From: Escherichia coli
Lineage (GTDB): Bacteria; Pseudomonadota; Gammaproteobacteria; Enterobacterales; Enterobacteriaceae
Length of the DNA: 64,000 nucleotides
Direction: 5' to 3' (one strand)
Assembly: GCF_044324875.1 (NCBI RefSeq)
Contig: NZ_CP172185.1
Program-made: the position numbers and the translations under genes
Shown: positions 1 to 64,000 of the stretch, in pieces
Layout of the letters: every line of letters starts with the position of its first letter
How positions within the stretch are numbered: position 1 is the stretch's first letter
Notes under the pieces: generated by a model
Told to the model about the DNA's origin: nothing
The model's input: only the letters and a program-made list of their open reading frames with translations
Databases searched by the model: none

Positions 1-105
1 TATCCTGGCGAAGCCGCGTCAGTAACATATGCTGAATAGTGTTAGGCGTTAATTTTAGCCTGTTAATCAATACTATTAAGATTTATTAATCGCTTTAAGG
101 AGAAG

Positions 106-336
106 ATGATGAAAAAGACTGCCGCAATTATTTCTGCCTGTATGCTGACTTTTGCCCTGAGCGCCTGTTCCGGTTCGAACTATGTGATGCACACCAATGA
201 CGGACGTACCATCGTCTCTGACGGCAAACCACAGACTGATAACGATACCGGTATGATTTCGTATAAAGACGCTAATGGCAACAAACAGCAGATCAACCGT
301 ACTGACGTGAAAGAGATGGTCGAACTGGATCAGTAA
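106..336 (+). CDS. ygdI: DUF903-family small lipoprotein (YgdI/YgdR-like); lipobox LSAC near N-terminus
   Basis: 76-aa ORF with signal peptide and Cys in lipobox; SD aaggag at 97-102; ATG at 106 or 109; synteny next to gcvA as in K-12. Confidence 0.8.
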
Positions 337-351
337 TTCGCGATCGCAAGG

Positions 352-558
352 TAAAAAAAAGCACCGCAATTAGGCGGTGCTACATTAATCACTATGGACA
401 GACAGGGTAAATGTACAGGAAGTGAAAAAAGGTAGCTTTGCTACCATGGTCTGAATCGCAGACCAATTGCAAACACAACAACACAACATCACAACCGTAA
501 GCCAAAAGTTCACCAGAACACGCATTCCGATAAAACTTTTCGTTCCGGCTCAGGAAGT
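352..558 (-). ncRNA. gcvB: GcvB small regulatory RNA, divergent from gcvA, ending in a rho-independent terminator (GCACCGCCUAAUUGCGGUGC + U8)
   Basis: Reverse complement of 352-558 reads ACTTCCTGAGCCGGAACGAAAAGTTTTATCGGAATGCG...GTGTTGTTGTGTTTGCAATTGG...GCACCGCCTAATTGCGGTGCTTTTTTTT, which matches my memory of the E. coli GcvB sequence including the GU-rich R1 region. Confidence 0.9.
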
Positions 559-686
559 GCCGCCACTATAGGTATTTGCTGGTAGAAGCTCAACGGACAA
601 TTTATAATGGCTCAGATTAAAAAAACTAATAGGTTACACAGTGTGATCTAATTGTTAAATTCATTTAACATCAAAGTTTAAAAGCC

Positions 687-1604
687 ATGTCTAAACGATT
701 ACCACCGCTAAATGCCTTACGAGTTTTTGATGCCGCAGCACGCCATTTAAGTTTCACTCGCGCAGCAGAAGAGCTTTTTGTGACCCAGGCCGCAGTAAGT
801 CATCAAATCAAGTCTCTTGAGGATTTTTTGGGGCTAAAACTGTTCCGCCGCCGTAATCGTTCACTCCTGCTGACCGAGGAAGGGCAAAGCTATTTCCTCG
901 ATATCAAAGAGATATTTTCGCAATTAACCGAAGCGACGCGTAAACTCCAGGCCCGTAGCGCCAAGGGGGCGTTGACGGTCAGTTTACTCCCCAGTTTCGC
1001 CATTCATTGGTTGGTTCCGCGACTTTCCAGCTTTAATTCAGCTTATCCGGGAATTGACGTTCGAATCCAGGCGGTTGATCGTCAGGAAGATAAGCTGGCG
1101 GATGATGTTGATGTGGCGATATTTTATGGTCGGGGCAACTGGCCGGGGCTACGGGTGGAAAAACTTTACGCCGAATATTTATTGCCGGTGTGTTCGCCGC
1201 TACTGCTGACTGGCGAAAAACCCTTGAAGACCCCGGAAGATCTGGCTAAACATACGTTATTACATGATGCGTCACGCCGTGACTGGCAGACATATACTCG
1301 CCAATTGGGGTTAAATCATATCAACGTTCAGCAAGGGCCAATTTTTAGCCATAGCGCCATGGTGCTGCAAGCGGCTATTCACGGGCAGGGAGTGGCGCTG
1401 GCAAATAACGTGATGGCGCAATCTGAAATCGAGGCCGGACGTCTTGTTTGCCCGTTTAATGATGTTTTGGTCAGTAAAAATGCTTTTTATCTGGTTTGTC
1501 ATGACAGTCAGGCAGAACTGGGTAAAATAGCCGCCTTTCGCCAATGGATCCTGGCGAAAGCCGCTGCTGAACAAGAAAAATTCCGCTTTCGTTATGAACA
1601 ATAA
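687..1604 (+). CDS. gcvA: LysR-family glycine cleavage system transcriptional activator GcvA
   Basis: 305 aa; N-terminal HTH LNALRVFDAAARHLSFTRAAEELFVTQAAVSHQIKSLE; synteny with gcvB. Confidence 0.95.
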   Translation: MSKRLPPLNALRVFDAAARHLSFTRAAEELFVTQAAVSHQIKSLEDFLGLKLFRRRNRSLLLTEEGQSYFLDIKEIFSQLTEATRKLQARSAKGALTVSLLPSFAIHWLVPRLSSFNSAYPGIDVRIQAVDRQEDKLADDVDVAIFYGRGNWPGLRVEKLYAEYLLPVCSPLLLTGEKPLKTPEDLAKHTLLHDASRRDWQTYTRQLGLNHINVQQGPIFSHSAMVLQAAIHGQGVALANNVMAQSEIEAGRLVCPFNDVLVSKNAFYLVCHDSQAELGKIAAFRQWILAKAAAEQEKFRFRYEQ

Positions 1605-1622
1605 TTTACGTAGGGTACGACC

Positions 1623-2018
1623 ATGACCAGCCGTTTTATGCTGATTTTCGCCGCCATTAGCGGCTTCATTTTTGTGGCTCTGGGCGCTTTTGGCGCGCAT
1701 GTGTTAAGTAAAACCATGGGGGCCGTTGAGATGGGCTGGATCCAGACCGGTCTCGAATACCAGGCGTTCCACACGCTGGCGATCTTAGGTCTGGCGGTGG
1801 CAATGCAGCGTCGCATCAGTATCTGGTTTTACTGGAGTAGCGTTTTCCTCGCGTTAGGCACGGTGCTGTTCAGCGGCAGCCTTTATTGCCTGGCACTGTC
1901 CCATCTGCGTTTGTGGGCGTTTGTCACTCCGGTTGGCGGCGTGAGCTTCCTTGCGGGCTGGGCGTTAATGTTAGTTGGTGCTATCCGTTTAAAACGCAAG
2001 GGCGTAAGTCATGAATAA
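1623..2018 (+). CDS. ygdD: DUF423 inner-membrane protein
   Basis: 131 aa, four predicted TM helices; K-12 synteny between gcvA and rlmM. Confidence 0.85.
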
Positions 2019-3111
2019 GGTTGTATTGCTGTGCCGTCCGGGCTTTGAAAAAGAGTGCGCCGCAGAAATTACCGATAAAGCCGGCCAGCGGGAAATTTTC
2101 GGTTTTGCCCGCGTGAAAGAGAATGCGGGTTATGTGATTTATGAATGTTATCAACCTGATGATGGCGATAAGTTAATCCGTGAGCTGCCGTTCAGTTCAT
2201 TAATTTTTGCCCGCCAGTGGTTTGTAGTGGGGGAACTCCTGCAGCATTTGCCGCCAGAAGATCGTATTACTCCCATTGTCGGCATGTTACAGGGCGTAGT
2301 AGAGAAGGGCGGTGAACTGCGTGTTGAAGTTGCCGATACCAACGAAAGCAAAGAGTTGCTGAAATTCTGCCGTAAATTCACCGTGCCGCTACGCGCTGCC
2401 TTGCGCGATGCGGGTGTGCTGGCGAACTATGAAACGCCGAAGCGTCCGGTTGTGCATGTATTCTTTATTGCACCAGGCTGCTGCTATACCGGTTACTCAT
2501 ACAGCAACAATAATTCGCCGTTCTATATGGGCATTCCGCGCCTGAAATTTCCGGCAGATGCGCCGAGTCGTTCCACGCTCAAACTGGAAGAGGCATTTCA
2601 TGTGTTTATTCCTGCGGATGAGTGGGATGAACGCCTGGCGAACGGGATGTGGGCGGTGGATTTAGGCGCTTGCCCAGGCGGCTGGACCTACCAACTGGTG
2701 AAGCGCAACATGTGGGTTTATTCCGTCGACAACGGCCCGATGGCGCAAAGTCTGATGGATACCGGACAGGTGACGTGGCTGCGGGAAGACGGTTTCAAAT
2801 TCCGTCCGACACGCAGCAATATCTCCTGGATGGTATGCGATATGGTTGAAAAACCGGCGAAAGTTGCGGCATTGATGGCGCAGTGGCTGGTTAATGGCTG
2901 GTGCCGTGAAACCATTTTCAACCTCAAACTGCCGATGAAAAAACGCTACGAAGAAGTGTCACACAATCTGGCGTATATTCAGGCACAGCTTGATGAACAT
3001 GGCATAAATGCTCAGATCCAGGCGCGGCAGTTGTATCACGATCGCGAAGAAGTGACGGTGCACGTCCGCCGTATCTGGGCTGCGGTGGGTGGTCGTCGCG
3101 ACGAGCGATAA
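2011..3111 (+). CDS. rlmM: 23S rRNA (cytidine2498-2'-O)-methyltransferase RlmM
   Basis: 366 aa; THUMP-like N-terminus plus SAM-MTase motif [10 protein letters not shown]; overlaps ygdD stop by 8 nt. Confidence 0.9.
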
Positions 3112-3154
3112 CAGGCAAGGCCGGGGCGTCGTCTCCGGCCTGCTACCCTTTCCG

Positions 3155-3895
3155 TCAGGCTGTTACCAAAGAAGTTGCAACCTGGCGCTCATCAGAAATA
3201 ATGTGCGTTACCTCATCCAGATGCCCGATGCGGGCTTCCCCTGAACGATTAAATTTACTTTTATCAATCAATAACAACGATTGCGCGGCGCGTTTTAATA
3301 GCATTGATTTGTAATCAGCGTTGATGGCATTGGAGTCCCACAGTGCGCCGCTGCTATCGATCCCTTCACAAGAAAAAATAAACAGATCGATTTCCAGCGA
3401 TTTAAGTTGAGAAATCAGCGAGGGATTGACGTAACAGCCATATTTGCGCTCAAGTGTGCCGCCGGAACTGATCAGTTGAATGCGTTCGCGTTTACCGAGT
3501 TCATGGCAAATCGGATGGCTATTGGTGAAGACCTGGATGTTGATGTCAGGCAACTGGCGTGCCAGATACCAGCAGGTTGAACTTGCGTCTAAGGCTATTA
3601 CCATCCCTTCTTCAATCCACGCGAGCGCCTCGCGCGCGATATCTGCTTTATGCGCATAATGGCTTTTCAGCCGGATGTGAAAGGGATCGCCACTGTCTTG
3701 ATTTTGACGGTGGATATATTTAGCGCGCCCATGATTGCGCAGAATTTTACCCTGCGTCTGTAATTCATTGAGATCGCGACGAATGGTTTCTTTACTGACC
3801 TTTAGCTGTTCAGAGAGAGCTTCCGTGGTCAGGCTGGTATGGTTCAGCAGCAGGTCGACTATCGCTTGCTGGCGTGCCGCTTTCATATTTTTCAC
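3155..3895 (-). CDS. fucR: DeoR-family L-fucose operon activator FucR
   Basis: 246-aa ORF; likely true start at MKAARQQ (around 3886); DeoR HTH plus sugar-phosphate-binding C-domain. Confidence 0.9.
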   Translation of the reverse strand: MKNMKAARQQAIVDLLLNHTSLTTEALSEQLKVSKETIRRDLNELQTQGKILRNHGRAKYIHRQNQDSGDPFHIRLKSHYAHKADIAREALAWIEEGMVIALDASSTCWYLARQLPDINIQVFTNSHPICHELGKRERIQLISSGGTLERKYGCYVNPSLISQLKSLEIDLFIFSCEGIDSSGALWDSNAINADYKSMLLKRAAQSLLLIDKSKFNRSGEARIGHLDEVTHIISDERQVATSLVTA

Positions 3896-3943
3896 CCCAT
3901 CATTCGATAACCGCCCGCGTCATGCGGGCGTACCGGTATGAGA

Positions 3944-4366
3944 TTACGGTGTTACCCCTTTTTTTAAAAGAATATTCCCGTACTTCGCTCGTTCGCCTGT
4001 GATAACGATCGCAAAGGCTTTTTGTGCCCGTTCATAAAACGCAAAACGATTGATGCGGATGATGTCAGGACACGGGGCTTGTAGTGAAAGCGCATTACGG
4101 TAACGTCGTTCTACTTCAGGATCGAGAGTGTCACCTTCTACCGCCGCCATCATCACCAGCGGCGGTGCATAACTGTCCAGTTCAAATAACGGGATAATCG
4201 CCTGGAGCAAGTCGCTCACCAACAGGCCATCAGCGCGGATCACCTGCGGTCCCATCGAATGGGCGGGAAAGTGAGCATCGGAAAAAATAATTTCATCTCC
4301 ATGCCCCATCTCTGCCAGCACTTTCAATAGTTCGGGAGAAATTAACGGCGAAATTGTTTTCAGCAT
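3944..4366 (-). CDS. fucU: L-fucose mutarotase FucU (RbsD/FucU family)
   Basis: 140 aa; synteny fucK-fucU-fucR. Confidence 0.9.
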
Positions 4367-4367
4367 T

Positions 4368-5816
4368 TCACACTTCCTCTATAAATTCAGGTTCAGTTTG
4401 CGGGTAGAAATAACGGTACTGATAATGAATCTGCGCGCGGGCTTCTTCCGGGCTGTTAAATTCCCCTACGCCATACCAACCGAACAGCGCAGCTCCTGCG
4501 ACGGTCGTTTCTGCGTCGTCGAGAACTTTTACCGGAATATCAAGCATATTGGCTTTAATCTGATTCCACAAAGTGTTGCGACTTCCTCCGCCGACTAACA
4601 ATAATTCAGAGGCTTTAAAGTGCCCGATTTTTTCCAGCATCTGTAGATTGCGCTGTAATTGCTCAGTTAACCCTTCCAGCGCCGCGCGATAGAAATGCCC
4701 CCGCGTGGTATTAAGCGTCACTCCTTGCCAGCCAGCGTTCTGACACGACAATAAATCACACTGCATTTTCACACCATCCGCGCCAGGTGCGATCAGACGA
4801 GCCTCTTCAATCAACATTTGCCAGGGAGTTTCAGCCGTCCAGAACAGTTTTCTCACCCATTCCAGCACGCCGGATGCCAGCCATTGCATACCTGGGTTAT
4901 ACAACCCTGCCTGACTATCCAGTTCGCAGGTGGAACCGGCATACTGACTTAACAGCGAAGTATCAACCTGGGCGCTACGGACCATTAAAATTTCCCATGT
5001 ACCGGAAGAGAGCACGGGTTCATTTTGTTCAGCACCAGCGCCAAAAAGGGCGAACTGGGTATCGTGACCTGCGGAAATCACCGGTATGCCAACGGGTAAG
5101 CCGAGCATTGCTGCGGCGCTGTTCTGTAACGTACCAATCTGTTCACCCGCTTCCACCAGACGAGGGAAGAGGCGGCGTGGAATACCGGTGGCGTGTAAAA
5201 TTTGCGGACTGAAATCGCGTTGCTGGATATCCAGCATCTGGCTGGTTCCGGCCATCGTGATATCAGTAGTGAATTCGCCGGTTAAACGGTGGTTAATCAG
5301 CGACGAAATAAAGAGCCAGGCGTGCGCGCGTTCCAGCAGTTGTGGATGATTTTCTTTCAACCACACCAACTTATATAACGTATTGAAACTAAAGGCTCCG
5401 ACGCCAGAAATAGCCTGCAACTGCTGTGCGGAGATCAACCGTTCAATATTGTCCATTACCGCTGCTGTTCGCGGACATTTCCAGCTAATGATCGGATAGA
5501 GCAGATTGCCTTGCTTATCTACCAGAGCGCCATCCACACCAAAGGTGGTGACGGCGATACCGCGGATGTGGCATTCAGTCAGTTCACTATTGATTTGCCG
5601 ACAGCAATCAGCAAAGCGTTGCAAAATGGCGTCTAAAGACCACTGGTGCCAGGTGGTGTTTTCCATCGCGATATCGCTGGCATTAGGCGTTGAGGCGCGG
5701 GCAACAATTTTTCCCTGCCGATTAACCGCGATGGCCCTGACATTGGTCGCGCCACAGTCGAGTACCAGGATAACTTCTTGTTTCATAATCGCTCCTGCAA
5801 TATAGCCGGATAACAT
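4368..5816 (-). CDS. fucK: L-fuculokinase FucK (FGGY kinase)
   Basis: 482-aa ORF (probable true start [15 protein letters not shown] at about 5786); FGGY motifs. Confidence 0.9.
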
Positions 5817-5872
5817 TGCTTATCCGGCTAACCACTCTTGCTTGTTCAGGCCCGGTAGCCGGAGCGACCGGG
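5805..5872. repeat. REP-like GC-rich palindromes in the fucK-fucI intergenic region (GCCGGATAACATTGCTTATCCGGC; CCCGGTAGCCGGAGCGACCGGG)
   Basis: Two imperfect palindromes with CCGGATAA/TTATCCGG cores typical of REP units. Confidence 0.45.
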
Positions 5873-5894
5873 CATCACATCAGGGAGTAATGTA

Positions 5895-7670
5895 TTAACG
5901 CTTGTACAACGGGCCGTAGTTCTGGCAAGCGCGGTAATCCTGGCCTTCAATATCCATGCCGTGCGCGGCCCAGGCAGAAGGACGATACACTTTGGTCTCT
6001 TCAACGTTGTGCATACATACCGGGATACGCAGCATGGAGGCAAGAGTGATAAAGTCTGCGCCAACGTGGCCGATGGTTAGAACCCCGTGGTTAGCGCCCC
6101 AGTTCGCCATTACCGAGTACACATCCGTAAACGGCCCTTTACCGGTGAGGCGCGGTGCAAACCAGGTGGTTGGCCAGGTTGAGTTGGTGCGTTTGTTGAG
6201 GATGTCATGCACATCCTTCGGCAATTCCACGCTCCAGCCTTCCGCGATTTGCAGTACCGGTCCCAGGCCTTTGATGATGTTGACACGAGTCATGGTGAAC
6301 GGGACGCCGCCTTCGGTAAGGAAGCGGGAAGAGTAACCGCCGCCACGGAAGTATTCGTGGATCGCCGGGCACCATTCGGTAGCGGCGAGGCAAGCGTCAG
6401 CCTCTTGCTGAGAGATTTCCCAGTGTGGCTTCATCGTCGGGTTACCTTCGCTGTCGCGTTGTTTACAGGAACCGTCCAGCGCAGCAGAACCGGAGTTGAT
6501 CAAATGGATGATGCCGTGTTCTGCCAGTCCATCGAGTTTATGCCCCGTTACACGTTCAATTGCTTCTGGTGACCAGTAGGTACGCACATCGGCAAATACC
6601 TGAGCGGTGCCGGTGAGCTGGTGACCCATTAGCATTGCCACGCCGTTAAGACTGTCGTTTTCGGTCGCCACGACAAAGGGTTCGCGCACGCCATTCCAGT
6701 CAAATGAACTGTTAAGGATCGCTTCGGCGGTGTCGCCATTGGGATATTGATCGGTCCAGTGGCGTTGTCCCTGGAAGCCCGCAGCGATGGCGTTGTAGCC
6801 AAGTGATTCTTCTACGCGACCAATATCGGCCAGTTTGCTGTTGCCTTGCATCATGTCGCGGATACACATCGCCATCAGTAAACTTTCGCGCAGAACTGCG
6901 CGGCTTTGCTCGGCATTGCGTTGATACTGTTTGTTATTTTCATCTTCGCCATAGCGGAAGTTTTTATCAGCCCAGGCCAGCGCCATTTCCAGTTCGGCTT
7001 CGTCGTAAATCTTCTGATCGATACGGCGACGAAGTTCGGTCATATCCACCGCCTGGACTTTCATTCCCAGCCAGGATTCAAAGAAGTTGTGATCAACAAT
7101 AGAACCGGCGATACCCATCGAAACGCCACCCAGCGACAGATAGCTTTTACCTTTCATGCTGGCGACGGCCAAACCGGCGCGGGCAAAGCGCAGCAGTTTT
7201 TCTTCAACATCAGCAGGAATCGATGTGTCATCGGCATCCTGAACGTCATGACCGTAAATGGAGAATGCCGGGATGCCTTTCTGGCTGTGAGCTGCCAAAG
7301 CCGCAGCCAGGTAAACAGCGCCGGGGCGTTCAGTGCCGTTAAAGCCCCAAATGGCTTTCGGGCGGGTTGGATCCATGTCGATAGTTTCACTGCCATAGCA
7401 CCAGCAAGGCGTTACCGTAATGGTGAGGCCTACATTCTGACTGCTGAATTTTTCTTCGCAAGCAGCGGCTTCAGCCATACCCGCGATACAGGTATCGGAA
7501 ATGACACACTCGACGGCAGCTCCGCAGGCATGGCGCAGTTTCTCGGTCAGCAGTGCGGCCGTAGCTTTCGCCATATTCATTGTTTGTTCTTCAAGCGACT
7601 CACGAACACCCATGCGACGACCGTCAATAACCGGGCGGATACCAATTTTCGGTAAGCTGATTTTTTTCAT
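5895..7670 (-). CDS. fucI: L-fucose isomerase FucI
   Basis: 591 aa; canonical fucPIK order. Confidence 0.95.
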
Positions 7671-7702
7671 TACAGATTCCTCACTTTATTCGGAAAATAT
7701 GT

Positions 7703-9019
7703 TCAGTTAGTTGCCGTTTGAGAACGGAAACGGGCAAAGATAAAGATGACCGCGAAGCAGAGTGCGGGGATCAGTTCAGCAGTGGGGATGTTGCCCGCCG
7801 CGTCACTGACAAAACCCATGACCGGAGTGACAATACCGCCGCCAATAATGGTCATAACGATGAAGGACGAACCGTATTTGGTGTCCTGGCCGAGATTCTT
7901 AATGCCCAGCGAGAAGATTGTTGGGTACTGAATCGACATAAAGGCACTGCATAATGTCAGGGCTATTAAGCCCACATGACCGCCAGCGAAGGCTGAGATC
8001 AGGCACAGTGCCATAGCGATTAATGCGTAGGCTGCCAGGACTTTGTGTGGTGCGAAGCGACTGATGAGCCAGGTACCGGTGAAACGACCAATAAAGAAGC
8101 ACACCATGGTTCCGGTTAAATAGTTAGCGGCAAAGCCTGCGGTCATACCTGGAATTTCTTCTACAGCGTAGCGAATCAAATAGCTCCAGCAGGCCGTTTG
8201 CGCGCCGACATAGCAGAATTGCGCTAATACCGCCCAGCGCCAGTGACGAATACGCGCCAGACGAGAAAGCGATGCGGAGAACGATCCTTGTTTGGCGTCA
8301 CTGTGATTATCACTCTGCAATGCCGGGAATTTCGTCAGCATGATCAGCAGGGCGACCAGTAACACGATAGCCACGATGATCATATAAGGTGTCTGTACCG
8401 ATAATACCAGGCTGTGTTTATACGCACTCAATTGCTCTGGAGACATTTTATCGAGAACGTCTTGCGATTGATGTGGCACGTTAGACAAAATAAGACTTTG
8501 CCCAAAGACAACCGCGATAATTGCGCCAAACGAGTTAAATGTTTGCGCAAGATTTAAGCGGAAGTGACCACTGCTTTCCGGCCCTAATACCGTAACAAAA
8601 GGGTTTGCGGCAGTTTCCAGACAACCTAATCCGGCTGCAATAATAAATAGGCCAACTAAAAATAAGGTGTAGTTCATTATTTCTGCAGCGGGCCAGAATA
8701 ATGCAGCGCCCAAGGCATATAAAAATAATCCGGTAATAATCCCTGCTTTATAACTGAGTTTTTTCATCAATATCCCAGCAGGGATTGGGATAATGAAATA
8801 ACCAAAGTAAAAGGCCGATTGGATCAGGCCAGCCTGGAAATTTGTCAGCGTAAAAGCCTGCTGGAATTGAGGTAATAAAATGTCGTTAAGGTTATTGGCT
8901 ACCGCCCAAAGAAAAAACAGTGAGCACAGCAGCGCGAATGGAATAATGTAACTTCTGCTTTGCCCTGCATCTTTATCTACCGCACGGTAACTCTGCGTTT
9001 GTATTGATGTGTTTCCCAT
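7703..9019 (-). CDS. fucP: L-fucose:H+ symporter FucP (MFS)
   Basis: 438 aa, 12 TM helices. Confidence 0.95.
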   Translation of the reverse strand: MGNTSIQTQSYRAVDKDAGQSRSYIIPFALLCSLFFLWAVANNLNDILLPQFQQAFTLTNFQAGLIQSAFYFGYFIIPIPAGILMKKLSYKAGIITGLFLYALGAALFWPAAEIMNYTLFLVGLFIIAAGLGCLETAANPFVTVLGPESSGHFRLNLAQTFNSFGAIIAVVFGQSLILSNVPHQSQDVLDKMSPEQLSAYKHSLVLSVQTPYMIIVAIVLLVALLIMLTKFPALQSDNHSDAKQGSFSASLSRLARIRHWRWAVLAQFCYVGAQTACWSYLIRYAVEEIPGMTAGFAANYLTGTMVCFFIGRFTGTWLISRFAPHKVLAAYALIAMALCLISAFAGGHVGLIALTLCSAFMSIQYPTIFSLGIKNLGQDTKYGSSFIVMTIIGGGIVTPVMGFVSDAAGNIPTAELIPALCFAVIFIFARFRSQTATN

Positions 9020-9207
9020 AGCATCCTCTTAGGTTCAGAAGCTTAAGCACGTAATCGGTTATGTTTTCAAAAGTGCAAAACCAGCGAGTTCGGGCTTCAT
9101 ATCAGTGAATATTTGCCTGTCAGAAATGAACTCATGGATTCATTTTCAAATAAAAAACGCTCTGTAATATGACGGCGGTCACACTTATTAGCTGGGAGGT
9201 GACTTTA

Positions 9208-9223
9208 TGTGACTACCATCACT
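9208..9223. promoter_or_regulatory. CRP-like site TGTGACTACCATCACT in the divergent fucPIK/fucAO control region
   Basis: TGTGA-N6-TCACT match; located in the 546-bp divergent intergenic region. Confidence 0.35.
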
Positions 9224-9565
9224 TTAATAATCGAAATTTCATGCCCGTTTCAGAAAATAAATCATAAAAAACACAAACCCGATGACCGTATTAATTGTTT
9301 GTGCCGAAAACGGGCATTTCTGGCGAGGGGGAATGGAAAAATGACCGTTTTGATAAATATTTTTAAGAGCGGTCATTTTTAATAGGGTTATAAAAAGAGA
9401 ACTTGCAGTTATTTACTGTGATTAGTTGAACCAGGTCACAAAATATAAGCTTGTGAATTTCTTTCTGGTTAATCAGGAAGAAGATGGTGGGTAATTAAAC
9501 GGCTAATTCAATAGTGTGAAAGGAACAACATTATTGCCCTGTTTTGAATCAGAGAGAGGTAGCTA

Positions 9566-10213
9566 ATGGAACGAAATAAACTTGCTCGTCAGATTATTGA
9601 CACTTGCCTGGAAATGACCCGCCTGGGACTGAACCAGGGGACAGCGGGTAACGTCAGTGTACGTTATCAGGATGGGATGCTGATTACGCCTACAGGTATT
9701 CCATATGAAAAACTGACGGAGTCGCATATTGTCTTTATTGATGGCAACGGTAAACATGAGGAAGGAAAACTCCCCTCAAGCGAATGGCGTTTCCATATGG
9801 CGGCCTATCAAAGCAGACCGGATGCCAACGCGGTTGTTCACAATCATGCCGTTCATTGCACAGCAGTTTCCATTCTTAACCGACCGATCCCCGCTATTCA
9901 CTACATGATTGCGGCGGCTGGCGGTAATTCTATTCCTTGCGCGCGTTATGCGACCTTTGGAACACGCGAACTTTCTGAACATGTTGCGCTGGCTCTCAAA
10001 AATCGTAAGGCAACTTTGTTACAACATCATGGGCTTATCGCTTGTGAGGTGAATCTGGAAAAAGCGTTATGGCTGGCGCATGAAGTTGAAGTGCTGGCGC
10101 AACTTTACCTGACGACCCTGGCGATTACGGACCCGGTGCCAGTGCTGAGCGATGAAGAGATTGCCGTAGTGCTGGAGAAATTCAAAACCTACGGGTTACG
10201 GATTGAAGAGTAA
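9566..10213 (+). CDS. fucA: L-fuculose-phosphate aldolase FucA (class II aldolase)
   Basis: 215 aa; SD gagagg upstream. Confidence 0.95.
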   Translation: MERNKLARQIIDTCLEMTRLGLNQGTAGNVSVRYQDGMLITPTGIPYEKLTESHIVFIDGNGKHEEGKLPSSEWRFHMAAYQSRPDANAVVHNHAVHCTAVSILNRPIPAIHYMIAAAGGNSIPCARYATFGTRELSEHVALALKNRKATLLQHHGLIACEVNLEKALWLAHEVEVLAQLYLTTLAITDPVPVLSDEEIAVVLEKFKTYGLRIEE

Positions 10214-10237
10214 TTTCGTAAAGCAACAAGGAGAAGG

Positions 10238-11389
10238 ATGATGGCTAACAGAATGATTCTGAACGAAACGGCATGGTTTGGTCGGGGTGCTGTTGGGGCT
10301 TTAACCGATGAGGTGAAACGCCGTGGTTATCAGAAGGCGCTGATCGTCACCGATAAAACGCTGGTGCAATGCGGCGTGGTGGCGAAAGTGACCGATAAGA
10401 TGGATGCTGCAGGGCTGGCATGGGCGATTTACGACGGCGTAGTGCCCAACCCAACAATTACTGTCGTCAAAGAAGGGCTCGGTGTATTCCAGAATAGCGG
10501 TGCGGATTACCTGATCGCTATTGGTGGTGGTTCTCCACAGGATACTTGTAAAGCGATTGGCATTATCAGCAACAACCCGGAGTTTGCCGATGTGCGTAGC
10601 CTGGAAGGACTTTCCCCGACCAATAAACCCAGTGTACCGATTCTGGCAATCCCCACCACAGCAGGCACTGCGGCAGAAGTGACCATTAACTACGTGATCA
10701 CTGACGAAGAAAAACGGCGCAAGTTTGTTTGCGTTGATCCGCATGATATCCCGCAGGTGGCGTTTATTGACGCTGACATGATGGATGGTATGCCTCCAGC
10801 GCTGAAAGCTGCGACGGGTGTCGATGCGCTCACTCATGCTATTGAGGGGTATATTACCCGTGGCGCGTGGGCGCTAACCGATGCACTGCACATTAAAGCG
10901 ATTGAAATCATTGCTGGGGCGCTGCGAGGATCGGTTGCTGGTGATAAGGATGCCGGAGAAGAAATGGCGCTCGGGCAGTATGTTGCGGGTATGGGCTTCT
11001 CGAATGTTGGGTTAGGGTTGGTGCATGGTATGGCGCATCCACTGGGCGCGTTTTATAACACTCCACACGGTGTTGCGAACGCCATCCTGTTACCGCATGT
11101 CATGCGCTATAACGCTGACTTTACCGGTGAGAAGTACCGCGATATCGCGCGCGTTATGGGCGTGAAAGTGGAAGGTATGAGCCTGGAAGAGGCGCGTAAT
11201 GCCGCTGTTGAAGCGGTGTTTGCTCTCAACCGTGATGTCGGTATTCCGCCACATTTGCGTGACGTTGGTGTACGCAAGGAAGACATTCCGGCACTGGCGC
11301 AGGCGGCGCTTGATGACGTTTGTACCGGTGGCAACCCGCGCGAAGCAACGCTTGAGGATATTGTAGAGCTTTACCATACCGCCTGGTAA
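10238..11389 (+). CDS. fucO: L-1,2-propanediol oxidoreductase / lactaldehyde reductase FucO (iron-containing ADH)
   Basis: 383-aa ORF (start MANRMILNE at 10241); Fe-ADH motifs. Confidence 0.95.
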   Translation: MMANRMILNETAWFGRGAVGALTDEVKRRGYQKALIVTDKTLVQCGVVAKVTDKMDAAGLAWAIYDGVVPNPTITVVKEGLGVFQNSGADYLIAIGGGSPQDTCKAIGIISNNPEFADVRSLEGLSPTNKPSVPILAIPTTAGTAAEVTINYVITDEEKRRKFVCVDPHDIPQVAFIDADMMDGMPPALKAATGVDALTHAIEGYITRGAWALTDALHIKAIEIIAGALRGSVAGDKDAGEEMALGQYVAGMGFSNVGLGLVHGMAHPLGAFYNTPHGVANAILLPHVMRYNADFTGEKYRDIARVMGVKVEGMSLEEARNAAVEAVFALNRDVGIPPHLRDVGVRKEDIPALAQAALDDVCTGGNPREATLEDIVELYHTAW

Positions 11390-11395
11390 ATGCGC

Positions 11396-11470
11396 TGATG
11401 TGATAATGCCGGATGCGACGCTAGCTGCGTCTTATCCGGCGTATAAGTTCATTAAATTCAATGTGTTGAT
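11396..11470. repeat. REP element(s) downstream of fucO (GCCGGATGCGACGC...GCGTCTTATCCGGC)
   Basis: Canonical REP palindrome with CTTATCCGGC core. Confidence 0.55.
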
Positions 11471-11493
11471 AATCGTTTGCATCCGGCACGCCG

Positions 11494-13727
<2,234 letters not shown>

Positions 13728-13784
13728 AGGAAATACATCGCGTTAAAACGGAGGAAGCGCCGCCCGAAAGCGGCGCGAAAGGAC

Positions 13785-15074
13785 TTAGCTGAACAGAGAG
13801 TAGAAGATTGCGGAGATTGCAATCAGACCCATCACGACAACGAATACGTTGCTGATGTGACCGCTGTACTTACGCATTGCCGGTACTTTCTGAATTGCGT
13901 ACATCGGCATCAGGAACAGGATCATCGCGATGATTGGGCCGCCCAGGGTTTCAATCATACCCAGGATGCTCGGGTTCAGGGTGGCAACAATCCAGGTCGT
14001 TACCAGCATGAACAGCGCAGTAATACGGTTCAGCTTGTTGATTTCGATAGACTTACCTTTACCACGCAGAGATTTAATCACCATACCGTTGAAGCCTTCA
14101 CGTGCGCCCAGGTAGTGGCCGAGGAAGGATTTGGTGATAGCGATAATCGCGATAATCGGTGCCATCCACGCGATAACCGGTGCGTTAAAGTGGTTAGCCA
14201 GGTAAGACAGAATCGAGATGTTCTGCTCTTTAGCCGCAGCCAGGTCTGCCGGAGTCAGGCTCAGTACGCAGCTGAATACGAAGAACATTACGGTCAGCAC
14301 CATCATGATGTGTGCGAATGCCAGGATCTTCGAGCATTTCTGTTCTGCCATATCGCCGTACTCTTCACGCTTCGCAACAGCGAAAGAAGAGATGATCGGA
14401 GAGTGGTTGAACGAGAACACCATTACCGGAATTGCCAGCCACAGGGTCATCCACAGACCGTTTCCGGTTGCCGATGCAGTGTCCAGAGACAGCGTTTCCA
14501 GTGCTGCGCCGTTCCACTGCGGGATCAGGTACAGAGCCAGCAGCATCAGTACGCCAACAAACGGGAATACCAGAATACTCATCGCTTTAACGATCATCTG
14601 CTCACCGAAGCGAACGATGGTCATCATACCCACGATCAGGATCAGCGACAGAATCGCACGCGGCGGTGGTGTCATACCCAGCTGGTGAGACATGAAGCTT
14701 TCAACTGTATTGGTGATTGCCACGCTATAAACCAGCAGGATCGGGTAGATAGCGAAGAAGTAGAGCAGGGTAATCAGTTTACCTGCGCCAATACCAAAGT
14801 GTTCTTCTACAACCTCGGTGATGTCTTCGCCCGGGTTTTTACCAGACAGTACGAAGCGAGTCAGACCGCGGTGAGCAAAAAATGTCATCGGGAACGCAAG
14901 GATAGCCATGATGATCAGCGGGATCATACCGCCAACACCGGCGTTGATTGGCAGGAACAGCACGCCCGCGCCGATTGCCGTGCCGTAAAGGCCCAGCATC
15001 CACATGGTGTCTGTCTTGCGCCAGGCACTACGAGAGTCTTTCGACGCAATCGTGCTGGTTTGAGTCGTTTCCAT
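13785..15074 (-). CDS. sdaC: Serine:H+ symporter SdaC (HAAAP family)
   Basis: 429 aa, polytopic membrane protein. Confidence 0.95.
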
Positions 15075-15592
15075 CTATTTCTCCTGGAGGAATGCAAATA
15101 ATTCAGCTTTTAGCCAGTTCAGCCCGGGAAGGTGCCTGACCGTAAAAATGAAATCTGTCTATCGGCGATGGCTTAATCATTTACCGCCGTAATAATTTGA
15201 GGGCGGAAAGATACACACAAGTTATGTATCTATCAGTGATCTTGATCCCAAATACAATAATCTACTTGGAAGATAGATTATCCCAACGCTTTACTCTGTA
15301 AATCAAAAGTAAAAGAGAATTTAAGGGCAATATTTGCCCATTAAACGACATCTGACTTCTTCCGGGGCGCGCAATATATGTAGGTTGAACTGAAAAAATC
15401 AATACTTTTAGTTAATCATGGCGATAATTTCTTTTTCATAGCGATAAAATGTGGTTTATGAAAATAGGTAAACGTTTGCGTTACAACATAAATTGTATGA
15501 CATATTAACTGTAATGATATTTATCGCGTGAGGGTGGTAAGAAACATTCATATAACAAATGAAATAAATTGATGGGTATGTGACCAAAAACG

Positions 15593-15623
15593 AGAAAACC
15601 CGGCAACAAACGTCACCGGGGGA
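15593..15623 (-). terminator. Putative intrinsic terminator downstream of ppnN (CCCGG-N12-CCGGG + UUUUCUCG on the minus strand)
   Basis: Short GC stem followed by a U-rich tract 7 nt after the ppnN stop. Confidence 0.35.
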
Positions 15624-15629
15624 GGGAGA

Positions 15630-16994
15630 TTACGTGCAGATTTCGTAGCAAGGGATGTAGGCTGAGCCTGGCAACTTCATACGATGCTGGGCAACAAAAC
15701 CCTGTAGCAGGTCATCCATACGACGCATAATCTCTTTATCGCCGTTGATTTTATAAGGACCAAACTCTTCAATGGCGCGAATACCGACTTCTTTTACGTT
15801 ACCCGCCACAATACCGGAGAACGCACGGCGCAGGTCGGCAGCCAGCACTTCAACGGGTTGATCCGGGTAAAGCTTCAGATTAGCCATATTCTCGTGAGAC
15901 GGCTCAAACGGCATTTGCAAATCTGGCGCAATGCGCATTGACCAGTTAAAGCTGTAGGCATCGCCTGTGTCGCGGCGATTTTCTTTCACCAGCGGCATCG
16001 ATTTTTTCATCTGACGAGCGACTTCAGCGGCGTCATCAATGATGATGCGGTAATGGCGGCGCGCGTTTTCACCCAACGTATGCACGACAAACTCGTCCAG
16101 TACGCGGAAGTAGTCGGCGCTCTCTTTCGGGCCGGTGAGGATCAATGGTAAAACCTGATCTTTGTTGGCCGGGTTCATTAAAATTCCCAGCAAATACAGC
16201 AACTCTTCTGCCGTACCCACACCGCCAGGGAAGATAATGATACCGTGAGCGATACGGACAAACGCTTCCAGACGTTTTTCGATATCTGGCATGATGATCA
16301 ATTCGTTGACCAGCGGGTTAGGCGGTTCAGCGGCGATAATCGACGGCTCTGTCATACCAATAAAACGACTGTCTTTGTAACGCTGCTGTGCGTGTCCGAC
16401 CGCAGCGCCTTTCATCGGCGCTTCCATCGCTCCCGGACCACAGCCGGTGCAGATATTCAGCTCACGCAGGCCCAGCTGATTCCCGACGCGACGGGCATAC
16501 AAATACTCGTTTTCGTTAATTGAGTGCCCGCCCCAGCAGACCACCATATTTGGCGCTTCACCGACATGCAGTGCGCGAGCGTTACGCAAGATGGAAAAGA
16601 CCAGGTTAGTGATGTGGACGGAGTTGTCGAGATTCAGGTTGGGAAAACGAACGGTGTTATGGATTTGCCCGTAAACGAAGAGAATGTCACGCAGAACCGC
16701 GAACAAGTTGGCCTGCAAAGCGCGAATAATTCGCCCATCGACAAAAGCCTCTTCCGGGGGATTAATCAGTTCCAGCTTTACGCCGCGTTCACGGCGCAGG
16801 ACGTTAATATCGAAATTTTCAAAACGAGACAGCAATTCTTTGCTGTTATCGGTCAAACTACCGGAGTTCAGTACGGCAAGTGAACAGTTGCGAAACAGTT
16901 GATAGAGGTCGCTGCTGGCGGTGCGTTTAAGCATATCCACTTCCAGCTGCGACAACATATCCATGGAGCCAAGCGGGCTAATATGTGTAATCAA
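15630..16994 (-). CDS. ppnN: Nucleotide 5'-monophosphate nucleosidase PpnN (YgdH, LOG-family)
   Basis: 454 aa; LOG/TIGR00730-like PGGxGTxxE motif ([13 protein letters not shown]). Confidence 0.9.
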
Positions 16995-17105
16995 GAAAAA
17001 CTCCTTATGGGACGAATATCGTCATTCCCTTTGATTACAATAGCCCTGCCTGATGACCTTTCACAACCTTCTGCGTGAATCCAGCACGCAAAATTGAGAA
17101 AAAAT

Positions 17106-17954
17106 TTATTGCCGAACCAGTCTTGTGGTCGATGGGACAAAATCGCTATTACTGCGCCACGGGTTAATGTCCAGACCGCCACGACGGGTATAACGTGCGT
17201 AAACGCTCAATTTCTCTGGCTGGCAGAAGCGTAACAGGTCATTAAAGATGCGTTCCACGCACTGTTCGTGGAACTCGTTGTGATGACGGAAAGAAACCAG
17301 GTAACGCAGCAGTTTTTCTCTGTCAATTTGGCGTCCACGATACTGAATTTGGATCGATCCCCAATCTGGTTGATGGGTGATCAGGCAATTTGATTTCAGC
17401 AGGTGGCTGACGAGCGTCTCTTCTACTACTTTTTCGCCACTGGTGGCATTCTCCAGATAGTCAGTAGTGAATTCATAGTTATCGATAGTGATATCCTGGT
17501 CATCAATGCAAGTGCCATTGAAATGACCTATCGGTTGGCCTTCCAGTTCATCAAGACGATATAACGCCACGCTAACCTTACCCTGAGCGCAAGTGCTTAA
17601 GTCGCGCTCCAGCGTCTGGCGCACCTCATCCCAGTTATTAAAACGCGTCTGGTTAAAACTGTTGAGATAGAGCTTAAAACTCTTCGACTCAATCAGATTT
17701 GCGCTGGTGTAATCAAGTTCAACATGACCGACGGCGACCTGCGGCAAACCTTTCGCATTCAGCCAGGAAAGTTCATATAGCGTCCAGATATCCGTACCGT
17801 GAAAAGGCAGGTTATCCGCTTTCAGACCCAGCGGATCGCGATTCAGACTACGCGGAACGCCTTGCAGTAGGCTGGCGTCATAGGTATCCCGGTAATCGGT
17901 TGATTTTCCAAGAGTCAGGCCCGCAAGTGCCTGATGGTTTGCATAAGAAGACAT
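17106..17954 (-). CDS. queF: NADPH-dependent 7-cyano-7-deazaguanine (preQ0) reductase QueF (two-domain type)
   Basis: 282 aa; QueF motif E(S/L)K(S/A)hK(L/Y)(Y/F/W) present as ESKSFKLY. Confidence 0.95.
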
Positions 17955-18021
17955 GTTTCACCGTCATAAACCAGATAAACTAAACGACAAGTGTATCTGG
18001 TTTAAGTGAAGAGAGAAATTA

Positions 18022-18567
18022 GTGGACGATTTGACCGCACAAGCCCTGAAAGATTTTACTGCACGCTACTGCGATGCGTGGCATGAAGAGCATAAAAGCT
18101 GGCCGTTGAGTGAGGAACTGTACGGCGTTCCTTCACCGTGCATTATTTCAACCACCGAAGACGCCGTATACTGGCAACCCCAGCCGTTTACCGGGGAACA
18201 AAATGTAAACGCGGTTGAACGCGCTTTTGATATTGTGATACAACCCACAATTCATACCTTTTATACGACTCAGTTTGCCGGGGATATGCACGCGCAGTTT
18301 AGCGATATTAAACTGACATTGCTGCAAACCTGGAGTGAAGACGACTTCCGTCGGGTGCAGGAAAATCTGATTGGTCATCTGGTGACTCAGAAAAGGCTAA
18401 AATTGCCGCCCACGCTATTTATCGCGACGCTGGAAGAAGAGTTAGAGGTGATCTCGGTGTGTAATCTCTCCGGTGAAGTGTGTAAAGAGACGCTGGGAAC
18501 ACGTAAACGGGCGCATTTAGCCTCAAATCTTGCGGAATTCCTTAATCAACTTAAGCCTCTTCTGTAA
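18022..18567 (+). CDS. syd: SecY-interacting protein Syd
   Basis: 181 aa; K-12 synteny. Confidence 0.9.
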
Positions 18568-18586
18568 TCCAAATACCCCATCTGGT

Positions 18587-18604
18587 TGTGAGAGATCTCT
18601 TACA
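18587..18604. promoter_or_regulatory. UvrY (BarA/UvrY two-component system) 18-bp palindromic box TGTGAGAGATCTCTTACA about 180 bp upstream of csrB
   Basis: Perfect 18-bp palindrome at the position of the known UvrY/SirA binding site upstream of csrB. Confidence 0.6.
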
Positions 18605-18777
18605 GACTCTGTAGGAGATCGCCAGGAAATAAGCGAATACTTAAAAAGATAAGAATCGTTATTTTCATTTAAAATCAATATATTGCTTGTTAATCCTTAA
18701 CTTTCATATTAAATTTTCCTTAAGGCATTGTCTGTAAGCGCCTTGTAAGACTTCGCGAAAAAGACGATTCTATCTTC

Positions 18778-19143
18778 GTCGACAGGGAGTCAGACAACGA
18801 AGTGAACATCAGGATGATGACACTTCTGAAGGACACACCAGGATGGTGTTTCAGGGAAAGGCTTCTGGATGAAGCGAAGAGGATGACGCAGGACGCGTTA
18901 AAGGACACCTCCAGGATGGAGAATGAGAACCGGTCAGGATGATTCGGTGGGTCAGGAAGGCCAGGGACACTTCAGGATGAAGTATCACATCGGGGTGGTG
19001 TGAGCAGGAAGCAATAGTTCAGGATGAACGATTGGCCGCAAGGCCAGAGGAAAAGTTGTCAAGGATGAGCAGGGAGCAACAAAAGTAGCTGGAATGCTGC
19101 GAAACGAACCGGGAGCACTGTGAATACAGTGCTCCCTTTTTTT
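18778..19143 (+). ncRNA. csrB: CsrB sRNA (CsrA-sequestering RNA) ending in a rho-independent terminator
   Basis: About 366 nt with more than 15 CAGGA(U/A)G / AGGAUG GGA motifs, ending GGGAGCACUGUGAAUACAGUGCUCCC + U9; matches remembered K-12 csrB. Confidence 0.9.
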
Positions 19144-19188
19144 ATTCCTGCTATTCTTCGCGGCAGTTTTTCTTATTGAGGTTGCTTT

Positions 19189-19518
19189 ATGACCACTCAT
19201 GACCGCGTTCGTCTCCAGTTGCAGGCGCTTGAAGCGTTACTGCGTGAACATCAGCACTGGCGAAACGATGAACCCCAGCCGCATCAATTTAATAGTACCC
19301 AACCGTTCTTTATGGACACCATGGAACCACTGGAGTGGTTGCAGTGGGTGCTGATCCCGCGAATGCACGATTTGTTAGAAAACAACCAGCCGTTACCGGG
19401 CGCTTTTGCCGTTGCTCCCTATTATGAAATGGCGCTGGCGACGGACCACCCGCAACGCGCGCTTATTCTGGCTGAGCTGGAAAAACTGGATGCTCTTTTT
19501 GCGGATGATGCGAGCTAA
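19189..19518 (+). CDS. yqcC: DUF446 protein YqcC
   Basis: 109 aa; synteny csrB-yqcC-truC. Confidence 0.85.
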   Translation: MTTHDRVRLQLQALEALLREHQHWRNDEPQPHQFNSTQPFFMDTMEPLEWLQWVLIPRMHDLLENNQPLPGAFAVAPYYEMALATDHPQRALILAELEKLDALFADDAS

Positions 19519-20300
19519 TGCTGGAAATACTCTATCAGGATGAATGGCTGGTTGCGGTAAATAAACCCTCCGGCTGGCTGGTTCACCGCAGCTGGCTGGA
19601 TCGCGACGAGAAAGTAGTGGTCATGCAAACCGTGCGTGACCAGATAGGCCAGCATGTGTTTACTGCTCATCGTCTGGACCGACCAACTTCTGGTGTGTTG
19701 TTGATGGGATTATCCAGCGAGGCCGGACGGCTGCTGGCACAACAGTTTGAACAGCACCAAATCCAGAAACGTTACCATGCGATTGTGCGCGGCTGGTTGA
19801 TGGAAGAAGCAGTTCTGGATTATCCACTGGTGGAAGAACTGGACAAAATCGCTGATAAATTTGCCCGCGAAGATAAAGGCCCACAGCCAGCAGTGACGCA
19901 TTATCGCGGTCTGGCGACCGTAGAAATGCCGGTAGCGACCGGACGTTACCCGACCACGCGCTACGGCCTGGTGGAACTGGAGCCGAAAACCGGACGCAAG
20001 CACCAGCTCCGTCGCCATCTTGCCCATTTGCGCCACCCGATTATTGGCGACAGCAAACATGGTGATTTACGCCAGAATCGCAGCGGTGCTGAGCATTTTG
20101 GCCTTCAGCGGTTAATGTTGCATGCCAGTCAGTTGTCATTGACGCATCCTTTTACTGGCGAGCCGCTGACTATTCACGCGGGCCTGGACGACACCTGGAT
20201 GCAGGCGTTATCACAATTTGGCTGGCGCGGTCTGCTTCCTGAAAATGAAAGGGTTGAGTTCAGTGCGCCATCGGGTCAGGATGGAGAGATAAGTTCCTAA
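19518..20300 (+). CDS. truC: tRNA pseudouridine65 synthase TruC (RluA family)
   Basis: 260 aa; RluA-family catalytic motif [12 protein letters not shown]. Confidence 0.9.
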
Positions 20301-20317
20301 TCCAGGGAGAAAACGGT

Positions 20318-20767
20318 ATGGCGGAAATTGGTATTTTTGTCGGCACCATGTACGGAAATTCGCTGTTAGTGGCGGAAGAAGCAGAAGCAATTCTGACCGC
20401 ACAGGGCCACAAAGCAACGGTATTTGAAGATCCTGAATTAAGCGACTGGCTGCCCTATCAGGATAAGTATGTTCTGGTGGTTACGTCCACGACCGGGCAG
20501 GGCGACCTTCCTGATAGCATTGTGCCGCTCTTTCAGGGAATCAAAGATACCCTGGGCTTCCAGCCGAATCTGCGTTATGGCGTGATTGCGCTCGGCGACA
20601 GTAGTTATGTGAATTTCTGCAATGGCGGCAAACAGTTCGATGCCTTGTTGCAGGAACAGAGCGCTCAGCGAGTGGGAGAAATGCTGTTGATTGACGCCAG
20701 TGAGAACCCGGAACCGGAAACGGAATCAAATCCGTGGGTCGAACATTGGGGCACGCTGTTGTCCTGA
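20318..20767 (+). CDS. yqcA: Flavodoxin-like protein YqcA
   Basis: 149 aa; flavodoxin FMN-binding signature (T/S)xTGxT present as TSTTGQG. Confidence 0.9.
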
Positions 20768-20819
20768 TACGTTCAGCGAGCGGTAAATGCCGTTTTAGCG
20801 GTGCTGAATCGAATCTTTT

Positions 20820-20876
20820 CAGGCAAATGCCAGTAAAAACTGCTTCATAGCGCGGATTTTTACTGGCGTTTGCCTG
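20820..20876. repeat. 20-bp near-perfect inverted repeat (CAGGCAAATGCCAGTAAAAA ... TTTTTACTGGCGTTTGCCTG) with a 17-nt loop, between yqcA and gudP
   Basis: 20/20 pairing including one G-U; no flanking U-run on either strand, so not a canonical intrinsic terminator. Confidence 0.5.
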
Positions 20877-21201
20877 GAGTCAAGCGATCCATTTCATACT
20901 CTTCTTTATTTCTTCGTTTTAACCCTTCCTTTCTTGTTCTTGTTTTCATTTCCGTGAAGTGGATTCCACCGTCCAGGGCTAATGCCAAAATCGGGCCTCA
21001 TTGAACGCATTAATGTTGTGTTGTTGCACGGTGAGCCACTATGGCGCGCTTTTTATACTGCTATTGCCAGATATAAACACGCGCCGTATTCGGCGAACGA
21101 CCTATAAAAACGGCAAAAAACACCCTACGTCACCTCTGATTTCCTGGCGATGTCGCAGTCCAGAGTGAGCGTGGCTAACGCGAATTTTCAGGAGTGCAAC
21201 A

Positions 21202-22554
21202 ATGAGTTCTTTAAGTCAGGCTGCGAGCAGTGTGGAAAAACGCACAAATGCTCGTTACTGGATAGTGGTGATGTTGTTTATCGTCACATCCTTCAACTAC
21301 GGCGACCGCGCTACGCTTTCTATTGCCGGTTCGGAAATGGCCAAAGATATCGGCCTTGATCCCGTGGGAATGGGCTATGTGTTCTCTGCTTTCTCATGGG
21401 CTTATGTTATCGGACAGATCCCTGGTGGTTGGTTGCTGGATCGTTTTGGTTCAAAACGCGTCTACTTCTGGTCGATCTTTATCTGGTCGATGTTTACCTT
21501 GCTGCAAGGCTTCGTCGATATTTTTAGTGGATTCGGCATTATCGTTGCCCTGTTTACGCTGCGCTTCCTGGTCGGGCTTGCTGAAGCGCCATCTTTCCCC
21601 GGCAACAGTCGCATTGTTGCGGCCTGGTTTCCGGCGCAGGAAAGGGGAACGGCGGTGTCGATTTTTAACTCCGCTCAATACTTCGCAACGGTGATCTTCG
21701 CGCCGATTATGGGCTGGCTGACGCATGAAGTGGGCTGGTCACACGTCTTCTTCTTTATGGGCGGTCTGGGCATTGTCATCAGCTTTATCTGGTTGAAAGT
21801 CATCCACGAGCCAAATCAACATCCGGGTGTAAATCAGAAAGAGCTGGAGTACATCGCCGCGGGTGGCGCGCTGATCAATATGGATCAGCAAAATACCAAA
21901 GTTAAAGTGCCGTTCAGCGTGAAGTGGGGGCAGATCAAACAGCTGCTCGGGTCACGGATGATGATCGGCGTTTATATCGGTCAGTACTGTATCAACGCCC
22001 TGACTTACTTTTTCATTACCTGGTTTCCGGTTTATCTGGTGCAGGCGCGTGGGATGTCGATCCTGAAAGCGGGCTTTGTGGCTTCCGTTCCGGCGGTTTG
22101 CGGTTTTATCGGCGGTGTGCTGGGTGGGATTATTTCCGACTGGCTGATGCGCCGCACGGGATCGCTGAACATTGCGCGTAAAACACCGATCGTAATGGGC
22201 ATGTTGCTGTCGATGGTGATGGTGTTCTGCAACTACGTCAACGTTGAGTGGATGATCATCGGTTTTATGGCGCTGGCCTTCTTCGGTAAGGGCATCGGGG
22301 CGCTGGGTTGGGCAGTAATGGCAGATACCGCGCCAAAAGAGATCAGCGGTCTTTCCGGTGGCCTGTTCAACATGTTCGGTAACATTTCTGGCATCGTCAC
22401 GCCAATCGCAATTGGTTATATCGTTGGCACGACTGGCTCGTTTAATGGGGCGCTGATTTATGTTGGTGTTCATGCCTTAATCGCGGTGCTGAGCTACCTG
22501 GTGCTGGTGGGCGATATCAAGCGTATCGAGCTGAAACCTGTCGCGGGGCAATAA
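21202..22554 (+). CDS. gudP: Glucarate/galactarate MFS transporter GudP
   Basis: 450 aa, 12 TM helices, MFS anion:cation symporter family. Confidence 0.9.
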
Positions 22555-22555
22555 G

Positions 22556-23896
22556 ATGACGACACAATCCAGTCCTGTTATTACTGATATGAAAGTCATT
22601 CCGGTCGCCGGGCACGATAGCATGTTGCTTAATATTGGTGGGGCGCATAACGCATATTTCACTCGCAATATTGTGGTACTCACCGATAACGCCGGGCATA
22701 CCGGCATTGGTGAAGCGCCAGGCGGAGAGGTGATTTATCAGACACTGGTCGATGCTATTCCGATGGTGTTGGGCCAGGAAGTTGCGCGCCTGAATAAAGT
22801 GGTTCAGCAGGTGCATAAAGGTAATCAGGCAGCCGATTTTGATACCTTCGGCAAAGGTGCCTGGACTTTTGAATTGCGCGTTAATGCCGTGGCGGCGCTG
22901 GAAGCCGCCTTGCTTGACCTGCTAGGTAAGGCGCTGAATGTTCCGGTCTGCGAACTGTTGGGGCCAGGCAAGCAACGCGAGGCTATTACCGTCCTCGGTT
23001 ATCTGTTTTATATCGGTGATCGGACCAAAACCGATCTTCCTTATCTGGAAAATACGCCGGGCAACCATGAGTGGTATCAATTGCGGCATCAGAAAGCGAT
23101 GAACAGCGAAGCCGTTGTGCGTCTGGCGGAAGCCTCACAGGATCGCTACGGCTTTAAAGATTTCAAACTTAAGGGCGGCGTGTTACCTGGCGAGCAAGAA
23201 ATCGACACTGTTCGTGCATTGAAGAAACGCTTCCCGGATGCGCGGATTACCGTTGATCCCAACGGTGCATGGCTGCTTGATGAAGCTATTTCTCTGTGCA
23301 AAGGGCTGAATGATGTTCTTACCTATGCTGAAGATCCATGCGGAGCAGAACAGGGGTTCTCCGGACGTGAAGTGATGGCGGAGTTTCGACGGGCGACCGG
23401 CTTGCCCGTCGCGACTAACATGATCGCCACCAACTGGCGCGAAATGGGCCATGCGGTGATGCTCAATGCGGTAGATATTCCACTTGCCGATCCGCATTTC
23501 TGGACGCTTTCCGGTGCAGTCCGCGTAGCGCAGCTTTGCGACGACTGGGGGCTGACCTGGGGCTGCCATTCCAATAATCACTTCGATATCTCTCTGGCGA
23601 TGTTTACCCATGTGGGTGCGGCGGCACCGGGTAATCCTACCGCTATCGATACCCACTGGATTTGGCAGGAGGGCGATTGTCGCCTGACCAAAAATCCGCT
23701 GGAGATTAAAAACGGAAAAATTGCCGTTCCTGATGCGCCCGGTCTGGGCGTGGAACTGGACTGGGAGCAGGTACATAAGGCGCATGAGGCCTATAAACGT
23801 CTGCCTGGCGGTGCGCGTAACGACGCGGGCCCGATGCAGTACCTGATCCCCGGCTGGACCTTTGACCGTAAACGTCCCGTTTTCGGCCGTCATTGA
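22556..23896 (+). CDS. gudX: Glucarate dehydratase-related protein GudX (enolase superfamily)
   Basis: 446 aa; paralog of the downstream gudD. Confidence 0.9.
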
Positions 23897-23916
23897 TTTT
23901 GAAAAAGGACATAAAT

Positions 23917-25257
23917 ATGAGTTCTCAATTTACGACGCCTGTTGTTACTGAAATGCAGGTCATCCCGGTGGCGGGCCATGACAGTATGCTGATGAATCTG
24001 AGTGGTGCACACGCACCGTTCTTCACGCGTAATATTGTGATTATCAAAGATAATTCTGGTCACACCGGGGTAGGGGAAATTCCCGGCGGCGAGAAAATCC
24101 GTAAAACGCTGGAAGATGCGATTCCGCTAGTGGTGGGTAAAACGCTGGGTGAATACAAAAACGTTCTGACGCTGGTGCGTAATACATTTGCCGATCGTGA
24201 TGCCGGCGGGCGCGGTTTGCAGACATTTGATTTGCGGACCACTATTCATGTGGTTACCGGGATAGAAGCGGCAATGCTGGATCTGCTGGGGCAACATCTG
24301 GGGGTTAACGTGGCATCGCTGCTGGGCGATGGTCAACAGCGTAGCGAAGTCGAAATGCTCGGTTATCTGTTCTTCGTCGGTAATCGCAAAGCCACACCGC
24401 TGCCGTATCAAAGCCAGCCGGATGATAAATGTGACTGGTATCGCCTGCGTCACGAAGAAGCGATGACGCCGGATGCGGTGGTGCGCCTGGCGGAAGCGGC
24501 ATATGAAAAATATGGCTTCAACGATTTCAAACTGAAGGGCGGTGTACTGGCCGGGGAAGAAGAAGCAGAATCTATTGTGGCACTGGCGCAACGCTTCCCA
24601 CAGGCGCGTATTACCCTCGATCCTAACGGTGCCTGGTCGCTGAACGAAGCGATTAAAATTGGTAAATACCTGAAAGGTTCGCTGGCTTATGCAGAAGATC
24701 CGTGTGGTGCGGAGCAAGGTTTCTCCGGGCGTGAAGTGATGGCAGAGTTCCGTCGCGCGACTGGCCTGCCGACCGCAACCAATATGATCGCCACCGACTG
24801 GCGGCAGATGGGCCATACGCTCTCGTTACAATCCGTTGATATCCCGCTGGCGGATCCGCATTTCTGGACGATGCAAGGTTCGGTACGTGTGGCGCAAATG
24901 TGCCATGAATTTGGCCTGACCTGGGGTTCGCACTCTAACAACCACTTCGATATTTCCCTGGCGATGTTTACCCATGTAGCCGCTGCTGCACCGGGTAAAA
25001 TTACTGCTATTGATACGCACTGGATCTGGCAGGAAGGCAATCAGCGTCTGACCAAAGAACCGTTTGAGATCAAAGGCGGGCTGGTACAGGTGCCGCAAAA
25101 ACCAGGATTGGGCGTAGAAATCGATATGGATCAGGTGATGAAAGCCCACGAGCTGTATCAGAAACATGGGCTTGGTGCGCGAGACGATGCGATGGGAATG
25201 CAGTATCTGATTCCTGGCTGGACGTTTGATAACAAGCGCCCGTGCATGGTGCGTTAA
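23917..25257 (+). CDS. gudD: D-glucarate dehydratase GudD (enolase superfamily)
   Basis: 446 aa from ATG 23917 ([13 protein letters not shown]); ORF track extends upstream to 23893. Confidence 0.95.
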
Positions 25258-25329
25258 GACAGAAAACCAAAACCGGCTTCATAAGAAGTCGGTTTGAGAT
25301 TACTGACGAAGTGGTTTACGGGGCCGGTT

Positions 25330-25435
25330 TTCCCCCTCGCCCTTTCAGGGAGAGGGGCGGGGTGAGGGTAATCATTCGCACTTGCGTTGGCCTGTTCCCC
25401 TCACCCTAACCCTCTCCCCGGAGGGGCGAGGGGAC
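25330..25435. repeat. Large GC-rich imperfect palindrome (CCCCCTCGCCCTTTCAGGGAGAGGGGCGGGGTGAGGG ... CCCTCACCCTAACCCTCTCCCCGGAGGGGCGAGGGG) between convergent gudD and barA; BoxC-like intergenic repeat
   Basis: Two about 36-nt arms that are near reverse complements; resembles the GC-rich BoxC family of E. coli intergenic repeats. Confidence 0.45.
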
Positions 25436-25497
25436 TGTCTGTGCTGCTCCCAGCATTGGCATTGGACGGAACCTATTTTGACTCGACAAGACGTCCA

Positions 25498-28254
25498 TTA
25501 CCCGAGAATTTTGCTGGCTTCGCGCGCGACATTATCCATCTCGTCCAACAGTTCCAGCAGCTCCGGCTCCAAATCTTCTTCTTTAGTACCGCTACGTAGC
25601 TGTTGTTCGATCAGCTGGCAGAGATTCTTCATACGCGGCACACCGCTATAGCCGCAACTGCCATGCAGTTTATGAATCAAATCAACCAGGCCTTCCGGGT
25701 TTTCTCCAACCAGCTGTTCCTCAACTTTGTTGCGAACTTCAGGCAGGAAATCGAGTAACATTTGCAGCATATCGCGCGCTAAATCGGTTTTTCCTGCTGC
25801 CTGGCGTAGTGCCAGTTGCCAGTCGAGGGTCGCATTCGGGTTCACCACAATTTCGTTGACTTCGGGCGTCACGACGCGAGACGAAATACCGCTGCCAGGC
25901 TTGTAGCGCAACAACAAATTATGCAATCGCTCTTCTTCAATCGGTTTCGCCAGATAATCGCTCATCCCTGCGCCAAGCAGCTTCTCTTTTTGCCCGGCCA
26001 TTGCATGCGCCGTTACCGCGATAACTGGCGTTTGTTGCTGATGGGGGAGCTGGTGGATGAGTTCGCAGGCCCGAATGCCGTCCATGTCCGGCATTTGAAT
26101 ATCCATTAAGATCAAATCGAACGGCATCTGTTTCGCCCGTTCAACCGCCTGATGCCCGCTATCGCAAAGTTCCACATGTTGCACCATATCTTCCAGCAAT
26201 GCGCCGATAAGTTTCAGGTTAGCGGGGTTGTCATCAACCGCCATGACTGTCATTGCCAGCTTACTTTCATCGGTTACAGGCAAAAGCGTGTTTTGTTTGT
26301 GATGACAAAATTCCGTCAGGGCAGGTAACAGGCGCGTAGGTGTTAATGGTTTCAGCAGACACGCGCCGATACCATCTTGCTTAAGTTTTTCAGCATTGAC
26401 TTGTGCATGGCAAGGAAGTGCCAGCATCAGGAAATCGGTCATCGATACCGCTTTCGCTAATCGCTCATGTTGCATTGTTAGCGGCTCGCGGAAGGTCACC
26501 GCAATGCCTAATAACATCATGTCGTAATGCGCGGGAGGCAGCGCGGAGAACGTTGGGCTATAAACCACTTCCAGCGGCGTTTCACTTAAAATATCCAGCG
26601 TGCATTGCGCTGCTGCGGAGTTTGGTTCGACATAGGCCAGGCGCTTGCCGGCGAGGCACTGGGTGGATGGCCCTTCGATAATAATGTTCGGGTTCAGATC
26701 GAGATTAATGTGGAACCAGAAAGTTGAACCGCGATTCGGCTGGCTATGGAACGAAATATCGCCGCCCATTTCATTAACCAGTTTTTGTGTAATCACCAGC
26801 CCCAGCCCGGTGCCACCATGACGGCGGGAAATACTGGCATCAGCCTGTCGGAAGGCCTGGAATAAGCGCGATTGATCGCGTTCAGGAATACCAATGCCGG
26901 TATCCCGAATCTGCACTTCAATCTGCACTTTAGTATTACTCAGCGCACGTTTTTCTACCAGAATATCAATGTTGCCATTCTCGGTGAATTTAATTGCATT
27001 CCCTACCAGGTTAGTGATGATTTGCTGTAATCGCAGTGGGTCGCCAATTACGTTATCGGGCACGTCGCTCTTAATATTGAGCGTCAGTTCCAGCCCTTTA
27101 TCGTGAGAAGAATGTGCCAGCAGGGTAACGACTTCATCCAGCGTGCTGCGTAGTGGGAATGGAATACTTTCCAGAATCAGCTTACCTGCTTCCAGTTTCG
27201 AGAAGTCGAGAACATCATTAATAATTGCCAGCAAATTATTTGCCGAACGTTCAATCGTATTCAGGTGATCGCGCTGCGTTGGTGTTAATTCTGTTTTCAG
27301 CGTCAGGCGGGTAAAGCCAATAACACCATTCAGTGGTGTACGCAGCTCGTGTGACATATTTGCCAAAAACTCGGATTTAATACGCGCCGCTTCCTGGGCG
27401 CGCTTTTTCGCCAGATCCAACTCAACGTTCTGAATTTCCATCTGCTCCAGCGTTTCACGCAGATCGGACGTCGCCTGGTCGATATTGTGCTGCATCTCTT
27501 CGTGATAAGCAGCCAGCGACATTGCCATCGAGTTGATACCGTTTTTCAGCATATCCAGCTCGCCGAGCATAAATCCTTCCACCCGGCTGTCGAGTTGCCC
27601 GCGACGGATGCGGTCGACGGTATTCACCATGTTGCGAATCGGACCGGTTACATCGCGCATTAAGCGCCAGCCAAAAATAAGCGCAATACCGATACAAAAC
27701 AGCATCATCACGCTGGAAATAAAGATCTCTTTATATTGCTGCAAGCGAACCGATTTAAGATCCAGCTCCAGCGCAATATATCCCAGCATATTTTGACTAT
27801 TTTTGGCATCGCTACTGGGCGATTCGTCGGGGGAGTAACTCTCAGAAATAATCGGCGTGCGGAGGATCATAATATCGCCGTCACGAGTGACAGTGAGCTG
27901 GCGAGGAAACGGCACGTTGCTGCCGAGCTGCATTGATGAAGGATCAAGATGAAAATTGGAGGTGACAAAGAGTCGGTTATTTTCATCATAAACCGAAATC
28001 GCGCGAACAATATCGGAATGGCGACGATGCAGTACGCTTATTAACTGACCGATAGATTCGCGATTTTGCAGGCTCATGCCATATTCAGTAGAAACTGCAA
28101 GCGGCTCAATAATGCTGGCTCCGGCATCTTCCAGTTGACGCTGCAAGTCGTTATAGCGATGCACAACGAAAAAGATACTCAGCAATAAACCAATAAGGAC
28201 GGTCGGTGCCAGGATCAGAATCATCATGCGTGCGCGCAGGCTGTAGTTGGTCAT
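25498..28254 (-). CDS. barA: Hybrid sensor histidine kinase BarA (HAMP-HisKA-HATPase-REC-HPt)
   Basis: 918 aa; H-box [11 protein letters not shown] domain and C-terminal HPt. Confidence 0.95.
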
Positions 28255-28310
28255 GGAGTTCCGTTATGGGACAATTAAGGTCACACTGTTAAATTGAGAA
28301 AGTCTCGCCA

Positions 28311-29612
28311 ATGGCGCAATTCTACTCTGCAAAACGACGCACGACGACGCGTCAGATCATAACTGTTTCAGTCAACGACCTCGACTCTTTTGGTCAGGGC
28401 GTGGCGCGACATAACGGCAAAGCGTTATTTATTCCTGGATTACTGCCACAGGAAAACGCGGAAGTTACTGTTACTGAAGATAAAAAACAGTATGCCCGCG
28501 CTAAAGTCGTGCGCCGGTTAAGCGATAGCCCGGAACGCGAAACGCCACGCTGCCCTCATTTTGGCGTATGCGGTGGCTGTCAGCAACAACACGCCAGCGT
28601 GGATTTACAGCAGCGAAGCAAAAGTGCGGCACTCGCCCGATTAATGAAACACGAAGTCTCTGAAGTGATCGCCGATGTTCCCTGGGGCTATCGCCGTCGC
28701 GCGCGTTTAAGTTTGAACTACTTACCGAAAACACAGCAACTTCAGATGGGGTTTCGCAAAGCGGGCTCCAGTGACATTGTCGACGTTAAACAATGCCCCA
28801 TTTTAGTGCCCCAACTTGAAGCATTGCTGCCCAAAGTCAGGGCATGCCTGGACAGCTTACAAGCTATGCGCCATCTTGGTCATGTTGAACTGGTACAGGC
28901 AACCAGCGGCACGCTGATGATTTTGCGCCATACCGCACCGCTAAGTTCGGCTGATCGCGAAAAACTGGAACGCTTTTCGCATTCTGAAGGCCTGGATCTG
29001 TATCTCGCCCCCGATAGTGAGATACTCGAAACCGTCGCTGGTGAGATGCCCTGGTATGACTCAAACAGGTTGCGCTTAACTTTTAGCCCGCGCGATTTTA
29101 TTCAGGTCAATGCGGGTGTGAACCAAAAAATGGTAGCGCGTGCGTTGGAATGGCTGGATGTGCAACCTGAAGATCGCGTACTGGATTTGTTCTGCGGTAT
29201 GGGCAACTTTACACTGCCATTAGCGACACAAGCTGCCAGTGTGGTGGGTGTAGAAGGTGTTCCGGCGCTGGTGGAAAAAGGCCAGCAGAATGCGCGTCTT
29301 AATGGCTTACACAATGTGACGTTTTATCACGAAAATCTTGAAGAAGATGTCACAAAGCAGCCGTGGGCGAAAAACGGCTTCGATAAAGTGTTGCTGGACC
29401 CGGCGCGAGCAGGTGCCGCAGGTGTTATGCAGCAAATTATAAAACTGGAACCTATTCGTATAGTTTATGTATCCTGTAACCCTGCAACGCTGGCTCGGGA
29501 TAGCGAAGCGTTATTAAAAGCAGGATATACCATTGCGCGACTGGCGATGCTGGATATGTTCCCACACACGGGACATCTGGAATCGATGGTACTTTTCTCG
29601 CGCGTTAAATAG
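28311..29612 (+). CDS. rlmD: 23S rRNA (uracil1939-C5)-methyltransferase RlmD (RumA)
   Basis: 433 aa; TRAM domain plus Cys4 Fe-S cluster plus SAM MTase. Confidence 0.9.
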
Positions 29613-29659
29613 TTGCGATTTGCCGATTTCGGCAGGTCTGGTCCCTAAAGGAGAGGACG

Positions 29660-31894
29660 ATGGTTGCGGTAAGAAGTGCACATATCAATAAGGCTGGTGA
29701 ATTTGATCCGGAAAAATGGATCGCAAGTCTGGGTATTACCAGCCAGAAGTCGTGTGAGTGCTTAGCCGAAACCTGGGCGTATTGTCTGCAACAGACGCAG
29801 GGGCATCCGGATGCCAGTCTGTTATTGTGGCGTGGTGTTGAGATGGTGGAGATCCTCTCGACATTAAGTATGGACATTGACACGCTGCGGGCGGCGCTGC
29901 TGTTCCCTCTGGCGGATGCCAACGTAGTCAGCGAAGATGTGCTGCGTGAGAGCGTCGGTAAGTCGGTCGTTAACCTTATTCACGGCGTGCGTGATATGGC
30001 GGCGATCCGCCAGCTGAAAGCGACGCATACCGATTCTGTTTCCTCCGAACAGGTCGATAACGTTCGCCGGATGTTATTGGCGATGGTCGATGATTTTCGC
30101 TGCGTGGTCATCAAACTGGCAGAGCGTATTGCTCATCTGCGCGAAGTAAAAGACGCGCCGGAAGATGAACGCGTACTGGCGGCAAAAGAGTGCACCAATA
30201 TCTACGCGCCGTTGGCGAACCGTCTTGGGATTGGACAACTGAAATGGGAGCTGGAAGATTACTGCTTCCGTTATCTCCACCCGACCGAATACAAACGCAT
30301 CGCAAAACTGCTGCATGAACGCCGTCTCGACCGCGAACACTATATCGAAGAGTTTGTCGGCCATCTGCGCGCTGAGATGAAAGCTGAAGGCGTTAAAGCT
30401 GAAGTGTATGGTCGTCCGAAACACATCTACAGCATCTGGCGCAAAATGCAGAAAAAGAACCTCGCCTTCGATGAGCTGTTTGATGTGCGTGCGGTACGTA
30501 TTGTCGCCGAGCGTTTACAGGATTGTTATGCCGCACTGGGGATAGTGCACACTCACTATCGCCACCTGCCGGATGAGTTTGACGATTACGTCGCTAACCC
30601 GAAACCAAACGGTTATCAGTCTATTCATACCGTGGTTCTGGGACCAGGTGGCAAAACCGTTGAGATCCAAATCCGCACTAAACAGATGCATGAAGATGCA
30701 GAGTTGGGTGTTGCTGCGCACTGGAAATATAAAGAGGGCGCGGCAGCTGGCGGCGCACGTTCGGGACATGAAGACCGGATTGCCTGGCTGCGTAAACTGA
30801 TTGCGTGGCAGGAAGAGATGGCTGATTCCGGCGAAATGCTCGACGAAGTACGCAGCCAGGTATTTGACGACCGGGTGTATGTCTTTACGCCGAAAGGTGA
30901 TGTCATTGATTTGCCTGCGGGATCAACACCGCTGGACTTCGCTTACCACATCCACAGTGATGTCGGACACCGCTGCATCGGGGCAAAAATTGGCGGGCGC
31001 ATTGTGCCGTTCACCTACCAGCTGCAGATGGGCGACCAGATTGAAATTATCACCCAGAAACAGCCGAACCCCAGCCGTGACTGGTTAAACCCAAACCTCG
31101 GTTACGTCACAACCAGCCGTGGGCGTTCGAAAATTCACGCCTGGTTCCGTAAACAGGACCGTGACAAAAACGTTCTGGCTGGGCGGCAAATCCTTGACGA
31201 CGAGCTGGAACATCTGGGGATCAGCCTGAAAGAAGCAGAAAAACATCTGCTGCCGCGTTACAACTTCAATGATGTCGACGAGTTGCTGGCGGCGATTGGT
31301 GGCGGGGATATCCGTCTCAATCAGATGGTGAACTTCCTGCAATCGCAATTTAATAAGCCGAGTGCCGAAGAGCAGGACGCCGCCGCGCTGAAGCAACTTC
31401 AGCAAAAAAGCTACACGCCGCAAAACCGCAGTAAAGATAACGGTCGTGTGGTGGTTGAAGGTGTCGGTAACCTGATGCACCACATCGCGCGCTGCTGCCA
31501 GCCGATTCCTGGAGATGAGATTGTCGGCTTCATTACCCAGGGACGCGGTATTTCAGTACACCGCGCCGATTGCGAACAACTGGCGGAACTGCGCTCCCAT
31601 GCGCCAGAACGCATTGTTGACGCGGTATGGGGTGAGAGCTACTCCGCCGGATATTCGCTGGTGGTCCGCGTGGTGGCTAATGATCGTAGTGGGTTGTTAC
31701 GTGATATCACGACCATTCTTGCCAACGAGAAGGTGAACGTACTTGGCGTTGCCAGCCGTAGCGACACCAAACAGCAACTGGCGACCATCGACATGACCAT
31801 TGAGATTTACAACCTGCAAGTGCTGGGGCGCGTGCTGGGTAAACTCAACCAGGTGCCGGATGTTATCGACGCGCGTCGGTTGCACGGGAGTTAG
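29660..31894 (+). CDS. relA: GTP pyrophosphokinase RelA ((p)ppGpp synthetase I)
   Basis: 744 aa. Confidence 0.95.
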   Translation: MVAVRSAHINKAGEFDPEKWIASLGITSQKSCECLAETWAYCLQQTQGHPDASLLLWRGVEMVEILSTLSMDIDTLRAALLFPLADANVVSEDVLRESVGKSVVNLIHGVRDMAAIRQLKATHTDSVSSEQVDNVRRMLLAMVDDFRCVVIKLAERIAHLREVKDAPEDERVLAAKECTNIYAPLANRLGIGQLKWELEDYCFRYLHPTEYKRIAKLLHERRLDREHYIEEFVGHLRAEMKAEGVKAEVYGRPKHIYSIWRKMQKKNLAFDELFDVRAVRIVAERLQDCYAALGIVHTHYRHLPDEFDDYVANPKPNGYQSIHTVVLGPGGKTVEIQIRTKQMHEDAELGVAAHWKYKEGAAAGGARSGHEDRIAWLRKLIAWQEEMADSGEMLDEVRSQVFDDRVYVFTPKGDVIDLPAGSTPLDFAYHIHSDVGHRCIGAKIGGRIVPFTYQLQMGDQIEIITQKQPNPSRDWLNPNLGYVTTSRGRSKIHAWFRKQDRDKNVLAGRQILDDELEHLGISLKEAEKHLLPRYNFNDVDELLAAIGGGDIRLNQMVNFLQSQFNKPSAEEQDAAALKQLQQKSYTPQNRSKDNGRVVVEGVGNLMHHIARCCQPIPGDEIVGFITQGRGISVHRADCEQLAELRSHAPERIVDAVWGESYSAGYSLVVRVVANDRSGLLRDITTILANEKVNVLGVASRSDTKQQLATIDMTIEIYNLQVLGRVLGKLNQVPDVIDARRLHGS

Positions 31895-31989
31895 TCTTAC
31901 ATAGCTGGATATGGCGTCAGCCGTATCCAGCGATATCTTTTACTCGAAGGTATTACACCTGACAGACCCGCAATTTTCAGGACAATTCA

Positions 31990-32781
31990 ATGAATCAAAT
32001 CGACCGTTTGCTCACTATTATGCAGCGCCTGCGCGACCCGGAAAACGGCTGCCCGTGGGATAAAGAGCAGACATTTGCCACCATTGCGCCTTACACCCTT
32101 GAAGAAACCTACGAAGTGCTGGACGCCATCGCCCGTGAAGATTTTGACGATCTTCGCGGTGAACTGGGCGATCTGCTATTCCAGGTGGTGTTTTACGCGC
32201 AAATGGCTCAGGAAGAAGGGCGCTTTGACTTTAATGATATTTGCGCTGCTATTAGCGATAAATTAGAGCGTCGCCATCCGCATGTTTTTGCTGACAGTTC
32301 TGCCGAAAACAGTAGTGAAGTGCTTACCCGTTGGGAGCAAATCAAAACCGAAGAGCGCGCGCAGAAAGCGCAGCATTCAGCGCTGGACGATATTCCTCGT
32401 AGTTTACCGGCTTTAATGCGTGCGCAAAAAATCCAGAAACGTTGCGCCAACGTTGGTTTCGACTGGACGACGCTTGGTCCGGTAGTCGATAAAGTCTACG
32501 AAGAGATCGACGAGGTGATGTACGAGGCGCGGCAGGCTGTTATCGACCAGGCTAAACTGGAGGAGGAAATGGGTGACCTGCTGTTTGCCACGGTCAACAT
32601 GGCACGCCATTTAGGGACAAAAGCAGAGATTGCACTACAAAAAGCCAATGAAAAATTCGAGCGCCGTTTTCGCGAAGTGGAGCGTATTGTTGCCGCGCGT
32701 GGACTGGAAATGACAGGTGTTGACCTCGAAACAATGGAAGAAGTCTGGCAACAGGTAAAACGGCAGGAAATTGATCTCTAA
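31990..32781 (+). CDS. mazG: Nucleoside triphosphate pyrophosphohydrolase MazG
   Basis: 263 aa; tandem MazG domains. Confidence 0.9.
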   Translation: MNQIDRLLTIMQRLRDPENGCPWDKEQTFATIAPYTLEETYEVLDAIAREDFDDLRGELGDLLFQVVFYAQMAQEEGRFDFNDICAAISDKLERRHPHVFADSSAENSSEVLTRWEQIKTEERAQKAQHSALDDIPRSLPALMRAQKIQKRCANVGFDWTTLGPVVDKVYEEIDEVMYEARQAVIDQAKLEEEMGDLLFATVNMARHLGTKAEIALQKANEKFERRFREVERIVAARGLEMTGVDLETMEEVWQQVKRQEIDL

Positions 32782-32993
32782 GGGAATTACGTGGTCAAGC
32801 GCGATTTGTGTCATTTTTTAAATGACAAGCGCTTGATTTGCGTCAAAAACATTTACCCCAAAGGGGCTATTTTCTCACTCCTGATTTCAATAGTGCGCTG
32901 GCGAAGAGGAGGGATAATGAAAGTTTGTGGCACAGGTCATGTTCGGGTATACTGCTTTCCCGTCCTGGTTATTCCATCGTCTTTTCAACCTAA

Positions 32994-34646
<1,653 letters not shown>

Positions 34647-34718
34647 GTAAAAAAGTTAGAACGGCAACGCGTACCCTGGGTACGCGTTGTTTGTCTGGAG
34701 TTTCAGTTTAACTAGTGA

Positions 34719-36032
<1,314 letters not shown>

Positions 36033-36050
36033 GTCTGACTTTATCTGATT

Positions 36051-36084
36051 AAAAAATGCCAGCCTTCGGGCTGGCATTTTTTAT
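36051..36084. terminator. Bidirectional rho-independent terminator between convergent eno and the TPM operon (A6-TGCCAGCC-TTCG-GGCTGGCA-T6)
   Basis: 8-bp GC stem with a tetraloop, flanked by an A-run and a T-run. Confidence 0.75.
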
Positions 36085-36091
36085 GGTTGAG

Positions 36092-36985
36092 TTACCAGCG
36101 ACCGGACGCGCCGCCACCGCCAGAAGAACCGCCCCCGCCGCTAAATCCGCCGCCACTTGAGCCGCCACCGGAAGAGGATGAAGAAGAACCTTTTCTTGAA
36201 GCTCTTTCTTTACTGAGTTTTTTGTATTTGGCGCGTAGCTTTTTATTAACGATAAGCCAAAAAATAACCAGTGGTACGATAGCAAAAGGCGTGAGCATAC
36301 CGCAGGCAACGATTAAATTCGTCCATGGTCCTGGCTCGGCAACATAGAGGAATACCATCCCATAAATTCCGCCAGTCAGTGCTATCCAGGGTAAATTCGA
36401 CGGATCGGTAAAAACAATAAAATATGAAAGTACCGCCAGCAATATAATTACAGCAAGCGATAATGGAATAGGGGGATTGATACTGTAATAATCCCCCCTG
36501 TCTTCCGGTAATTCACCATTCAACAGAAGCGCTCCGATATTTTCGCTTGCCAGTGTTAACCCACCCATCAAGTCATCACTTTTGAAGGCTGGGATTAATA
36601 TATTACGGATAATCTTCGCTGCTTGCAGATCGGTAACCACCCCTTCCAGCCCGTAGCCCACTTCTATACGGACAGCATGATCTTCCCAGGCAACCAGCAG
36701 TAAAATACCATCGTTTCGCTGCTTATCTCCCAGTTTCCAGCTATCAAAAACGCGTGTTGCATATTGTTCAATGGTATCGTCTCCGGTGGATGGCACTATT
36801 AATACGGCGACCTGGGCCCGTGTTTTTTGTGTGATATCCTGCAGCTGTTGTGTCAGTGATTGTTGTTCAGACGTGCTTAACGTACCAGTAATATCGGTCA
36901 CCTGTTGGCGCAGCTCCGGCACAGCAATTTGCTGGGCAAGCCCAGGAAGGCACCATAAAGTAAGTAGAAAAAAGATTAAGCGCAT
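36092..36985 (-). CDS. TPM-domain (YgcG-like) membrane protein, paralog A: signal peptide, periplasmic TPM domain, 3 TM helices, Lys-rich segment, Gly/Ser tail ending SGRW
   Basis: 297 aa; TPM core NDGILLLVAWEDHAVRIEVGYGLEGVVTD; C-terminus GGGSSGGGFSGGGGSSGGGGASGRW. Confidence 0.85.
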   Translation of the reverse strand: MRLIFFLLTLWCLPGLAQQIAVPELRQQVTDITGTLSTSEQQSLTQQLQDITQKTRAQVAVLIVPSTGDDTIEQYATRVFDSWKLGDKQRNDGILLLVAWEDHAVRIEVGYGLEGVVTDLQAAKIIRNILIPAFKSDDLMGGLTLASENIGALLLNGELPEDRGDYYSINPPIPLSLAVIILLAVLSYFIVFTDPSNLPWIALTGGIYGMVFLYVAEPGPWTNLIVACGMLTPFAIVPLVIFWLIVNKKLRAKYKKLSKERASRKGSSSSSSGGGSSGGGFSGGGGSSGGGGASGRW

Positions 36986-36990
36986 AATGA

Positions 36991-38139
36991 TTACCAGCGT
37001 CCGGATGAACCGCCGCCTCCTGAAGAACCACCACCACCGCGGAAAGAATTTCTCGACGAAGAGCGAGAATGAGCATTACGATTCCCCGTTTTCCTGTTGC
37101 TTTTTTCTCCTGACCCCAGTTTAAGATTGCCAGTAAATTTGGCCACAATGATCAGCAGAACTATGCCAGCAATGGTTATTGGGCCGATAAAATGATCAAT
37201 TAGCCCAATAATTGTTGAGATGAATGCAATATCTTTATTACTGGCGAACACCAGGCACCATCCCACAATAATTATCAGCATCACGACAAACAATGAATTT
37301 CGTCCTGATTCACGAACCTGCGGAGTCTTCTTTTGTTTTTTCACTTTAGTGTTTTTATTTTTGGGGGCCAGCATCATAGGAAATGCGCGGCACATATTAA
37401 AAACTACCGCGAGACGCTGCCAGCAGGTTGTTGCTAACAATAAACTAAAACAAACGACCGATACCCGCCGAATGATGACATCGTCCTGAAAGGAGAAAAA
37501 CCAGACCATAGGGGTAATCATCGATATCATCCATATGCCACGCCCTGGGCGGCTGGCAAATCGCCAGAGGACAACGATGGCAACGATCATCAGCAGTGTC
37601 CAGGCAAGACAAGGCAGCGAACGTTGCGGATTAGCAAACAGATGATTGGCTAAAGCATCCAAAGGGCTAAGGTTCGCTTTGATATGGGTAAACTGTGCGA
37701 TGCTTTCAATTCCGCCCGTTAATCCAGCAAAGAGATTGTTTTTTTCGAATTCTGGCTGCATATGGTAACGAACAATTTGCGCAGCTTGTTCCGGCGGCAA
37801 CATCTGTTCCAGTCCATGTCCAATCTTCATTGACGCCAGCCCTTCCGGCCATACGACGAGAATTAAGATACCTTCGCCATATCGCTTCTCTCCAACGGGT
37901 TTCCAGTGATATACCCCGTATCTCTGCGAGGCTGCAAGTTTAATGTTTTTGCCCCCTGTGGTCGGCGTGACCAACACGGCCACCTGGAAGTGGTTTTGCT
38001 GCACGAGAGTCTGTAATTGTTGAGTTAAAGCAGTTTGTTCTTCTGTCGTTAATGTCCCGGTTAAGTCAGTTACTGAAGGCAATTGTTCAGCGAATACCTG
38101 AAAACCGCATAGCATCAGAAGTAAGAGAAAAATACGCAT
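36991..38139 (-). CDS. TPM-domain membrane protein, divergent paralog B, with extended polytopic membrane region and Gly/Ser-SGRW tail
   Basis: 382 aa; signal peptide, divergent TPM-like domain (GILILVVWPEGLASMKIGHGLE), at least 4 TM helices, tail GGGGSSGGGGSSGRW; SD aaggaa upstream. Confidence 0.8.
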   Translation of the reverse strand: MRIFLLLLMLCGFQVFAEQLPSVTDLTGTLTTEEQTALTQQLQTLVQQNHFQVAVLVTPTTGGKNIKLAASQRYGVYHWKPVGEKRYGEGILILVVWPEGLASMKIGHGLEQMLPPEQAAQIVRYHMQPEFEKNNLFAGLTGGIESIAQFTHIKANLSPLDALANHLFANPQRSLPCLAWTLLMIVAIVVLWRFASRPGRGIWMISMITPMVWFFSFQDDVIIRRVSVVCFSLLLATTCWQRLAVVFNMCRAFPMMLAPKNKNTKVKKQKKTPQVRESGRNSLFVVMLIIIVGWCLVFASNKDIAFISTIIGLIDHFIGPITIAGIVLLIIVAKFTGNLKLGSGEKSNRKTGNRNAHSRSSSRNSFRGGGGSSGGGGSSGRW

Positions 38140-38153
38140 ATCAATTCCTTTTG

Positions 38154-39047
38154 TTACCAGCGCCCGGAAGCGCCACCGCCACCAGATGAACCGCCACCAC
38201 CGCTGAAATTGTCATTGTTGAATGAAGAGGATGACGATGATGAATAGTGGGAGGAAGAATTGCTTCTTGTATGGCGTGATGGCTGGTTGGCATCACGCAT
38301 CGAATCCCGAACCTTTTTGCCGAAGGGGGTAAAAGCGATGGCGACAGCCAGGAACGGTGTGGCGAAGCAGAGTAATGTTGCGAGTACTCCCCAGCTTCCG
38401 CTGAAGCCTGCTATAGGTAAAACAAAGGCCAGTACAATAGCTGCGAAGCAAATTACTCCCAGCGTTTTGATATATCCTCTGGCAGAAATAAACGTCAGTA
38501 CTATCGCCCAGACTAACAAAGCCCACCAACCGCTAAAAGGCAAAGGGTGATCGGTCGGTGTTATCGTTGCTAAATTATTCCCCGTCAGACGACTTTCAAT
38601 ATCGCTGATTCCCTTTTGCAAACCACCAGCCAGGTCCCCTTTTTTAAATGCCGGAATAATACTGTTGCGAATAATTTTCCCGGACTGTGCATCCGTAATA
38701 ATACCTTCCAGTCCGTAACCGATTTCAATACGCACGGTATGATCCTGCCAGGCGACTAACAGTAGAACGCCATCATCGTGGTCTTTATCACCCGGTTTCC
38801 AGCTATCGAATACCCGCGTTGCGTACTGCTCGATGGTTTCATCGCCTGTTGTTTCAACCACTAACACGACCAACTGTGCGTTGTTTTTTTGCGTCAGGGC
38901 TTTAATCTGGTTGGTCAGGGTGTTTACTTCACTGTTTGTCAATGTGCCGGTTAAGTCATTCACATACCTGGGTGATTCAGGTACTGGAATTTGTGTGGCA
39001 AACACAGATGAACAGAAGAAAGCCATAAGGAAGATAAAATTTCGCAT
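38154..39047 (-). CDS. TPM-domain (YgcG-like) membrane protein, paralog C, with Gly/Ser-SGRW tail
   Basis: ORF track gives 38154..39077; preferred start is ATG 39047 (MRNFIFLMAFFCSSVFA signal peptide) with SD ggggaag; TPM core DDGVLLLVAWQDHTVRIEIGYGLEGIITD. Confidence 0.85.
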   Translation of the reverse strand: MRNFIFLMAFFCSSVFATQIPVPESPRYVNDLTGTLTNSEVNTLTNQIKALTQKNNAQLVVLVVETTGDETIEQYATRVFDSWKPGDKDHDDGVLLLVAWQDHTVRIEIGYGLEGIITDAQSGKIIRNSIIPAFKKGDLAGGLQKGISDIESRLTGNNLATITPTDHPLPFSGWWALLVWAIVLTFISARGYIKTLGVICFAAIVLAFVLPIAGFSGSWGVLATLLCFATPFLAVAIAFTPFGKKVRDSMRDANQPSRHTRSNSSSHYSSSSSSSFNNDNFSGGGGSSGGGGASGRW

Positions 39048-39060
39048 ATAACTTCCCCGC

Positions 39061-39663
39061 TTAATGCGCATTAGCATTCTGGCTAAAATCTATTATTGGT
39101 GCTTTACTCACAGCTGCGACGTCATCCGGCAAATAATTTTTCTTCGGTGTGTAATCCATGACCTTTGCGGTTAATACAGCGGGGAATTTGCGGATAGTGA
39201 CATTATATTGTTCAATGGCTTTAATATATCTTCCTCGCGCAACGGCAATTCTATTTTCACTTCCTTCGAGCTGTACCATTAAATTTTGATAGAGTTCCTG
39301 AGCTTTTAAATCAGGGTAACGTTCACTAATTATCGTTAACTGACCGAGAGTGCGAGACACCTGCGCCTGGGCTTGTTGCCAGGCTTGTAATTTTTGCGCA
39401 TCTCCCGGAGCTTGCTGAAGATCGCTACTGGCGCGATTAGCCTGGCTACGTGCCAATGTTACGGCTTCCAGTACCTCTTGTTCATGGCTGGAATAACCTT
39501 TAATACTGGCGACAAGATTAGGAATAAGATCGGCGCGACGTTGATATTGATTCAATACCTCAGACCAGGAGGCGTTAACCTGCTCATCATAGGTTTGAAT
39601 ATCGTTATATCCACAGCCTGATAAATTGGCAATAAATATAATTACGATGAATATCCTGAGCAT
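39061..39663 (-). CDS. LemA-family protein, predicted lipoprotein (lipobox LSGC), first gene of the lemA-TPM operon
   Basis: 200 aa; LemA family architecture. Confidence 0.8.
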   Translation of the reverse strand: MLRIFIVIIFIANLSGCGYNDIQTYDEQVNASWSEVLNQYQRRADLIPNLVASIKGYSSHEQEVLEAVTLARSQANRASSDLQQAPGDAQKLQAWQQAQAQVSRTLGQLTIISERYPDLKAQELYQNLMVQLEGSENRIAVARGRYIKAIEQYNVTIRKFPAVLTAKVMDYTPKKNYLPDDVAAVSKAPIIDFSQNANAH

Positions 39664-39835
39664 GTCTATGTCCCTTTTAATTAATTCCTTAAAACATAAT
39701 ACGCCGCTTCATTTTATTCTTTATGATCTCATCCACTTTTTGCCTTAAACCTGCCTGTAACAGAATGTTAATAAGACATGATTGTTGTGGCAGGATCTGC
39801 AATAATTAACAATTATCCACTTCACAGAGAATGCT

Positions 39836-40507
39836 ATGCAGTACCCGATTAACGAGATGTTCCAGACCCTGCAAGGTGAGGGTTACTTTACCGGCGTCCC
39901 CGCCATTTTTATTCGTTTACAGGGATGCCCGGTTGGCTGTGCCTGGTGCGACACCAAACACACCTGGGAAAAGCTTGAGGATCGGGAAGTCTCCCTTTTC
40001 AGCATTCTGGCGAAGACCAAAGAGAGTGATAAGTGGGGGGCGGCGAGCAGTGAAGACTTGCTGGCTGTCATTGGTCGCCAGGGATACACCGCGCGGCATG
40101 TGGTGATTACGGGTGGTGAGCCTTGCATTCATGATTTGCTGCCACTGACTGACCTGCTCGAAAAGAACGGTTTTAGCTGCCAGATCGAAACCAGTGGTAC
40201 TCATGAGGTACGCTGCACACCGAATACCTGGGTTACCGTATCGCCAAAGCTGAACATGCGCGGCGGCTATGAAGTGTTGTCACAGGCACTGGAGCGAGCC
40301 AACGAAATCAAGCATCCAGTGGGACGCGTACGTGATATTGAAGCACTGGATGAACTACTGGCAACACTGACCGATGATAAACCGCGAGTCATTGCACTGC
40401 AGCCGATTAGCCAAAAGGATGATGCTACTCGTTTATGTATCGATACGTGCATTGCGCGCAACTGGCGTTTGTCGATGCAAACGCATAAATATTTAAATAT
40501 TGCCTGA
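39836..40507 (+). CDS. queE: 7-carboxy-7-deazaguanine synthase QueE (radical SAM)
   Basis: 223 aa; CxxxCxxC-type motif CPVGCAWCD. Confidence 0.9.
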   Translation: MQYPINEMFQTLQGEGYFTGVPAIFIRLQGCPVGCAWCDTKHTWEKLEDREVSLFSILAKTKESDKWGAASSEDLLAVIGRQGYTARHVVITGGEPCIHDLLPLTDLLEKNGFSCQIETSGTHEVRCTPNTWVTVSPKLNMRGGYEVLSQALERANEIKHPVGRVRDIEALDELLATLTDDKPRVIALQPISQKDDATRLCIDTCIARNWRLSMQTHKYLNIA

Positions 40508-40699
40508 TTAAACATTTATAAGCGTTATAAATGGGTGGAACCTGTAAAGACTTCTACTCATTTATATTCTTTGTCGCCTCTGAAAAACCTCCATTTTGCC
40601 CATCCTGAACTAATCATTATCATTCTCTACAAATTTTATGGCGTTAATTTTTCGTTGGAGTGAAAATTATTGCGGTGAAATTTGGTAGATTTTAGTTTG

Positions 40700-40845
40700 A
40701 ATAGAGTTATTTCAAATATTTATCTTTTTAATCAATGGATTAAATGCTCTTTAACATAATGGATGTGTTGTTTGTGTGATACTGTAAAGTTGGTAGATTG
40801 TGACTGGCTTAAAAAATCATTAATTAATAATAGGTTATGTTTAGA
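40700..40845 (+). promoter_or_regulatory. AT-rich CRISPR leader (promoter and IHF region) immediately upstream of the first repeat
   Basis: Sequence ...TGGCTTAAAAAATCATTAATTAATAATAGGTTATGTTTAGA abuts repeat 1; matches my memory of the E. coli type I-E leader end. Confidence 0.6.
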
Positions 40846-41118
40846 GAGTTCCCCGCGCCAGCGGGGATAAACCGCTTCATCTGTCGGGCTAACTGGACAA
40901 AGAAACGAGTTCCCCGCGCCAGCGGGGATAAACCGTCGGTTTGACATCAAAGAAGCCATCAATCAGGGAGTTCCCCGCGCCAGCGGGGATAAACCGGTCT
41001 GGCCATAGGAACAAAGAAATTTGTCTTTGAGTTCCCCACGTCAGCGGGGATAAACCGGACACAGAGCGCCGCTATAGCGCCTATGCCAAGAGTTCCCCGC
41101 GCCAGCGGGGATAAACCA
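40846..41118 (+). CRISPR. Type I-E CRISPR array (CRISPR2.1 position): 5 repeats of 29 bp (GAGTTCCCCGCGCCAGCGGGGATAAACCG) and 4 spacers of 32 bp each
   Basis: Repeats at 40846, 40907, 40968, 41029 (variant CCCCACGTCAG) and 41090 (terminal, ...AAACCA); spacers at 40875-40906, 40936-40967, 40997-41028 and 41058-41089; regular 61-bp periodicity. Confidence 0.95.
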
Positions 41119-41586
41119 CCATATAACCCGTTATCTCTTTCTCAAGTTTTTATATTAGCAGTACTTGTAATAAGCAACATATCCACGTAACACCTCATGT
41201 TCAAAATAGTTCTCCATGCCAGAGAAGTTCACAATTATCGATACAAAAAATTAAATTTAATCAAAGTGTTATTTGTATGATTCTTAAATCGTTAAGAAAT
41301 TTTAATATATTATTTTTTTAATATTAATTAATGCCTGTTAATTTTTTCTTTAGAATAACAGTGTATTTTTTAAGCTTATTATTCATTGATTAAGTAATAA
41401 ATCTGGAAATTTGTCTTTGTTTTGAGGCTAATGAGTGATTTTACATAATCGCCTCTATACGCTGTTGATGAATAGTTCTTATGAATAAAGATATCCAGTT
41501 CATACTTTAAGTGAAAATTGATAAAGTGCGATTCGTATTGTCTTTTATTCTAAAGACATCGAGTGTAGTTAATATTCCTTGTAAAA

Positions 41587-41709
41587 ACAGGGATAAACCG
41601 AACTAGTTAAAGTTTTTATTATGTTCCCTGCATCAGCGGGGATAAACCGGACTTGTTATCATTTTTTAAGTTGTCGAACTTATGTTCCCCGCGTCAGCGG
41701 GGATAACCA
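41587..41709 (+). CRISPR. Degenerate mini-array (CRISPR2.2-2.3-like remnant): truncated repeat, then 2 variant repeats (ATGTTCCCTGCATCAGCGGGGATAAACCG; ATGTTCCCCGCGTCAGCGGGGATAACC) with one 32-bp spacer and one about 20-bp spacer
   Basis: Repeat-like units at 41587-41600 (partial), 41621-41649 and 41682-41709; spacer at 41650-41681 is 32 bp. Confidence 0.7.
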
Positions 41710-41755
41710 TTCAGGTATGTTCAGGCCGGGCAGTTTCCCGCCCGGTCTTCCTCAC

Positions 41756-43234
41756 TTACGCATTCGACCAGCTCTGGATCGAATCTTCATTCCCCAGCTC
41801 ACCATGCATCACTTCATACGATTTTTTCAGGATCACATCAGTGTGTTTGGTTAGGTCTTTGAAAATGCCTTTATTCATCGCGTTGTAGCGTTTGGCGTTG
41901 CTCTCAACAGGCATAAAGATATCTTTCACGCGAACCATTTTGTCGACAGCCGTTGCGTAATCCGGGTATAGCCCCAGACCTACCGCCGTATTAATCGCTG
42001 CCCCCAGGCTTGCACAACCATTAATGGCGTTACGGCGTGCCGGAAGGTTGAACACGTCGGCAAAAATCTGCATAAACAGATCGCTGTTCGAACCGCCGCC
42101 AGTAATGATCACATGCTTTGCAAAGTGATTCATTTCATTACACATATTGTCGTAATTGTTCTTCAGCGTCAGCGCCACGCTTTCCAGTATCGAACGATAT
42201 ATCCATGCGTAATCCATGCTGGAATCAAAGCCAATCATAATCCCGCGTTTGTACGGTTCCCACGGATTGGTCAGCCAGTCCAGCACCGTCATCAGACCAT
42301 TACAGCCTGGCGGCACACAAGAAGCTTTTTTGTTGAGTAAATCTTCCGGTGAAAGATCCTGCGCCCTGGCATCCTGAATTAACGACTCGCCTAGCATGTC
42401 GCGCAGCCAGCTCACCGTCCACATGCCTTTGCGAATACCGTAACCTTCATACAGCAAGGTTTGCGGAATAGAAGACATAATCGGCCAGTACGCTACCGGA
42501 TCTTTCGGCAGTACTTTGCCGTTCATCATCAACGCGATGTAAGTGCCAAGAGAAATTACCGCAGTTTCATCATCCAGTAACCCGGCTCCCAGTGCTTCTA
42601 CCGGTTTATCACTGGTGGTACAAACAACCGGCAGCCCAGCCGGGAAATGTGTCGCCAGCGCGGCTTGAGGAGTGATATGCCCAAGAACAGTGCCCGGCAT
42701 TTGCACATCAAACAGCATATGACGGGGGATATTAAACTTCTCCATGACTGCGGCATCTTCACTCCATGCCCAGGTCTTATAATCCACCGGCCACTGACCA
42801 AAATAGTTGGCGATATTGTCTTTAAACTCGCCGGTTAAGCGATGCGTCAGATAACCCGAAAAAGAGGTGACATATGCCACGTCAGGATTCGTATGTTCGT
42901 AAGGGCGTGTAACGCGTGCATCCTGCCAGCTAATCAACGGCGCAGCTGGCGTGCCATCGGCTTTCAATAACGCACGGCAGCAACGGATGGATCCCAGACC
43001 AATACCGACAATATCTTCTTTATTTCCGGCAAACTGACTCATCAAATCGTGACCGGCAAAGCATAATGATGCCCATAAATCGTCGTCAGGATGTTCTGCG
43101 GTATCGGCATCTGGCGTGTGCATCGGCTGCAATAAGCCTTTGCCTTCGCAAACCACATTACCTTCCAGATCGTACATCACCACTTTTGTGCTCTGACTTC
43201 CACCATCAATCCCTATGATGTATTTTTTCGACAT
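41756..43234 (-). CDS. ygcE: FGGY-family carbohydrate kinase
   Basis: 492 aa; FGGY N-terminus IGIDGGSQSTKVV. Confidence 0.9.
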   Translation of the reverse strand: MSKKYIIGIDGGSQSTKVVMYDLEGNVVCEGKGLLQPMHTPDADTAEHPDDDLWASLCFAGHDLMSQFAGNKEDIVGIGLGSIRCCRALLKADGTPAAPLISWQDARVTRPYEHTNPDVAYVTSFSGYLTHRLTGEFKDNIANYFGQWPVDYKTWAWSEDAAVMEKFNIPRHMLFDVQMPGTVLGHITPQAALATHFPAGLPVVCTTSDKPVEALGAGLLDDETAVISLGTYIALMMNGKVLPKDPVAYWPIMSSIPQTLLYEGYGIRKGMWTVSWLRDMLGESLIQDARAQDLSPEDLLNKKASCVPPGCNGLMTVLDWLTNPWEPYKRGIMIGFDSSMDYAWIYRSILESVALTLKNNYDNMCNEMNHFAKHVIITGGGSNSDLFMQIFADVFNLPARRNAINGCASLGAAINTAVGLGLYPDYATAVDKMVRVKDIFMPVESNAKRYNAMNKGIFKDLTKHTDVILKKSYEVMHGELGNEDSIQSWSNA

Positions 43235-43260
43235 GATTTTTCTCCTGTAATTTTCTGGAC

Positions 43261-44538
43261 TTACTTGCTGCTAGCCATAGCAGGGGCGCTATCAGCAGTA
43301 CGAATTTTTTGGAACAGCAAAAAGGTAAAGACGATCACCATGGCAAGCGCCGCCATGCCCATCAGCCACATATTGCGGTAGGCTTCTGCAGCGGGCAGGG
43401 TGTCTTGCCAGTAGCCGATAATCGGGTAAACGAAGACATCCGGCAGGAATCCAATCACCGAACAAATACCTACCGTGGTGCCCATAATGTAAGACGGTGT
43501 TCTCGCTTCGCCAGGGCAGGCCCAGTACAGCCCGCGTGAGGCGTAACAGGTGAATCCCAGCAGTAAAATCAGGCCAATCCCCATCGCGACCGATTGCGGG
43601 TTAGAGTTCGTGACGAGCAGGGCAGTTAACGCCAGCAAGCCGAGTACGGAAAGGATTTGGATCACGCGGGTAGGGGATTTCACTTTGCTGTAGGTGGTGA
43701 TAATGCCACCAAGTGGGCCGCACAGTGCGCGGAAGATTTTGTTGATCACAATCCCCATGTAGCTCGCCGCCACCAGCGACATGCCGTACATTTCGGTCAG
43801 ATAGTTGGTGGAGTAACTCAGAATGGCGTAGATGGTGAAGACACCAAAAATCACCATGCTGCAATACCAGGTGGTGCTGATGCGCAAAACAGCCAGGATG
43901 TCGCTAAGCTGGAATGACTGTTTTTCTTCGTTATTGGTATTGCACAGGTTGTTGTTATCGCTAACAAAAAACCAACACAAAATGCCCAGCAGAATGTAAA
44001 CCACACTATAGATAATAATGACCGTTTTCAGGCTGGCGCTGTCATCCGGTGCAAAGCGAGAAAAGACCCACATGGTAAACACCGCCAGCGACATTACACC
44101 GACGCCGCGCAGCCCTTCCATCCAGCCCATAATTTTCCCTTGCTCGCTATGATCGCCCAGCAACGAGGCGGCTTTAATCGACACCGACCACAGCATTAAA
44201 ATAGTGGTTATCGCAAAGGCGACCTGAATACAGAGCATTACCCACAGCGGTGGATATGTTGCCATTAACAGACCCAGTAATCCGGTAATGATCATCGCGG
44301 AAGTAATCATTTTGCGGTGTGAAAATTTATCGGCAATAACGCCGCTGGGGGCATAAAGAATAATAGCCGCAATACCAAAGGTACTCATTATTAAACCTAT
44401 CTCGGTATTGCTGAATCCCATAAATTTCGCCATGGGAATTTGATAAATATAACGTAAATAAGCCAGGTCGAAACTAACGCCGCCGCTAAAACTAATTATC
44501 GCGAGGGTTATCCAACGGCGATATGAGTTGTGTTGCAT
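43261..44538 (-). CDS. yqcE: MFS transporter
   Basis: 425 aa, 12 TM helices; upstream of ygcE in the same orientation. Confidence 0.9.
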   Translation of the reverse strand: MQHNSYRRWITLAIISFSGGVSFDLAYLRYIYQIPMAKFMGFSNTEIGLIMSTFGIAAIILYAPSGVIADKFSHRKMITSAMIITGLLGLLMATYPPLWVMLCIQVAFAITTILMLWSVSIKAASLLGDHSEQGKIMGWMEGLRGVGVMSLAVFTMWVFSRFAPDDSASLKTVIIIYSVVYILLGILCWFFVSDNNNLCNTNNEEKQSFQLSDILAVLRISTTWYCSMVIFGVFTIYAILSYSTNYLTEMYGMSLVAASYMGIVINKIFRALCGPLGGIITTYSKVKSPTRVIQILSVLGLLALTALLVTNSNPQSVAMGIGLILLLGFTCYASRGLYWACPGEARTPSYIMGTTVGICSVIGFLPDVFVYPIIGYWQDTLPAAEAYRNMWLMGMAALAMVIVFTFLLFQKIRTADSAPAMASSK

Positions 44539-44562
44539 ATCGTATTCCCATTTGTAATAGAC

Positions 44563-44610
44563 AAAAAAAAGAGAAAAGTAAGCCGCCCTTTCAGGTGGAT
44601 TACTTTTCTC
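44563..44610 (-). terminator. Leader intrinsic terminator about 25 nt upstream of the yqcE start codon (minus strand: GAGAAAAGUAA-18 nt loop-UUACUUUUCUC + U8)
   Basis: Perfect 11-bp stem followed by 8 U on the minus strand, inside the 5' leader of yqcE-ygcE. Confidence 0.6.
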
Positions 44611-44659
44611 AGGTCTCTAGTAATTGCAATAAGAAATAACATGGAAAGCAGTGGTGTTG

Positions 44660-44675
44660 TGTGAGAGTAATCACG
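44660..44675. promoter_or_regulatory. CRP-like site TGTGAGAGTAATCACG, positioned about -41.5 relative to the inferred minus-strand yqcE promoter
   Basis: TGTGA-N6-TCACG (9/10 half-site match). Confidence 0.45.
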
Positions 44676-44716
44676 CTTCTGCTTTTTAAAATTATTTGAC
44701 AATTCGAATATCACAC

Positions 44717-44732
44717 TGTGATTACGATCACA
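44717..44732. promoter_or_regulatory. CRP consensus site TGTGATTACGATCACA, about -41.5 relative to the inferred ygcW promoter (extended -10 TGATAAAAT at 44751-44759)
   Basis: Perfect TGTGA-N6-TCACA. Confidence 0.55.
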
Positions 44733-44786
44733 TTAGCGATTATGCCCTTATGATAAAAATTATCTCCAGTTACCAGAGATAATGAG

Positions 44787-44832
44787 AAAGGTAACTTCCC
44801 TCTCGCGGGGGAAGTTACCTTTCTTTTTTTTT
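44787..44832 (+). terminator. Strong leader intrinsic terminator 25 nt upstream of the ygcW start codon (AAAGGTAACTTCCC-loop-GGGAAGTTACCTTT + CTTTTTTTTT)
   Basis: Perfect 14-bp stem plus a 9-T run, between the predicted promoter and the ygcW SD/ATG (44847/44857). Confidence 0.75.
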
Positions 44833-44856
44833 GCCTTACGGAAATTGGAGCTAACT

Positions 44857-45642
44857 ATGTCAATCGAATCTCTCAATGCGTTCTCAATGGATTTTTTCTC
44901 CCTGAAAGGCAAAACCGCAATTGTTACCGGCGGGAATAGCGGTTTAGGCCAGGCATTTGCCATGGCGCTGGCCAAAGCAGGCGCAAATATCTTTATTCCA
45001 AGCTTCGTTAAAGATAACGGCGAAACAAAGGAAATGATTGAAAAACAGGGTGTTGAGGTGGACTTCATGCAGGTGGATATCACCGCAGAAGGCGCGCCGC
45101 AGAAGATAATCGCCGCCTGTTGCGAACGTTTCGGTACCGTCGATATTCTGATTAACAATGCCGGTATTTGTAAGCTGAATAAGGTGCTGGACTTCGGTCG
45201 TGCCGACTGGGACCCGATGATTGATGTGAACCTGACCGCCGCATTCGAGTTAAGCTATGAAGCTGCAAAAATTATGATCCCGCAGAAAAGCGGTAAAATC
45301 ATTAATATCTGTTCATTATTCTCTTACTTAGGTGGACAATGGTCACCTGCATATTCTGCCACTAAACATGCTCTTGCCGGATTCACCAAAGCTTATTGTG
45401 ATGAACTAGGTCAATATAATATTCAGGTAAATGGTATTGCCCCTGGCTATTATGCAACAGATATTACGCTGGCGACACGCAGTAATCCAGAAACTAATCA
45501 GCGCGTTCTTGATCATATTCCGGCAAACCGTTGGGGCGATACTCAGGATTTAATGGGCGCAGCCGTATTCCTCGCAAGTCCGGCTTCAAATTATGTTAAC
45601 GGGCATTTATTAGTGGTCGATGGCGGTTATTTAGTGCGCTAA
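44857..45642 (+). CDS. ygcW: Short-chain dehydrogenase/reductase (KduD/2-deoxy-D-gluconate 3-dehydrogenase-like)
   Basis: 261 aa from ATG 44857 (SD ggag); Rossmann motif TGGNSGLG; ORF track extends to 44782 across the terminator, which is implausible. Confidence 0.85.
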   Translation: MSIESLNAFSMDFFSLKGKTAIVTGGNSGLGQAFAMALAKAGANIFIPSFVKDNGETKEMIEKQGVEVDFMQVDITAEGAPQKIIAACCERFGTVDILINNAGICKLNKVLDFGRADWDPMIDVNLTAAFELSYEAAKIMIPQKSGKIINICSLFSYLGGQWSPAYSATKHALAGFTKAYCDELGQYNIQVNGIAPGYYATDITLATRSNPETNQRVLDHIPANRWGDTQDLMGAAVFLASPASNYVNGHLLVVDGGYLVR

Positions 45643-45711
45643 TCCATAACGGTGGTTTCTGTTTTCTCTTATTAATGATTATTCCATTTTTATTATCAGG
45701 AAGGAATTACT

Positions 45712-47166
45712 ATGTCTTTATCTCGCGCAGCGATTGTCGACCAGCTAAAGAAAATTGTTGGTGCAGATCGCGTAATTACCGATGAAACAGTATTAAAGAA
45801 GAACAGTATTGACCGTTTTCGCAAATTTCCGGATATTCATGGCATTTATACTTTGCCGATTCCGGCAGCGGTCGTAAAACTCGGTTCCACAGAACAAGTA
45901 TCCCGTGTGCTGAATTTTATGAATGCGCACAAAATTAACGGTGTGCCGCGTACCGGTGCTTCCGCTACCGAAGGTGGGCTGGAAACCGTTGTGGAAAACT
46001 CGGTGGTGCTCGACGGCTCTGCCATGAATCAAATCATTAATATTGATATTGAGAATATGCAGGCCACGGCGCAATGCGGAGTTCCGCTGGAAGTGCTGGA
46101 AAACGCGTTGCGTGAAAAAGGTTACACCACGGGGCATTCTCCGCAGTCAAAGCCGCTGGCGCAGATGGGCGGCCTGGTAGCAACCCGCAGTATCGGGCAG
46201 TTCTCCACACTCTACGGCGCAATCGAAGATATGGTCGTTGGTCTGGAAGCAGTATTGGCTGATGGCACCGTAACACGCATTAAAAACGTACCACGCCGCG
46301 CGGCAGGCCCGGACATTCGTCACATCATCATCGGCAACGAAGGTGCATTGTGCTATATCACTGAAGTAACAGTGAAAATCTTTAAGTTCACCCCGGAAAA
46401 CAACCTCTTCTACGGCTATATCCTGGAAGACATGAAAACCGGCTTCAACATCCTACGTGAAATCATGGTGGAAGGGTATCGTCCGTCGATCGCTCGTTTG
46501 TATGACGCTGAAGATGGCACCCAACACTTCACCCATTTTGCCGACGGAAAATGCGTGCTGATCTTTATGGCTGAAGGTAACCCTCGCATTGCGAAGGCGA
46601 CGGGCGAAGGGATTGCTGAAATCGTGGCACGTTACCCGCAATGCCAGCGAGTGGACAGCAAGCTGATCGAAACCTGGTTTAACAACCTGAACTGGGGACC
46701 GGATAAAGTAGCTGCCGAACGTGTGCAGATCCTCAAAACCGGCAACATGGGCTTTACCACCGAAGTGTCCGGCTGCTGGAGCTGCATTCACGAAATCTAC
46801 GAAAGCGTTATTAACCGTATTCGTACCGAGTTCCCGCACGCCGACGACATCACCATGCTGGGCGGTCACTCCTCTCATAGCTATCAGAACGGCACCAACA
46901 TGTACTTCGTCTACGACTACAACGTCGTTGACTGTAAGCCGGAAGAGGAAATCGACAAGTACCACAATCCGCTCAACAAAATCATCTGCGAAGAAACCAT
47001 TCGCCTCGGTGGTTCGATGGTGCACCACCACGGTATCGGTAAACATCGCGTTCACTGGAGCAAACTGGAACACGGCAGCGCGTGGGCGTTGCTGGAAGGG
47101 CTGAAAAAGCAGTTCGATCCTAACGGCATTATGAATACGGGTACTATCTATCCGATTGAAAAATAA
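45712..47166 (+). CDS. ygcU: FAD-linked oxidase (GlcD / alkyl-DHAP synthase-like)
   Basis: 484 aa; FAD-binding PCMH domain plus C-terminal oxidase domain. Confidence 0.9.
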   Translation: MSLSRAAIVDQLKKIVGADRVITDETVLKKNSIDRFRKFPDIHGIYTLPIPAAVVKLGSTEQVSRVLNFMNAHKINGVPRTGASATEGGLETVVENSVVLDGSAMNQIINIDIENMQATAQCGVPLEVLENALREKGYTTGHSPQSKPLAQMGGLVATRSIGQFSTLYGAIEDMVVGLEAVLADGTVTRIKNVPRRAAGPDIRHIIIGNEGALCYITEVTVKIFKFTPENNLFYGYILEDMKTGFNILREIMVEGYRPSIARLYDAEDGTQHFTHFADGKCVLIFMAEGNPRIAKATGEGIAEIVARYPQCQRVDSKLIETWFNNLNWGPDKVAAERVQILKTGNMGFTTEVSGCWSCIHEIYESVINRIRTEFPHADDITMLGGHSSHSYQNGTNMYFVYDYNVVDCKPEEEIDKYHNPLNKIICEETIRLGGSMVHHHGIGKHRVHWSKLEHGSAWALLEGLKKQFDPNGIMNTGTIYPIEK

Positions 47167-47259
47167 TGTGTCAGGCAGCGTTCCGCGATGACGGAGCGTT
47201 GCCTTTTCGGCTTCTCAGGCGAGAAGCCGTTCTTATTACCGGACAATGAAGGGGTAAAG

Positions 47260-48597
47260 ATGAACACTTCACCGGTGCGAATGGATGATTTACCGCTTAA
47301 CCGTTTTCACTGTCGAATTGCTGCGCTCACTTTCGGCGCACACCTGACCGACGGTTATGTTCTAGGCGTCATTGGTTACGCCATTATTCAGCTTACGCCC
47401 GCCATGCAACTGACGCCGTTTATGGCGGGTATGATCGGCGGCTCGGCGCTCCTTGGTTTGTTTCTTGGCAGCCTGGTTCTTGGGTGGATCTCCGACCATA
47501 TTGGTCGGCAAAAAATCTTCACCTTCAGCTTTTTGCTGATTACGCTCGCTTCGTTCTTGCAATTTTTTGCCACCACGCCAGAGCATCTTATTGGATTGCG
47601 CATTTTGATCGGCATTGGTCTGGGAGGCGATTACTCAGTCGGTCACACCTTGCTGGCTGAATTTTCCCCGCGCCGCCATCGCGGTATTTTGCTGGGCGCA
47701 TTCAGTGTGGTGTGGACCGTAGGCTATGTGCTGGCAAGTATTGCCGGACATCACTTTATTACCGAAAGCCCGGAGGCCTGGCGCTGGCTGCTGGCATCAG
47801 CGGCGTTACCAGCCTTGCTGATTACGCTGCTACGTTGGGGCACGCCGGAATCGCCACGCTGGCTACTGCGCCAGGGGCGTTTTGCTGAAGCTCACGCTAT
47901 CGTGCATCGCTACTTTGGTCCCCATGTTTTACTGGGCGATGAAGTGGCAACGGCGACCCATAAACACATCAAAACATTGTTCTCTTCGCGCTACTGGCGG
48001 CGCACAGCGTTTAACAGCGTCTTCTTTGTCTGCCTCGTAATCCCATGGTTTGTGATTTATACCTGGCTGCCAACTATCGCCCAAACTATTGGTCTGGAAG
48101 ATGCGCTGACAGCCAGCCTGATGCTTAATGCGTTGTTAATTGTGGGCGCGCTGCTGGGATTAGTTCTGACGCACCTGCTGGCACATCGCAAATTTTTGCT
48201 GGGAAGTTTTTTGCTGCTGGCGGCAACGCTGGTCGTGATGGCCTGTTTGCCTTCCGGCAGTTCATTAACGCTGCTGCTTTTTGTTCTCTTCAGCACCACC
48301 ATTTCGGCAGTCAGTAATCTGGTGGGCATTTTGCCTGCGGAAAGTTTTCCTACTGACATTCGCTCGCTGGGCGTCGGTTTTGCCACCGCCATGAGTCGGT
48401 TGGGCGCGGCAGTAAGTACGGGCCTGCTGCCGTGGGTGCTGGCGCAGTGGGGAATGCAAGTCACCTTATTGCTCCTGGCGGCAGTGTTGTTGGTTGGTTT
48501 TGTCGTGACCTGGCTATGGGCACCAGAAACCAAAGCACTCCCGCTGGTGGCGGCGGGAAATGTAGGAGGTGCGAATGAACATTCTGTTAGCGTTTAA
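47260..48597 (+). CDS. ygcS: MFS sugar/metabolite transporter
   Basis: 445 aa from ATG 47260 (SD aagggg); ORF track start 47188 is likely over-extended. Confidence 0.85.
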   Translation: MNTSPVRMDDLPLNRFHCRIAALTFGAHLTDGYVLGVIGYAIIQLTPAMQLTPFMAGMIGGSALLGLFLGSLVLGWISDHIGRQKIFTFSFLLITLASFLQFFATTPEHLIGLRILIGIGLGGDYSVGHTLLAEFSPRRHRGILLGAFSVVWTVGYVLASIAGHHFITESPEAWRWLLASAALPALLITLLRWGTPESPRWLLRQGRFAEAHAIVHRYFGPHVLLGDEVATATHKHIKTLFSSRYWRRTAFNSVFFVCLVIPWFVIYTWLPTIAQTIGLEDALTASLMLNALLIVGALLGLVLTHLLAHRKFLLGSFLLLAATLVVMACLPSGSSLTLLLFVLFSTTISAVSNLVGILPAESFPTDIRSLGVGFATAMSRLGAAVSTGLLPWVLAQWGMQVTLLLLAAVLLVGFVVTWLWAPETKALPLVAAGNVGGANEHSVSV

Positions 48598-49354
48598 AGC
48601 CGAACCGGATGTCGGAATGCTGGCGGAAAAAGAGTGGCAGGCGGCGGCTCAGGGTAATAGCGGACCGGATGTTTCGCTTCTGCGAAGTTTACTCGGTGCT
48701 GATGAACAGGCTGCCGCCGCGCTGCTGTTGGCGCAGAGAAAAAACGGTACGTCGATGTCTTTAACCGCGTTGAGCATGGGGGATGAACGGGCGTTGCACT
48801 GGCTGCGCTATCTCATGGCTCTTGGGTTTGAGGAAGCTGTATTGCTGGAGACGGTGGCAGATCTGCGCTTTGCGCCGGAATTTGTCGCTCGCCATATTGC
48901 CGAATGGCAGCGTCAGAATCCGCTGGATCTGATAATTACCGGCTGCCAAAGCAGCGAAGGGCAGAATGGGCAAACGCCATTTTTGCTGGCGGAAATGCTG
49001 GGCTGGCCCTGCTTCACCCAGGTGGAGCGTTTTACTCTCGACGCGCCGTTTATCACCCTTGAACAGCGTACTGAAAACGGGCTGCGCTGTTGCCGGGTTC
49101 GCTTGCCTGCGGTGATTGCCGTGCGTCAGTGCGGTGAAGTGGCCTTGCCAGTACCGGGAATGCGTCAGCGAATGGCGGCGGGGAAAGCAGCAATTATCCG
49201 TAAAACTGTTGCTGCCGAATTGCCAGCGATGCTGTGTCTGCAACTGGCAAGAGCAGAGCAACAACGCGGAGCGACGCTGATTGATGGGCAAACGGTAGCA
49301 GAAAAAGCGCAAAAGCTATGGCAGGACTATTTACGCCAAAGGATGCAGCCATGA
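48575..49354 (+). CDS. ygcR: Electron transfer flavoprotein beta-subunit-like (FixA-like)
   Basis: 259 aa from ATG 48575 with SD aggagg; overlaps the ygcS end. Confidence 0.85.
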   Translation: MNILLAFKAEPDVGMLAEKEWQAAAQGNSGPDVSLLRSLLGADEQAAAALLLAQRKNGTSMSLTALSMGDERALHWLRYLMALGFEEAVLLETVADLRFAPEFVARHIAEWQRQNPLDLIITGCQSSEGQNGQTPFLLAEMLGWPCFTQVERFTLDAPFITLEQRTENGLRCCRVRLPAVIAVRQCGEVALPVPGMRQRMAAGKAAIIRKTVAAELPAMLCLQLARAEQQRGATLIDGQTVAEKAQKLWQDYLRQRMQP

Positions 49355-50211
49355 ATATCGCAATTGTGACAATAAATCAGGAGAATGCCGCAATAGCGAG
49401 CTGGCAGGCGGCGCAGGATTTCAGCGGTTGTACCCTGGCGCACTGGAAGATTGAACCTCAGCCCGCTGTGGCGGAACAGGTGCTGGATGCGCTGGTGGAA
49501 CAGTGGCAGCGAACGCCTGCGGACGTTGTTCTCTTTCCGCCGGGAACGTTTGGCGATGAACTGTCGACCCGGCTGGCCTGGCGTTTACATGGTGCAAGCA
49601 TCTGCCAGGTGACTTCGTTAGATATTCCAACCGTAAGCGTGCGCAAATCCCACTGGGGAAATGCGCTAACGGCGACGCTGCAAACAGAAAAACGCCCGCT
49701 ATGCCTTTCCCTGGCGCGTCAGGCGGGAGCAGCGAAAAACGCCACGTTGCCCTCTGGTATGCAGCAACTGAACATTGTCCCAGGTGCGCTTCCCGACTGG
49801 CTGGTTAGCATAGAGAATCTGAAAAATGTTAGCCGCGACCCATTAGCTGAAGCCAGACGGGTGCTGGTGGTGGGGCAGGGCGGAGAGGCAGATAACCAGG
49901 AAATCGCTATGCTGGCAGAAAAGCTGGGAGCCGAAGTGGGCTACAGTCGGGCACGAGTGATGAACGGTGGCGTTGATGCCGAAAAAGTGATTGGTATTTC
50001 TGGACATCTGCTGGCACCTGAGGTGTGTATTGTTGTTGGCGCTTCCGGCGCAGCAGCGTTAATGGCGGGCGTACGCAATAGCAAGTTTGTGGTGGCGATT
50101 AATCATGACGCCAGCGCGGCGGTATTTTCACAGGCAGATGTTGGCGTGGTTGATGACTGGAAAGCGGTGCTGGAGGCTCTGGTGACAAACATTCACGCAG
50201 ATTGCCAATAA
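49351..50211 (+). CDS. ygcQ: Electron transfer flavoprotein alpha-subunit-like (FixB-like)
   Basis: 286 aa; ATGA overlap with the ygcR stop. Confidence 0.85.
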   Translation: MNIAIVTINQENAAIASWQAAQDFSGCTLAHWKIEPQPAVAEQVLDALVEQWQRTPADVVLFPPGTFGDELSTRLAWRLHGASICQVTSLDIPTVSVRKSHWGNALTATLQTEKRPLCLSLARQAGAAKNATLPSGMQQLNIVPGALPDWLVSIENLKNVSRDPLAEARRVLVVGQGGEADNQEIAMLAEKLGAEVGYSRARVMNGGVDAEKVIGISGHLLAPEVCIVVGASGAAALMAGVRNSKFVVAINHDASAAVFSQADVGVVDDWKAVLEALVTNIHADCQ

Positions 50212-50212
50212 C

Positions 50213-50330
50213 GTGCTGCCGGATGATCCTGCCTACGGTTCTGGGCTGGGGACTTGTAAGCCTGATAAGACGCGTCAAGCGTCGTATCAGGCGCTGAATG
50301 TCGGATGTGGCGTGCAGCCTACAAATCACA
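50213..50330. repeat. Cluster of REP elements (GCCGGATGATCCTGCCTAC...; GCCTGATAAGACGCGTCAAGCGTCGTATCAGGCG; GTCGGATGTGGCGTG)
   Basis: Multiple REP palindromes with the GCCTGATAAGACGCG...CGCATCAGGC signature between convergent ygcQ and ygcP. Confidence 0.55.
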
Positions 50331-50357
50331 CAAATTCAACTCGTTACGAGTATCCCG

Positions 50358-50933
50358 TCAAAGCAATTTTTTCGCTAACGTCCAGACCCCGGTATTCGTG
50401 GTGGAAAGCGCCACAACACCCGCGTTAATCGCATTACGCGCATCTTCTTCATCGCACACCAGCCCGCCGGCAATCAGCGGTTGGCGGATTTTCTCCGTCA
50501 CCCAGCCTAGCACTTTAGGCATACAGCCTGGCAGGATCTCAATACAATCCGGATTCGATTGCGCAACTTGCTTATCAATGTTGTGAAACGAAATCGAATC
50601 AACAATAAACAGGCGATGAATACAGAAAAAACCTTCCGCTCTTGCCGCTTTTAGCATCGATGCTTTCGTGCTGATAATGCCGTCCGCCTCGGTCACCAGT
50701 TTCAGAAACTGAATCACCACTTCTTTGTTCGATGCGCCTTCCAGCAAATCAACATGAATAAAGGCATATTTTCCGGCGTTTTTAATCTTTTTAACGATAT
50801 TACTGATGGTGCAGATATTGCCGTACAACACGGAAATAAACTGGCATTCAGAGTCGATTGCCAGTTGCAGGCTGGCATTATCTTTAACGGCAGCAATCAC
50901 CGGATTCTGGCGGAGCAGGTGTAAGAGGGGCAT
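50358..50933 (-). CDS. ygcP: GlpP-family (glycerol-3-phosphate-responsive antiterminator-like, PF04309) putative RNA-binding antiterminator
   Basis: 191 aa; shares B. subtilis GlpP hallmark blocks (HVDLLEG, GIISTK, HRLFIVDS, PDCIEILPG, GGLV...A...GVVALSTTN). Confidence 0.85.
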   Translation of the reverse strand: MPLLHLLRQNPVIAAVKDNASLQLAIDSECQFISVLYGNICTISNIVKKIKNAGKYAFIHVDLLEGASNKEVVIQFLKLVTEADGIISTKASMLKAARAEGFFCIHRLFIVDSISFHNIDKQVAQSNPDCIEILPGCMPKVLGWVTEKIRQPLIAGGLVCDEEDARNAINAGVVALSTTNTGVWTLAKKLL

Positions 50934-50949
50934 AAATTATCCTTATTAT

Positions 50950-51210
50950 TTATCCAAAGCGGTAGGTGATGCCGAATCCGGAAGGCGGATAGTGCCACTG
51001 TTGTAGCGTTTTTTCATCGCACAGCAAACGGCAGGTGCCGCACTCCAGACAATTACGATAATCAACGTGCAAATCACCCTCCGGTGTGAGCGAAAAAAGA
51101 CCAGCCGGACAAGCGTTAATCAACTGTTGTGCCGTCTGGCGCTCAACGGAGTCTGCCGGAACAATATGTGGCGCATCAGCAGCGCGCCAGAGATTACGGG
51201 CTACAGACAT
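50950..51210 (-). CDS. ygcO: FixX-like ferredoxin (4Fe-4S)
   Basis: 86 aa from ATG 51210 (SD aggag); Cys motif CLECGTCRLLCD; 10-nt overlap with the ygcN stop. Confidence 0.8.
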   Translation of the reverse strand: MSVARNLWRAADAPHIVPADSVERQTAQQLINACPAGLFSLTPEGDLHVDYRNCLECGTCRLLCDEKTLQQWHYPPSGFGITYRFG

Positions 51211-52472
51211 CGAATACTCCTGACAACATCGCCCGCCAGATGCCACAGGCCATGACGACGTAAATGACGCCAGAATAACTGGCGCAGCGGTGGAACAGGT
51301 TTATCACCCTGATCCCATAAATCACGGGAAATATCCTGCATTAACGCAGGCCACGCCCGATACCAGCCAGGGCGTTGCAAAAGCGCCGGAACATGCTGAT
51401 AACGCTGTAAAACATCCCACAGCAGGCTGCGCTCTACGTTGTGATGATAAAGCGGAAACAGATTTTGCGGCTCGCGGTGCTGGCAGGCGCTTATTAGCGT
51501 TTGTGCCGCCGCCTGCGCGCCAGTTAGCGCCATATCCATGCCGCGCACGGAAATTCCGGTATTGACGCAACTGCGCAACGCATCGCCCACCAGCAGTCAG
51601 CCGTTACCGGCGTATTGCATCGGCATACTGTGTAAGCCACCTTCTGGCACCAGATGCGCACCATACTCCAGTGATTCCGTGTTTTTGATAAGCGGGCGCA
51701 CTGCCGGATGCGTTTTAAAGCGAGCCAGCAGCTCGCTTGCCGGAACACGACTTTGCGTAAGGGAAGAGAGCGGGCAAACAATCCCTAACGAGAGCGTTTG
51801 TTGATTAGTATAAAGAAATGCGCCGCCGGGTAAGTCATCACAGATCCCGCCGCTGAACAGCAACGCTGCGCCTTCGTTATTCTCCAGATGAAAACGTTCT
51901 TCAATAGCGGATGTTTCCAGCGACAGCACTTCTTTGATCCCCAACGCCATCGCTTCGCCAGCAGGACGAGTCACTAACCCGTGACGTTCAGCCAGGACGC
52001 TGTTGGCACCTTCTGCCAGCACCACATAACGGGCGCGGAGAATATCGTCACCACAAATGACACCACACACCCTGCCGTTTTCTTCATACAGCGCATCCAC
52101 CGTCGCACCGGGGATGCATTCGACACCTTCTTTTTCGGCTTCGGCAACCAGCCACGGATCGAACCGTGCACGTAATACACTCCAGGATTCACCGCCGGGC
52201 TGTAAGCTGGAAAACGTCGTTGCGCCATCCGGCGTTAGCAGAGAAAGGCTTTCGTGAGTGATGCGTCGTTCAAGAGGCGCGGTCAGATGAAATTGCGGGA
52301 GGAGTTCCGCGAGCGCATGGGTGTATAAACGCCCGCCGGAAAGATTTTTGCTGCCGGGGATTTCAGCGCGTTCCAGTAACAGAACGGACAAACCTGCCCG
52401 CGCGCAGCGTAAAGCACAAGCGGTACCTGCTATACCCGCACCAATAATAATAATGTCGCAGTTGTCTTCCAT
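51201..52472 (-). pseudogene. ygcN: FixC-like FAD-dependent oxidoreductase (ETF-quinone oxidoreductase-like) interrupted by an in-frame TGA at 51597-51599
   Basis: ORFs 51597..52502 and 51201..51590 are in the same frame separated only by TGA; joined length from MEDNCD (52472) is 423 codons, equal to intact K-12 YgcN; N-terminal FAD motif GAGIAGTACA. Confidence 0.75.
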
Positions 52473-52549
52473 GTCATGCCCCAGATATCCAGAACACAAC
52501 ACCCTAACATGGCGTTACTTAAGGGAAATTGACCGCCGACACACTCTTA

Positions 52550-52915
52550 TCATTCGCCGCGATAGATACAGCCTGCAGTACAGGTTTCTTTTACCATCAC
52601 CGCACTTAACAGCGGCACAACGGGTTTAACCTGATCCCAAATCCATTTTGCTAAAACTTCGCTGGTTGGGTTTTCCAGACCTGGAATATCATTGAGATAA
52701 TGGTGATCGAGGCGCTCATAAGTTGGCTTAAACGCCGCTTTCAGTTCAGCGAAATCGATAATCCAGCCCGTATGCGGATCGACCTCCCCGGTAATTTCCA
52801 GTCGCACCATAAAGGAATGCCCGTGCAGGCGACCACATTTATGCCCTTCCGGGACGTGTGGTAAGCGGTGAGCGGCTTCGAAGGTGAAATCTTTAAATAA
52901 CGTGGTGGACATCAT
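52550..52915 (-). CDS. queD: 6-carboxy-5,6,7,8-tetrahydropterin synthase QueD
   Basis: 121 aa from [19 protein letters not shown]; PTPS motifs (CGRLHGHSF). Confidence 0.9.
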
Positions 52916-53230
52916 AATTTCTCTACAGGACGATAAAACCGCCGTAGAGTACCGGAAAGGCTGTTTTTTCGCATTATCTAAAACGACTTTGTTGCGCAAA
53001 ATCGCTGATTTATCTTATTGATGGGCAATATTCATTTGTTTTTCATTGGGTTGGTTAATCTATTTTGTTGTTAAAGACTATTGCTAAAACAGGTTAGTCG
53101 ATTTGGTTATTAGTTATCGCTATCCCGTCTTTAATCCACACCGTTCACCCCGTTAACCTTACCTTCTCTTCTGTTTTATGGGCGCTGACAGGGCGCAGAA
53201 ACAGCTTTGCTTACTGGAACATAACGACGC

Positions 53231-55030
53231 ATGACGACACAGGTCCCACCTTCCGCGTTGCTTCCGTTGAACCCGGAGCAACTGGCACGCCTTCAGGCGG
53301 CCACGACCGATTTAACTCCCACCCAGCTTGCCTGGGTTTCTGGCTATTTCTGGGGCGTGCTCAACCAGCAGCCAGCTGCGCTTGCAGCGACGCCAGCGCC
53401 CGCCGCAGAAATGCCGGATATAACTATTATCTCCGCTTCGCAAACCGGCAATGCGCGCCGGGTTGCTGAAGCATTACGCGATGATTTATTGGCGGCAAAA
53501 CTGAACGTTAAGCTGGTGAACGCGGGCGACTATAAATTCAAACAAATCGCCAGCGAAAAACTGCTTATCGTGGTGACGTCAACGCAAGGGGAAGGGGAAC
53601 CGCCGGAAGAAGCCGTCGCGCTGCATAAGTTCCTGTTCTCCAAAAAAGCGCCAAAGCTGGAAAACACTGCATTTGCCGTGTTTAGCCTCGGCGATAGCTC
53701 TTATGAATTTTTCTGCCAGTCCGGGAAAGATTTTGACAGCAAGCTGGCGGAACTGGGCGGTGAACGCCTGCTCGACCGTGTCGATGCCGACGTTGAATAC
53801 CAGGCTGCTGCCATCGAGTGGCGCGCCCGCGTGGTTGATATTCTGAAGTCCCGTGCGCCTGTCGCGGCACCTTCGCAATCCGTCGCTACTGGCGCGGTAA
53901 ATGAAATCCACACCAGCCCGTACAGCAAAGACGCGCCGCTGGTGGCGAGCCTCTCTGTTAACCAGAAAATTACCGGGCGTAACTCTGAAAAAGACGTTCG
54001 CCATATCGAAATTGACTTAGGTGACTCGGGCCTGCGTTACCAGCCGGGTGACGCGCTGGGCGTCTGGTATCAGAACGATCCGGCACTGGTGAAAGAACTT
54101 GTCGAACTGCTGTGGCTGAAAGGCGATGAAACTGTCACCGTTGACGGCAAAACGCTGACCCTGAGCGAAGCGCTCCAGTGGCACTTTGAACTCACCGTCA
54201 ACACCGCGAATATTGTTGAGAACTACGCCACGCTTACCCGCAGCGAAACGCTGCTGCCGCTGGTGGGCGATAAAGCGAAGTTACAGCATTACGCCGCGAC
54301 CACGCCGATTGTTGACATGGTGCGTTTCTCTCCGGCGCAACTGGATGCCGAAGCGCTGATTAACCTGTTGCGCCCGCTGACCCCGCGCCTGTATTCCATC
54401 GCCTCCTCGCAGGCGGAAGTCGAGAACGAAGTGCACGTTACCGTTGGTGTGGTGCGTTACGACGTGGAAGGCCGCGCCCGTGCCGGTGGTGCCTCCAGCT
54501 TCCTCGCGGATCGTGTGGAAGAAGAGGGTGAAGTCCGCGTCTTTATCGAACATAACGACAACTTCCGCCTGCCCGCTAACCCGGAAACCCCGGTGATCAT
54601 GATTGGCCCTGGCACCGGCATCGCGCCGTTCCGTGCCTTTATGCAGCAGCGTGCTGCCGACGAAGCGCCGGGTAAAAACTGGCTATTCTTTGGCAACCCA
54701 CACTTTACGGAAGATTTCCTCTACCAGGTGGAGTGGCAGCGCTACGTGAAAGAAGGCGTATTGAGCCGCATCGATCTTGCCTGGTCGCGCGACCAAAAAG
54801 AAAAAGTTTATGTACAAGACAAACTGCGCGAACAGGGCGCGGAGCTGTGGCGCTGGATCAATGACGGTGCCCACATTTATGTCTGCGGCGACGCTAATCG
54901 CATGGCGAAAGACGTTGAGCAGGCACTTCTGGAAGTGATTGCCGAATTTGGTGGCATGGACACCGAAGCGGCGGATGAATTTTTAAGTGAGCTGCGCGTA
55001 GAGCGCCGTTATCAGCGAGATGTCTACTAA
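53231..55030 (+). CDS. cysJ: Sulfite reductase [NADPH] flavoprotein alpha component CysJ
   Basis: 599 aa; flavodoxin plus FAD/NADPH domains. Confidence 0.95.
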
Positions 55031-56742
55031 TGAGCGAAAAACATCCAGGGCCTTTAGTGGTCGAAGGAAAACTGACAGACGCCGAGCGCATGAAGCTTGA
55101 AAGCAACTACCTGCGCGGCACCATTGCGGAAGATTTAAACGACGGTCTGACCGGTGGTTTTAAGGGCGACAACTTCCTGCTGATCCGCTTCCACGGCATG
55201 TATCAGCAGGATGACCGCGACATCCGCGCTGAACGTGCTGAACAGAAGCTGGAGCCGCGTCATGCGATGCTGCTGCGCTGTCGTCTGCCGGGTGGGGTGA
55301 TTACCACCAAACAGTGGCAGGCGATCGATAAATTTGCCGGTGAAAACACCATTTATGGCAGCATTCGCCTGACCAACCGCCAGACGTTCCAGTTCCATGG
55401 CATTCTGAAAAAGAACGTCAAACCGGTGCACCAGATGCTGCACTCAGTCGGTCTTGATGCGCTGGCGACCGCCAACGACATGAACCGTAACGTACTCTGT
55501 ACCTCGAACCCTTACGAGTCGCAGCTGCACGCGGAATCCTATGAATGGGCGAAGAAAATATCTGAACATCTGCTGCCGCGTACCCGCGCGTATGCGGAGA
55601 TCTGGCTCGATCAGGAAAAAGTCGCCACCACCGATGAAGAACCGATCCTCGGTCAGACTTATTTGCCGCGTAAATTCAAAACCACGGTAGTGATCCCGCC
55701 GCAGAACGATATCGATCTGCACGCCAACGACATGAACTTCGTGGCGATCGCCGAAAACGGCAAGCTGGTGGGCTTTAACCTGCTGGTGGGCGGTGGGCTT
55801 TCCATCGAGCACGGCAACAAGAAAACCTACGCCCGCACGGCGAGTGAGTTTGGTTATCTGCCGCTGGAGCATACGCTGGCGGTGGCAGAAGCCGTCGTGA
55901 CGACTCAGCGCGACTGGGGTAACCGTACCGATCGTAAAAATGCCAAAACCAAATACACGCTGGAGCGCGTGGGGGTTGAGACGTTTAAAGCGGAAGTGGA
56001 GCGTCGCGCGGGGATCAAATTTGAACCGATCCGTCCGTATGAGTTTACCGGACGCGGCGATCGTATTGGTTGGGTTAAGGGCATTGATGATAACTGGCAC
56101 CTGACGCTGTTTATCGAAAATGGTCGCATCCTTGATTATCCGGGGCGTCCGCTGAAAACTGGCCTGCTGGAGATCGCGAAGATCCACAAAGGTGATTTCC
56201 GCATTACGGCGAACCAGAATCTGATCATCGCCGGTGTGCCGGAAAGCGAGAAAGCGAAGATCGAGAAGATCGCCAAAGAGAGCGGGTTAATGAATGCCGT
56301 CACGCCGCAGCGTGAAAACTCAATGGCCTGCGTGTCATTCCCGACTTGCCCGCTGGCGATGGCCGAAGCCGAGCGTTTCCTGCCGTCTTTTATCGACAAC
56401 ATCGATAATTTAATGGCGAAACATGGTGTCAGCGATGAGCATATCGTGATGCGTGTAACAGGCTGCCCGAACGGTTGTGGTCGCGCGATGCTGGCGGAAG
56501 TGGGCCTGGTGGGTAAAGCGCCGGGTCGCTACAACCTGCATCTTGGCGGCAACCGCATTGGGACACGTATCCCACGGATGTATAAAGAAAACATCACCGA
56601 GCCGGAAATCCTGGCGTCGCTTGATGAACTGATAGGGCGCTGGGCGAAAGAGCGCGAAGCGGGTGAAGGCTTCGGCGACTTTACGGTGCGTGCGGGCATC
56701 ATTCGCCCGGTGCTCGATCCGGCGCGCGATTTGTGGGATTAA
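55030..56742 (+). CDS. cysI: Sulfite reductase [NADPH] hemoprotein beta component CysI
   Basis: 570 aa; ATGA overlap with the cysJ stop. Confidence 0.95.
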
Positions 56743-56744
56743 CC

Positions 56745-56800
56745 ATCAGCCCGGTCTTGTAGGCCTGATAAGACGCGTGAGCGTCGCATCAGGCAAGGCA
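56745..56800. repeat. REP element between cysI and cysH (GCCTGATAAGACGCGTGAGCGTCGCATCAGGC)
   Basis: Canonical REP palindrome. Confidence 0.55.
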
Positions 56801-56815
56801 AACAGTGAGGAATCT

Positions 56816-57550
56816 ATGTCCAAACTCGATCTAAACGCCCTGAACGAACTGCCGAAGGTAGATCGCATTCTGGCGCTGGCAGAAACTAACGCCGAACTGG
56901 AAAAACTGGATGCTGAAGGCCGCGTTGCCTGGGCGCTGGATAATCTGCCCGGTGAATATGTACTTTCTTCCAGTTTCGGCATTCAGGCGGCGGTGAGCCT
57001 GCATCTGGTGAATCAGATTCACCCGGATATCCCGGTGATCCTGACCGATACGGGTTATCTGTTCCCGGAAACCTACCGCTTTATTGACGAGTTAACGGAC
57101 AAACTCAAGCTCAACCTGAAAGTGTACCGCGCTACCGAAAGCGCCGCCTGGCAGGAAGCGCGCTACGGCAAACTGTGGGAGCAGGGTGTTGAAGGCATTG
57201 AAAAGTACAATGACATCAACAAAGTCGAACCGATGAACCGGGCGCTGAAAGAACTGAATGCGCAAACGTGGTTTGCTGGCCTGCGCCGCGAACAATCCGG
57301 CAGTCGCGCCAATTTACCGGTGCTGGCAATTCAGCGTGGCGTATTTAAAGTGCTGCCGATTATCGACTGGGATAACCGAACGATATATCAGTATCTGCAA
57401 AAACATGGCCTGAAATATCATCCATTATGGGACGAAGGATATTTATCCGTCGGTGATACCCATACAACCCGTAAATGGGAACCCGGCATGGCGGAAGAAG
57501 AAACGCGTTTCTTTGGCTTAAAAAGGGAATGTGGGCTGCACGAAGGGTAA
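56816..57550 (+). CDS. cysH: Phosphoadenosine phosphosulfate (PAPS) reductase CysH
   Basis: 244 aa from [14 protein letters not shown]; ORF track's upstream extension to 56663 runs through the REP and is implausible. Confidence 0.95.
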
Positions 57551-57815
57551 AATATCGTACCGCTTAATAAACGTCTCTGTCTGAAAAGATGGGGGCGTTT
57601 TTATTTTGCGAGCAGCATTCCTGATTTTAAACGTGAACGCCGCTGGAAGAATTATCAAGTATAGAATGGCGTTGGGTGCTTGAGGCTGTCTGGCGTTAAG
57701 CATTCGCGAGGTTCCAGATGGACAAAAGCCCCAGGCGATATTTCTATCAACCTGAGGCCAGCGTTCGAACCTAAGCAATTCGAATGTTAGTCTCTTCTTT
57801 GCAGGGAGGCAAGAC

Positions 57816-57968
57816 ATGCTGACAAAATATGCCCTTGTGGCAATCATCGTACTGTGTTGTACAGTACTGGGATTCACGCTGATGGTAGGCGACTCGTTGT
57901 GTGAGTTGAGTATCAGAGAACGTGGTATGGAGTTTAAGGCAGTTCTCGCTTACGAATCGAAGAAGTAG
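57816..57968 (+). CDS. Hok/Gef-family type I toxin (HokE-like), 50 aa
   Basis: [50 protein letters not shown] is near-identical in pattern to HokE ([31 protein letters not shown]...KAVLAYEPKK); single TM plus conserved Cys; 3' GC hairpin CGCGGGGG-UAAAA-CCCCGCG at 57975-57994; below the ORF-track size cutoff. Confidence 0.8.
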
Positions 57969-58319
57969 CCACCACGCGGGGGTAAAACCCCGCGTATTGA
58001 ATTGTGATGGTTTGGTCTCCTGCACCCTTTTTTAATTTATATTGTTTATGTGAATATTATGCCTATGTTTATTATTCATATATATTACGGATGAAAATTA
58101 TTTGATTATTCATAATGTGCAAAATGGCATCTGAATCGATCGCAGTTTGGCATTCGAATCGATCATGATTTGGCATCCATCTCCGATCACAGTTTGGCAT
58201 CACAATCGATCACGATTTGGCATGCTTCCGATCATTGATTGGCATCCTGCCAGTCACTCCGGGAATTAACTCTTTTCACCACAGTCTCCATTGCCGTGTT
58301 TAAACCAGTGGAGACGTCA

Positions 58320-59885
58320 ATGTCCAGAAAGAGAAAATCCAGGAGCACTATGGAAACCTGTTTTAAGATCCTTCAGCTCAAGTTCGACAAGAAGCTGACT
58401 AACCGTTGTATCGGACTGACGTTACACATCAGCGCCTCAACCGTTTTTGAGGTTCTTGCCCGCTTCAAAGCCTCTTCTCTGTCATGGCCATTACCTGCTG
58501 ATATATCCCATGACACGCTGGAGAAACTCATTTTTCCGCCCAAAGACACCTTTGCATCAGAGCTTGTAATGCCTGACATGTTGTACTTCGATACGGAAAT
58601 GAGAAAACCAGGTGTGACGCGGCAACTGTTGTGGATGGAATACAAGGCACAGGCGGGTAACAAAGCGATGGGATACTCGCACTTCTGCCGTTGCTACCGG
58701 GAGTGGAAAAAAACGCGACGTCTCTCCATGCGCCAGGAGCATCGTGCCGGCGAAAAGCTTTTTATCGACTTCTGTGGTCCTACGGTTCCTGTTATTAATC
58801 CGGACACCGGTGAGATACGCCGCGTGGCAATCTTCGTGGCCGTAATGGGGGCGTCCAACTATACCTACGTTGAAGCGTGCGAAGGTCAGGACATGATGTC
58901 ATGGTTAAATGCCCACAGCCGTTGCCTGACCTTCCTGGGCGGCGTACCGAAGCTGCTCATCCCCGATAACCTCAGAAGCGCAGTGAAAAAGGCCGATCGA
59001 TATGAGCCTGTCATCAACGACAGTTATCAGGCACTGGCTGAGCACTATGGCACGGTTATCATCCCGGCCCGACCACGCAAACCTAAAGATAAACCAAAAG
59101 CAGAAAACGGCGTCCTCATCGTTGAACGATGGCTTCTTGCCCGCATCCGTAATGAAACCTTCCACACGCTCAGGGCGCTGAATGCGCGCCTTAGGGAGTT
59201 ACTGACAGACATGAATAACCGGCCAATGAAGGGGTACGGCAATCAAACCCGTGCAGAACGCTTCCGCATACTGGATGCGCCAGCACTCTCTCCGCTGCCT
59301 CTGGCACCTTATGAATACACGGAATACAAAGCTGTGAAGGTTGGCCCTGACTACCACGTTGAATATGCCCGTCACTGGTACTCCGTTCCACACGAACTGG
59401 TCGGTCAGCGTCTGTCACTGAAGGCGGGGCAGTCGGTGGTACAGCTCTGGCACAAGGGGCAGTGTGTGGCGCAACATCCGCGCAGCACACATGAATATAA
59501 ACACACAACCAATCCGCTTCACATGCCAGAGCGCCACCGGCAGCACGGGACATGGACACCGGAACGCCTGATCGAGCAGGGAAAACGTACGGGCCCGTCC
59601 ACAGGCCGGGTGGTTGAATCCATGCTGAAGGCAAAACCCCATCCGGAACTGGCTTATCGTGCAGTTCTGGGGCTGCTGGCACTTCAGAAAAAATACGGCC
59701 CGGAACGGCTGGAAAAGGCCTGTTACGTTGCCCTGCACTATAACGCCCCTGACAGACGCTTTATCGACAATCTGCTGCGTCACCATCGGGAGAACCTGGA
59801 GCTTCCATTATCCCGCCAGGGCGAACAACATCCGGCATATGCTTCAGAGCATGAAAACCTGCGTGGTCCGGGCTACTACCACTGA
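58320..59885 (+). CDS. istA: IS21-family transposase IstA (HTH plus DDE integrase core)
   Basis: 521 aa from ATG 58320 (SD ggagacg); integrase-core-like region (FIDFCGP...VAVMGASNYTYVEACE). Confidence 0.85.
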   Translation: MSRKRKSRSTMETCFKILQLKFDKKLTNRCIGLTLHISASTVFEVLARFKASSLSWPLPADISHDTLEKLIFPPKDTFASELVMPDMLYFDTEMRKPGVTRQLLWMEYKAQAGNKAMGYSHFCRCYREWKKTRRLSMRQEHRAGEKLFIDFCGPTVPVINPDTGEIRRVAIFVAVMGASNYTYVEACEGQDMMSWLNAHSRCLTFLGGVPKLLIPDNLRSAVKKADRYEPVINDSYQALAEHYGTVIIPARPRKPKDKPKAENGVLIVERWLLARIRNETFHTLRALNARLRELLTDMNNRPMKGYGNQTRAERFRILDAPALSPLPLAPYEYTEYKAVKVGPDYHVEYARHWYSVPHELVGQRLSLKAGQSVVQLWHKGQCVAQHPRSTHEYKHTTNPLHMPERHRQHGTWTPERLIEQGKRTGPSTGRVVESMLKAKPHPELAYRAVLGLLALQKKYGPERLEKACYVALHYNAPDRRFIDNLLRHHRENLELPLSRQGEQHPAYASEHENLRGPGYYH

Positions 59886-59901
59886 CAGAAGGAACAACAG
59901 T

Positions 59902-60657
59902 ATGAGTGATAACCTGTTAAACAAACTGACCCAACTGAAACTCCCGGCGATGGCCGGGAGCCTGATACGGCAGCGGGAAACGCCTCAGACCTACGACGAA
60001 CTGTCGTTCGAGGAAAGGCTGACGCTGCTGGTTGATGACGAGCTTCTGAGCAGGGAAAACAGCCGTGTGGCACGGTTGAGAAAAAATGCCGGCCTGAAAT
60101 ACCAGGCAACACCGGAAGGGCTGCGCTATCCGGCCTCAAGAGGTCTGCGGGCTGAACAGATGAGAGAACTGCTGAACGGCCACTACATAACCCACAGGAA
60201 AAACCTGCTGATAACCGGTCCGACAGGATGTGGCAAGAGCTGGATAGCCAATGCGCTGGGCGAACAGGCATGTCGACAGAAACACAGCGTCCGGTACTGT
60301 AGAACCGGGCGATTACTGGAACAACTGGCTCAGGGACGTGTTGATGGCAGCTGGCTGAAATATCTGAAACAGTTGCAAAAAATACAGGTTCTAATCCTGG
60401 ACGATCTGGGGCTGGAACAGTTAAGTAACGCCCAGTGTAATGACCTTCTGGAGCTCATAGAGGATCGTTACGGACAAAGCAGCACGATAGTGGTAAGCCA
60501 GTTCCCGGTAGATAAATGGCATGGTCTGATGGAGAACCCAACAACAGCAGATGCCATCCTGGACAGACTGGTACATAACTCACACCGAGTGGTCCTTCAG
60601 GGAGAGTCACTGAGGAAAAATCCCCCGGTAGTGGAAAGCAGCGAAAAAACGCGTTAA
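59902..60657 (+). CDS. istB: IS21-family helper ATPase IstB (Walker A GPTGCGKS)
   Basis: 251 aa from ATG 59902 (SD aaggaac); AAA+ IstB family. Confidence 0.85.
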   Translation: MSDNLLNKLTQLKLPAMAGSLIRQRETPQTYDELSFEERLTLLVDDELLSRENSRVARLRKNAGLKYQATPEGLRYPASRGLRAEQMRELLNGHYITHRKNLLITGPTGCGKSWIANALGEQACRQKHSVRYCRTGRLLEQLAQGRVDGSWLKYLKQLQKIQVLILDDLGLEQLSNAQCNDLLELIEDRYGQSSTIVVSQFPVDKWHGLMENPTTADAILDRLVHNSHRVVLQGESLRKNPPVVESSEKTR

Positions 60658-60808
60658 AAAGCGGTAGAAAAAGTTAAGTTCCCGGTTGATCGAATGGATG
60701 CGAATCGCTGATCGGACTTCGATGCCAATCCGTGATCGAATAGAGCGGAATACGCACATAATGTAAATATTTTATTGAACGATATATATCACAGATAATT
60801 TTTAATAT

Positions 60809-63508
60809 ATGCGTAAATATCCTTTAAGTTTACTGAAGGATAAAAATATTGTGACTTTTTTTGATTTCTGGGGAAAAACCCGACGCGGCGAGAAAGACGG
60901 GGGCGACGACTATCACCTTCTTTGCTGGCATTCGCTGGATGTAGCCGCGATGGGCTATTTAATGGTTAAAAGCAATTGCTTCGGGCTGACTGACTATTTT
61001 CGTCAACTAGGTTTCGCTGATACGGAGCAGGCAGCACAATTTTTCGCCTGGCTATTGTGCTGGCACGATACTGGAAAATTTGCCCGCTCTTTTCAGCAAC
61101 TTTACCTGCACCCACAACTCAAGGTTCCGGAAGGCGCAAGAAAGAATTACGAAAAGATCTCTCATTCAACGCTGGGCTACTGGCTGTGGCATCATTATTT
61201 AAGTGAATACGAAGAATTGCTTCCTTCATCTTCACTCTCTCCGCGCAAACTTAAACGGGTGATGGAGATGTGGATGCCCATAACTACCGGGCATCATGGT
61301 CGCCCGCCTGACCGTATTGATGAACTGGATAATTTTCTGCCTGAAGACAAAGCTGCCGCGCGAGATTTTCTTCTTGAAATCAAACCACTGTTTCCGCTCA
61401 TAGAGATCCCCGCATTCTGGGATGATGATGAGGGCATTGAACTTATAAAACACCTTTCCTGGTATATCTCTGCAACCGTCGTGCTCGCAGACTGGACGGG
61501 TTCGTCAACGCGATTTTTTCCACGCGTCGCACACCCAATGGATATTAAAGGTTACTGGCAGAAAACTTTAGTTCAGGCTCAAAACGCCTTAACCGTCTTT
61601 CCTCTAAAAGCAAAAGTCGCGCCTTTCACCGGAATTAATACGCTGTTTCCTTTTATTGAGAATCCGACACCGTTACAGCAAAAGGTGCTGGATCTGGATA
61701 TCAGCCAGCCAGGGCCACAGTTATTTATTCTGGAAGATGTGACTGGCGCAGGTAAAACGGAAGCGGCGCTTATCCTGGCGCACAGGTTGATGGCTGCGGG
61801 TAAAGCGCAGGGTTTGTTTTTTGGCCTGCCAACAATGGCAACGGCCAATGCCATGTACGATCGACTGGTCAAAACCTGGCTTGCTTTCTATTCGCCAGAG
61901 TCCCGCCCCAGCCTGGTGCTGGCACACAGTGCCCGAACATTAATGGACCGCTTTAATGAATCACTCTGGTCCGGTGATTTAGTCGGGTCAGAAGAACCGG
62001 ATGAACAAACGTTCAGTCAGGGATGTGCGGCCTGGTTTGCCGACAGTAACAAGAAGGCGCTACTGGCTGAAATTGGCGTCGGCACGCTGGATCAGGCGAT
62101 GATGGCTGTGATGCCGTTCAAACATAATAATCTGCGGCTTCTGGGACTGAGTAACAAAATCCTGCTGGCTGATGAGATCCATGCCTGTGACGCTTACATG
62201 TCATGCATTCTTGAAGGGCTGATCGAGCGGCAGGCGCGTGGCGGAAACAGCGTCATTTTGCTTTCTGCCACGTTATCTCAACAGCAGTGCGACAAACTCG
62301 TTGCTGCCTTTGCGCGTGGTACAGAGGGCCAGCAAGAAGCTCCGTTCCTGGAAAAGGATGATTACCCCTGGCTGACGCACGTTACGAAATCCGATGTGCA
62401 TTCACACCGGGTAGCGACGCGCAAAGACGTTGAGCGTAGCGTGAGCGTGGGTTGGCTTCATAGCGAACAAGAATGTATTGCGCGTATCGAATCGGCAGTA
62501 AGTCAGGGGAAATGCATCGCCTGGATCCGGAATTCTGTCGATGACGCTATTAAGGTTTATCGTCAGTTGCTTGCCCGCGGCGTCATTCCTGCTTCCAGCC
62601 TTTCTCTGTTTCATAGCCGCTTTGCTTTTAGCGATCGCCAGCGAATTGAAACGGAAACGCTGGCACGCTTCGGTAAAGAAGATAGCTCACAGCGTGCCGG
62701 AAAAGTCCTCATTTGTACTCAGGTCTTAGAGTCGAGCGTTGATTGCGATATGGACGAAATGATTTCCGACCTGGCCCCTGTTGATTTGCTGATCCAGCGA
62801 GCGGGGCGATTACAGCGGCATATCCGCGATATTAATGGTCAGTTAAAGCGTGACGGAAAAGACGAGCGTTCCCCTCCTGAATTGCTGATTCTGGCCCCCG
62901 TCTGGGACGACGCTCCAGGTGACGAATGGTTCGGCAGTGCCATGCGTAACAGTGCATATGTCTATCCCGATCATGGACGAATCTGGCTGACGCAGCGTGT
63001 ACTGCGTGAGCAAGGCGCTATTCAAATGCCACACGCAGCCCGCCTTCTTATTGAATCAGTCTACGGTGAGGACGTGGTAATGCCGGAAGGATTTGCCCGC
63101 AGCGAGCAGGAGCAAGTGGGCAAATATTACTGCGATCGCGCAATGGCTAAAAAGTTTGTGCTGAACTTCAGGCCTGGCTATGCCGCCAATATCAACGATT
63201 ACCTTCCGGAAAAGCTGTCGACACGTCTGGCGGAGGAGTCTGTTTCCCTGTGGCTGGCTACCTGTATTGCCAGTGTGGTGAAGCCTTATGCCAACGGTGC
63301 TCACGCATGGGAAATGAGCGTTGTCAGAGTGCGTCGAAGCTGGTGGAAAAAACATCGGGATGAGTTTTCTTTACTGGAAGGGGAAGCGTTCAGGCAGTGG
63401 TGCATTGAACAGCGGAAAGATCCGGAGATGGCAAACGTGATTTTAGTTACCGATGACGAAAGTTGCGGGTATTCGGCTATGGAAGGATTGACTGGCAAGG
63501 TTGGTTGA
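60809..63508 (+). CDS. cas3: Type I-E Cas3 nuclease/helicase (HD plus SF2 helicase), non-K-12 variant
   Basis: 899-aa ORF; HD motif HSLDVAA, Walker A GAGKTEAA, DExH-like DEIH; alternative GTG start at 60848 with SD aagga; sequence diverges strongly from K-12 Cas3. Confidence 0.9.
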   Translation: MRKYPLSLLKDKNIVTFFDFWGKTRRGEKDGGDDYHLLCWHSLDVAAMGYLMVKSNCFGLTDYFRQLGFADTEQAAQFFAWLLCWHDTGKFARSFQQLYLHPQLKVPEGARKNYEKISHSTLGYWLWHHYLSEYEELLPSSSLSPRKLKRVMEMWMPITTGHHGRPPDRIDELDNFLPEDKAAARDFLLEIKPLFPLIEIPAFWDDDEGIELIKHLSWYISATVVLADWTGSSTRFFPRVAHPMDIKGYWQKTLVQAQNALTVFPLKAKVAPFTGINTLFPFIENPTPLQQKVLDLDISQPGPQLFILEDVTGAGKTEAALILAHRLMAAGKAQGLFFGLPTMATANAMYDRLVKTWLAFYSPESRPSLVLAHSARTLMDRFNESLWSGDLVGSEEPDEQTFSQGCAAWFADSNKKALLAEIGVGTLDQAMMAVMPFKHNNLRLLGLSNKILLADEIHACDAYMSCILEGLIERQARGGNSVILLSATLSQQQCDKLVAAFARGTEGQQEAPFLEKDDYPWLTHVTKSDVHSHRVATRKDVERSVSVGWLHSEQECIARIESAVSQGKCIAWIRNSVDDAIKVYRQLLARGVIPASSLSLFHSRFAFSDRQRIETETLARFGKEDSSQRAGKVLICTQVLESSVDCDMDEMISDLAPVDLLIQRAGRLQRHIRDINGQLKRDGKDERSPPELLILAPVWDDAPGDEWFGSAMRNSAYVYPDHGRIWLTQRVLREQGAIQMPHAARLLIESVYGEDVVMPEGFARSEQEQVGKYYCDRAMAKKFVLNFRPGYAANINDYLPEKLSTRLAEESVSLWLATCIASVVKPYANGAHAWEMSVVRVRRSWWKKHRDEFSLLEGEAFRQWCIEQRKDPEMANVILVTDDESCGYSAMEGLTGKVG

Positions 63509-63605
63509 GATGCCTGCGACAGGGCTCTCTGAATAGTTGATACACCGAAAAGGATGGAATGATGGACAACCGACCTGGGATGGTCTTTTTTACGAGAGGA
63601 TGCGT

Positions 63606-64000
63606 ATGAACTCGTTTTCACTTCTGACAACCCCGTGGTTGCCCGTTCGTTATAAAGACGGAACGACAGGCAAACTGGCGCCTGTCGATCTGGCGGATGA
63701 AAATGTTGTCGATATTGCTGCGCCACGGGCAGATCTCCAGGGAGCGGCATGGCAGTTTTTGCTGGGGCTACTACAAACCAGCTTTGCGCCAAAAGATCAT
63801 CGTCGTTGGGATGATATCTGGGAAGACGGACTGGAATCTGAAAAGCTACGGGAAGCATTGCTGTCCTTAGAACACGCTTTCCAGTTTGGGCCAGATTCCC
63901 CTTCATTTATGCAGGATTTCGAGGCGCTCACAGGAGATAAAGTTCAGGTCGCTTCGCTACTGCCTGAGATTCCCGGCGCTCAAACAACGAAGTTTAATAA
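63606..64000 (+). CDS. cse1: Cse1/CasA (Cascade large subunit), 5' partial, runs off the window end
   Basis: ATG 63606 with SD gagagga; MNSFSLLTTPWLPVRYKDGTTGKLAPVDLAD... (compare K-12 CasA MNLLIDNWIPVRPRNGG); open to the window end. Confidence 0.75.
   Translation, partial: MNSFSLLTTPWLPVRYKDGTTGKLAPVDLADENVVDIAAPRADLQGAAWQFLLGLLQTSFAPKDHRRWDDIWEDGLESEKLREALLSLEHAFQFGPDSPSFMQDFEALTGDKVQVASLLPEIPGAQTTKFN

Follow-up and report, generated by a model that had tools for sequence, protein, structure and literature searches.

An Escherichia coli relA-mazG junction without mazEF is a common form, apparently ancestral, with a REP-like hairpin segment in place of the K-12 cassette

In Escherichia coli K-12 (MG1655), the toxin-antitoxin genes mazE and mazF lie between relA and mazG, in the order relA-mazE-mazF-mazG. 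The 64,000-nucleotide stretch of contig NZ_CP172185.1 analysed here, referred to as the window, carries mazG directly after relA, and a sequence-only reading had concluded that mazEF is missing from exactly the site it occupies in K-12. Does such a junction reflect a mazEF module that was lost, a module that never arrived, or a faulty assembly, and does it say anything about the strain? The two observations from which the question starts were both upheld, as MG1655 has mazEF at this very place, the gap in the window is exactly 95 bp, and tblastn with K-12 MazE and MazF generated no match at E ≤ 1e-3 anywhere in the 64-kb window.

The features of the junction are listed in Table 1. relA ends with a TAG stop codon (31892-31894), and the Shine-Dalgarno sequence of mazG, AGGA (31979-31982), lies 7 nt 5′ of its ATG. 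barA and rlmD are located upstream of relA, and pyrG and eno downstream of mazG, an arrangement usual for E. coli. The 111-aa MazF ORF is too long for a 95-bp gap; as the gap contains neither a MazF toxin ORF nor an upstream MazE with its operator/promoter, the junction does not constitute a mazEF module. The sequence-only reading had described the spacer as a hairpin followed by the mazG ribosome binding site (RBS), and both are present, though the hairpin lies at 31904-31931 and not at 31908-31935. An Rfam scan of 31700-32200 yielded no match at E ≤ 1, and thus no known RNA family in the spacer. A promoter-like match at 31959-31986 scored 9/12 and is no more than chance would give, with 0.5 such matches expected and one found. 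A 50-aa ORF with an ATG start (31911-32063, plus strand) begins within the hairpin and runs out of frame into the start of mazG; it is probably spurious. Across positions 20000-44000 of the window, none of the 5426 complete E. coli genomes matched the 24 kb at more than 99.0% (the best include ECA64 and O17_K12a), so the strain belongs to a lineage with no close relative among complete RefSeq genomes.

Table 1. Features of the relA-mazG junction in the window
Feature	Coordinates	Strand	Basis
relA (GTP diphosphokinase, 744 aa)	29660..31894	+	NCBIfam NF008124 full length, 1676.8 bits; ORF list
relA-mazG spacer, 95 bp, unoccupied junction form	31895..31989	+	sequence; same spacer in 042, CFT073, ST131, ST69
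53-bp segment found only in the empty form	31895..31947	+	BLAST breakpoints, window vs K-12
REP-like hairpin, 12-bp stem, GUCA loop	31904..31931	+	terminator-like scan; folding; REP alignments
Segment common to empty and mazEF forms	31948..31989	+	K-12 homology restarts at 31948; alignment
mazG (nucleoside triphosphate pyrophosphohydrolase, 263 aa)	31990..32781	+	TIGR00444 416.6 bits, NF007113 369.3 bits

The frequency of the empty junction was determined with a 75-nt probe covering the end of relA and the spacer. At a threshold of at least 95% identity, the probe detected the empty form in 1000 of 5426 complete E. coli genomes (approximately 18%), once per genome and always on the chromosome, and 304 of these 1000 matched at 99% identity or more. 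The mazEF cassette of K-12 was found in 4416 of the 5426 genomes (at least 80% coverage), leaving ten that fell in neither count. Carriers of the empty form include CFT073, Nissle 1917, 83972 and O25b:H4-ST131 of phylogroup B2, and 042 and an O15:H18 ST69 strain of phylogroup D. The sequence-only reading had named a mis-join as a possible source of the gap. That an assembly or window mis-join dropped mazEF is so improbable that it can be set aside, since the same junction is present as a single aligned piece in 1000 complete genomes, and in the RefSeq annotation of 042, CFT073, ST131 and ST69, mazG likewise comes next after relA, 95 bp away. Over 8235 bp spanning the junction, a draft contig (GCA_014589615.1, DABSSV010000010.1) also matches the window at 100% identity.

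The mazEF-free strains CFT073, UTI89, ST131, Nissle 1917 and 042 share the gene order, the 95-bp spacer and the hairpin with the window. The window spacer shows zero to three substitutions relative to 042, CFT073, ST131, ST69 and GMF054, and nothing of substance distinguishes the window from these strains; a single spacer position separates it from 042. Lack of mazEF is a frequent polymorphism across phylogroups and not a sign of an unusual lineage, and the proposal that it marks this strain as a distinct lineage is contradicted by the occurrence of the empty junction in 18% of complete genomes, in several phylogroups. Ramisetty and Santhosh in 2016 and Fiedoruk et al. in 2015, both cited in the two papers named below, reportedly described horizontal transfer and a phylogroup-linked distribution of these modules. 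The window junction is real, ordinary, and of a mazEF-free form that has already been described: CFT073 lacks a relA-linked mazF (Bustamante et al. 2020, PMC7232551), and in strains without mazEF, relA and mazG have been termed "undisturbed bicistronic operons" (Fraikin et al. 2020, PMC7167474).

Alignment of the window with K-12 defined how the two forms differ. The flanking genes are approximately 98% identical, and homology continues through the relA stop codon, up to its final base at 31894, and restarts at 31948, so that the final 42 bp before the mazG ATG, including the RBS, are common to both. Between the breakpoints (31894/31895 and 31947/31948), the window has the 53-bp segment with the hairpin, whereas K-12 has a 690-bp cassette composed of a 77-bp promoter/operator region, mazE, mazF and a 29-bp tail. 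The GC content of the cassette is 45.7%, compared with 53.8% for relA and 50.6% for mazG. No significant remnant of mazEF was found on either strand of the 53-bp segment, the best local alignments being matched by 14-17% of shuffles, and direct repeats were looked for at the cassette borders and not seen. Homology of the bases after the hairpin to the 29-bp tail that follows mazF in K-12 was considered and rejected, with 71% of shuffles scoring as high. The difference between the two forms is thus a replacement, rather than a simple insertion or deletion.

This bears on the proposal that mazEF had either not yet arrived or been cleanly lost. A clean deletion from a K-12-like junction in this lineage would account for the absence of mazEF taken alone, but it could not have yielded the window junction, because the 53 bp at 31895-31947 exist only in the empty form and a deletion cannot create them; the same 53 bp are moreover kept in Escherichia sp. 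MOD1-EC7003, and in Citrobacter their orthologues are REP hairpins. We consider such a deletion highly improbable. The suggestion of clean loss is therefore rejected, and that of a module not yet arrived fits the ancestral form of the junction. Of the two outcomes that the sequence-only reading had named for a check of the junction, an ancestral look or deletion scars, the comparisons point to the ancestral one, and the junction is not a deletion scar.

The 53-bp segment is dominated by the hairpin, whose stem of 12 pairs includes seven G-C pairs and one G-U pair. It folds at -23.3 kcal/mol (z = -6.35), and 0 of 200 shuffled sequences fold as well. REP elements of Enterobacteriaceae have the consensus GCC(G/T)GATG...CATC(C/A)GGC, and the hairpin resembles them in being an imperfect palindrome of approximately 28 nt, extragenic, and located just past a stop codon. 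It matches the REP consensus at most positions once two 1-nt gaps are allowed, and none of 500 shuffles scored as high, the consensus being approximate and the head of the hairpin altered. It also aligns column by column with the REP hairpins located directly 3′ of relA in Citrobacter amalonaticus, Citrobacter sp. FP75 and a record labelled B17-3 (see below), and in position it is, like a REP, extragenic, placed after a gene end, and orthologous to REP copies in relatives. It differs from canonical REPs in its drifted head (GCTGGATA...TATCCAGC), in which GCTGGATA departs from GCC(G/T)GATG. The change in the head, GCTGG...CCAGC in place of GCCGG...CCGGC, corresponds to a compensated C>T / G>A pair. 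The hairpin also lacks the flanking GTAG/CTAC, and no second copy with six or fewer mismatches was found in the 64-kb window; canonical REP heads occur at seven other places there.

The scan for terminator-like sites found one site where 0.8 was expected by chance. The 3′ tail of the hairpin is GAUAUCUUUU, and efficient termination is doubtful because the run of four U begins 7 nt past the stem. The hairpin is likely a REP-type 3′-end stabiliser or a leaky terminator.

To determine which form is older, mazG neighbourhoods were collected from 80 GTDB species representatives of Enterobacterales, 79 of which had enough upstream sequence to judge. In 65 of the 79, relA was located less than 200 bp from mazG with no MazE/MazF match. 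mazEF was present at the junction in a single representative, Escherichia sp. E1V33, and in the others the spacer was longer or held other cargo, in every case with no MazE/MazF match. Escherichia sp. MOD1-EC7003 carries the same 95-bp spacer with five substitutions and a nearly identical hairpin, with flanks diverged by 3-4%. The spacers of Citrobacter and Salmonella, 61-130 bp in length, likewise begin with a stable palindrome. Given the short mazEF-free spacers in 65 of 79 representatives and the orthology of the REP hairpin, the empty form with its decayed REP is apparently the ancestral one, and mazEF the later arrival. The mazEF cassette of E1V33 (L004, 2270-3000) differs by 2.2-2.7% from E. 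coli cassettes, whereas its relA and mazG-pyrG flanks are diverged by 5-8%, suggesting that recombination carried the cassette from one Escherichia clade to another; this divergence pattern and the low GC content of the cassette fit a later arrival of mazEF.

The codons that close relA (window 31886-31894) are AGT TAG (Ser-stop) in E1V33 and in all E. coli examined, whichever form of the junction they carry. In MOD1-EC7003, and in most of the Citrobacter and both of the Salmonella representatives examined, they are AAT TAA (Asn-stop).

We hold it very probable that the window carries an unoccupied, ancestral-type relA-mazG junction, that mazEF of K-12 is a foreign 690-bp cassette, and that the two forms have been exchanged by recombination; no observation speaks against this reading. 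In distances calculated over 2 kb on each side of the junction, strains of one phylogroup fall together whichever junction form they carry. B2 contains both forms, and there IMT5155 (mazEF) differs from CFT073 (empty) by 0.2% downstream and 1.2% upstream, and from ST131 (empty) by 0.7% upstream. EC17CM2, which carries mazEF, differs from the window by 1.2% upstream. Homologous recombination through relA and mazG is the simplest explanation for the presence of both forms within phylogroups.

The same exchange could have acted in this lineage on an ancestor that carried mazEF and lost it by homologous recombination with an empty-form donor, which would make the absence in the window secondary. 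The grouping of the flanks by phylogroup, with both forms inside B2, speaks for such a reversion, and the closeness of IMT5155 and CFT073 across forms indicates that switches have occurred. The window is itself a mosaic relative to 042, with no difference over 2100 nt downstream and 1.1% divergence upstream. A reversion would leave no direct trace, however, as replacement and retention would end in identical junctions, and the closest relatives sampled (042 and ST69) are also empty. We regard a secondary loss of this kind as somewhat unlikely.

In the main reading, with relA followed by a stable REP-derived hairpin and then the mazG RBS, relA and mazG form a simple two-gene unit. In an Escherichia ancestor, the mazEF cassette would have replaced the 53-bp hairpin segment, from the base that directly follows the relA stop codon, and both forms would since have coexisted in E. 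coli, swapped by homologous recombination via the conserved flanking genes. In the empty form the hairpin may act as a leaky terminator or 3′-end stabiliser, and mazG would be expressed by read-through from relA and not from the promoter autoregulated by MazE/MazF. The presumed read-through agrees with the published description of relA-mazG as bicistronic (PMC7167474). For K-12, a passage of PMC5120126 that cites Gross et al. 2006 states that mazG is co-transcribed with mazEF.

The relA-mazG site has been described as plastic, with parDE located there in Salmonella spp. (Fraikin et al. 2020, PMC7167474), and further cargo was found among the species representatives. Lelliottia nimipressuralis (L031, 1767-2911) and Trabulsiella guamensis (L033, 1743-2921) carry a two-gene cassette between relA and mazG. 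Its first product is a DUF4225 protein of 272 and 281 aa, respectively (Pfam E = 1e-30 and 8e-28); the second ORF, of 107 aa, has no Pfam match. Three members of the Klebsiella oxytoca group (L029, 2628-2960; L025 and L034, ~100-2961) have a 110-111 aa ORF directly upstream of mazG, again with no Pfam match. In L025 and L034, this ORF is preceded by a fimbrial protein gene (PF00419, tested on L034), relA is not located within 3 kb, and a large ORF before the 110-111 aa ORF was read as a putative fimbrial usher. The same intergenic site is thus filled by unrelated small cassettes such as parDE and the DUF4225 pair, whereas the window has no cargo.

Other arrangements of the junction were also seen. 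Several other genera have expanded, repeat-rich relA-mazG spacers; in Dryocola sp. BD613 (L054, 2632-3001), a 365-bp spacer consists of tandem units, each with a copy of the relA 3′ end (…AAGCGGCTGCACGGCGGA) and a long palindrome. The record CP169086.1 (L003), labelled Enterobacter hormaechei B17-3, has relA and mazG-pyrG flanks that differ by 0.1-0.2% from E. coli K-12, and its junction (2917-3006) carries neither mazEF nor the 95-bp E. coli spacer; relA ends in ...GGCGGCTAA and is followed by a canonical REP in a 69-bp spacer. B17-3 represents a third junction form, or a mislabelled or hybrid record.

The range of cargo raises the idea that the relA-mazG spacer is a preferred landing site for small cassettes (mazEF, parDE, the DUF4225 pair), with the replaced REP-type hairpin perhaps aiding capture. 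No REP sequence was found at the borders of the cassettes in L031, L033 and L029, where ordinary terminator hairpins follow relA, so REP-directed capture gained no support and stays speculation. We consider the landing-site idea quite unlikely; if true, it would bear on how chromosomal toxin-antitoxin modules integrate.

For this strain, the empty junction tells nothing special. For the species, the survey of 5426 complete genomes confirms mazEF to be an accessory insertion that does not belong to a conserved relA operon, and calls for caution in linking MazEF to the stringent response from the gene order of K-12.

Follow-up and report, generated by a model that had tools for sequence, protein, structure and literature searches.

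The window analysed here, a 64,000-nucleotide stretch of an Escherichia coli genome (NCBI RefSeq assembly GCF_044324875.1, contig NZ_CP172185.1), contains four genes between eno and queE, which encode one LemA-family protein and three TPM-domain proteins (TPM_A, TPM_B, and TPM_C), at a site where K-12 carries yqcG and ygcG. What this gene set is, how it relates to the K-12 locus, and why it contains three TPM genes are the questions that we address below.

Organization of the locus

The four minus-strand open reading frames matched the original prediction exactly in coordinates and gaps (Table 1). The intergenic gaps were 13 nt (lemA–TPM_A), 14 nt (TPM_A–TPM_B), and 5 nt (TPM_B–TPM_C), and the Shine-Dalgarno-like sequences GGGGAAG and AAGGAA were found before TPM_A and TPM_B, respectively. 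TPM_A has a second in-frame ATG at 39077, which overlaps lemA; the start at 39047 was favoured because it has the GGGGAAG ahead of it, gives a normal signal peptide, and corresponds to the 297-aa form in the protein collection. The only convincing terminator was located after the last gene, where a hairpin and T-run begin 10 nt past the TPM_C stop codon. With gaps of at most 14 nt, one upstream region, and a terminator after TPM_C, the locus is packed in the operon-like manner that had been claimed, and from the spacing we infer that lemA-tpmA-tpmB-tpmC are co-transcribed as a single operon.

Table 1. Features of the eno–queE interval in the window.
Feature	Position	Strand	Remarks
eno	34734-36032		flank of the four-gene set
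Bidirectional terminator-like hairpin	36051-36082		common to TPM_C and eno; AAAAAATGCCAGCC-TTCG-GGCTGGCATTTTTT
TPM_C	36092-36985	minus	297 aa; signal peptide, TPM domain, 3 TM helices, very basic segment, tail; allelic with K-12 ygcG
C-terminal motif of TPM_C	36095-36139	minus	
TPM_B	36991-38139	minus	382 aa; signal peptide, degenerate TPM domain, 5 TM helices with Lys-rich loop, tail
C-terminal motif of TPM_B	36994-37038	minus	with SSGRW
TPM_A	38154-39047	minus	297 aa; signal peptide, periplasmic TPM domain, 3 TM helices, basic Ser-rich linker, C-terminal motif
C-terminal motif of TPM_A	38157-38201	minus	GGGGSSGGGGASGRW
lemA	39061-39663	minus	200 aa; LemA-family lipoprotein, lipobox LSGC, Gly at position +2
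lemA/queE divergent intergenic region	39664-39835	minus	sole non-coding stretch upstream of the operon
7-codon upstream ORF	39689-39712		within the lemA/queE intergenic region
Inner ATG of the 7-codon upstream ORF	39695-39697		position of the K-12 yqcG start codon
queE	39836-40507		flank of the four-gene set

The promoter is presumed to lie in the lemA/queE intergenic region, since this is the sole upstream non-coding stretch. A scan of this region for the sigma-70 consensus found none. The 105 nt nearest queE were identical in all five aligned alleles, and divergence started beyond them. In the homologous K-12 region, a sigma-S ChIP peak (PMC4447067) and binding of phosphorylated PhoP (PMC4974570) have been reported, and the RefSeq product name for YqcG is 'cell envelope stress response protein YqcG'. 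By analogy with these K-12 data, which come from a region identical only in its queE-proximal 105 nt, the operon is probably stress-linked, and transcription would probably start from a stress-linked promoter region common with queE. A CRISPR array adjoins the locus in Escherichia (40846-41117 in the window), and an array was also found beside the Klebsiella locus (L006).

A LemA lipoprotein and three TPM proteins

In a profile search, LemA matched PF04011 over the whole profile (1–149 of 149; E = 2e-48, 164.4 bits, cut-off 26.2), and phmmer matched its residues 22–177 to the solved LemA structure PDB 2ETD (E = 6.9e-33). Its lipobox is part of a segment, L-[ST]-G-C-G-Y-N, that all 14 aligned LemA proteins from gamma- and beta-proteobacteria retained, and LemA was 52–58% identical to proteobacterial homologues outside the Enterobacteriaceae. 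By these matches, LemA is a predicted periplasmic lipoprotein with a LemA four-helix-bundle domain.

The three TPM proteins all matched PF04536 (cut-off 22.1 bits), TPM_A with E = 7.6e-41 (139.5 bits), TPM_B with 5.1e-20 (72.2 bits), and TPM_C with 6.9e-39 (133.2 bits). All three start with a Sec-type signal peptide, followed by a domain of ~150 aa and a hydrophobic block, and finish with a basic tail rich in Ser and Gly. The hydrophobic block contains three helices in TPM_A and TPM_C and five in TPM_B. The family assignments, the lipoprotein status of LemA, and the TPM architecture (signal peptide, domain, three to five helices, and tail) had all been proposed from the letters of the window, and each was confirmed.

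In the AF2 model of TPM_A, the domain had block-mean pLDDT values of 86–97 and an alpha/beta/alpha sandwich fold, with target-normalised TM-scores of 0.78–0.90 on 5ANP, 7TBR, and 2KW7 (0.88–0.90 with an rmsd of 1.6–1.8 Å on BA41, 5ANP). In the TPM_B model, the strands and helices of the domain followed one another in the same order (block-mean pLDDT mostly 76–90), with five helices after the domain. These models are consistent with inner-membrane proteins whose TPM alpha/beta/alpha domain would face the periplasm and be anchored by three or five helices.

The three paralogs differed in conservation. TPM_A and TPM_C kept 41 and 40 of the 51 family-conserved columns, respectively, and neither lost any of the 13 columns with conservation of at least 95%, among them invariant Asp, Glu, and Gln positions. 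TPM_B kept 24 of the 51 and nine of the 13, the four losses including a D-to-P change at an invariant Asp. Relatives of its membrane block were found in only 12 representative clusters of 1.84 billion; these comprised a single full-length representative, Escherichia B, along with shorter matches at 68–98% identity and three at 37–41%, and the block was confined to Escherichia and Klebsiella. When the window genes were compared with those of O157, CFT073, E. albertii, and another Escherichia lineage, all four genes were under purifying selection, with dN/dS of 0.04–0.15 for lemA, 0.15–0.20 for TPM_A, 0.22–0.33 for TPM_B (the highest of the four), and 0.09–0.12 for TPM_C, that is, 0.04–0.33 across comparisons. 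The lost columns, the rare membrane block, and the highest dN/dS bear out the original prediction that the middle paralog has diverged. The LemA-linked YgcG-type TPM class comprises proteins encoded immediately downstream of lemA that have a signal peptide, a TPM domain, and a hydrophobic block and end in GGGG-x-(F/S)-GGGG-A-S-G-x-W-COOH. TPM_A and TPM_C fit this class in full, and TPM_B fits it by architecture, with S for A in the motif.

A glycine-rich C-terminal motif

The tails of TPM_A, TPM_B, and TPM_C end in GGGGSSGGGG(A/S)SGRW. Across 59 proteins the family logo was [SG]GGGG-x-F-GGGG-A-S-G-x-W-COOH, with W as the terminal residue in every one. Judged by this alignment, the glycine tail is a family-wide, position-specific C-terminal motif rather than simple low complexity. 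In some lineages the motif of B has decayed to SSVRW or GDSFGRR or has lost its final W.

AF2 predicted a strand at residues 288–296 of TPM_A, with a mean pLDDT of 90 in the final block. Tail position −2 covaried with residue 104 in the manner of a charge swap, exactly one of the two being basic in 105 of 115 sequences; the MI z-score of this pair was 16.9, whereas the best of 600 control column pairs reached 13.4, a control that leaves some effect of shared ancestry. Together, the model and the covariation suggest that the tail docks on the TPM sheet, the pairing partner of the strand being presumed. The C-terminal motif would then probably be a beta-strand docking on the edge strand of the sheet, residues 104–110, much as AscG completes AscF and the BA42 tail completes its own sheet, and such docking could control self-association or autoinhibition. 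Docking in trans, with tails exchanged among TPM_A, TPM_B, and TPM_C, would build a heteromeric TPM array and would account for the identical tail of three paralogs whose membrane blocks are unrelated.

However, hydropathy and the positive-inside rule predicted a cytoplasmic tail and a periplasmic TPM domain, which conflicts with docking of the tail on its own domain. For docking to occur, either a cytoplasmic receptor would have to exist or the protein would have to adopt an atypical topology, for instance by crossing the membrane an even number of times or by passing its Gly/Ser linker through an oligomeric bundle of helices. On balance we consider it unlikely that the GGGGASGxW segment docks as a beta-strand on the edge strand of its own or a paralog's TPM sheet. 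If true, docking would be the first mechanistic handle on the LemA-TPM module; LemA-TPM pairs are widespread, and the motif and its covariation with one domain residue provide a concrete, cheaply testable structural hypothesis. Should that hypothesis lead nowhere, the locus would count as one more accessory envelope operon of an ordinary kind, with annotation already in place in more than 1,000 genomes.

Alleles within E. coli and the K-12 locus

Among 5,426 complete E. coli genomes, ~20% had the four-gene form, ~72% the K-12 form, and ~6% a third form, which confirmed the variability within the species that had been anticipated. The three main alleles have replaced interiors between conserved flanks. 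All four open reading frames were intact in eight of ten sampled four-gene loci, and the O157 allele has an ATG-to-ACG change at the lemA start and a nonsense codon in A. The module would be dispensable, since it has been lost or has decayed in most E. coli and in O157.

K-12 had been expected to differ at this site by carrying a single ygcG. The difference was real, but K-12 has a 46-codon gene, yqcG, in addition to ygcG. K-12 yqcG is superimposed on the leader of lemA and the codons of its signal peptide. Homology between the window and K-12 extends from queE across the leader and 11 codons into lemA, with 26 of 33 nt matching in these codons. The tail-coding 3' end of K-12 ygcG was 96% identical to that of the window TPM_C gene over a shared 274-nt segment, and the third TPM gene of CFT073 was ~95% identical to K-12 ygcG at the DNA level. 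K-12 YgcG and the window TPM_C had ~44% protein identity and unrelated membrane blocks; two unrelated versions of the TPM_C block are known.

The K-12 locus is like the operon in its chromosomal site and promoter-proximal sequence, with ygcG as an allele of the third TPM gene, but it lacks TPM_A and TPM_B, and its lemA is reduced to about the first 11 codons, read within yqcG. From this comparison, K-12 yqcG and ygcG appear to be an eroded remnant of the four-gene operon. This origin and the apparent family-wide, position-specific nature of the tail go beyond the original prediction. The remnant reading would give the K-12 small protein YqcG an evolutionary origin and calls for caution when yqcG and ygcG phenotypes are interpreted. 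The full operon, the decaying O157 version, the truncated third allele, and the K-12 relic form a natural allelic series at one E. coli site, a ready genetic system in the best-studied bacterium.

Distribution outside E. coli

E. albertii (L010) and another Escherichia lineage (L011) carry these four genes in the same chromosomal position, with C missing from one E. albertii type. At this site Klebsiella has LemA, an A-like TPM protein, and a B-like protein without a TPM domain. In 58 evaluable LemA loci of other bacteria, exactly one tail-type TPM gene lay directly downstream in 51, and two or three were found in none. A short cytoplasmic TPM gene, absent from the window operon, was present in 13 of these loci. 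By this survey the TPM triplication is lineage-specific, since a second tail-type TPM gene was found in none of the 58.

The basic unit elsewhere thus appears to be LemA with one tail-type TPM protein, as in P. aeruginosa (L007), where lemA is likewise followed by a gene for a signal peptide, TPM domain, TM block, and GGGGASGxW tail. The window differs in having three tail-type TPM genes and a degenerate B with a lineage-restricted five-helix block. The three-gene set would be an expansion seen in Escherichia, part of which (A and the B-like protein) seems to be already present in Klebsiella. TPM_A and TPM_C shared only ~42% identity, yet the TPM domain of each was 58% identical to that of a TPM protein present as a single copy in another enterobacterium, which argues that both are old and have been kept separately. 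From the genomes compared, the four-gene set is apparently old within the genus Escherichia.

Comparison with known systems and possible roles

The searchable literature yielded no paper on this operon or on the mechanism of the LemA-TPM pair, and none characterising such pairs, in agreement with the original description of them as functionally unassigned. Related proteins have been studied in other contexts. The closest solved structure to TPM_A is BA41 of Bizionia argentinensis (5ANP, 35% identity), whose deposited sequence ends in GGGGASGGW; BA41 and BA42 (4OA3) differ from the operon proteins in that they were solved as isolated domains without a LemA context. AscF of the mycobacterial CIII-CIV supercomplex has a TPM fold whose sheet is completed by a strand of the small membrane-anchored partner AscG; it acts as an adaptor, binds neither metal nor nucleotide, and is a precedent for the proposed tail docking. 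Unlike the operon proteins, AscF is cytoplasmic, is part of a respiratory supercomplex, and has neither a LemA partner nor a glycine tail (identity ~15–16%).

An extracytoplasmic TPM domain attached to a membrane anchor is also found in Psb32 and TLP18.3, which serve photosystem II repair and assembly, and in CcoZ, which serves the cbb3 oxidase; these proteins are auxiliary or assembly factors for membrane complexes. The NCBIfam search of the operon proteins gave sub-threshold matches only. The Psb32 model (NF047379) gave 34–35 bits (TPM_A 35.1, TPM_C 33.6) against a cut-off of 160, with no match for TPM_B, and these proteins were rejected as Psb32 equivalogs. MamQ, a magnetosome LemA-family protein implicated in membrane remodelling, likewise carries its LemA domain behind a membrane anchor at the N terminus, whereas the window LemA is a lipoprotein without magnetosome context and was rejected as a MamQ equivalog (NF040966, 93.8 bits, cut-off 250).

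In the literature, TPM domains have been described as adaptors or assembly factors (AscF, CcoZ, and YdjH with PspA) and in photosystem II maturation or assembly proteins (LMTP1, TLP26, and Psb32), and LemA-like domains as membrane-proximal scaffolds. We tentatively favour, at slightly less than even chances, a reading in which the four genes are one operon, the complete form of the yqcG-ygcG relic locus, and a dispensable accessory envelope module with a LemA scaffold and TPM adaptors. Such a module may maintain the inner-membrane/periplasmic face of the envelope. In this reading LemA would probably act as a scaffold close to the membrane, TPM_A and TPM_C would probably contribute adaptor or assembly-chaperone domains for membrane-associated clients, perhaps with weak phosphatase or NTPase activity, and TPM_B would be a degenerate, lineage-specific structural subunit. 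The multi-subunit complex of the original prediction is weakened by natural variants lacking parts of the set (O157, the E. albertii type, Klebsiella, and the ~72% of E. coli with the relic).

Such variants also bear on a simpler, somewhat unlikely explanation, that the TPM genes are tandem paralogs with redundant roles, sitting in a slowly decaying locus where one LemA-TPM pair would suffice. The single tail-type TPM gene in 51 of 58 loci (two or three in none), the relic state of ~72% of E. coli, the O157 lesions in lemA and A, the E. albertii type without C, and the decay of the B motif all fit redundancy. However, all three TPM genes are under purifying selection across the E. coli/E. albertii divergence, A and C are only ~42% identical compared to 58% with a single-copy TPM, and the distinct architecture of B is conserved between Escherichia and Klebsiella.

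It is quite unlikely that TPM_A and TPM_C act through their TPM domains as periplasmic phosphatases or nucleotidases and that the operon would be a phosphate or nucleotide processing system, as analogy with other family members might suggest. A and C retain all 13 most conserved columns, including the invariant Asp, Glu, and Gln, and ATPase/ADPase activity of BA41 and phosphatase activity of TLP18.3 and Rv2345 have been reported (cited in PMC13456599). However, metal sites are unconserved in the family and differ among solved members, AscF binds neither metals nor nucleotides, and TPM_B lacks four of the most conserved residues. The enzymatic activities reported in the TPM family are weak. The locus gave no hint of a substrate, and its NCBIfam matches were all sub-threshold.

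Compared to the accessory envelope module, it is very improbable that this is a diversifying surface or defence locus, with variable membrane proteins as targets of, or protection from, phages, colicins, or contact-dependent toxins: the three alleles with replaced interiors, the two unrelated C membrane blocks, and the CRISPR arrays beside the locus in Escherichia and Klebsiella would fit, but PADLOC gave no significant match (none for LemA, A, and C, and one weak match for B at E = 0.0069 over a hydrophobic stretch), the operon proteins have no nuclease, NTPase, or sensor domain, LemA and TPM form a simple gene pair in many genomic settings unrelated to one another, and the dN/dS values are far below 1. 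The CRISPR array found here is presumably the known queE-ygcE array, so its proximity is likely coincidental.

Organization of the lemA–TPM locus

Between eno and queE, the sequence check located four open reading frames on the minus strand, encoding a LemA-family protein (LemA) and three TPM-domain proteins (TPM_A, TPM_B, and TPM_C), with exactly the coordinates and the intergenic gaps of the original prediction (13, 14, and 5 nt for lemA/TPM_A, TPM_A/TPM_B, and TPM_B/TPM_C, respectively). SD-like motifs preceded TPM_A (GGGGAAG) and TPM_B (AAGGAA), and the gap of only 5 nt suggests termination–reinitiation coupling for TPM_C. TPM_A has a second candidate ATG at 39077 that overlaps lemA; the start at 39047 was preferred because it follows the SD-like GGGGAAG, yields a normal signal peptide, and gives the 297-aa form present in the protein collection.

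The only sizeable non-coding stretch upstream of the genes is divergent with queE, and the only convincing terminator follows TPM_C. The four genes are operon-like in anatomy, and their co-transcription is predicted. A consensus scan for sigma-70 promoters gave none in the intergenic region and one weak site inside lemA, and Rfam at gathering thresholds found no structured RNA between 35900 and 42000. The lemA leader contains a short upstream ORF (ATG AAG CGG CGT ATT ATG TTT TAA), and its internal ATG corresponds in alignment to the yqcG start of K-12.

Features of the lemA–TPM locus and its surroundings
Feature	Coordinates	Strand	Length	Remark
relA	29660-31894
relA–mazG gap	31895-31989		95 nt
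mazG	31990-32781
Terminator	36051-36082			Hairpin + T-run, common to eno and TPM_C; 10 nt past TPM_C stop
TPM_C	36092-36985	-	297 aa
TPM_B	36991-38139	-	382 aa
TPM_A	38154-39047	-	297 aa
lemA	39061-39663	-	200 aa
Upstream non-coding stretch	39664-39835		172 bp
Leader ORF	39689-39712	-	7 codons
Type I-E CRISPR repeats	40846-41117			Five repeats (GAGTTCCCCGCGCCAGCGGGGATAAACC), 61-nt period, between queE and ygcE
Degenerate CRISPR repeats	~41572-41713			Two or three, in an AT-rich stretch (31-39% GC)
ygcE	41756-43234			FGGY-family kinase gene

Protein families and predicted topology

The proposed family assignments held in Pfam, far above the curated cut-offs: LemA belongs to PF04011 (E = 2e-48), and TPM_A, TPM_B, and TPM_C to PF04536 (E = 7.6e-41, 5.1e-20, and 6.9e-39, respectively). 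Scores for the NCBIfam equivalogs MamQ and Psb32 were well under their cut-offs, placing the proteins outside those specific families. LemA matched 2ETD, a LemA protein of solved structure (E = 6.9e-33). It is a lipoprotein by sequence, as predicted, with the lipobox LSGC, and the motif L-[ST]-G-C-G-Y-N was conserved in all 14 aligned gamma- and betaproteobacterial homologues (50-83% identity to the window protein). The Gly at +2 predicts an outer-membrane location under the established Asp(+2) Lol-avoidance rule.

An AlphaFold2 model of TPM_A, built from a 71-sequence alignment, had block-mean pLDDT values of 86-97 across the domain. It superposed on BA41 (PDB 5ANP) with a target-normalised TM-score of 0.88-0.90, an rmsd of 1.6-1.8 A, and 35% identity, followed in the structural ranking by 7TBR, 2KW7, TLP18.3, BA42, Psb32, and AscF. 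Hydropathy and models bore out the expected 3-5 TM helices, with three after the domain in TPM_A and TPM_C and five in TPM_B. The segment past the last helix is strongly basic (7-9 K+R versus 1-3 D+E), and by the positive-inside rule the TPM domains are therefore predicted to be periplasmic and the tails cytoplasmic. In the P. aeruginosa TPM protein P0038, the first loop is basic and the second acidic, which makes three spans hard to avoid. A phmmer search with the TM-and-tail segment, aimed at counting the TM helices of BA41, did not retrieve 5ANP.

Three alleles within E. coli

The locus proved variable within the species, as anticipated, with three alleles among 5,426 complete E. coli genomes. 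The four-gene type, which contains TPM_B, occurred in 1,102 genomes (20%), the K-12 yqcG-ygcG junction in 3,931 (72%), and a third allele, consisting of lemA, a truncated A-like TPM gene, and two hypothetical genes, in 340 (6%). In the third allele (L002), the A-like gene is shortened to 234 aa, and genes for a 120-aa hydrophobic and a 57-aa protein replace TPM_B and TPM_C (1689-2253 of L002); neither hypothetical gene had a Pfam match. The 57-aa ORF overlies, in a different frame, a remnant of the A-like 3' end that encodes the glycine tail (L002 2087-2140).

More than 1,000 E. coli genomes already have this four-gene locus annotated; in O157:H7, CFT073, and numerous further strains, RefSeq names its products "LemA family protein" and "TPM domain-containing protein (x3)". 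The exact LemA and TPM_C sequences of the window were each found in at least 1,000 contigs, and the exact TPM_B sequence was absent from the protein collection searched. In E. coli CH4796, the closest relative found (99% identity to the window), an IS4 element lies between eno and TPM_C (L003 1741-3087).

All four ORFs were intact in eight of ten sampled four-gene loci. The other two, both O157-type (L004 and L096), had an ATG->ACG change at the lemA start and a TTA->TGA nonsense mutation at about codon 225 of TPM_A. Together with SSVRW in the tail of TPM_B in the O157 lineage, these changes point to lineage-specific decay of the operon in O157. In O157, where ACG replaces the lemA start codon, PGAP annotates an extended ORF with a non-standard start. 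Several RefSeq records (L003, L005, L095, L097, and L099) flag TPM_A as "incomplete; missing C-terminus". The flagged ORFs (894-909 nt) have neither a stop nor a frameshift, and the labelled genes were intact in the ten sampled loci, so that the label appears to be an annotation artefact. The flag probably stems from the Ser/Gly-rich end or from evidence based on the truncated O157 protein.

The K-12 junction as an apparent relic

The original prediction placed a single ygcG between eno and queE in K-12. The gene is indeed there, but alongside the 46-codon yqcG. DNA homology between K-12 and the window extends from queE across the leader and as far as codon 11 of lemA, with 90% identity over 39631-40000. 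The 105 nt nearest queE were identical in all five alleles aligned, and K-12 and the window matched at 53 of the following 82 nt and at 26 of the 33 nt of lemA codons 1-11; farther on, similarity fell to chance level. The yqcG start codon aligns with the window ATG that TTT TAA follows, and a 1-nt deletion puts yqcG in frame with the lemA signal-peptide codons, so that YqcG appears to derive from the beginning of a lemA gene that has since been lost. A lemA remnant in the 3' part of yqcG was also sought; global alignment gave no credible match past about codon 11, and an apparent similarity between "DAAV" of YqcG and "VAAV" near the LemA C-terminus was dropped.

A simple deletion of the window allele does not account for K-12, since ygcG is only ~44% identical to TPM_C and matches instead the third TPM gene of CFT073 (~95% DNA identity). 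Among the ten sampled four-gene loci, this 873-nt CFT073/K-12-like type of TPM_C occurred in four and the window type in six; the two types share the same tail and have unrelated membrane blocks. From these comparisons, the K-12 yqcG-ygcG pair appears to be a relic of a four-gene locus.

Distribution beyond E. coli

A four-gene set of the same make-up was found at the corresponding site in E. albertii and another Escherichia lineage, with one E. albertii type missing TPM_C. At the same site, Klebsiella spallanzanii carries LemA, an A-like TPM protein, and a B-like protein that keeps the membrane block, Lys-rich loop, and tail of TPM_B without the TPM domain. The 120 best LemA matches, many of them lacking an organism name, included no named entry from Salmonella, Citrobacter, or Enterobacter. 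Plain LemA–TPM pairs occurred at other genomic sites in P. aeruginosa and another enterobacterium.

Among 80 diverse LemA loci surveyed, the sequence downstream was long enough for evaluation in 58. Exactly one tail-type TPM gene lay directly 3' of lemA in 51 of the 58, and none had two or three. Because no locus had more than one, the triplication is, on this sampling, a lineage-specific elaboration of the LemA–TPM pair, a common two-gene module. In 13 of the 58, there was an extra TPM gene of ~165 aa without a signal peptide, ending NELPDxPVVL and absent from the Escherichia locus; its product is presumably cytoplasmic. The extra gene adjoins the tail-type TPM gene directly 3' (L018, L021, L025, L027, L036, and others).

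Divergence of the three paralogs

The three TPM proteins are not equivalent, judging by their constraint. TPM_A and TPM_C retained 41 and 40 of 51 family-conserved columns, respectively, and all 13 columns conserved at ≥95%; TPM_B retained 24 of 51 and nine of 13, its losses being A->V, D->E, G->Q, and D->P, the last at an invariant Asp. The dN/dS ratios were 0.04-0.15 for LemA, 0.09-0.12 for TPM_C, 0.15-0.20 for TPM_A, and 0.22-0.33 for TPM_B. With the lowest column retention, the highest dN/dS, and a rare membrane block, TPM_B is the diverged paralog that had been proposed. Relatives of its membrane block were found in 12 of 1.84 billion representative clusters, comprising Escherichia TPM_B, with a single full-length representative, three matches at 37-41% identity, and shorter ones at 68-98% identity. 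B-like proteins without the TPM domain were traced to Klebsiella, and the tail motif of TPM_B has decayed in some lineages.

TPM_A and TPM_C are only ~42% identical to each other, and their TPM domains are each 58% identical to that of a TPM protein present in single copy in another enterobacterium, which indicates that the duplication is old. This pattern fits subfunctionalisation, with TPM_B as a putative degenerate structural subunit. That the paralogs are simply redundant and decaying is a somewhat less likely alternative, favoured by the single tail-type TPM gene of other LemA loci and by the decay in O157 and in the tail of TPM_B, and opposed by purifying selection on all three genes and by the age of the duplication. 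Natural variants in which the set is incomplete speak against an obligate TPM_A/TPM_B/TPM_C complex.

A putative docking signal in the C-terminal tail

The last 16 residues of 59 LemA-linked TPM proteins followed the pattern [SG]GGGG-x-F-GGGG-A-S-G-x-W, with almost invariant glycines and W last in all 59; on this conservation, the glycine-rich end is more than low complexity. The flavobacterial BA41 ends similarly to the window TPM proteins (GGGGASGGW). In the TPM_A model, residues 256-285 were disordered (pLDDT <50) and residues 288-296 formed a predicted beta-strand (final-block mean pLDDT 90). An isolated strand would have to pair with another, and all other strands of the model belong to the TPM sheet, which suggests that the tail docks on this sheet. 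The literature offers a precedent in AscF, whose sheet is completed by a strand of its partner AscG.

Covariation is a second line of evidence that suggests docking. Tail position -2, counted from the C-terminal end, covaried with the column that holds T104 of TPM_A, the residue at which strand 104-110 begins. In 105 of 115 non-redundant sequences, one of these positions was basic and the other was not (both were basic in six, neither in four). The MI z-score was 16.9, compared with a maximum of 13.4 and a 99th percentile of 8.4 for 600 random column pairs, and the runner-up domain column reached only 6.1. Among closest-relative pairs differing at position -2, residue 104 flipped in the compensating direction in 24 of 36. 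Tail position -11 was D or N in 13 of the 115 sequences, and a mostly-Asp domain column (89 of the 102 others) was Gly in nine of these 13; this is a possible second compensating pair and may be a single-clade effect.

Docking conflicts with the predicted topology, in which the membrane separates the tail from the domain. Tat export, with the domain folding in the cytoplasm together with the tail, was rejected: only 13 of 150 N-termini in the family carry an RR-like motif, the others being ordinary signal peptides of the Sec type. It is conceivable that the ~165-aa TPM protein is a receptor for the cytoplasmic tail in the loci that encode it.

Possible function

The searchable literature yielded no experimental work on this operon, and a search by O157 locus tags matched only an unrelated paper. 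Several leads concern stress and the envelope. A sigma-S ChIP peak lies in the homologous K-12 promoter region (PMC4447067), phosphorylated PhoP binds upstream of queE, and queE expression rises on yqcG deletion (PMC4974570). The RefSeq product name for YqcG is cell envelope stress response protein, and an F. columnare sppA mutant that shows envelope defects up-regulates both lemA and a TPM gene (PMC13236525). In published work, TPM domains serve as adaptors of membrane complexes or help in their assembly, and LemA-like domains are described as membrane-proximal four-helix scaffolds. From these leads and descriptions, we infer that the locus may be a dispensable, stress-linked module for envelope maintenance.

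That the TPM domains are periplasmic enzymes is an unlikely alternative, favoured by the ≥95% columns that TPM_A and TPM_C keep and opposed by the loss of four of these in TPM_B. A defence or diversifying locus is very improbable, a PADLOC scan for anti-phage defence having returned no meaningful match. Overall, the original observation was confirmed and its interpretation upheld in part. The LemA–TPM module is widespread but uncharacterised, the window locus being its triplicated, lineage-specific variant; the present analysis adds the K-12 yqcG-ygcG pair as an apparent relic and a testable, topologically puzzling docking signal in a conserved C-terminal motif.

Neighbouring features

The short relA–mazG gap leaves no room for mazEF, the toxin-antitoxin pair that sits between these genes in K-12. 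Degenerate CRISPR repeats lie between the array of five and ygcE. The Klebsiella spallanzanii locus has a CRISPR array built of this kind of repeat (L006 6858-8468), filling the space from the B-like gene to eno. With the window array on the queE side and that of K. spallanzanii on the eno side, CRISPR arrays flank the locus at one end in Escherichia and at the other in Klebsiella.

Follow-up and report, generated by a model that had tools for sequence, protein, structure and literature searches.

The locus between eno and queE in Escherichia coli raises the question of why three neighbouring TPM proteins end in almost the same residues: is the likeness a matter of DNA exchanged between tandem genes or of protein sequence kept by selection, and what would such an ending do? 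In the stretch of 64,000 nucleotides analysed here (the window), the gene order is pyrG-eno-[TPM_C, TPM_B, TPM_A, lemA]-queE, with the four bracketed genes on the minus strand:

36092 to 36985, minus strand: TPM_C, ORF of 297 aa (PF04536, E = 6.9e-39)
36991 to 38139, minus strand: TPM_B, ORF of 382 aa (PF04536, E = 5.1e-20)
38154 to 39047, minus strand: TPM_A, 297 aa from the ATG at 39047 (PF04536, E = 8.2e-41)
39061 to 39663, minus strand: lemA, 200 aa, first gene of the operon (PF04011, E = 2e-48, 164 bits)

All three TPM proteins pass the 22.1-bit cut-off for PF04536, the Pfam TPM domain (133 bits for TPM_C, 72 for TPM_B, and 139 for TPM_A), and the domain has PDB matches with E values of 4.5e-23 to 6e-20, the solved structures being 7TBR, BA41 (5ANP), and PG0361 (2KW7). 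TPM_C is composed of a signal peptide, the TPM domain, three membrane helices, a Lys/Arg-rich linker, and a Gly tail. TPM_B is the most divergent paralog, with additional membrane segments in the alignment and a tail ending in ...FRGGGGSSGGGGSSGRW. The open frame of TPM_A reaches 39077, and its orthologue P0001 has 297 aa. With lemA directly upstream of the TPM genes and on the same strand, the cluster has the lemA-TPM operon arrangement, and this operon, the domain, the architecture, and the C-terminal tail are all shared with YgcG-type (COG1512, PF04536) proteins. All of these genes belong to an already known family and are annotated as such. This E. coli type has three tail-bearing paralogs in tandem, whereas elsewhere one tail-bearing gene is commoner. 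There it stands alone or next to a second TPM gene, which is short and tail-less.

Psb32/TLP18.3, involved in photosystem II repair, has the TPM fold on the non-cytoplasmic side, like the TPM proteins here, and to our knowledge a Gly tail has not been described for it. Scores against the Psb32 equivalog (NCBIfam NF047379) were 33.6 and 35 bits, below the cut-off of 160, with no match for TPM_B. The anti-phage defence models (PADLOC) gave no meaningful match, the single one being to TPM_B with 13.8 bits (E = 0.007), and the other three proteins had none. A match of TPM_C to PF25184 (YxzE-like bacteriocin), with 23.6 bits against a cut-off of 40, fell in the Gly/Ser region and was rejected as low complexity. 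[quoted passage not shown] Its operon includes PspA and a band-7 protein, whereas the E. coli TPM proteins are accompanied by LemA.

The three proteins terminate in ...GGGFSGGGGSSGGGGASGRW (TPM_C), ...NSFRGGGGSSGGGGSSGRW (TPM_B), and ...DNFSGGGGSSGGGGASGRW (TPM_A), with the common ending F(S/R)GGGGSSGGGG(A/S)SGRW, which is encoded as follows:

36092 to 36145, minus strand: TPM_C tail, stop codon plus 17 codons for FSGGGGSSGGGGASGRW
36991 to 37044, minus strand: TPM_B tail, stop codon plus 17 codons for FRGGGGSSGGGGSSGRW
38154 to 38207, minus strand: TPM_A tail, stop codon plus 17 codons for FSGGGGSSGGGGASGRW

Over the last 17 residues TPM_A and TPM_C are identical (17/17), and TPM_B agrees at 15/17. 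Outside the tails the proteins are 36-42% identical, with membrane regions that cannot be aligned. The likeness of the tails far exceeds chance. A previous examination of this DNA from its letters and open reading frames (the sequence-only reading) had pointed to these near-identical Gly/Ser tails, and rightly so; the intervals it assigned to them are the stop codon and the final ~16 codons of each gene.

That reading had also described the DNA behind the tails as near-identical, which is not the case. Pairwise identity of the tail-coding DNA is 74-83%, and the longest exact run is 9-10 nt in register (9-11 nt in any register). Where the tails share an amino acid, the codon is identical at a frequency of 0.36-0.50, much as in the TPM domain (0.36-0.42), with 0.29 expected from genome codon usage. 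Comparison of whole genes gave longest exact shared strings of 13 nt (C/A) and 12 nt (B/A), both in the TPM core. Efficient RecA-dependent recombination in E. coli needs ~23-27 bp of uninterrupted identity, and exact runs shared by the genes in the window do not exceed 9-13 nt. It is very improbable that the tails are alike through gene conversion or recent duplication, that is, as a DNA-level phenomenon. Such an origin would suit the tails being far more alike, as protein, than any other segment of the three genes, and a real A/B tail crossover is known from O157-type genomes (see below). Nevertheless, synonymous matches are no commoner in the tails than in the rest of the gene, the exact runs between tails are short, and the peptide is conserved across phyla, beyond the reach of conversion between these genes. 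We can rather assume that the three paralogs would be old duplicates, with tails held alike by purifying selection on the amino acid sequence, and that the resemblance of their tail DNA would be what is expected of any GGN-rich sequence coding for the same peptide.

The conservation of the tail was assessed with phmmer, using the TPM domain alone as the query (tail excluded) against 1.84 billion representatives. The 22,327 cluster representatives that matched indicate that the TPM/LemA system is very widespread. Our survey covers the best 150 of these 22,327 matches, those closest to E. coli TPM_A, with proteins of at least 250 aa taken as full length. Among these best 150, the motif [FYW]-x-GGGG-x-[SF]-GGGG-[AS]-S-G-x-W ends 103 of the 118 full-length proteins (3 more terminate in F or Y), six Gly positions are invariant, and Ala/Ser at -5 and Ser at -4 reach 100% and 97%. 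Position -2 in the same set is occupied by R (39%), S (32%), or G (11%), so that the ending SGRW singled out by the sequence-only reading is true of the three paralogs, but its Arg is variable family-wide. Aromatic residues stand at -17, often at -10, and at -1. At 80 distant genome loci, which span Gamma-, Beta-, and Alphaproteobacteria, Bacteroidota, Nitrospirota, Leptospirales, and Ignavibacteriales, 79 of 115 complete TPM ORFs carry the tail, and LemA is immediately upstream at 64 of the 80; the tail is thus present across phyla outside this locus, and its absence there, which the sequence-only reading had named as evidence to the contrary, is not observed. The short cytoplasmic TPM paralog of other bacteria lacks it. 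When metagenomes were scanned for DNA encoding GGGGA[ST]GxW followed by a stop, 122 ORFs were returned, 100 of them with a TPM domain. Most of the remaining 22 are cut at a contig edge. A second protein search, with a TPM-domain profile, yielded mostly short fragments and added little.

The YgcG-type C-terminal motif GGGG-x-[SF]-GGGG-[AS]-S-G-x-W is present in all three paralogs. The tail is probably the standard C-terminal signature of membrane-anchored YgcG-type TPM proteins and not a peculiarity of this locus, with selection at the protein level keeping the likeness. As the tail is the ordinary ending of the family, the locus itself is not new. In the literature on TPM, LemA, YgcG, and COG1512/DUF477 proteins, we found no paper discussing this nearly invariant C-terminal peptide. 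There is next to no probability that the tail is low-complexity sequence without a function, left by slippage in GGN repeats: the Gly/Ser run upstream of the motif does vary in length, and one GGGGSS unit is missing from the TPM_A orthologues of E. albertii, but conservation is position specific across phyla (Ala/Ser at -5, Ser at -4, Trp at -1) despite saturated synonymous sites, and the tail is tightly coupled to the TPM domain, as seen in the metagenome scan.

The suggestion that the tail DNA acts as a recombination substrate between the tandem genes survives in part. Ten E. coli genomes (eight are listed, either O157(:H7) or without a label) have a 1,163-bp deletion removing exactly TPM_B, with its junction at a 16-nt exact match, GAACCGCCACCACCGC, within the tail-coding DNA of TPM_A and TPM_B. 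The equivalent sites in the window are:

38188 to 38203, unstranded: O157 crossover string GAACCGCCACCACCGC in the TPM_A tail DNA, 16 nt
37025 to 37040, unstranded: corresponding site in the TPM_B tail DNA, here GAACCACCACCACCGC, with one mismatch against TPM_A

This single mismatch reduces the exact A/B match in the window to only 10 nt; in O157:H7 the TPM_B copy of the site is identical to that of TPM_A over all 16 nt. Deletion of TPM_B at such a match fits short-homology deletion. A crossover between the A and B tails has therefore removed a gene in ten genomes, but the near-identity and the 23-27 bp called for by homologous recombination are absent. Deletions from tail to tail between A and C or between B and C numbered 0 among 5,426 genomes. 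The G-rich tail DNA supplies short microhomologies, one of which has deleted TPM_B at least once, in O157-type genomes. This is a small-scale record of the loss of a tandem paralog through a G-rich coding repeat.

Unequal crossing over through the tails had also been put forward as the route from a three-gene ancestor to the single ygcG of K-12, which occupies the same slot as TPM_C. K-12 YgcG (with YqcG) is like the window genes in its eno-queE slot, its tail (13/16 tail codons identical between TPM_C and ygcG), and its 3' flank (96% DNA identity). It is unlike them in its low identity to TPM_C (42%), in a locus without lemA and the A and B genes, and in the presence of yqcG with a relic of lemA. 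Two flanks are common to the window and the K-12-type locus:

35900 to 36173, unstranded: left flank, 96% identity
39631 to 39835, unstranded: right flank, the queE-lemA intergenic region plus the first ~11 lemA codons

The left flank holds the 3' end of eno, the terminator, and the final stretch of TPM_C/ygcG (~27 codons), and identity collapses past ~36173. Inside K-12 yqcG a relic of the 5' end of lemA (codons 1-11) is retained, which implies that the K-12 locus descends from a lemA-containing locus. In search of the right end of the K-12 deletion, local alignment of the 3' part of yqcG with the 3' ends of lemA, TPM_A, and TPM_B gave scores at the level of shuffled sequences.

The 42% identity of K-12 YgcG to TPM_C extends from end to end, compared with 37% to TPM_A and 31% to TPM_B. 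In a sliding-window comparison with the three paralogs, YgcG is nearest to TPM_C throughout the TPM domain, and we found no switch point that would mark a chimera junction. An origin by unequal crossing over is thus contradicted, since the sequence-only reading had itself named an end-to-end alignment to one paralog, with no junction, as evidence to the contrary. Judged by these alignments, K-12 ygcG is a divergent allele of the eno-proximal TPM_C and not a tail-mediated chimera. There is very little likelihood that it arose by fusion of an upstream gene body to the TPM_C tail, even though its tail and eno flank are 96% identical to their TPM_C counterparts and the ancestor of its locus contained lemA. 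Besides the lack of a switch point and the closeness to TPM_C, the loss of lemA in the K-12 type is not an outcome of a tail-to-tail crossover, strain MEI3O-23 carries the K-12-type sequence as the third gene of an intact lemA-A-B-X array, and the 5,426 genomes hold no A/C or B/C tail junction. A mosaic allele in L085 is part of the evidence for ygcG as an allele of TPM_C. The eno-queE slot of E. coli houses several deeply divergent alleles.

As for the position of the tail in the cell, hydropathy and an AlphaFold model of modest confidence give the TPM proteins a signal peptide followed by the TPM domain, with the membrane segments C-terminal to the domain. In the model of TPM_A the helices cover residues 183-199, 203-222, and 228-263, a count of three that is only moderately secure given a mean pLDDT of 58; in distant homologues a simple hydropathy count, too crude to rely on, gives two segments as often as three. 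The 20 residues after the last helix contain 5-8 Lys or Arg (8 in TPM_C), and the last 44 residues of the model (264-307) have a pLDDT of 33-40. Among homologues the stretch that links the last helix to the tail ranges from 24 to about 300 residues. The protein would thus consist of a periplasmic TPM domain, three membrane helices (more in TPM_B), a disordered linker rich in Lys/Arg and Ser, and then the tail, with the motif [FYW]-[SGR]-G-G-G-G-x-[SF]-G-G-G-G-[AS]-S-G-x-W forming a free C-terminus on the cytoplasmic side. The predicted topology and the model place the tail, disordered, in the cytoplasm, because it lies downstream of the third membrane helix and a Lys/Arg-rich stretch. The N-terminus of LemA, MLRIFIVIIFIANLSGC, reads as including a lipobox, and the identical lipobox is found in four distant LemA proteins. 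Such a lipoprotein signal would put LemA on the periplasmic side, across the membrane from the tail, so that LemA, named in the sequence-only reading as a possible docking partner, is unlikely to be one.

The proposal that the tail is a docking motif fares better in a modified form: a conserved and presumably functional tail exists beyond the locus, but the conserved unit is GGGG-[AS]-S-G-x-W and not the terminal Arg-Trp. The conserved peptide is at the extreme C-terminus of a disordered segment, as in a docking motif. The E. coli SSB C-terminal tip and the FtsZ C-terminal peptide are docking tips of this kind on flexible linkers, and by analogy they share with the tail a disordered Gly/Ser-rich tether, a short conserved end, and a last hydrophobic residue that, with its free carboxylate, is likely the part recognised; there is no sequence relationship, and the invariant glycines are a feature of the tail. 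We tentatively regard a C-terminal docking motif for a cytoplasmic or inner-leaflet partner as the most likely role. The tail would work as a flexibly tethered short linear motif: a conserved partner in the cytoplasm or at the inner leaflet would recognise the invariant glycines together with the terminal Trp and its free carboxylate, and this binding would connect the periplasmic LemA/TPM module to the cytoplasm. Invariant glycines are odd for a simple docking peptide and could mean self-association or binding at the membrane interface.

More doubtful is the broader idea that the 17-residue tail is a universal cytoplasmic docking or signalling peptide, coupling the LemA/TPM module to one conserved cytoplasmic partner. 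If true, an envelope system that is very widespread would have a link across the membrane that has not been described before. Candidate partners include the short cytoplasmic TPM paralog found in many operons, a membrane-repair protein of the PspA/ESCRT-III type, and a membrane protease. A 17-residue peptide with a free C-terminal Trp makes an easy pull-down bait and point-mutant target.

A structural role is an unlikely alternative, in which aromatics and glycine runs would lie at the inner-leaflet interface, or the tails would pack between subunits in a polyglycine-II-like or glycine-zipper-like manner and hold an oligomer together. The six invariant glycines and the spacing of the aromatics agree with it, as does the thought that TPM proteins aid membrane-complex assembly (PMC11237479; bioRxiv 10.1101/2025.01.14.632903). 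However, the tail is not ordered in the monomer model, and a linker of such variable length suits a tether better than a fixed packing element. It is improbable that the tail serves a cytoplasmic or membrane protease as a C-terminal tag for degradation or quality control. The tail has the layout of bacterial C-terminal degrons, being conserved, disordered, and placed at the very end of the protein with a hydrophobic residue left free; the operon, however, has no protease gene, and the peptide is unlike known tags such as the ...LAA ending of ssrA. A docking motif is still the role that we prefer.

Finally, the neighbourhood of the TPM_C tail has some minor features. A plus-strand ORF at 36087-36347 is not a gene; it is proline rich because it reads GGN codons in antisense. 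Tandem Repeats Finder reported zero arrays between 36000 and 43500. A consensus terminator scan did not list any hairpin between eno and TPM_C, but direct folding revealed one:

36050 to 36083, unstranded: hairpin with an A-run and a T-run on its flanks, fold energy -23.5 kcal/mol, z = -5.8

Located in the gap where eno and TPM_C converge, this hairpin resembles a bidirectional terminator.

The four minus-strand genes lying between eno and queE are lemA, the first gene of the operon, and three tandem TPM paralogs.

33009-34646, plus strand: pyrG, ORF
34734-36032, plus strand: eno, ORF
36092-36985, minus strand: TPM_C, ORF with a match to Pfam PF04536
36991-38139, minus strand: TPM_B, ORF with a match to Pfam PF04536
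38154-39047 (open frame up to 39077), minus strand: TPM_A, ORF with a match to Pfam PF04536
39061-39663, minus strand: lemA, ORF with a match to Pfam PF04011
39836-40507, plus strand: queE, ORF

In RefSeq, lemA is annotated as 'LemA family protein' and each of the three paralogs as 'TPM domain-containing / YgcG family protein'; with genes and family already known and annotated, the feature itself is ordinary. What appears unstudied is the nearly invariant 17-residue ending of this very widespread and functionally obscure envelope family, of which no mention was found in the literature accessible to searching. This tail is a conserved and probably functional motif, and its DNA is able to mediate paralog loss. 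Regarding the gene calls, the longest TPM_A ORF (38154-39077) starts at 39077, overlapping lemA; the 297-aa orthologues point to the ATG at 39047 as the real start, 13 nt past the lemA stop, which is also the spacing between yqcG and ygcG in K-12. Between the convergent eno and TPM_C, a strong hairpin at 36050-36083 (-23.5 kcal/mol, z = -5.8), with an A-run on one side and a T-run on the other, is likely a bidirectional terminator and lies within the flank that K-12 also has.

The three proteins end in ...GGGFSGGGGSSGGGGASGRW (TPM_C), ...NSFRGGGGSSGGGGSSGRW (TPM_B), and ...DNFSGGGGSSGGGGASGRW (TPM_A). As their remaining sequences are only 36-42% identical, with membrane regions that cannot be aligned, the shared tail is not a product of chance. 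The sequence-only reading had described the DNA coding for it, i.e., the stop codon and final ~16 codons of each TPM gene, as nearly identical too, but the match holds for the proteins and not for the DNA, with a pairwise identity of 74-83% and longest exact runs of 9-10 nt in register and 9-11 nt in any register. At positions with the same amino acid, identical codons were used in 36-50% of the cases in the tails, no different from the 36-42% of the TPM-domain part and near the 29% that codon usage alone predicts. The longest exact strings common to the genes of the C/A and B/A pairs are found in the TPM core, outside the tail. Given the short exact runs and a codon matching no higher than that of the TPM domain, the DNA likeness follows from identical Gly-rich peptides (GGN codons); neither gene conversion nor recent duplication is indicated by the tail DNA identity, exact runs, or codon matching of the three genes.

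The tail extends far beyond this locus. A phmmer search of 1.84 billion cluster representatives with TPM_A residues 30-170, a query without the tail, gave 22,327 matches. The best 150 of them include 118 new representatives with a length of at least 250 aa, of which 103 have the same C-terminal tail and 3 others finish in F or Y. The motif of these tails is [FYW]-[SGR]-G-G-G-G-x-[SF]-G-G-G-G-[AS]-S-G-x-W, with six invariant Gly positions, Ser at -4 in 97%, and Ala (88%) or Ser (12%) at -5. Position -2 varies among the same tails (R, 39%; S, 32%; G, 11%), which makes the terminal Arg-Trp, previously taken as the key unit, a detail of the lineage. Retrieval with a TPM-domain profile provided 80 named-genome loci from Gamma-, Beta-, and Alphaproteobacteria, Bacteroidota, Nitrospirota, Leptospirales, and Ignavibacteriales, with the tail present in 79 of their 115 complete TPM ORFs. 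In 64 of the loci, lemA immediately precedes the TPM gene, and the operon usually begins with lemA followed by the tail-bearing TPM gene. In the opposite direction, scanning metagenome contigs for DNA coding for GGGGA[ST]GxW plus a stop recovered 122 ORFs. A TPM domain was present in 100 of them, and of the remaining 22 most are truncated at a contig edge. Together, the three surveys indicate that tail and TPM domain are tightly coupled, and the earlier proposal of a conserved, probably functional tail is borne out. In E. albertii, the TPM_A orthologues (proteins P0021-P0025) have a tail shorter by exactly one GGGGSS unit (…FSGGGASGRW), so the double Gly4 repeat is not strictly required and is prone to slippage. 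Half of the LemA loci (32/64) continue with a short second TPM protein (~165 aa), without signal peptide or tail and with a conserved C terminus of its own, NELPDxPVVL; it is presumably cytoplasmic. Its gene is the third of many lemA-TPM operons in other bacteria (loci L050, 4811-5308; L009, 4832-5332; L052, 4772-5269; and others), whereas the E. coli locus lacks it.

The N-terminal signal peptide of each TPM protein places the TPM domain in the periplasm. Three hydrophobic helices follow (183-199, 203-222, and 228-263 in the AlphaFold model of TPM_A), a count that is only moderately secure as the model has low overall confidence (mean pLDDT, 58), and after them come 5-8 Lys/Arg within 20 residues. 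Under the positive-inside rule, a Lys/Arg-rich flank marks the cytoplasmic side, and this stretch after the last helix therefore points to a cytoplasmic C terminus. The last 44 residues of the TPM_A model have a pLDDT of 33-40, that is, predicted disorder, so we infer a tail that would be cytoplasmic and disordered in the monomer. LemA had been suggested as its partner, but the LemA N terminus in the window, MLRIFIVIIFIANLSGC, includes a lipobox, also present in the LemA proteins of four distant loci (Bradyrhizobium, Nitrosospira, Nitrospirota, and Pseudomonas). LemA is thus a periplasmic-side lipoprotein, not easily within reach of a cytoplasmic tail and an unlikely partner for it. The lipoprotein signal (residues 1-17, window 39613-39663, …IANLSGC) conflicts with the older prediction, given in the Pfam family text, of a cytoplasmic C-terminal domain for LemA.

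The tail peptide, with its position-specific conservation coupled to the TPM domain, sits after a variable low-complexity linker of 24 to about 300 residues. The C-terminal peptides of SSB and FtsZ work as docking motifs on flexible tethers, and by analogy we tentatively propose that the TPM tail could act in the same mode, in which case its partner would be a conserved one of the cytoplasm or inner leaflet, and the binding would connect the periplasmic LemA/TPM module with the cytoplasm. That its Gly/aromatic pattern serves instead a structural or membrane-interface role seems unlikely to us, and that it is a degradation tag, quite improbable. TPM domains have been viewed as helping to assemble membrane-linked complexes, not as phosphatases (PMC11237479; bioRxiv 10.1101/2025.01.14.632903).

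The tail DNA had also been put forward as a recombination substrate between the paralogs, and this was confirmed for one of the three pairs. All E. coli genomes were searched for three artificial junction sequences unique to tail-to-tail deletions; the A/B junction was present in 10, the eight matches listed being O157(:H7) or unlabelled strains, and those of A/C and B/C were found in none. The ten genomes lack TPM_B through a deletion of 1,163 bp. In one of them, FORC_044, comparison with a normal O157:H7 locus shows that precisely TPM_B has been lost, with the crossover inside a 16-nt exact match of A and B tail DNA, GAACCGCCACCACCGC (3186-3201 in L206; 1505-1520 and 2668-2683 in L207, the two loci compared), leaving the hybrid tail ...FSGGGGSSGGGGSSVRW. 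The B copy of the window is one mismatch off (37025-37040 versus 38188-38203), with an exact A/B match of only 10 nt. Tail-mediated paralog deletion is thus real but rare, dependent on short homology, and without a part in how K-12 ygcG arose. TPM_A of O157:H7 also has a premature stop codon (VLAT*LCF).

The eno-queE slot (window 36033-39835; compared in loci L001, L002, L003, L084, and L085) is highly polymorphic in E. coli. Among 5,426 complete genomes, 3,924 have ygcG and the small gene yqcG in it and 1,102 the four-gene array, further alleles being IS1-associated deletions and a lemA-TPM_A pair with a 120-aa membrane ORF, unrelated to the TPM genes, behind it. The identity of K-12 YgcG is 42% with TPM_C, 37% with TPM_A, and 31% with TPM_B, and along the TPM domain no switch point was found, C being closer throughout. 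The tails of TPM_C and K-12 ygcG share 13 of 16 codons. In MEI3O-23 (L085, 4558-5430), lemA-A-B is followed by a mosaic gene with a C-type 5' end and 750 nt of K-12 type at the 3' end, the switch falling within the conserved TPM core, so TPM_C and K-12 ygcG behave as alleles despite being 42% identical. Accordingly, K-12 ygcG is an allele of the third gene that has diverged deeply and not, as had been suggested, a tail-to-tail fusion produced by unequal crossing over in a three-gene ancestor. K-12-type and array-type DNAs are 96% identical over 35900-36173 (eno, the terminator, and the final ~27 codons), after which similarity collapses and resumes at 39631. The first ~11 codons of lemA persist inside K-12 yqcG (window 39631-39663; L001, 3519-3584), read as VKTFTKIIFIF, so the K-12 type descends from a lemA-bearing locus. 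It arose by loss of the DNA from the lemA 5' end to where the final TPM gene begins, an event whose right end was sought and not located. By its sequence, yqcG looks like a remnant of the deleted lemA; the relic is the lemA signal-peptide region, in a 46-aa product named 'cell envelope stress response protein.'

A sigma-S ChIP-seq peak has been reported in the K-12 queE/ygcG intergenic region (PMC4447067). The window conserves the queE-side intergenic region holding this peak, and sigma-S regulation common to both loci is plausible on this basis. Just downstream of queE, there is a CRISPR array (40846-41118 and 41618-41710) with type I-E-like repeats, GAGTTCCCCGCGCCAGCGGGGATAAACCG, in five copies at a 61-nt spacing and two degenerate copies further on.

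Follow-up and report, generated by a model that had tools for sequence, protein, structure and literature searches.

Conserved leader RNAs and a GlpP-family protein suggest antitermination control of the uncharacterised ygc cluster of Escherichia coli

The ygc genes are a conserved yet uncharacterised set of E. coli genes for the uptake and oxidation of a small compound, organized around two divergent operons, and they raise the question of what that compound is and how the genes are switched on. A sequence-only reading of the window (the whole stretch of 64,000 nucleotides, 64 kb, analysed here) had described ten genes as a catabolic module (transporters, SDR, FGGY kinase, FAD enzyme, ETF, and ETF-QO/FixX) with its own GlpP-like antiterminator and an unknown substrate, a description that held on profile search. 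All ten genes were found where that reading had placed them, each matched to an open reading frame (ORF) and a RefSeq counterpart; its right-hand end at 52502 was a GTG-extended ORF fragment, the annotated ygcN start being the ATG at 52472.

41756-43234, minus strand: ygcE (ORF and RefSeq)
43261-44538, minus strand: yqcE (ORF and RefSeq)
44857-45642, plus strand: ygcW (ORF and RefSeq)
45712-47166, plus strand: ygcU (ORF and RefSeq)
47188/47260-48597, plus strand: ygcS (ORF and RefSeq)
48575-49354, plus strand: ygcR (ORF and RefSeq)
49351-50211, plus strand: ygcQ (ORF and RefSeq)
50212-50357: convergent ygcQ/ygcP spacer with a REP/BIME-type palindrome, GCCTGATAAGACGCG...CGTCGTATCAGGC, seen in the sequence
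50358-50933, minus strand: ygcP (ORF and RefSeq)
50950-51210, minus strand: ygcO (ORF and RefSeq)
51201-52472, minus strand: ygcN (ORF and RefSeq), a pseudogene here

The divergent operons are yqcE-ygcE, running leftward, and ygcW-U-S-R-Q, running rightward; ygcN-O-P form a third transcription group in which ygcP comes last. The surroundings agreed with what had been described: CRISPR remnants on one flank (five type I-E repeats with a 61-bp period at 40846-41116, and a further degenerate repeat at 41682-41708), queD-cysJ on the other, and REP sequence inside, where the Rfam family naRNA4, which is REP-derived, weakly matched 50259-50341 (29.5 bits, under the gathering score). The term "island", if read as a recent acquisition, was not borne out and was rejected: the queE...queD-cysJ site is common to Escherichia, Klebsiella, Citrobacter, Enterobacter, Raoultella, and others, the GC content is ordinary (a check the sequence-only reading had itself proposed), and the core genes (ygcW/U/P/E, yqcE, and ygcS) are under very strong purifying selection, with dN/dS of 0.00-0.08, like housekeeping neighbours. 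Synteny and leaders are kept across Enterobacteriaceae; most of the cluster is missing from ~7% of complete E. coli genomes.

Pfam profile searches supported every gene-family assignment made earlier, and none of the ten proteins reached the cut-off of a functionally defined family (NCBIfam equivalogs), so the profiles name no substrate. YgcE, encoded by the intact second gene of the yqcE-ygcE operon (dN/dS 0.02-0.05), is by its FGGY_N/FGGY_C domains an FGGY-family kinase; its closest solved relatives are LsrK and GlpK, and it reached none of the equivalogs XylB (142 bits, cut-off 380), LsrK (138, cut-off 528), and GlpK (102, cut-off 590). The opening gene of the leftward operon, yqcE, adjoins the kinase gene in all Enterobacterales loci and encodes a predicted MFS transporter (MFS_1, with a weak match to the D-galactonate/ACS-type subfamily). 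YgcW is classed as a KduD/gluconate-5-dehydrogenase-like SDR (adh_short; 350.1 bits on the KduD model NF005390, just below its cut-off of 369), shares 68-76% identity with its counterparts in Firmicutes and other phyla, and has a dN/dS of 0.01-0.03. The profiles likewise make YgcS an MFS transporter of the sugar-porter/aromatic-acid type (Sugar_tr, with MFS_1 matched by both transporters); its gene has an alternative start at ATG 47260, is annotated by RefSeq in its long form in locus L001, and is missing or moved elsewhere in several genera. Overexpression of YgcS has been reported to raise the yield of NMN from nicotinamide (PMC8601175), which is indirect as to its role.

YgcU had been called a FAD-linked oxidase. 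The FAD family stood (FAD_binding_4 and FAD-oxidase_C), but alignments place it closer to alkyl-DHAP synthase than to a generic FAD oxidase, and we classify it from these as an alkyl-DHAP-synthase-like FAD enzyme of the VAO/PCMH superfamily. Among solved structures AGPS/ADPS match YgcU best (E 2.7e-40, against 4e-26 for glycolate oxidase), the protein fell under the cut-off of the GlcD model TIGR00387 (143 bits vs 568), and its C-terminus aligns with AGPS through GGSxxHHHGxGK (the HHH motif) and SHxY. Unlike AGPS, YgcU has no AGPS N-terminal domain, the alignments beginning at AGPS residue 138 or 215. AGPS itself is no net oxidase, which fits uneasily with an ETF partner. The dN/dS of ygcU is 0.00-0.03.

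Both divergent operons open with one predicted, previously undescribed type of ~70-nt leader, in which an invariant 5' box is followed by a long intrinsic terminator and then a T-run.

44561-44627, minus strand: yqcE leader RNA, with 5' box AATTACTAGAGA..GAGAAAAGTAAT, intrinsic terminator, and U8 run
44660-44675: CRP-like site TGTGAgagtaaTCACg, read from the sequence, its centre 41.5 bp upstream of where the yqcE leader begins
44717-44732: consensus CRP site TGTGAttacgaTCACA, read from the sequence, its centre 41.5 bp upstream of where the ygcW leader begins (44766)
44766-44835, plus strand: ygcW leader RNA, with 5' box CAGTTACCAGAGATAATGAGAAAGGTAAC, a 19-bp terminator stem at 44784-44825, and T9 run

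These two leaders were the only strong matches to the covariance model R1 in the 64 kb (yqcE, 76.6 bits, E 1e-13, MFE -22.3 kcal/mol, z -4.11; ygcW, 81.7 bits, E 1e-14, MFE -34.2 kcal/mol, z -6.35). No other site in the region is as strongly terminator-like as the ygcW leader, which ends upstream of the ygcW ATG (44857), and 5000 of 5426 complete E. coli genomes carry the yqcE leader at 99% identity or more. An Rfam search matched neither leader to a family, RefSeq annotates neither, and no annotated feature lies beneath the yqcE leader across the complete E. coli genomes compared. All 120 distinct leader copies keep TTAC, GAG, and GAGAAA within the box consensus RTTACY-AGAGA-N-GAGAAA-RGTAAY; pairing in the terminator reaches 88.8%, and double changes occur at 10 of its pairs. 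Covariation backs the terminator and also a 6-bp alternative helix that the same copies can form; this helix is 94% paired, vs 14-53% with the partner slid, and its covariation (pair 4-34, GC 75, AU 44, other 1; pair 9-29, UA 86, CG 30, other 4) is clean but reflects few independent events in related sequences. By itself this helix is weak (-6.7 and -1.4 kcal/mol), and would therefore depend on a protein for its stability. Judged by their distance from the leader starts, the predicted CRP sites have class II geometry; yqcE-ygcE is listed among Crp-activated genes (PMC8085971), and the yqcE/ygcW spacer stands near the top of the CRP-site predictions of PhyloScan (PMC1794230).

A candidate for that protein is YgcP, which matches Pfam G3P_antiterm (PF04309) over its full length (210.6 bits) and Listeria GlpP 3KTS at E 1e-27, and is 96-97% identical in Klebsiella and Citrobacter (dN/dS 0.01-0.03). 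It is probably a GlpP-family, RNA-binding antiterminator that overrides both leader terminators.

We propose, with a probability of roughly 55%, that ygc is a catabolic regulon built like the B. subtilis glp regulon, using GlpP-style antitermination and serving a different small hydroxylated compound; YgcP RNA binding, the ligand, the transcription starts, and termination in vivo are all inferred from sequence in this model. Two divergent class II CRP promoters would fire into the ~70-nt leaders, and by default transcription would end at the strong intrinsic leader terminator. When carrying a phosphorylated pathway intermediate, made by the YgcE kinase, YgcP would bind the nascent leader at its invariant 5' box and stabilise the weak hairpin, sequestering the first bases of the terminator 5' arm and allowing RNA polymerase to read through. 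YqcE and YgcS would take up the substrate, YgcW oxidise a secondary alcohol, YgcE phosphorylate, and YgcU convert the keto-phosphate, with electrons passing through the ETF YgcRQ and the FixCX-like YgcN/YgcO to quinone where these genes are present; the order of these enzymatic steps is a guess.

The leader and ygcP occur together in three phyla (Pseudomonadota, Bacillota, and Actinomycetota), accompanied by the SDR, FGGY kinase, and FAD enzyme. In loci outside the model-building set (Vibrio hannami, Photobacterium, Thalassobacillus, Fodinisporobacter, Clostridium sediminicola, Enterococcus gilvus, metagenomic Clostridia, and Streptomyces clavuligerus, whose leader scored 53.9 bits at 46% GC), the leader lies beside a ygcP homologue and ahead of SDR, FAD-enzyme, kinase, or transporter genes. 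Nine of the 10 non-enterobacterial clusters examined that had ygcP and the leader carried a BCCT or OpuA/OpuC-type transporter, in L073 and L200 immediately 3' of the leader; Streptomyces was the exception, with only MFS and none of these within 9 kb. An MttB-family methyltransferase is present in three anaerobe loci (as part of the operon in L126, immediately behind the leader in L172, and next to the cluster in L077). Betaine-type transporters and MttB under the same leader point to a hydroxylated quaternary-ammonium (betaine-like) compound or a close relative as the most likely substrate, and lend support to the carnitine-type chemistry hinted at earlier.

The same architecture might instead serve a non-nitrogenous polyol or sugar acid (KDG-, gluconate-, or pentulose-like) in Enterobacterales, the betaine-type transporters elsewhere marking a different substrate or convergent recruitment. 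We regard this as possible, at about half the weight of the main reading: YgcW lies nearest to KduD, xylulokinase and LsrK are nearest to YgcE, the MFS types are galactonate-like (YqcE) and aromatic-acid/sugar-porter (YgcS), and none of ~70 enterobacterial loci has a BCCT, OpuA, or MttB gene. However, equivalog cut-offs were not reached, the core enzymes of E. coli are 65-76% identical to those of Firmicutes, Vibrio, and Bacillus clusters with BCCT/OpuA, which would be unusual for differing substrates, and the Vibrio and Photobacterium clusters hold both an MFS beside the kinase and a BCCT.

The leaders could also act without protein, as a riboswitch or plain attenuator, with YgcP a pathway enzyme and no regulator. 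YgcP is conserved like the enzymes, E. coli ygcP shares an operon with ygcN-ygcO, and the PF04309 fold is one that we take to be a phosphate-binding TIM barrel (1VKF/3KTS). We nevertheless think this unlikely, as known ligand-binding aptamers are larger than the conserved part before the terminator (~30 nt, one weak hairpin), ygcP stands first, directly 5' of the leader, in L077, L126, L207, and L210, as is typical of regulators, and GlpP, the sole studied family member, is an RNA-binding antiterminator on the same layout (PMC9604022).

The electron-transfer branch has a different history. YgcR (Pfam ETF, all NCBIfam cut-offs missed) and YgcQ (ETF_alpha) are assigned by profile as ETF beta/FixA-like and ETF alpha/FixB-like subunits and are only 70% and 59% identical, respectively, in Klebsiella (dN/dS 0.09-0.27 and 0.13-0.19); these genes evolve several-fold faster than the core, with dN/dS still <0.3. 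YgcO resembles a FixX-like ferredoxin (NCBIfam FixX, E 1e-21, 77 bits, cut-off 166; ferredoxin-like in Pfam, Fer4 matches under the gathering score), and an intact YgcN orthologue matches DAO, ETFQO_UQ-bd, and FixC-type subfamily models, as expected of a FixC/ETF-QO-like flavoprotein. In eight loci (L073, L077, L083, L126, L200, L206, L207, and L209) etfB-etfA lie directly 3' of the ygcU gene. ETF genes are absent from the clusters of Serratia proteamaculans/quinivorans, Erwinia, Pantoea, Rouxiella, Izhakiella, Ewingella, Thalassobacillus, Fodinisporobacter, and Streptomyces, so ETF is not essential to the core chemistry.

The earlier picture of ten genes had overlooked an in-frame TGA in ygcN (51597-51599, TGG to TGA, W292*), which leaves nine of the ten intact in the window. 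Public E. coli assemblies contain an identical 291-aa product (SRB26725.1, 118 contigs), so this is a real allele and no error, and the same protein cluster holds further truncation lengths. The ETF-QO step is thus inactivated in this strain, and the stop may lower ygcO-ygcP expression by polarity. Is the E. coli cluster, then, a cryptic, decaying and now functionless remnant, of which the stop is a symptom? YgcN and YgcO products cut short at several other lengths in E. coli and E. albertii, the genomes lacking most of the cluster, and the lack of any phenotype or inducer found reported in the literature would fit, but the damage is limited to the accessory ETF-QO branch, and the selection on both core and ETF genes, the nine intact genes, and the retained synteny and leaders make decay improbable, a little more so than a regulator-free leader. 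Least probable is a biosynthetic role, in which the AGPS-like enzyme, an acyl/alkyl-DHAP-reductase-like SDR, and the kinase yield an ether-linked glycerolipid-like product: the AGPS motifs of YgcU and two PlsC-type acyltransferase genes 5' of ygcP in L077 suggest it, but the acyltransferases occur in that one locus only, the AGPS N-terminal domain is missing, and CRP-dependent promoters, dedicated importers, an inducible antitermination design, and ETF coupling (all predicted) speak against it.

If ygc is indeed an antitermination-controlled catabolic regulon, a leader-reporter fusion would make its substrate directly screenable. The targets of B. subtilis GlpP have a promoter, a GlpP site, and a terminator in the 5' UTR, and in the glpD leader an upstream GGTC box is complementary to the bases with which the terminator arm begins, the two flanking a GAGA-rich loop (PMC9604022). 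In an nhmmer search, a profile built from the ygc leaders did not match the glpD leader of B. subtilis significantly, so the likeness is architectural only. In that architecture the ygc operons share the layout of B. subtilis GlpP targets, a conserved box followed by a strong leader terminator, and its presence at the head of both operons, as in GlpP-controlled B. subtilis genes, strengthens the proposal that the cluster has its own antiterminator.

The ten genes of the ygc cluster (41756-52502) make up three transcription units:

44538 to 41756, leftward: yqcE-ygcE
44857 to 50211, rightward: ygcW-ygcU-ygcS-ygcR-ygcQ
52472 to 50358, leftward: ygcN-ygcO-ygcP

The window matches the E. coli chromosome, and strain Ecol_316 (reference locus L001) carries the same stretch with identical gene names annotated, flanked by queE and queD-cysJ. 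The family that the sequence-only reading had named for each gene was confirmed by Pfam; its observation held and its interpretation was supported, with three corrections: ygcN is a pseudogene here, YgcU resembles AGPS, and the cluster is no island. None of the ten proteins scored above the curated cut-off of any functionally defined NCBIfam family, and the BCCT and MttB proteins encoded by neighboring genes likewise fell under every family cut-off. YgcW was a near miss to two KduD models (NF005390, 350.1 bits against a cut-off of 369; TIGR01832, 275.5 against 338.9). Because it lies under both equivalog cut-offs, an identity as KduD (2-dehydro-3-deoxy-D-gluconate 5-dehydrogenase) was rejected, and by these scores YgcW is a close paralogue of that enzyme. 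YgcE passed none of the XylB, LsrK, GlpK, GntK, AraB, FucK, and RhaB models (best XylB, 142 bits, cut-off 380), and in NCBIfam it was about equally distant from xylulokinase and AI-2 kinase, with glycerol kinase farther away.

Two types of YgcE homologue lie beside yqcE in our tblastn table (L016-L081), one ~81-92% and the other 43-50% identical to E. coli YgcE. The latter occurs in Serratia, Rahnella, Pantoea, Erwinia, and one Buttiauxella, and the Firmicutes kinases (54-57% identical) are closer to the E. coli type, a pattern that suggests in-place swap for a paralogue. The spacer that separates ygcU from the K-12-type ygcS start codon (47167-47259; ATG 47260) contains CGGCTTCTCAGGCGAGAAGCCG, a GC-rich hairpin at 47208-47229. 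Translation of the longer RefSeq form of ygcS, which starts at ATG 47188, would run through this hairpin.

The sequence-only reading had counted ten genes and overlooked an in-frame stop in one of them. Codon 292 of ygcN is TGA (51597-51599, minus strand; W292*), and the remaining nine genes are intact. Selenocysteine at this position was rejected, since L001 has TGG (Trp) there and ygcN is annotated as full-length in the best-matching complete genomes. Public E. coli assemblies contain the identical 291-aa fragment (SRB26725.1, 118 contigs). Other YgcN truncations, of 268-373 aa, fall in the same 90% cluster and come from E. coli and E. albertii, species in which shortened YgcO forms (61-71 aa) also occur. 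Because several truncation lengths exist for YgcN and YgcO, these sequences suggest repeated loss of the ETF-QO branch within Escherichia. As ygcN heads ygcN-ygcO-ygcP, its stop could also cut ygcP expression through polarity.

YgcR (PF01012) and YgcQ (PF00766 plus PF01012) have ETF beta/alpha domains and score under the FixA/FixB equivalog cut-offs. In NCBIfam, YgcN and YgcO resemble FixC and FixX, again under cut-off: the intact YgcN orthologue (DAO plus ETFQO_UQ-bd) reached 379 bits against 466 for NF007450, and YgcO reached 77 bits against 166 for the FixX model NF011993 (E 1e-21), with Pfam Fer4 matches under the gathering score. In the window this FixC-like flavoprotein with its quinone-binding domain is not intact, as the ygcN copy ends at codon 292. 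All four ETF/ETF-QO genes are absent from the clusters of Serratia proteamaculans/quinivorans, Erwinia, Pantoea, Rouxiella, Izhakiella, and Ewingella. Several clusters lack any ETF. Elsewhere, etfB-etfA lies directly 3' of ygcU in eight non-enterobacterial loci, an arrangement that argues for electron transfer from YgcU to ETF.

A YgcU scan using one genome per species gave 80 loci, across which all ten proteins were tabulated by tblastn. The survey bore out co-occurrence of the gene families across Enterobacterales for a core that was always present (SDR, FAD enzyme, kinase, YqcE, and YgcP), with the ETF/ETF-QO genes being variable. The whole cluster sits at the same queE...queD-cysJ position in at least 10 Enterobacteriaceae genera (Escherichia, Klebsiella, Raoultella, Citrobacter, Enterobacter, Lelliottia, Scandinavium, Buttiauxella, Cedecea, Yokenella, Mixta, and others); in Serratia, Rahnella, Erwinia, Pantoea, and Budvicia it is located elsewhere. 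The 80 YgcU loci returned included none from Salmonella. Of 5426 complete E. coli genomes, 5061 (93%) carried at least 80% of the region. The GC content of the ygc genes (0.46-0.56) brackets the window mean of 0.505, so that the comparison with the surroundings revealed nothing atypical, and the cluster has no mobility genes. The proposal of an "island", that is, recent horizontal acquisition, was not upheld given this ordinary GC, the missing mobility genes, the shared position, and the presence in 93% of complete E. coli genomes. Selection differed between genes:

dN/dS computed by a Nei-Gojobori script
ygcW, ygcU, ygcP: 0.00-0.03
ygcE, yqcE, ygcS: 0.02-0.08
neighbors queE, queD, cysJ: 0.01-0.08
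ygcR, ygcQ, ygcO: 0.09-0.27
ygcN: 0.04-0.15

By these comparisons, the cluster is an old functional unit maintained by selection, to which the electron-transfer branch is accessory.

The flanks were as the sequence-only reading had described them, with CRISPR remnants on one side, queD-cysJ on the other, and a REP-type palindrome within (ygcQ/ygcP spacer). The CRISPR features between queE and ygcE are:

40846-41116, minus strand: type I-E CRISPR, five repeats with a 61-bp period, four exact and one with 2 mismatches
41682-41708, minus strand: lone degenerate CRISPR repeat, 48 bp from the ygcE stop codon

There were no cas genes in the stretch examined around the repeats. The ygc cluster and the CRISPR array are wedged between the queuosine-biosynthesis genes queE and queD (39836-40507 and 52550-52912), which suggests that an old insertion split this gene pair in the Enterobacteriaceae ancestor. 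Over 12 kb of the window (41000-53200), none of the 5426 complete RefSeq E. coli genomes was >98.2% identical (98.8% over ygcN-ygcO), and divergence from the best match differed by gene, from 0.4% in ygcW to 8.8% in ygcO, suggesting either mosaicism by recombination or a lineage for which no closed genome exists. The 98.2% ceiling had raised the suspicion of a Shigella origin, which found no support, as sequences with the exact protein alleles carry E. coli labels. Finally, ygc loci or YgcP homologues turned up in records labelled Planctomycetota MAG, Chryseobacterium sp. 18061, Pseudomonas lundensis I31, and "Patescibacteria group bacterium" (L005, L038, L064, and protein P0107). The first three loci are enterobacterial-type at 80-100% identity, and all four records are most likely contaminated or mis-binned assemblies.

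The divergent yqcE/ygcW spacer holds a pair of leader RNAs on opposite strands, each ending in an intrinsic terminator and preceded by a consensus CRP or CRP-like site:

44784-44833, plus strand: strongest terminator-like site of the region, with a 19-bp stem, 4-nt loop, and T9 run, just 5' of the ygcW ATG at 44857
44561-44610, minus strand: second terminator, 5' of yqcE, within the yqcE leader (44561-44627)
44717-44732: consensus CRP site TGTGATTACGATCACA, centered 41.5 bp upstream of the ygcW leader, whose first base is 44766
44660-44675: CRP-like site TGTGAGAGTAATCACG, centered 41.5 bp from 44626, the yqcE leader start

We infer the transcription starts from this CRP-site geometry. The yqcE/ygcW spacer stands high in a CRP-site prediction ranking (PMC1794230), and yqcE-ygcE is on a Crp-activated list (PMC8085971). 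Apart from these, the literature searched (gene names, MttB/quaternary amine/kinase/ETF, AGPS plus FGGY clusters, and antiterminator product names) contained an effect of YgcS overexpression on NMN yield (PMC8601175) and no functional study of the ygc genes. A match in the A. woodii literature was rejected as a ygc-like case because it describes an ordinary glp cluster.

Nearly all enterobacterial loci have the ygcW-upstream element, which reads CAGTTACY-AGAGA-N-GAGAAARGTAAC, a variable stem top, TTRCYTTTCTC, and a T-run; almost every locus has two copies. In an alignment of 120 distinct copies, TTAC, GAG, GAGAAA, and G were invariant and the top of the terminator stem varied freely. Pairing across the terminator stood at 88.8%, and 10 of its 19 pairs showed double changes. 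RGTAAY, the first part of the terminator 5' arm, is complementary to the upstream RTTACY box, and the 6-bp helix that the two can form was 94% paired in the 120 copies (14-53% when slid). Two of its pairs covary (GC 75/AU 44/other 1; UA 86/CG 30/other 4), a signal that comes from few independent events and whose support is overstated by shuffle statistics. The conserved element may thus be able to compete with the terminator, by way of a helix that is itself weak.

The complete leaders had folding z-scores of -6.35 (ygcW) and -4.11 (yqcE), and the upstream hairpin alone (-6.7 and -1.4 kcal/mol) was no better than shuffles. Because the full leaders fold strongly and the upstream hairpin is weak, termination is the predicted default state, and a factor would be needed to block it. 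The covariance model built from the ygc leaders (R1) had exactly two strong matches in the 64-kb window. An Rfam cmscan of 39500-53500 at E up to 1 returned nothing in 44539-44856, and RefSeq has zero features annotated at the leaders. In 5000 complete E. coli genomes the yqcE leader is conserved at 99% identity or more. A blastn search with this leader for further regulon members placed it once per genome in nearly all genomes (the highest count, 2, being a split match), at a sensitivity too low to exclude diverged copies. In a metagenome pattern scan, ~17 of 120 loci matched the short pattern and not the covariance model, and were discarded as chance.

Outside the sequences used for model building, the leader was found beside a ygcP homologue, ahead of homologous enzymes or transporters, in distant organisms:

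Vibrio hannami (L083): two divergent leaders
Thalassobacillus (L085): ygcP divergent; SDR-kinase-FAD enzyme-BCCT
Firmicutes MAG (L073): leader ahead of ygcU-etfBA, another ahead of a BCCT gene
Syntrophomonadaceae MAG (L077): ygcP, leader, SDR, kinase, ygcU, etfB, etfA
Clostridium sediminicola (L206): two leaders
Photobacterium gaetbulicola (L207): two leaders
Fodinisporobacter (L208): leader, then SDR-kinase-OpuA ABC
Enterococcus gilvus megaplasmid (L209): leader ahead of an MFS gene; ygcP-SDR-osmoprotectant ABC; FAD enzyme-etfBA
Streptomyces clavuligerus megaplasmid (L210): ygcP, leader (53.9 bits, 46% GC), SDR, FAD enzyme, FGGY kinase

The Streptomyces leader has a compensated change within the otherwise invariant GAGAAA/UUUCUC helix. 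YgcP itself aligns over residues 12-184 with the complete PF04309 profile (G3P_antiterm; positions 1-173 of 173, 210.6 bits, cut-off 27), and it matches the Listeria GlpP structure 3KTS at E 1.2e-27. YgcP is a predicted binder of the leader RNA, and its natural effector would be a phosphorylated pathway intermediate, as glycerol-3-phosphate is for GlpP.

The neighbors of these clusters point to a substrate class. A BCCT or an OpuA/OpuC-type "osmoprotectant" ABC transporter was present in 9 of the 10 non-enterobacterial ygcP-linked clusters examined; the Streptomyces locus had no BCCT/OpuA within 9 kb. Vibrio hannami and Photobacterium combine a BCCT with an MFS transporter. The leader lies directly before the BCCT gene in L073 and before an OpuA-type operon in another locus, L200. 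An MttB-family methyltransferase is the last gene of a ygcW-E-U-etfBA operon (L126), and in L172 the leader is followed by an MttB-family gene, a PanB-like gene, and an OpuA transporter, a set that recurs beside the L077 cluster. Non-pyrrolysine MttB proteins demethylate quaternary amines, and the MttB-family proteins of these three loci, at 289-404 bits, stay under the trimethylamine cut-off of 525 bits. The stretches read showed no identifiable corrinoid-protein gene. The MttB-family gene is absent from all Proteobacterial clusters and tied to the E. coli pathway by association. Because the core enzymes of the BCCT/OpuA/MttB clusters are 65-76% identical to those of E. coli, the substrate class is probably shared, namely a hydroxylated quaternary-ammonium or similar zwitterionic compound. 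That E. coli instead uses an ordinary polyol or sugar acid agrees with the enterobacterial clusters, which have MFS transporters only, and with the closest named relatives, which act on sugar acids; against the core-enzyme identity to the amine-associated clusters, we consider it unlikely.

For YgcU, an identity as GlcD or another D-2-hydroxyacid dehydrogenase was rejected (TIGR00387, 143 bits against 568; NF008408, 66 against 897), and 2-hydroxyacid dehydrogenases have a metal-binding Glu-His where YgcU has HHH. YgcU has a FAD_binding_4 plus FAD-oxidase_C core with an HHH loop and a Tyr segment, and its best solved relatives are alkyl-DHAP synthases (E 2.7e-40), followed by glycolate oxidase (4e-26), LctD (1e-21), and D2HGDH (3.5e-16). 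The match to AGPS/ADPS extends over the FAD domain and the C-terminal cap, and both proteins keep the GGSxxHHHGxGK and SHxY(x)NG..YF segments (YgcU GGSMVHHHGIGK aligned to AGPS GGSLSHHHGVGK, and YgcU HSSHSYQNGTNMYF to AGPS HISHTYTNGVCLYF), segments that hold catalytic residues in AGPS. YgcU differs in lacking the AGPS N-terminal domain of ~140-215 residues (484 aa versus about 580-660 aa), with alignments that begin at ADPS residue 138 and AGPS residue 215. Its context is also unlike that of AGPS: the gene sits in a bacterial catabolic cluster without lipid genes, and the ETF partner implies net redox chemistry. In L077 (5587-6912), and in that locus alone, ygcP is immediately preceded by two PlsC-type acyltransferase genes in the same orientation, which is curious beside an AGPS-like YgcU.

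In the proposed pathway, the KduD-like SDR would oxidize a terminal diol at its penultimate hydroxyl, the FGGY kinase would phosphorylate the terminal CH2OH to give a 1-substituted dihydroxyacetone-phosphate, and YgcU would process this product, the type of molecule bound by AGPS. This scheme, which we infer from the protein families, is chemically coherent and unproven. A bolder version takes the ygc regulon as a route for a glycerol- or diol-bearing quaternary amine, in which AGPS-like YgcU would split the C1 C-O or C-N bond of the SDR and kinase product by AGPS-type flavin chemistry to give DHAP plus an amine, the switch being a new phylum-spanning leader-RNA class read by a distinct YgcP subfamily of GlpP proteins. 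We regard this combination as quite improbable as it stands. Possible substrates for the amine-cleaving route include a deacylated betaine-lipid head group, a glycerophosphocholine-like compound, and a dihydroxypropyl-trimethylammonium compound.

The ygc genes are themselves known, unnamed E. coli genes. What is new here are the two leader terminators with their phylum-spanning box, the tie to YgcP, the core/accessory split, and the association with quaternary-amine uptake and demethylation. All of the mechanism put forward for the system derives from sequence and comparison. The cluster is one of the larger E. coli gene blocks of no known function, yet its core genes are under strong selection, and its genes are common to Klebsiella, Citrobacter, Serratia, Vibrio, clostridia, bacilli, and Streptomyces. 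The ~70-nt leader is a practical handle, as a leader-reporter fusion could be screened against compounds for the inducer, and hence the substrate. It would add protein-dependent antitermination to E. coli and a new cis-regulatory RNA family outside Rfam. If the quaternary-amine link is true, the pathway matters for how choline-, carnitine-, and betaine-type compounds are turned over in gut and marine settings, and it would be the first catabolic role of an AGPS-like flavoenzyme.

Several known systems resemble parts of this one. LctBCD-type lactate dehydrogenase/ETF complexes and ETF-dependent D-2-hydroxyacid dehydrogenases, like ygc, have a FAD_binding_4/FAD-oxidase_C enzyme encoded beside etfB-etfA, and LctD (7qh2) is among the solved relatives of YgcU, but AGPS is far closer. 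Three distant organisms have a second, LctD-like FAD-oxidase with its own EtfB and a ferredoxin-fused EtfA inside their clusters (L073, 13233-16789; L206, 422-3909; L207, 14803-18207), a layout like that of the electron-bifurcating lactate dehydrogenase LctDBC. This second enzyme may oxidize a 2-hydroxyacid product of the pathway.

Like the non-pyrrolysine MtgB/MtpB/MtcB-type systems by which anaerobes demethylate quaternary amines, L126, L172, and L077 have an MttB-family protein, encoded together with an OpuA-type transporter in or beside their ygc-like operon. E. coli fixABCX/caiTABCDE and ydiQRST are, like ygc, paralogous four-gene sets of ETF beta/alpha, FixC-like ETF-QO, and a FixX-type or FixX-like ferredoxin tied to a catabolic cluster, and in the cai/fix case a BCCT transporter imports the substrate, a quaternary amine. 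The ygc proteins differ in scoring below the FixA/B/C/X cut-offs and in having an AGPS-like FAD enzyme, not an acyl-CoA dehydrogenase, as partner. The cluster also has no CoA-transferase or ligase genes, unlike fix/cai, and its ETF genes are dispensable in many genera.

The closest regulatory parallel is the glp regulon of Bacillus subtilis. To our knowledge, Firmicutes are the only group in which GlpP-type antitermination has been studied so far. In B. subtilis, glycerol-3-phosphate-bound GlpP activates glpD, glpFK, and glpTQ, each of which has a promoter, a GlpP site, and, in the 5' UTR, an inherent terminator (PMC9604022). In the glpD 5' UTR, an upstream GGTC box is complementary to the GACC that opens the long terminator arm, with a GAGA-rich loop between (Table S4, PMC9604022). 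Both systems have a PF04309 regulator and, in the 5' UTR, a promoter-proximal binding region, predicted for ygc, followed by an intrinsic terminator. The glp regulon also has an FGGY kinase that makes the phosphorylated effector, a flavin dehydrogenase feeding the respiratory chain, and catabolite control on top, and all three would have counterparts in ygc. They differ in that YgcP is distant from the solved GlpPs (E 1e-27 to Listeria GlpP), the ygc flavoenzyme is VAO/AGPS-type and not GlpD-type, ygc adds an SDR, an ETF chain, and MFS/BCCT/OpuA transporters, and its Gram-negative host has CRP where B. subtilis glp uses CcpA. An nhmmer profile of the 120 ygc leaders scored the glpD 5' UTR of B. 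subtilis no higher than shuffled sequences (2000 shuffles), and only layout and the GAGA-rich loop are alike. Because of this negative result we claim the likeness to GlpP as architectural only. We class the ygc system as one that would work like the GlpP system, with YgcP a family member by domain, a leader RNA outside the glp RNA family, and an effector that is probably other than glycerol-3-phosphate.

Follow-up and report, generated by a model that had tools for sequence, protein, structure and literature searches.

The 318-bp spacer between yqcE and ygcW of Escherichia coli consists of two divergent promoter-leader units. The reading that we consider best, and likely to be correct, is that both leaders are YgcP-dependent antitermination switches of the GlpP type, placed under class II CRP promoters. 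The window, that is, the whole stretch of 64,000 nt that was analysed, is the E. coli ygc locus. The genes of the proposed circuit are as follows.

41756..44538, minus strand: yqcE (MFS transporter) and ygcE (FGGY kinase), predicted regulated operon
44857..50211, plus strand: ygcW (SDR), ygcU (FAD oxidase), ygcS (MFS), ygcR and ygcQ (ETF subunits), predicted regulated operon
50358..50933, minus strand: ygcP, PF04309 (GlpP-family; Pfam E = 1.4e-62), proposed antiterminator

The extents of both operons are predictions, that of ygcW-ygcQ being drawn from gene spacing alone; in E. coli, ygcP is transcribed convergently, as a unit of its own. The start codons of yqcE and ygcW lie at 44538 and 44857, respectively, and the U-runs of both leaders end 24 nt ahead of them.

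Predicted promoters and terminated leaders of the yqcE/ygcW spacer

An earlier note on this DNA had credited the spacer with almost perfect two-fold symmetry, which was overstated. When the intergenic region was compared with its own reverse complement, the identity was 63.5% with gaps, and 35% without gaps versus 27% for shuffles. The two halves mirror each other in architecture and spacing rather than in near-perfect sequence. The promoter elements of the two units are listed below.

44660..44675: CRP site TGTGAGAGTAATCACG of the yqcE promoter, centre 44667.5, about -41.5 from a predicted start at about 44626
44633..44641, minus strand: predicted extended -10 of the yqcE promoter (TG-t-TATTTC), predicted start at about 44626; CATGnTATTT is conserved upstream of yqcE leaders
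44717..44732: CRP site TGTGATTACGATCACA of the ygcW promoter, centre 44724.5, about -41.5 from a predicted start at about 44766
44751..44759, plus strand: predicted extended -10 of the ygcW promoter (TG-a-TAAAAA), predicted start at about 44766; (Y)RTGnTAAAAAT is conserved upstream of ygcW leaders

The twin CRP-type sites read exactly as the earlier note had quoted them, and the spacing of about -41.5 that it gave them fits the starts deduced from the conserved extended -10 elements. Both the CRP sites and the extended -10 elements stand at a fixed distance from the motif across Enterobacterales. On the yqcE side, most Enterobacterales keep a CRP match (9-10/10 to the consensus) at 43.5 nt (42.5-44.5) ahead of RTTAC, and the site on the ygcW side is conserved 44.5 nt from RTTAC. 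Like other class II CRP promoters, these have a consensus CRP site about 41.5 bp upstream of the predicted start, no good -35 and an extended -10; unlike the ordinary ones, two of them stand back to back, with CRP centres 57 bp apart and starts that are themselves predictions. An alternative ygcW promoter, TTGACA-16-TGTGAT, has also been predicted (PMC3946193). The CRP part of the circuit is already known: CRP bound the ygcW site with a Kd of 1.7 nM in Footprint-seq (PMC12871828) and was found there by ChIP-seq in ETEC (PMC4287617), and published PhyloScan and SELEX work places the yqcE/ygcW spacer among the CRP targets.

An intrinsic terminator closes each leader.

44784..44832, plus strand: ygcW leader terminator, 16-19 bp stem, UCGC loop, U9; folding -31 kcal/mol
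44563..44610, minus strand: yqcE leader terminator, 11-bp lower stem, inner stem, U8; folding -20.7 kcal/mol

In the ygcW terminator, 44785-44800 pairs with 44809-44824 in a perfect stem of 16 bp, or 19 bp counting G-U, followed by T9 at 44824-44832; the folding z-scores of this plus-strand hairpin were -6.6 and -6.7. In the yqcE terminator, the lower stem GAGAAAAGUAA/UUACUUUUCUC joins 44610-44600 to 44581-44571 over 11 bp, with U8 at 44570-44563, and the minus-strand hairpin gave z-scores of -4.6 and -4.8. Thus, both of the twin leader terminators described earlier are present where they had been placed, and only the plus-strand stem has to be corrected from 14 bp to the lengths given here.

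Premature termination in the leaders, which had been proposed as a check of the model, is recorded in vivo. The published Term-seq tables (PMC7815308, supplementary files 1 and 3; LB, OD 0.4) contain a Rho-independent 3' end in each of the two E. coli leaders. The ygcW leader end had 40,640 reads, a Rho score of 0.50 and an intrinsic terminator score of 15.8, and was classed as 'orphan', and the yqcE leader end had 1,557 reads, a Rho score of 0.61 and an intrinsic score of 11.4 (PMC7815308). These ends, at K-12 positions 2900311 (ygcW) and 2900556 (yqcE), correspond to window positions 44819 and 44574, respectively. They fall 5 and 4 nt short of the U-runs, within the 3' strand of the lower stem, and such positions are atypical for untrimmed intrinsic termination, which counts against the model. 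Among the Term-seq 3'-end sequences examined, motif cores occurred only in the two ygc-leader rows.

A covarying helix that overlaps the terminators

Each leader carries an element of about 65 nt, in which RTTACY, GAG, 4-6 nt and GAGAAARGTAAY are followed by an upper stem that varies, the 3' arm and a U-run. The two elements and the alternative hairpins that they contain are listed below, with scores from our covariance model (R1).

44765..44832, plus strand: ygcW leader element, antiterminator/terminator switch; R1 75.5 bits
44563..44628, minus strand: yqcE leader element, antiterminator/terminator switch; R1 67 bits
44768..44796, plus strand: ygcW antiterminator hairpin, AGUUACC (44768-44774)/GGUAACU (44790-44796); -6.7 kcal/mol without the terminator 3' arm
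44599..44624, minus strand: yqcE antiterminator hairpin, AUUACU (44624-44619)/AGUAAU (44604-44599); -1.4 kcal/mol

The leader motif of about 25 nt that the two units had been said to share was found at its reported place, with 20 of 26 aligned positions identical between the E. coli leaders. When one mismatch at most was allowed, its core TGAGAAARGTAA occurred four times in the window against 0.39 expected, three of the four being in this spacer. The motif covers the 5' arm of the terminator, as expected of the RAT-like overlap suggested in the earlier note, and the upstream RTTACY pairs with RGTAAY in that arm to give an alternative helix that is mutually exclusive with the terminator. This hairpin has a helix of 6-7 bp and a loop of 14-18 nt, in which GAG and GAGAAA are invariant or nearly so among 93 sequences. 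They are located at 44776-44778 and 44784-44789 in the ygcW hairpin, and at 44617-44615 and 44610-44605 in the yqcE hairpin.

The pairing was evaluated in an alignment of 93 sequences that was not fitted to the antiterminator helix. Standard pairs filled 94.3% of the helix cells versus 16-54% when the partner was slid, and compensatory changes were present at 5 of the 7 pairs, with 0 of 500 shuffles reaching the observed covariation score. Owing to the strong conservation of the element and the relatedness of many sequences, the independent events behind this signal are few. The closing A-U pair of the yqcE helix covaries with the G-C of other leaders. Alignment column 36 was paired in the antiterminator in 90 of 93 sequences and unpaired in the terminator in 59 of 93. 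At two antiterminator pairs, every departure was U-G and none was C-A, indicating that the pairing takes place in RNA, on the sense strand. The helices, at -1.4 and -6.7 kcal/mol, are far weaker than the terminators, at -20.7 and -31 kcal/mol, indicating that a stabilising trans factor is needed.

Another upstream hairpin had been placed at 44761-44782. It does exist, at about 44759-44783, but other species do not conserve its 5' half, most of which precedes the predicted start. We therefore rejected it as the functional alternative structure and replaced it with the 44768-44774/44790-44796 helix. Neither this detail nor the inaccurate palindrome affects the earlier model. Leader peptide attenuation was rejected as well: the in-frame ATG at 44782 within the motif, with which ORF 44782-45642 begins, has no Shine-Dalgarno sequence, and only about half of the aligned leaders have this AUG.

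Linkage to ygcP and the proposed switch

Conservation of the motif in orthologous ygc loci had been another expectation, and the motif is kept there and also in YgcP-type loci of other phyla. Of 68 Enterobacterales loci whose intergenic region is intact, 67 had two copies of the element. At least one copy was found in all nine non-enterobacterial loci fetched via YgcP homologues (54-62% identity), namely those of Vallitalea, Listeria grandensis, Thalassobacillus, Vibrio hannami, Clostridium sediminicola, Sporomusa, Fodinisporobacter, Photobacterium and Anaeromicrobium, the R1 matches being weak in Vallitalea (26.5 bits) and L. grandensis (18.4 bits). In the set of 10 Vibrionaceae and Firmicute ygcP-type loci, nine of them obtained via YgcP homologues and one via an RNA pattern, ygcW/yqcE-type genes are preceded by the same element. 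In several Firmicute loci, a TTGACA-17-TATACT promoter puts the start 1-8 nt ahead of RTTAC.

The element is also specific to these positions. R1 matched only the two spacer copies in the 64-kb window, scanned with filters off, and only leader positions in 57 other loci, and it gave no match upstream of ygcN-ygcO-ygcP, ygcS or ygcP in any enterobacterial locus scanned and no strong match in GlpP-type glp loci. We rejected a dispersed palindromic repeat (REP, ERIC or MITE) or other mobile sequence, as the yqcE leader occurs at one place per E. coli genome and R1 has just those two matches in 64 kb. A BLAST search of E. coli genomes with a 66-nt query found the query itself and missed the sister leader, and is too insensitive to define a regulon. 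An Rfam 15 scan of 44000-45400 with permissive E-values returned chance-level matches only and no known family; the best matches were far under the gathering scores (SurA, 22.8 versus 100 bits; PyrG_leader, 20.8 versus 65).

YgcP is a homolog of GlpP, as had been recognised from the sequence: besides its Pfam match, it aligned with Listeria monocytogenes GlpP (PDB 3KTS) at E = 1e-27. Its identity to canonical GlpP is 28%, and Listeria grandensis has both types. ygcP is linked to ygcW/yqcE-type genes in at least three gene orders. Among the diverse loci examined, all except one have it together with the motif, a linkage that is partly by construction since the loci were mostly gathered through YgcP; the metagenome scan that started from the RNA pattern gave six matches, and all six were within ygc-type loci. 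The exception is a YgcP homologue of Serratia microhaemolytica, an orphan with no motif within 7-10 kb. Other neighbours vary between motif loci: the transporters are of MFS, BCCT or OpuA type, and ETF genes may be present or absent. Our search of the literature on ygcP, ygcW, ygcU, ygcE and GlpP-like proteins returned nothing linking YgcP to these leaders.

The switch that we propose would operate as follows. Each class II CRP-type promoter would give rise to a leader of about 65 nt ending in a strong intrinsic terminator, and by default transcription would halt about 25 nt ahead of the start codon. RUUACY, the predicted first nucleotides of the leader, can pair with RGUAAY of the terminator 5' arm in a weak hairpin of 6-7 bp, whose loop displays GAG and, 4-6 nt on, GAGAAA. 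YgcP loaded with a pathway intermediate may bind this hairpin and its loop; this intermediate would probably be the product of the FGGY kinase YgcE, on the model of G3P and GlpK in Bacillus. Bound YgcP would hold the terminator 5' arm, the terminator could not form, and RNA polymerase would read into yqcE-ygcE and ygcW-ygcU-ygcS-ygcR-ygcQ, with cAMP-CRP exerting catabolite control at initiation. Gene content and the 28% identity to GlpP suggest that the YgcP ligand may be a phosphorylated compound other than G3P.

That the leaders are read by YgcP is deduced, and ygcP lies in a separate, convergent unit in E. coli, which leaves some room for a factor other than YgcP, candidates being another RNA-binding protein with a global role and a coupling between translation and the pausing of RNA polymerase. 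We regard this as unlikely, because the motif travels with ygcP across phyla while the other neighbours change, and because the leaders contain no conserved ORF, an AUG in the motif being found in only about half of the sequences. It is equally improbable that the leaders are constitutive attenuators or stand-alone small RNAs of about 55-65 nt, with a trans role or a dampening effect and without control by YgcP. Hfq-dependent small RNAs typically have a strong hairpin and a U-tail, and the abundance in LB and 'orphan' class of the ygcW leader end fit such a molecule; but the covarying antiterminator helix, the invariant loop, the cross-phylum linkage to ygcP and the position immediately ahead of catabolic genes whose order varies would all be left unexplained. 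A trans role of the leader RNA could be compatible with a cis switch.

A riboswitch, in which the small hairpin and loop would bind the pathway metabolite directly and YgcP would be otherwise engaged, seems to us quite improbable. Small aptamers exist, and the leaders do have alternative antiterminator and terminator folds and a loop that is highly conserved. However, an AU-rich helix of 6-7 bp with an unstructured, purine-rich loop of 14-18 nt and a folding energy of -1.4 to -6.7 kcal/mol offers little for a binding pocket, a PF04309 gene co-occurs in every diverse motif locus examined, the paralogous GlpP system is protein-dependent (PMC9604022), and there was no Rfam match. Finally, RTTACY...RGTAAY, an inverted repeat near promoters, is very improbable as a palindromic DNA operator for a repressor roadblock just downstream of the start, given that the only pairs to depart from Watson-Crick are U-G, which would read C-A on the opposite strand and are an RNA signature, that the two leaders of one genome differ and yet are each self-complementary (GTTACC/GGTAAC and ATTACT/AGTAAT), that the 3' half-site doubles as the terminator 5' arm with three-way covariation (Apirhabdus, Listeria), and that the cluster encodes no DNA-binding regulator.

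Relation to known antitermination systems and biological meaning

The proposed YgcP-dependent antitermination has its closest counterpart in the GlpP system of Bacillus subtilis, the regulator of which belongs to the same Pfam family, PF04309. GlpP activates glpD, glpFK and glpTQ by disrupting a terminator in the 5'-UTR (PMC9604022). As in the ygc leaders, the intrinsic terminator of the GlpP targets lies just past the promoter and has a purine-rich GAGA...GGAGAG as its 5' strand, and a linked FGGY kinase plausibly makes the inducer. In the glpD leader, GGUC...GACC around CUGAGAUGAGGAGA overlaps the terminator 5' arm, in a manner analogous to RUUACY/RGUAAY. The B. subtilis and Priestia glpD leaders share the layout and the GAGA...GAGAG repeats with the ygc leaders, whereas the RNA motif itself differs in sequence, R1 scoring glp leaders at 17 bits or less (Priestia glpD, 17). 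A comparable small hairpin is confined to glpD leaders, and the glpF leaders fold otherwise. The likeness of GlpP-type leaders is thus an analogy and not proof of homology, and it is suggestive for the glpD leaders only. The two systems also differ in their regulated genes, which here are not glp genes but those for an SDR, an FGGY kinase, an FAD oxidase with ETF, and transporters, and in that the switch of Enterobacterales comes as two divergent copies, each with a class II CRP promoter.

The same logic is known from the BglG/SacY/LicT systems (E. coli bgl; B. subtilis sac and lic), in which a RAT hairpin of about 30 nt near the 5' end overlaps the terminator 5' arm and is stabilised by a substrate-controlled RNA-binding protein. 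Those proteins have CAT and PRD domains and are under PTS control, and the sequence and structure of the RAT differ from those of the ygc element. No CAT/PRD regulator was found in the ygc cluster, of which six proteins, YgcP among them, were scanned against Pfam and the rest carry non-regulator RefSeq annotations. In Bacillus, TRAP recognises spaced GAG/UAG triplets in a terminator-competing leader; for HutP of Bacillus, PMC2425495 describes recognition of spaced NAG triplets in a leader that likewise competes with a terminator. The GAG-N4-6-GAGAAA of the ygc leaders suggests a similar reading of repeats, although the protein folds are unrelated and the ygc leaders have only two repeats, both in the loop of a hairpin. 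That YgcP binds as an oligomer is speculative.

With less assurance than for the E. coli circuit itself, we lean towards regarding the ygc leader as an uncatalogued, cross-phylum class of protein-operated RNA switch, cognate to a distinct PF04309 subfamily (YgcP) and read via the GAG-N4-6-GAGAAA tandem in the loop of a deliberately weak hairpin. The motif, common to Proteobacteria and Firmicutes and absent from Rfam, could become a leader family for annotating PF04309 regulons. It may also reveal the way in which proteins of the GlpP family recognise RNA, a matter poorly understood even in the case of B. subtilis GlpP; if the model is true, this would be the first defined RNA determinant for any protein of the family.

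We know of no function for YgcP or for the ygc cluster as a whole, in the best-studied bacterium. The model offers a concrete circuit, with CRP acting at initiation and a proposed YgcP-dependent switch at elongation, and it provides an explanation for two Term-seq 3' ends that stand as 'orphan' in published E. coli tables. If true, the abundant terminated ygcW leader might also act as a small RNA, and E. coli would have a second protein-dependent catabolic antitermination system beside BglG. The candidate RNA targets are defined to the nucleotide, and a reporter could lead first to the inducer and then to the pathway substrate. Candidate substrates are suggested by the BCCT and OpuA-type transporters of the Vibrio and Firmicute versions, and the model, if true, points to a phosphorylated inducer of an uncharacterised pathway of transporter, SDR, kinase and FAD oxidase/ETF.

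Divergent ygc leaders and their promoters

An 801-bp query round the 318-bp spacer between yqcE and ygcW had matches in 5069 of 5426 complete E. coli genomes, annotated as ygcW (SDR oxidoreductase) and yqcE (MFS transporter). Gene order was taken from the RefSeq record and then checked with Pfam.

Genes of the ygc locus (window positions; RefSeq record and Pfam)
41756-43234, minus strand: ygcE
43261-44538, minus strand: yqcE, MFS transporter
44857-45642, plus strand: ygcW, SDR oxidoreductase
downstream of ygcW, plus strand: ygcU, ygcS, ygcR and ygcQ
50358-50933, minus strand: ygcP, PF04309 (G3P_antiterm), E = 1.4e-62
beyond ygcP, minus strand: ygcO and ygcN

The PF04309 match bears out the earlier note's description of YgcP as a GlpP homologue, as does the nearest solved structure, Listeria monocytogenes GlpP (PDB 3KTS, E = 1e-27). 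The RefSeq annotation of the matching record also places a CRISPR array at about 40661-41117, in the queE/ygcE interval.

Leader terminators had been read on both strands from their stems and U8/T9 runs, and folding z-scores of -6.6 (ygcW, plus) and -4.6 (yqcE, minus) agreed with them. On the ygcW side, 44785-44800 pairs with 44809-44824 in a perfect 16-bp stem (19 counting G-U) followed by T9; on the yqcE side, GAGAAAAGUAA (44610-44600) pairs with UUACUUUUCUC (44581-44571), enclosing an inner stem and followed by U8. The distance from the end of the U-run to the start codon is 24 nt in both leaders. The shared leader motif was confirmed at 20 of 26 identical positions, and its core TGAGAAARGTAA, with at most one mismatch, occurs four times in 64 kb, against 0.39 expected. 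The upstream hairpin proposed for the ygcW leader is present (about 44759-44783), but its 5' half varies among other species. The near-perfect two-fold symmetry claimed for the spacer is an overstatement: compared with its own reverse complement, it is 63.5% identical with gaps and 35% ungapped (shuffles, 27%). Its symmetry is one of layout and spacing. An AUG at 44782, inside the motif AUGAGAAAGG, is in frame with ygcW and yields a mechanical 286-aa ORF (44782-45642, plus); it lacks a Shine-Dalgarno sequence and is not kept in other species, and leader-peptide attenuation was rejected.

The two CRP-type sites are identical in sequence to those quoted earlier. In nearly all Enterobacterales, a site with 9-10 of the 10 CRP consensus positions precedes each leader, centred 43.5-45.5 nt before RTTAC, and a conserved TGnTA... 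extended -10 lies between the two, (Y)RTGnTAAAAAT for ygcW and CATGnTATTT for yqcE. From the position of this element we infer that transcription starts about 2-3 nt ahead of the motif, near 44766 (plus) and 44626 (minus), with which the previously proposed CRP position of -41.5 agrees. Several Firmicute loci carry a canonical TTGACA-17-TATACT promoter (for example Thalassobacillus, ...TATACTGTGAACTAATATAAGTTACTAGAGCCGAGAGAAAAGTAAC...) whose implied start, 1-8 nt ahead of RTTAC, agrees with that in Enterobacterales. CRP binding at the spacer is already known: it was predicted by PhyloScan, recovered by genomic SELEX, placed by ETEC ChIP-seq at the site TGTGATTACGATCACA (PMC4287617) and measured by Footprint-seq (estimated Kd, 1.7 nM; PMC12871828).

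A rival ygcW promoter, TTGACA-16-TGTGAT, was computed from RNA polymerase SELEX and predicted to be a constitutive sigma-70 promoter, and H-NS was noted for the spacer (PMC3946193). A perfect TTGACA does stand in mid-spacer (about 44696-44722, plus), 16 nt before the TGTGAT that forms the left half-site for CRP on the ygcW side. This promoter, if active, would be occluded by CRP and, if used, would only lengthen the ygcW leader.

Leader pairing and 3' ends

The upstream RTTACY is complementary to the RGTAAY of the terminator 5' arm, allowing an alternative antiterminator helix (ygcW, 44768-44774 with 44790-44796; yqcE, 44624-44619 with 44604-44599). A covariance model of the leader element, R1, was built from 33 diverse leaders with the terminator structure only and was used to gather and align 93 leaders, so the alignment was not fitted to the antiterminator helix. 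Standard pairs filled 94.3% of the cells of this helix, versus 16-54% when its 3' partner was slid by 1-3 columns. Changes on both sides occurred at five of the seven pairs, each covarying pair representing a handful of independent events among related sequences of a very conserved element, and the observed covariation score was reached by none of 500 shuffles.

Compensatory changes in the antiterminator helix
G-C to A-U, first of the pairs flanking TTAC (25 sequences): yqcE leaders of the Escherichia clade, and independently listed for Sporomusa and Anaeromicrobium; the same pair in Vallitalea, outside the 93-sequence alignment
U-A to C-G, pair following TTAC (22 sequences): ygcW leaders of the Escherichia clade
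A-U to G-C, compensated three ways through the 3' arm of the terminator: Apirhabdus and Fodinisporobacter; the A-U to G-C change also in Listeria grandensis, outside the alignment
U-A to C-G: a single Anaeromicrobium leader

At two helix pairs all departures were U-G and none C-A, which places the pairing in RNA and on the sense strand. The column-36 base is paired in the antiterminator in 90/93 leaders and unpaired in the terminator in 59/93; what keeps it is the antiterminator rather than the terminator. Pairing in the terminator stood at 88.9%; 12 of its 19 pairs showed compensatory changes, most of them in the upper, variable part of the stem.

Without the terminator 3' arm, the E. coli leaders folded into exactly the antiterminator hairpin (-6.7 kcal/mol for ygcW, -1.4 for yqcE), while the full-length folds were the terminators (-31.2 and -20.7 kcal/mol). 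With terminators so much stronger in these models, termination is the predicted default state of both leaders, and the antiterminator would require a stabilising factor. The hairpin loop measured 14-15 nt in 77 and 18 nt in 13 of the 93 leaders. It holds an invariant GAG (93, 91 and 93 of 93 for G, A and G, respectively) and, separate from it, a nearly invariant GAGAAA. Since the first GAG lies outside every helix, it is conserved as sequence, which is what protein contact would require.

The Term-seq tables of Adams et al. (PMC7815308; MG1655 in LB, OD 0.4) list two 'orphan' 3' ends whose sequences are those of the two ygc leaders. K-12 coordinates equal 2945130 minus the window coordinate.

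Term-seq 3' ends in the ygc leaders (PMC7815308)
K-12 2900311, K-12 strand - (window 44819, plus): ygcW leader; 40,640 reads; 38 nt upstream of ygcW; Rho score 0.50 (not Rho); intrinsic score 15.8
K-12 2900556, K-12 strand + (window 44574, minus): yqcE leader; 1,557 reads; 36 nt upstream of yqcE; Rho score 0.61 (not Rho); intrinsic score 11.4

Both ends stop short of the U-runs, by 5 nt (44819) and 4 nt (44574), inside the 3' strand of the lower, AU-rich stem; the sokX and ygcN rows of the same table end 6-7 nt past the stem. We tentatively read the two as leaders that were terminated and then trimmed; alternatively, the lower stem may be unpaired in vivo. The text of that paper is silent on both. 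The table also holds several strong 'orphan' 3' ends at K-12 2904041-2904326, corresponding to the CRISPR-array region.

Distribution of the leader element

A YgcP query with one genome per species gave 80 loci, whose gene orders were compared by tblastn with ten cluster proteins. Except in Shigella flexneri, one E. coli and Serratia microhaemolytica, ygcP accompanies the divergent pair yqcE-ygcE/ygcW-ygcU, in at least three gene orders: the Escherichia type, the Serratia/Pantoea type, in which ygcP adjoins ygcE, and others in Listeria grandensis and Vallitalea. Both leaders retain the element in 67 of 68 loci with an intact spacer, in the order [C/A]RTTACY, 1 or 4 nt, GAG, 4-6 nt, GAGAAARGTRAY, variable upper stem, GYTTRCYTTTCTC and T7-9.

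Shigella flexneri (L008) and E. coli ECMA0423 (L006) have lost ygcW, yqcE, ygcE and part of ygcU, and with them both regulated promoters, and retain ygcP-ygcN; in the former, two IS1 transposase genes lie at the deletion junction, which reaches ygcG (L008:14620-17200). The ygcP homologue of Serratia microhaemolytica (70% identity; L068:7431-8000) is an orphan flanked by metH and a flavodoxin gene; the 7-10 kb on each side contain neither ygc catabolic genes nor the leader motif. The 130-bp yqcE/ygcW spacer of Limnobaculum eriocheiris (L048:13856-13985) is a single two-faced hairpin, a terminator with a U-run on either strand, from which both promoters and both RTTAC segments are absent; it looks like the product of recombination between two inverted leaders. 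In Klebsiella spallanzanii (L017:16477-16626) and Citrobacter youngae (L018:16320-16469), an inserted stretch of about 127 bp separates the terminator of the yqcE leader from the start of yqcE, downstream of the switch. We take this insertion (...GTAAGTGATTCGGGTGAGTGAACGCAGCCAACGCA...AAGTATGAAGGGTA) to resemble an ERIC/IRU repeat.

YgcP homologues of 54-62% identity were placed on their contigs. In Thalassobacillus, Vibrio hannami, Clostridium sediminicola, Sporomusa, Fodinisporobacter, Photobacterium and Anaeromicrobium, a YgcP-type gene lies beside SDR and FAD oxidase genes, with the same leader element upstream of them in all seven. Six of these loci have an FGGY kinase gene; none was found within the stretch fetched for Photobacterium. 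BCCT-family or OpuA-type ABC transporters stand beside or replace the MFS transporter in Thalassobacillus, Vibrio hannami, Fodinisporobacter, Photobacterium and Anaeromicrobium (L082, L083, L086, L087 and L088), where the SDR and FAD oxidase are constant and the kinase is present in four of five (all but the Photobacterium stretch). These transporters outside Enterobacterales are a hint at the pathway substrate.

Specificity and relation to GlpP

In the 64-kb window, R1 run with filters off picked out the two leaders alone; next in rank came the same hairpins read antisense, and everything below was noise (12 bits or less). On 57 other loci, every full-length hit was at a leader position, with none upstream of ygcN, ygcP or ygcS in the Enterobacterales loci among them. 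In an RNA-first test, JGI metagenomes were scanned with GTTACTAGAG-N3-6-GAGAAAAGTAAC, a form excluding E. coli itself. All six stretches obtained were within ygc-type loci: four had ygcP in the fetched DNA, a fifth, on a contig of 1.3 kb, had a divergent YgcP-like gene, and the last was too short for the presence of ygcP to be judged.

The spacer appears to hold a pair of CRP-dependent promoters, each feeding a GlpP-like terminator/antiterminator switch worked by a protein, and YgcP is the leading candidate operator by a wide margin. The switch and its RNA motif are apparently undescribed, as are the distribution of the switch across phyla and its link to YgcP; Rfam 15 holds no family matching the element, and the searchable literature contains nothing on a ygc leader switch or its YgcP link.

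In B. subtilis, G3P-bound GlpP activates glpD, glpFK and glpTQ by disrupting a 5' UTR terminator (PMC9604022). The glpD 5' UTR (Table S4 of that paper) has the same layout as the ygc leaders, with GGUC and GACC round CUGAGAUGAGGAGA, and GACC opens the 5' strand of a -40 kcal/mol terminator. The glp leaders of Priestia and Paenibacillus have AGUUAAUA...GGAGAAnnGGAGAGNCCAC in common, and leaders of both subfamilies carry two spaced GAGA-type purine blocks at the terminator foot. R1 gave no strong hit in the canonical glp loci of Priestia and Paenibacillus (best, 17 bits, in the Priestia glpD leader) and none at the L. monocytogenes GlpP locus, which is itself without adjacent glp genes. Because a comparable small hairpin is limited to glpD among the glp leaders, the likeness is a strong analogy and possibly homology, rather than a demonstrated common motif.

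Listeria grandensis (L081; proteins P0129/P0131) encodes a canonical GlpP and a YgcP-type paralogue in one genome, and the latter has a variant leader of its own (GTTGCTAGAGAATTGAGATAAGCGAC). Identity to E. coli YgcP is 56% for the YgcP-type protein and 28% for the canonical GlpP. These comparisons suggest that YgcP-type proteins and GlpP are two subfamilies with separate targets, and Listeria grandensis would be a natural case for how the two keep their targets apart.
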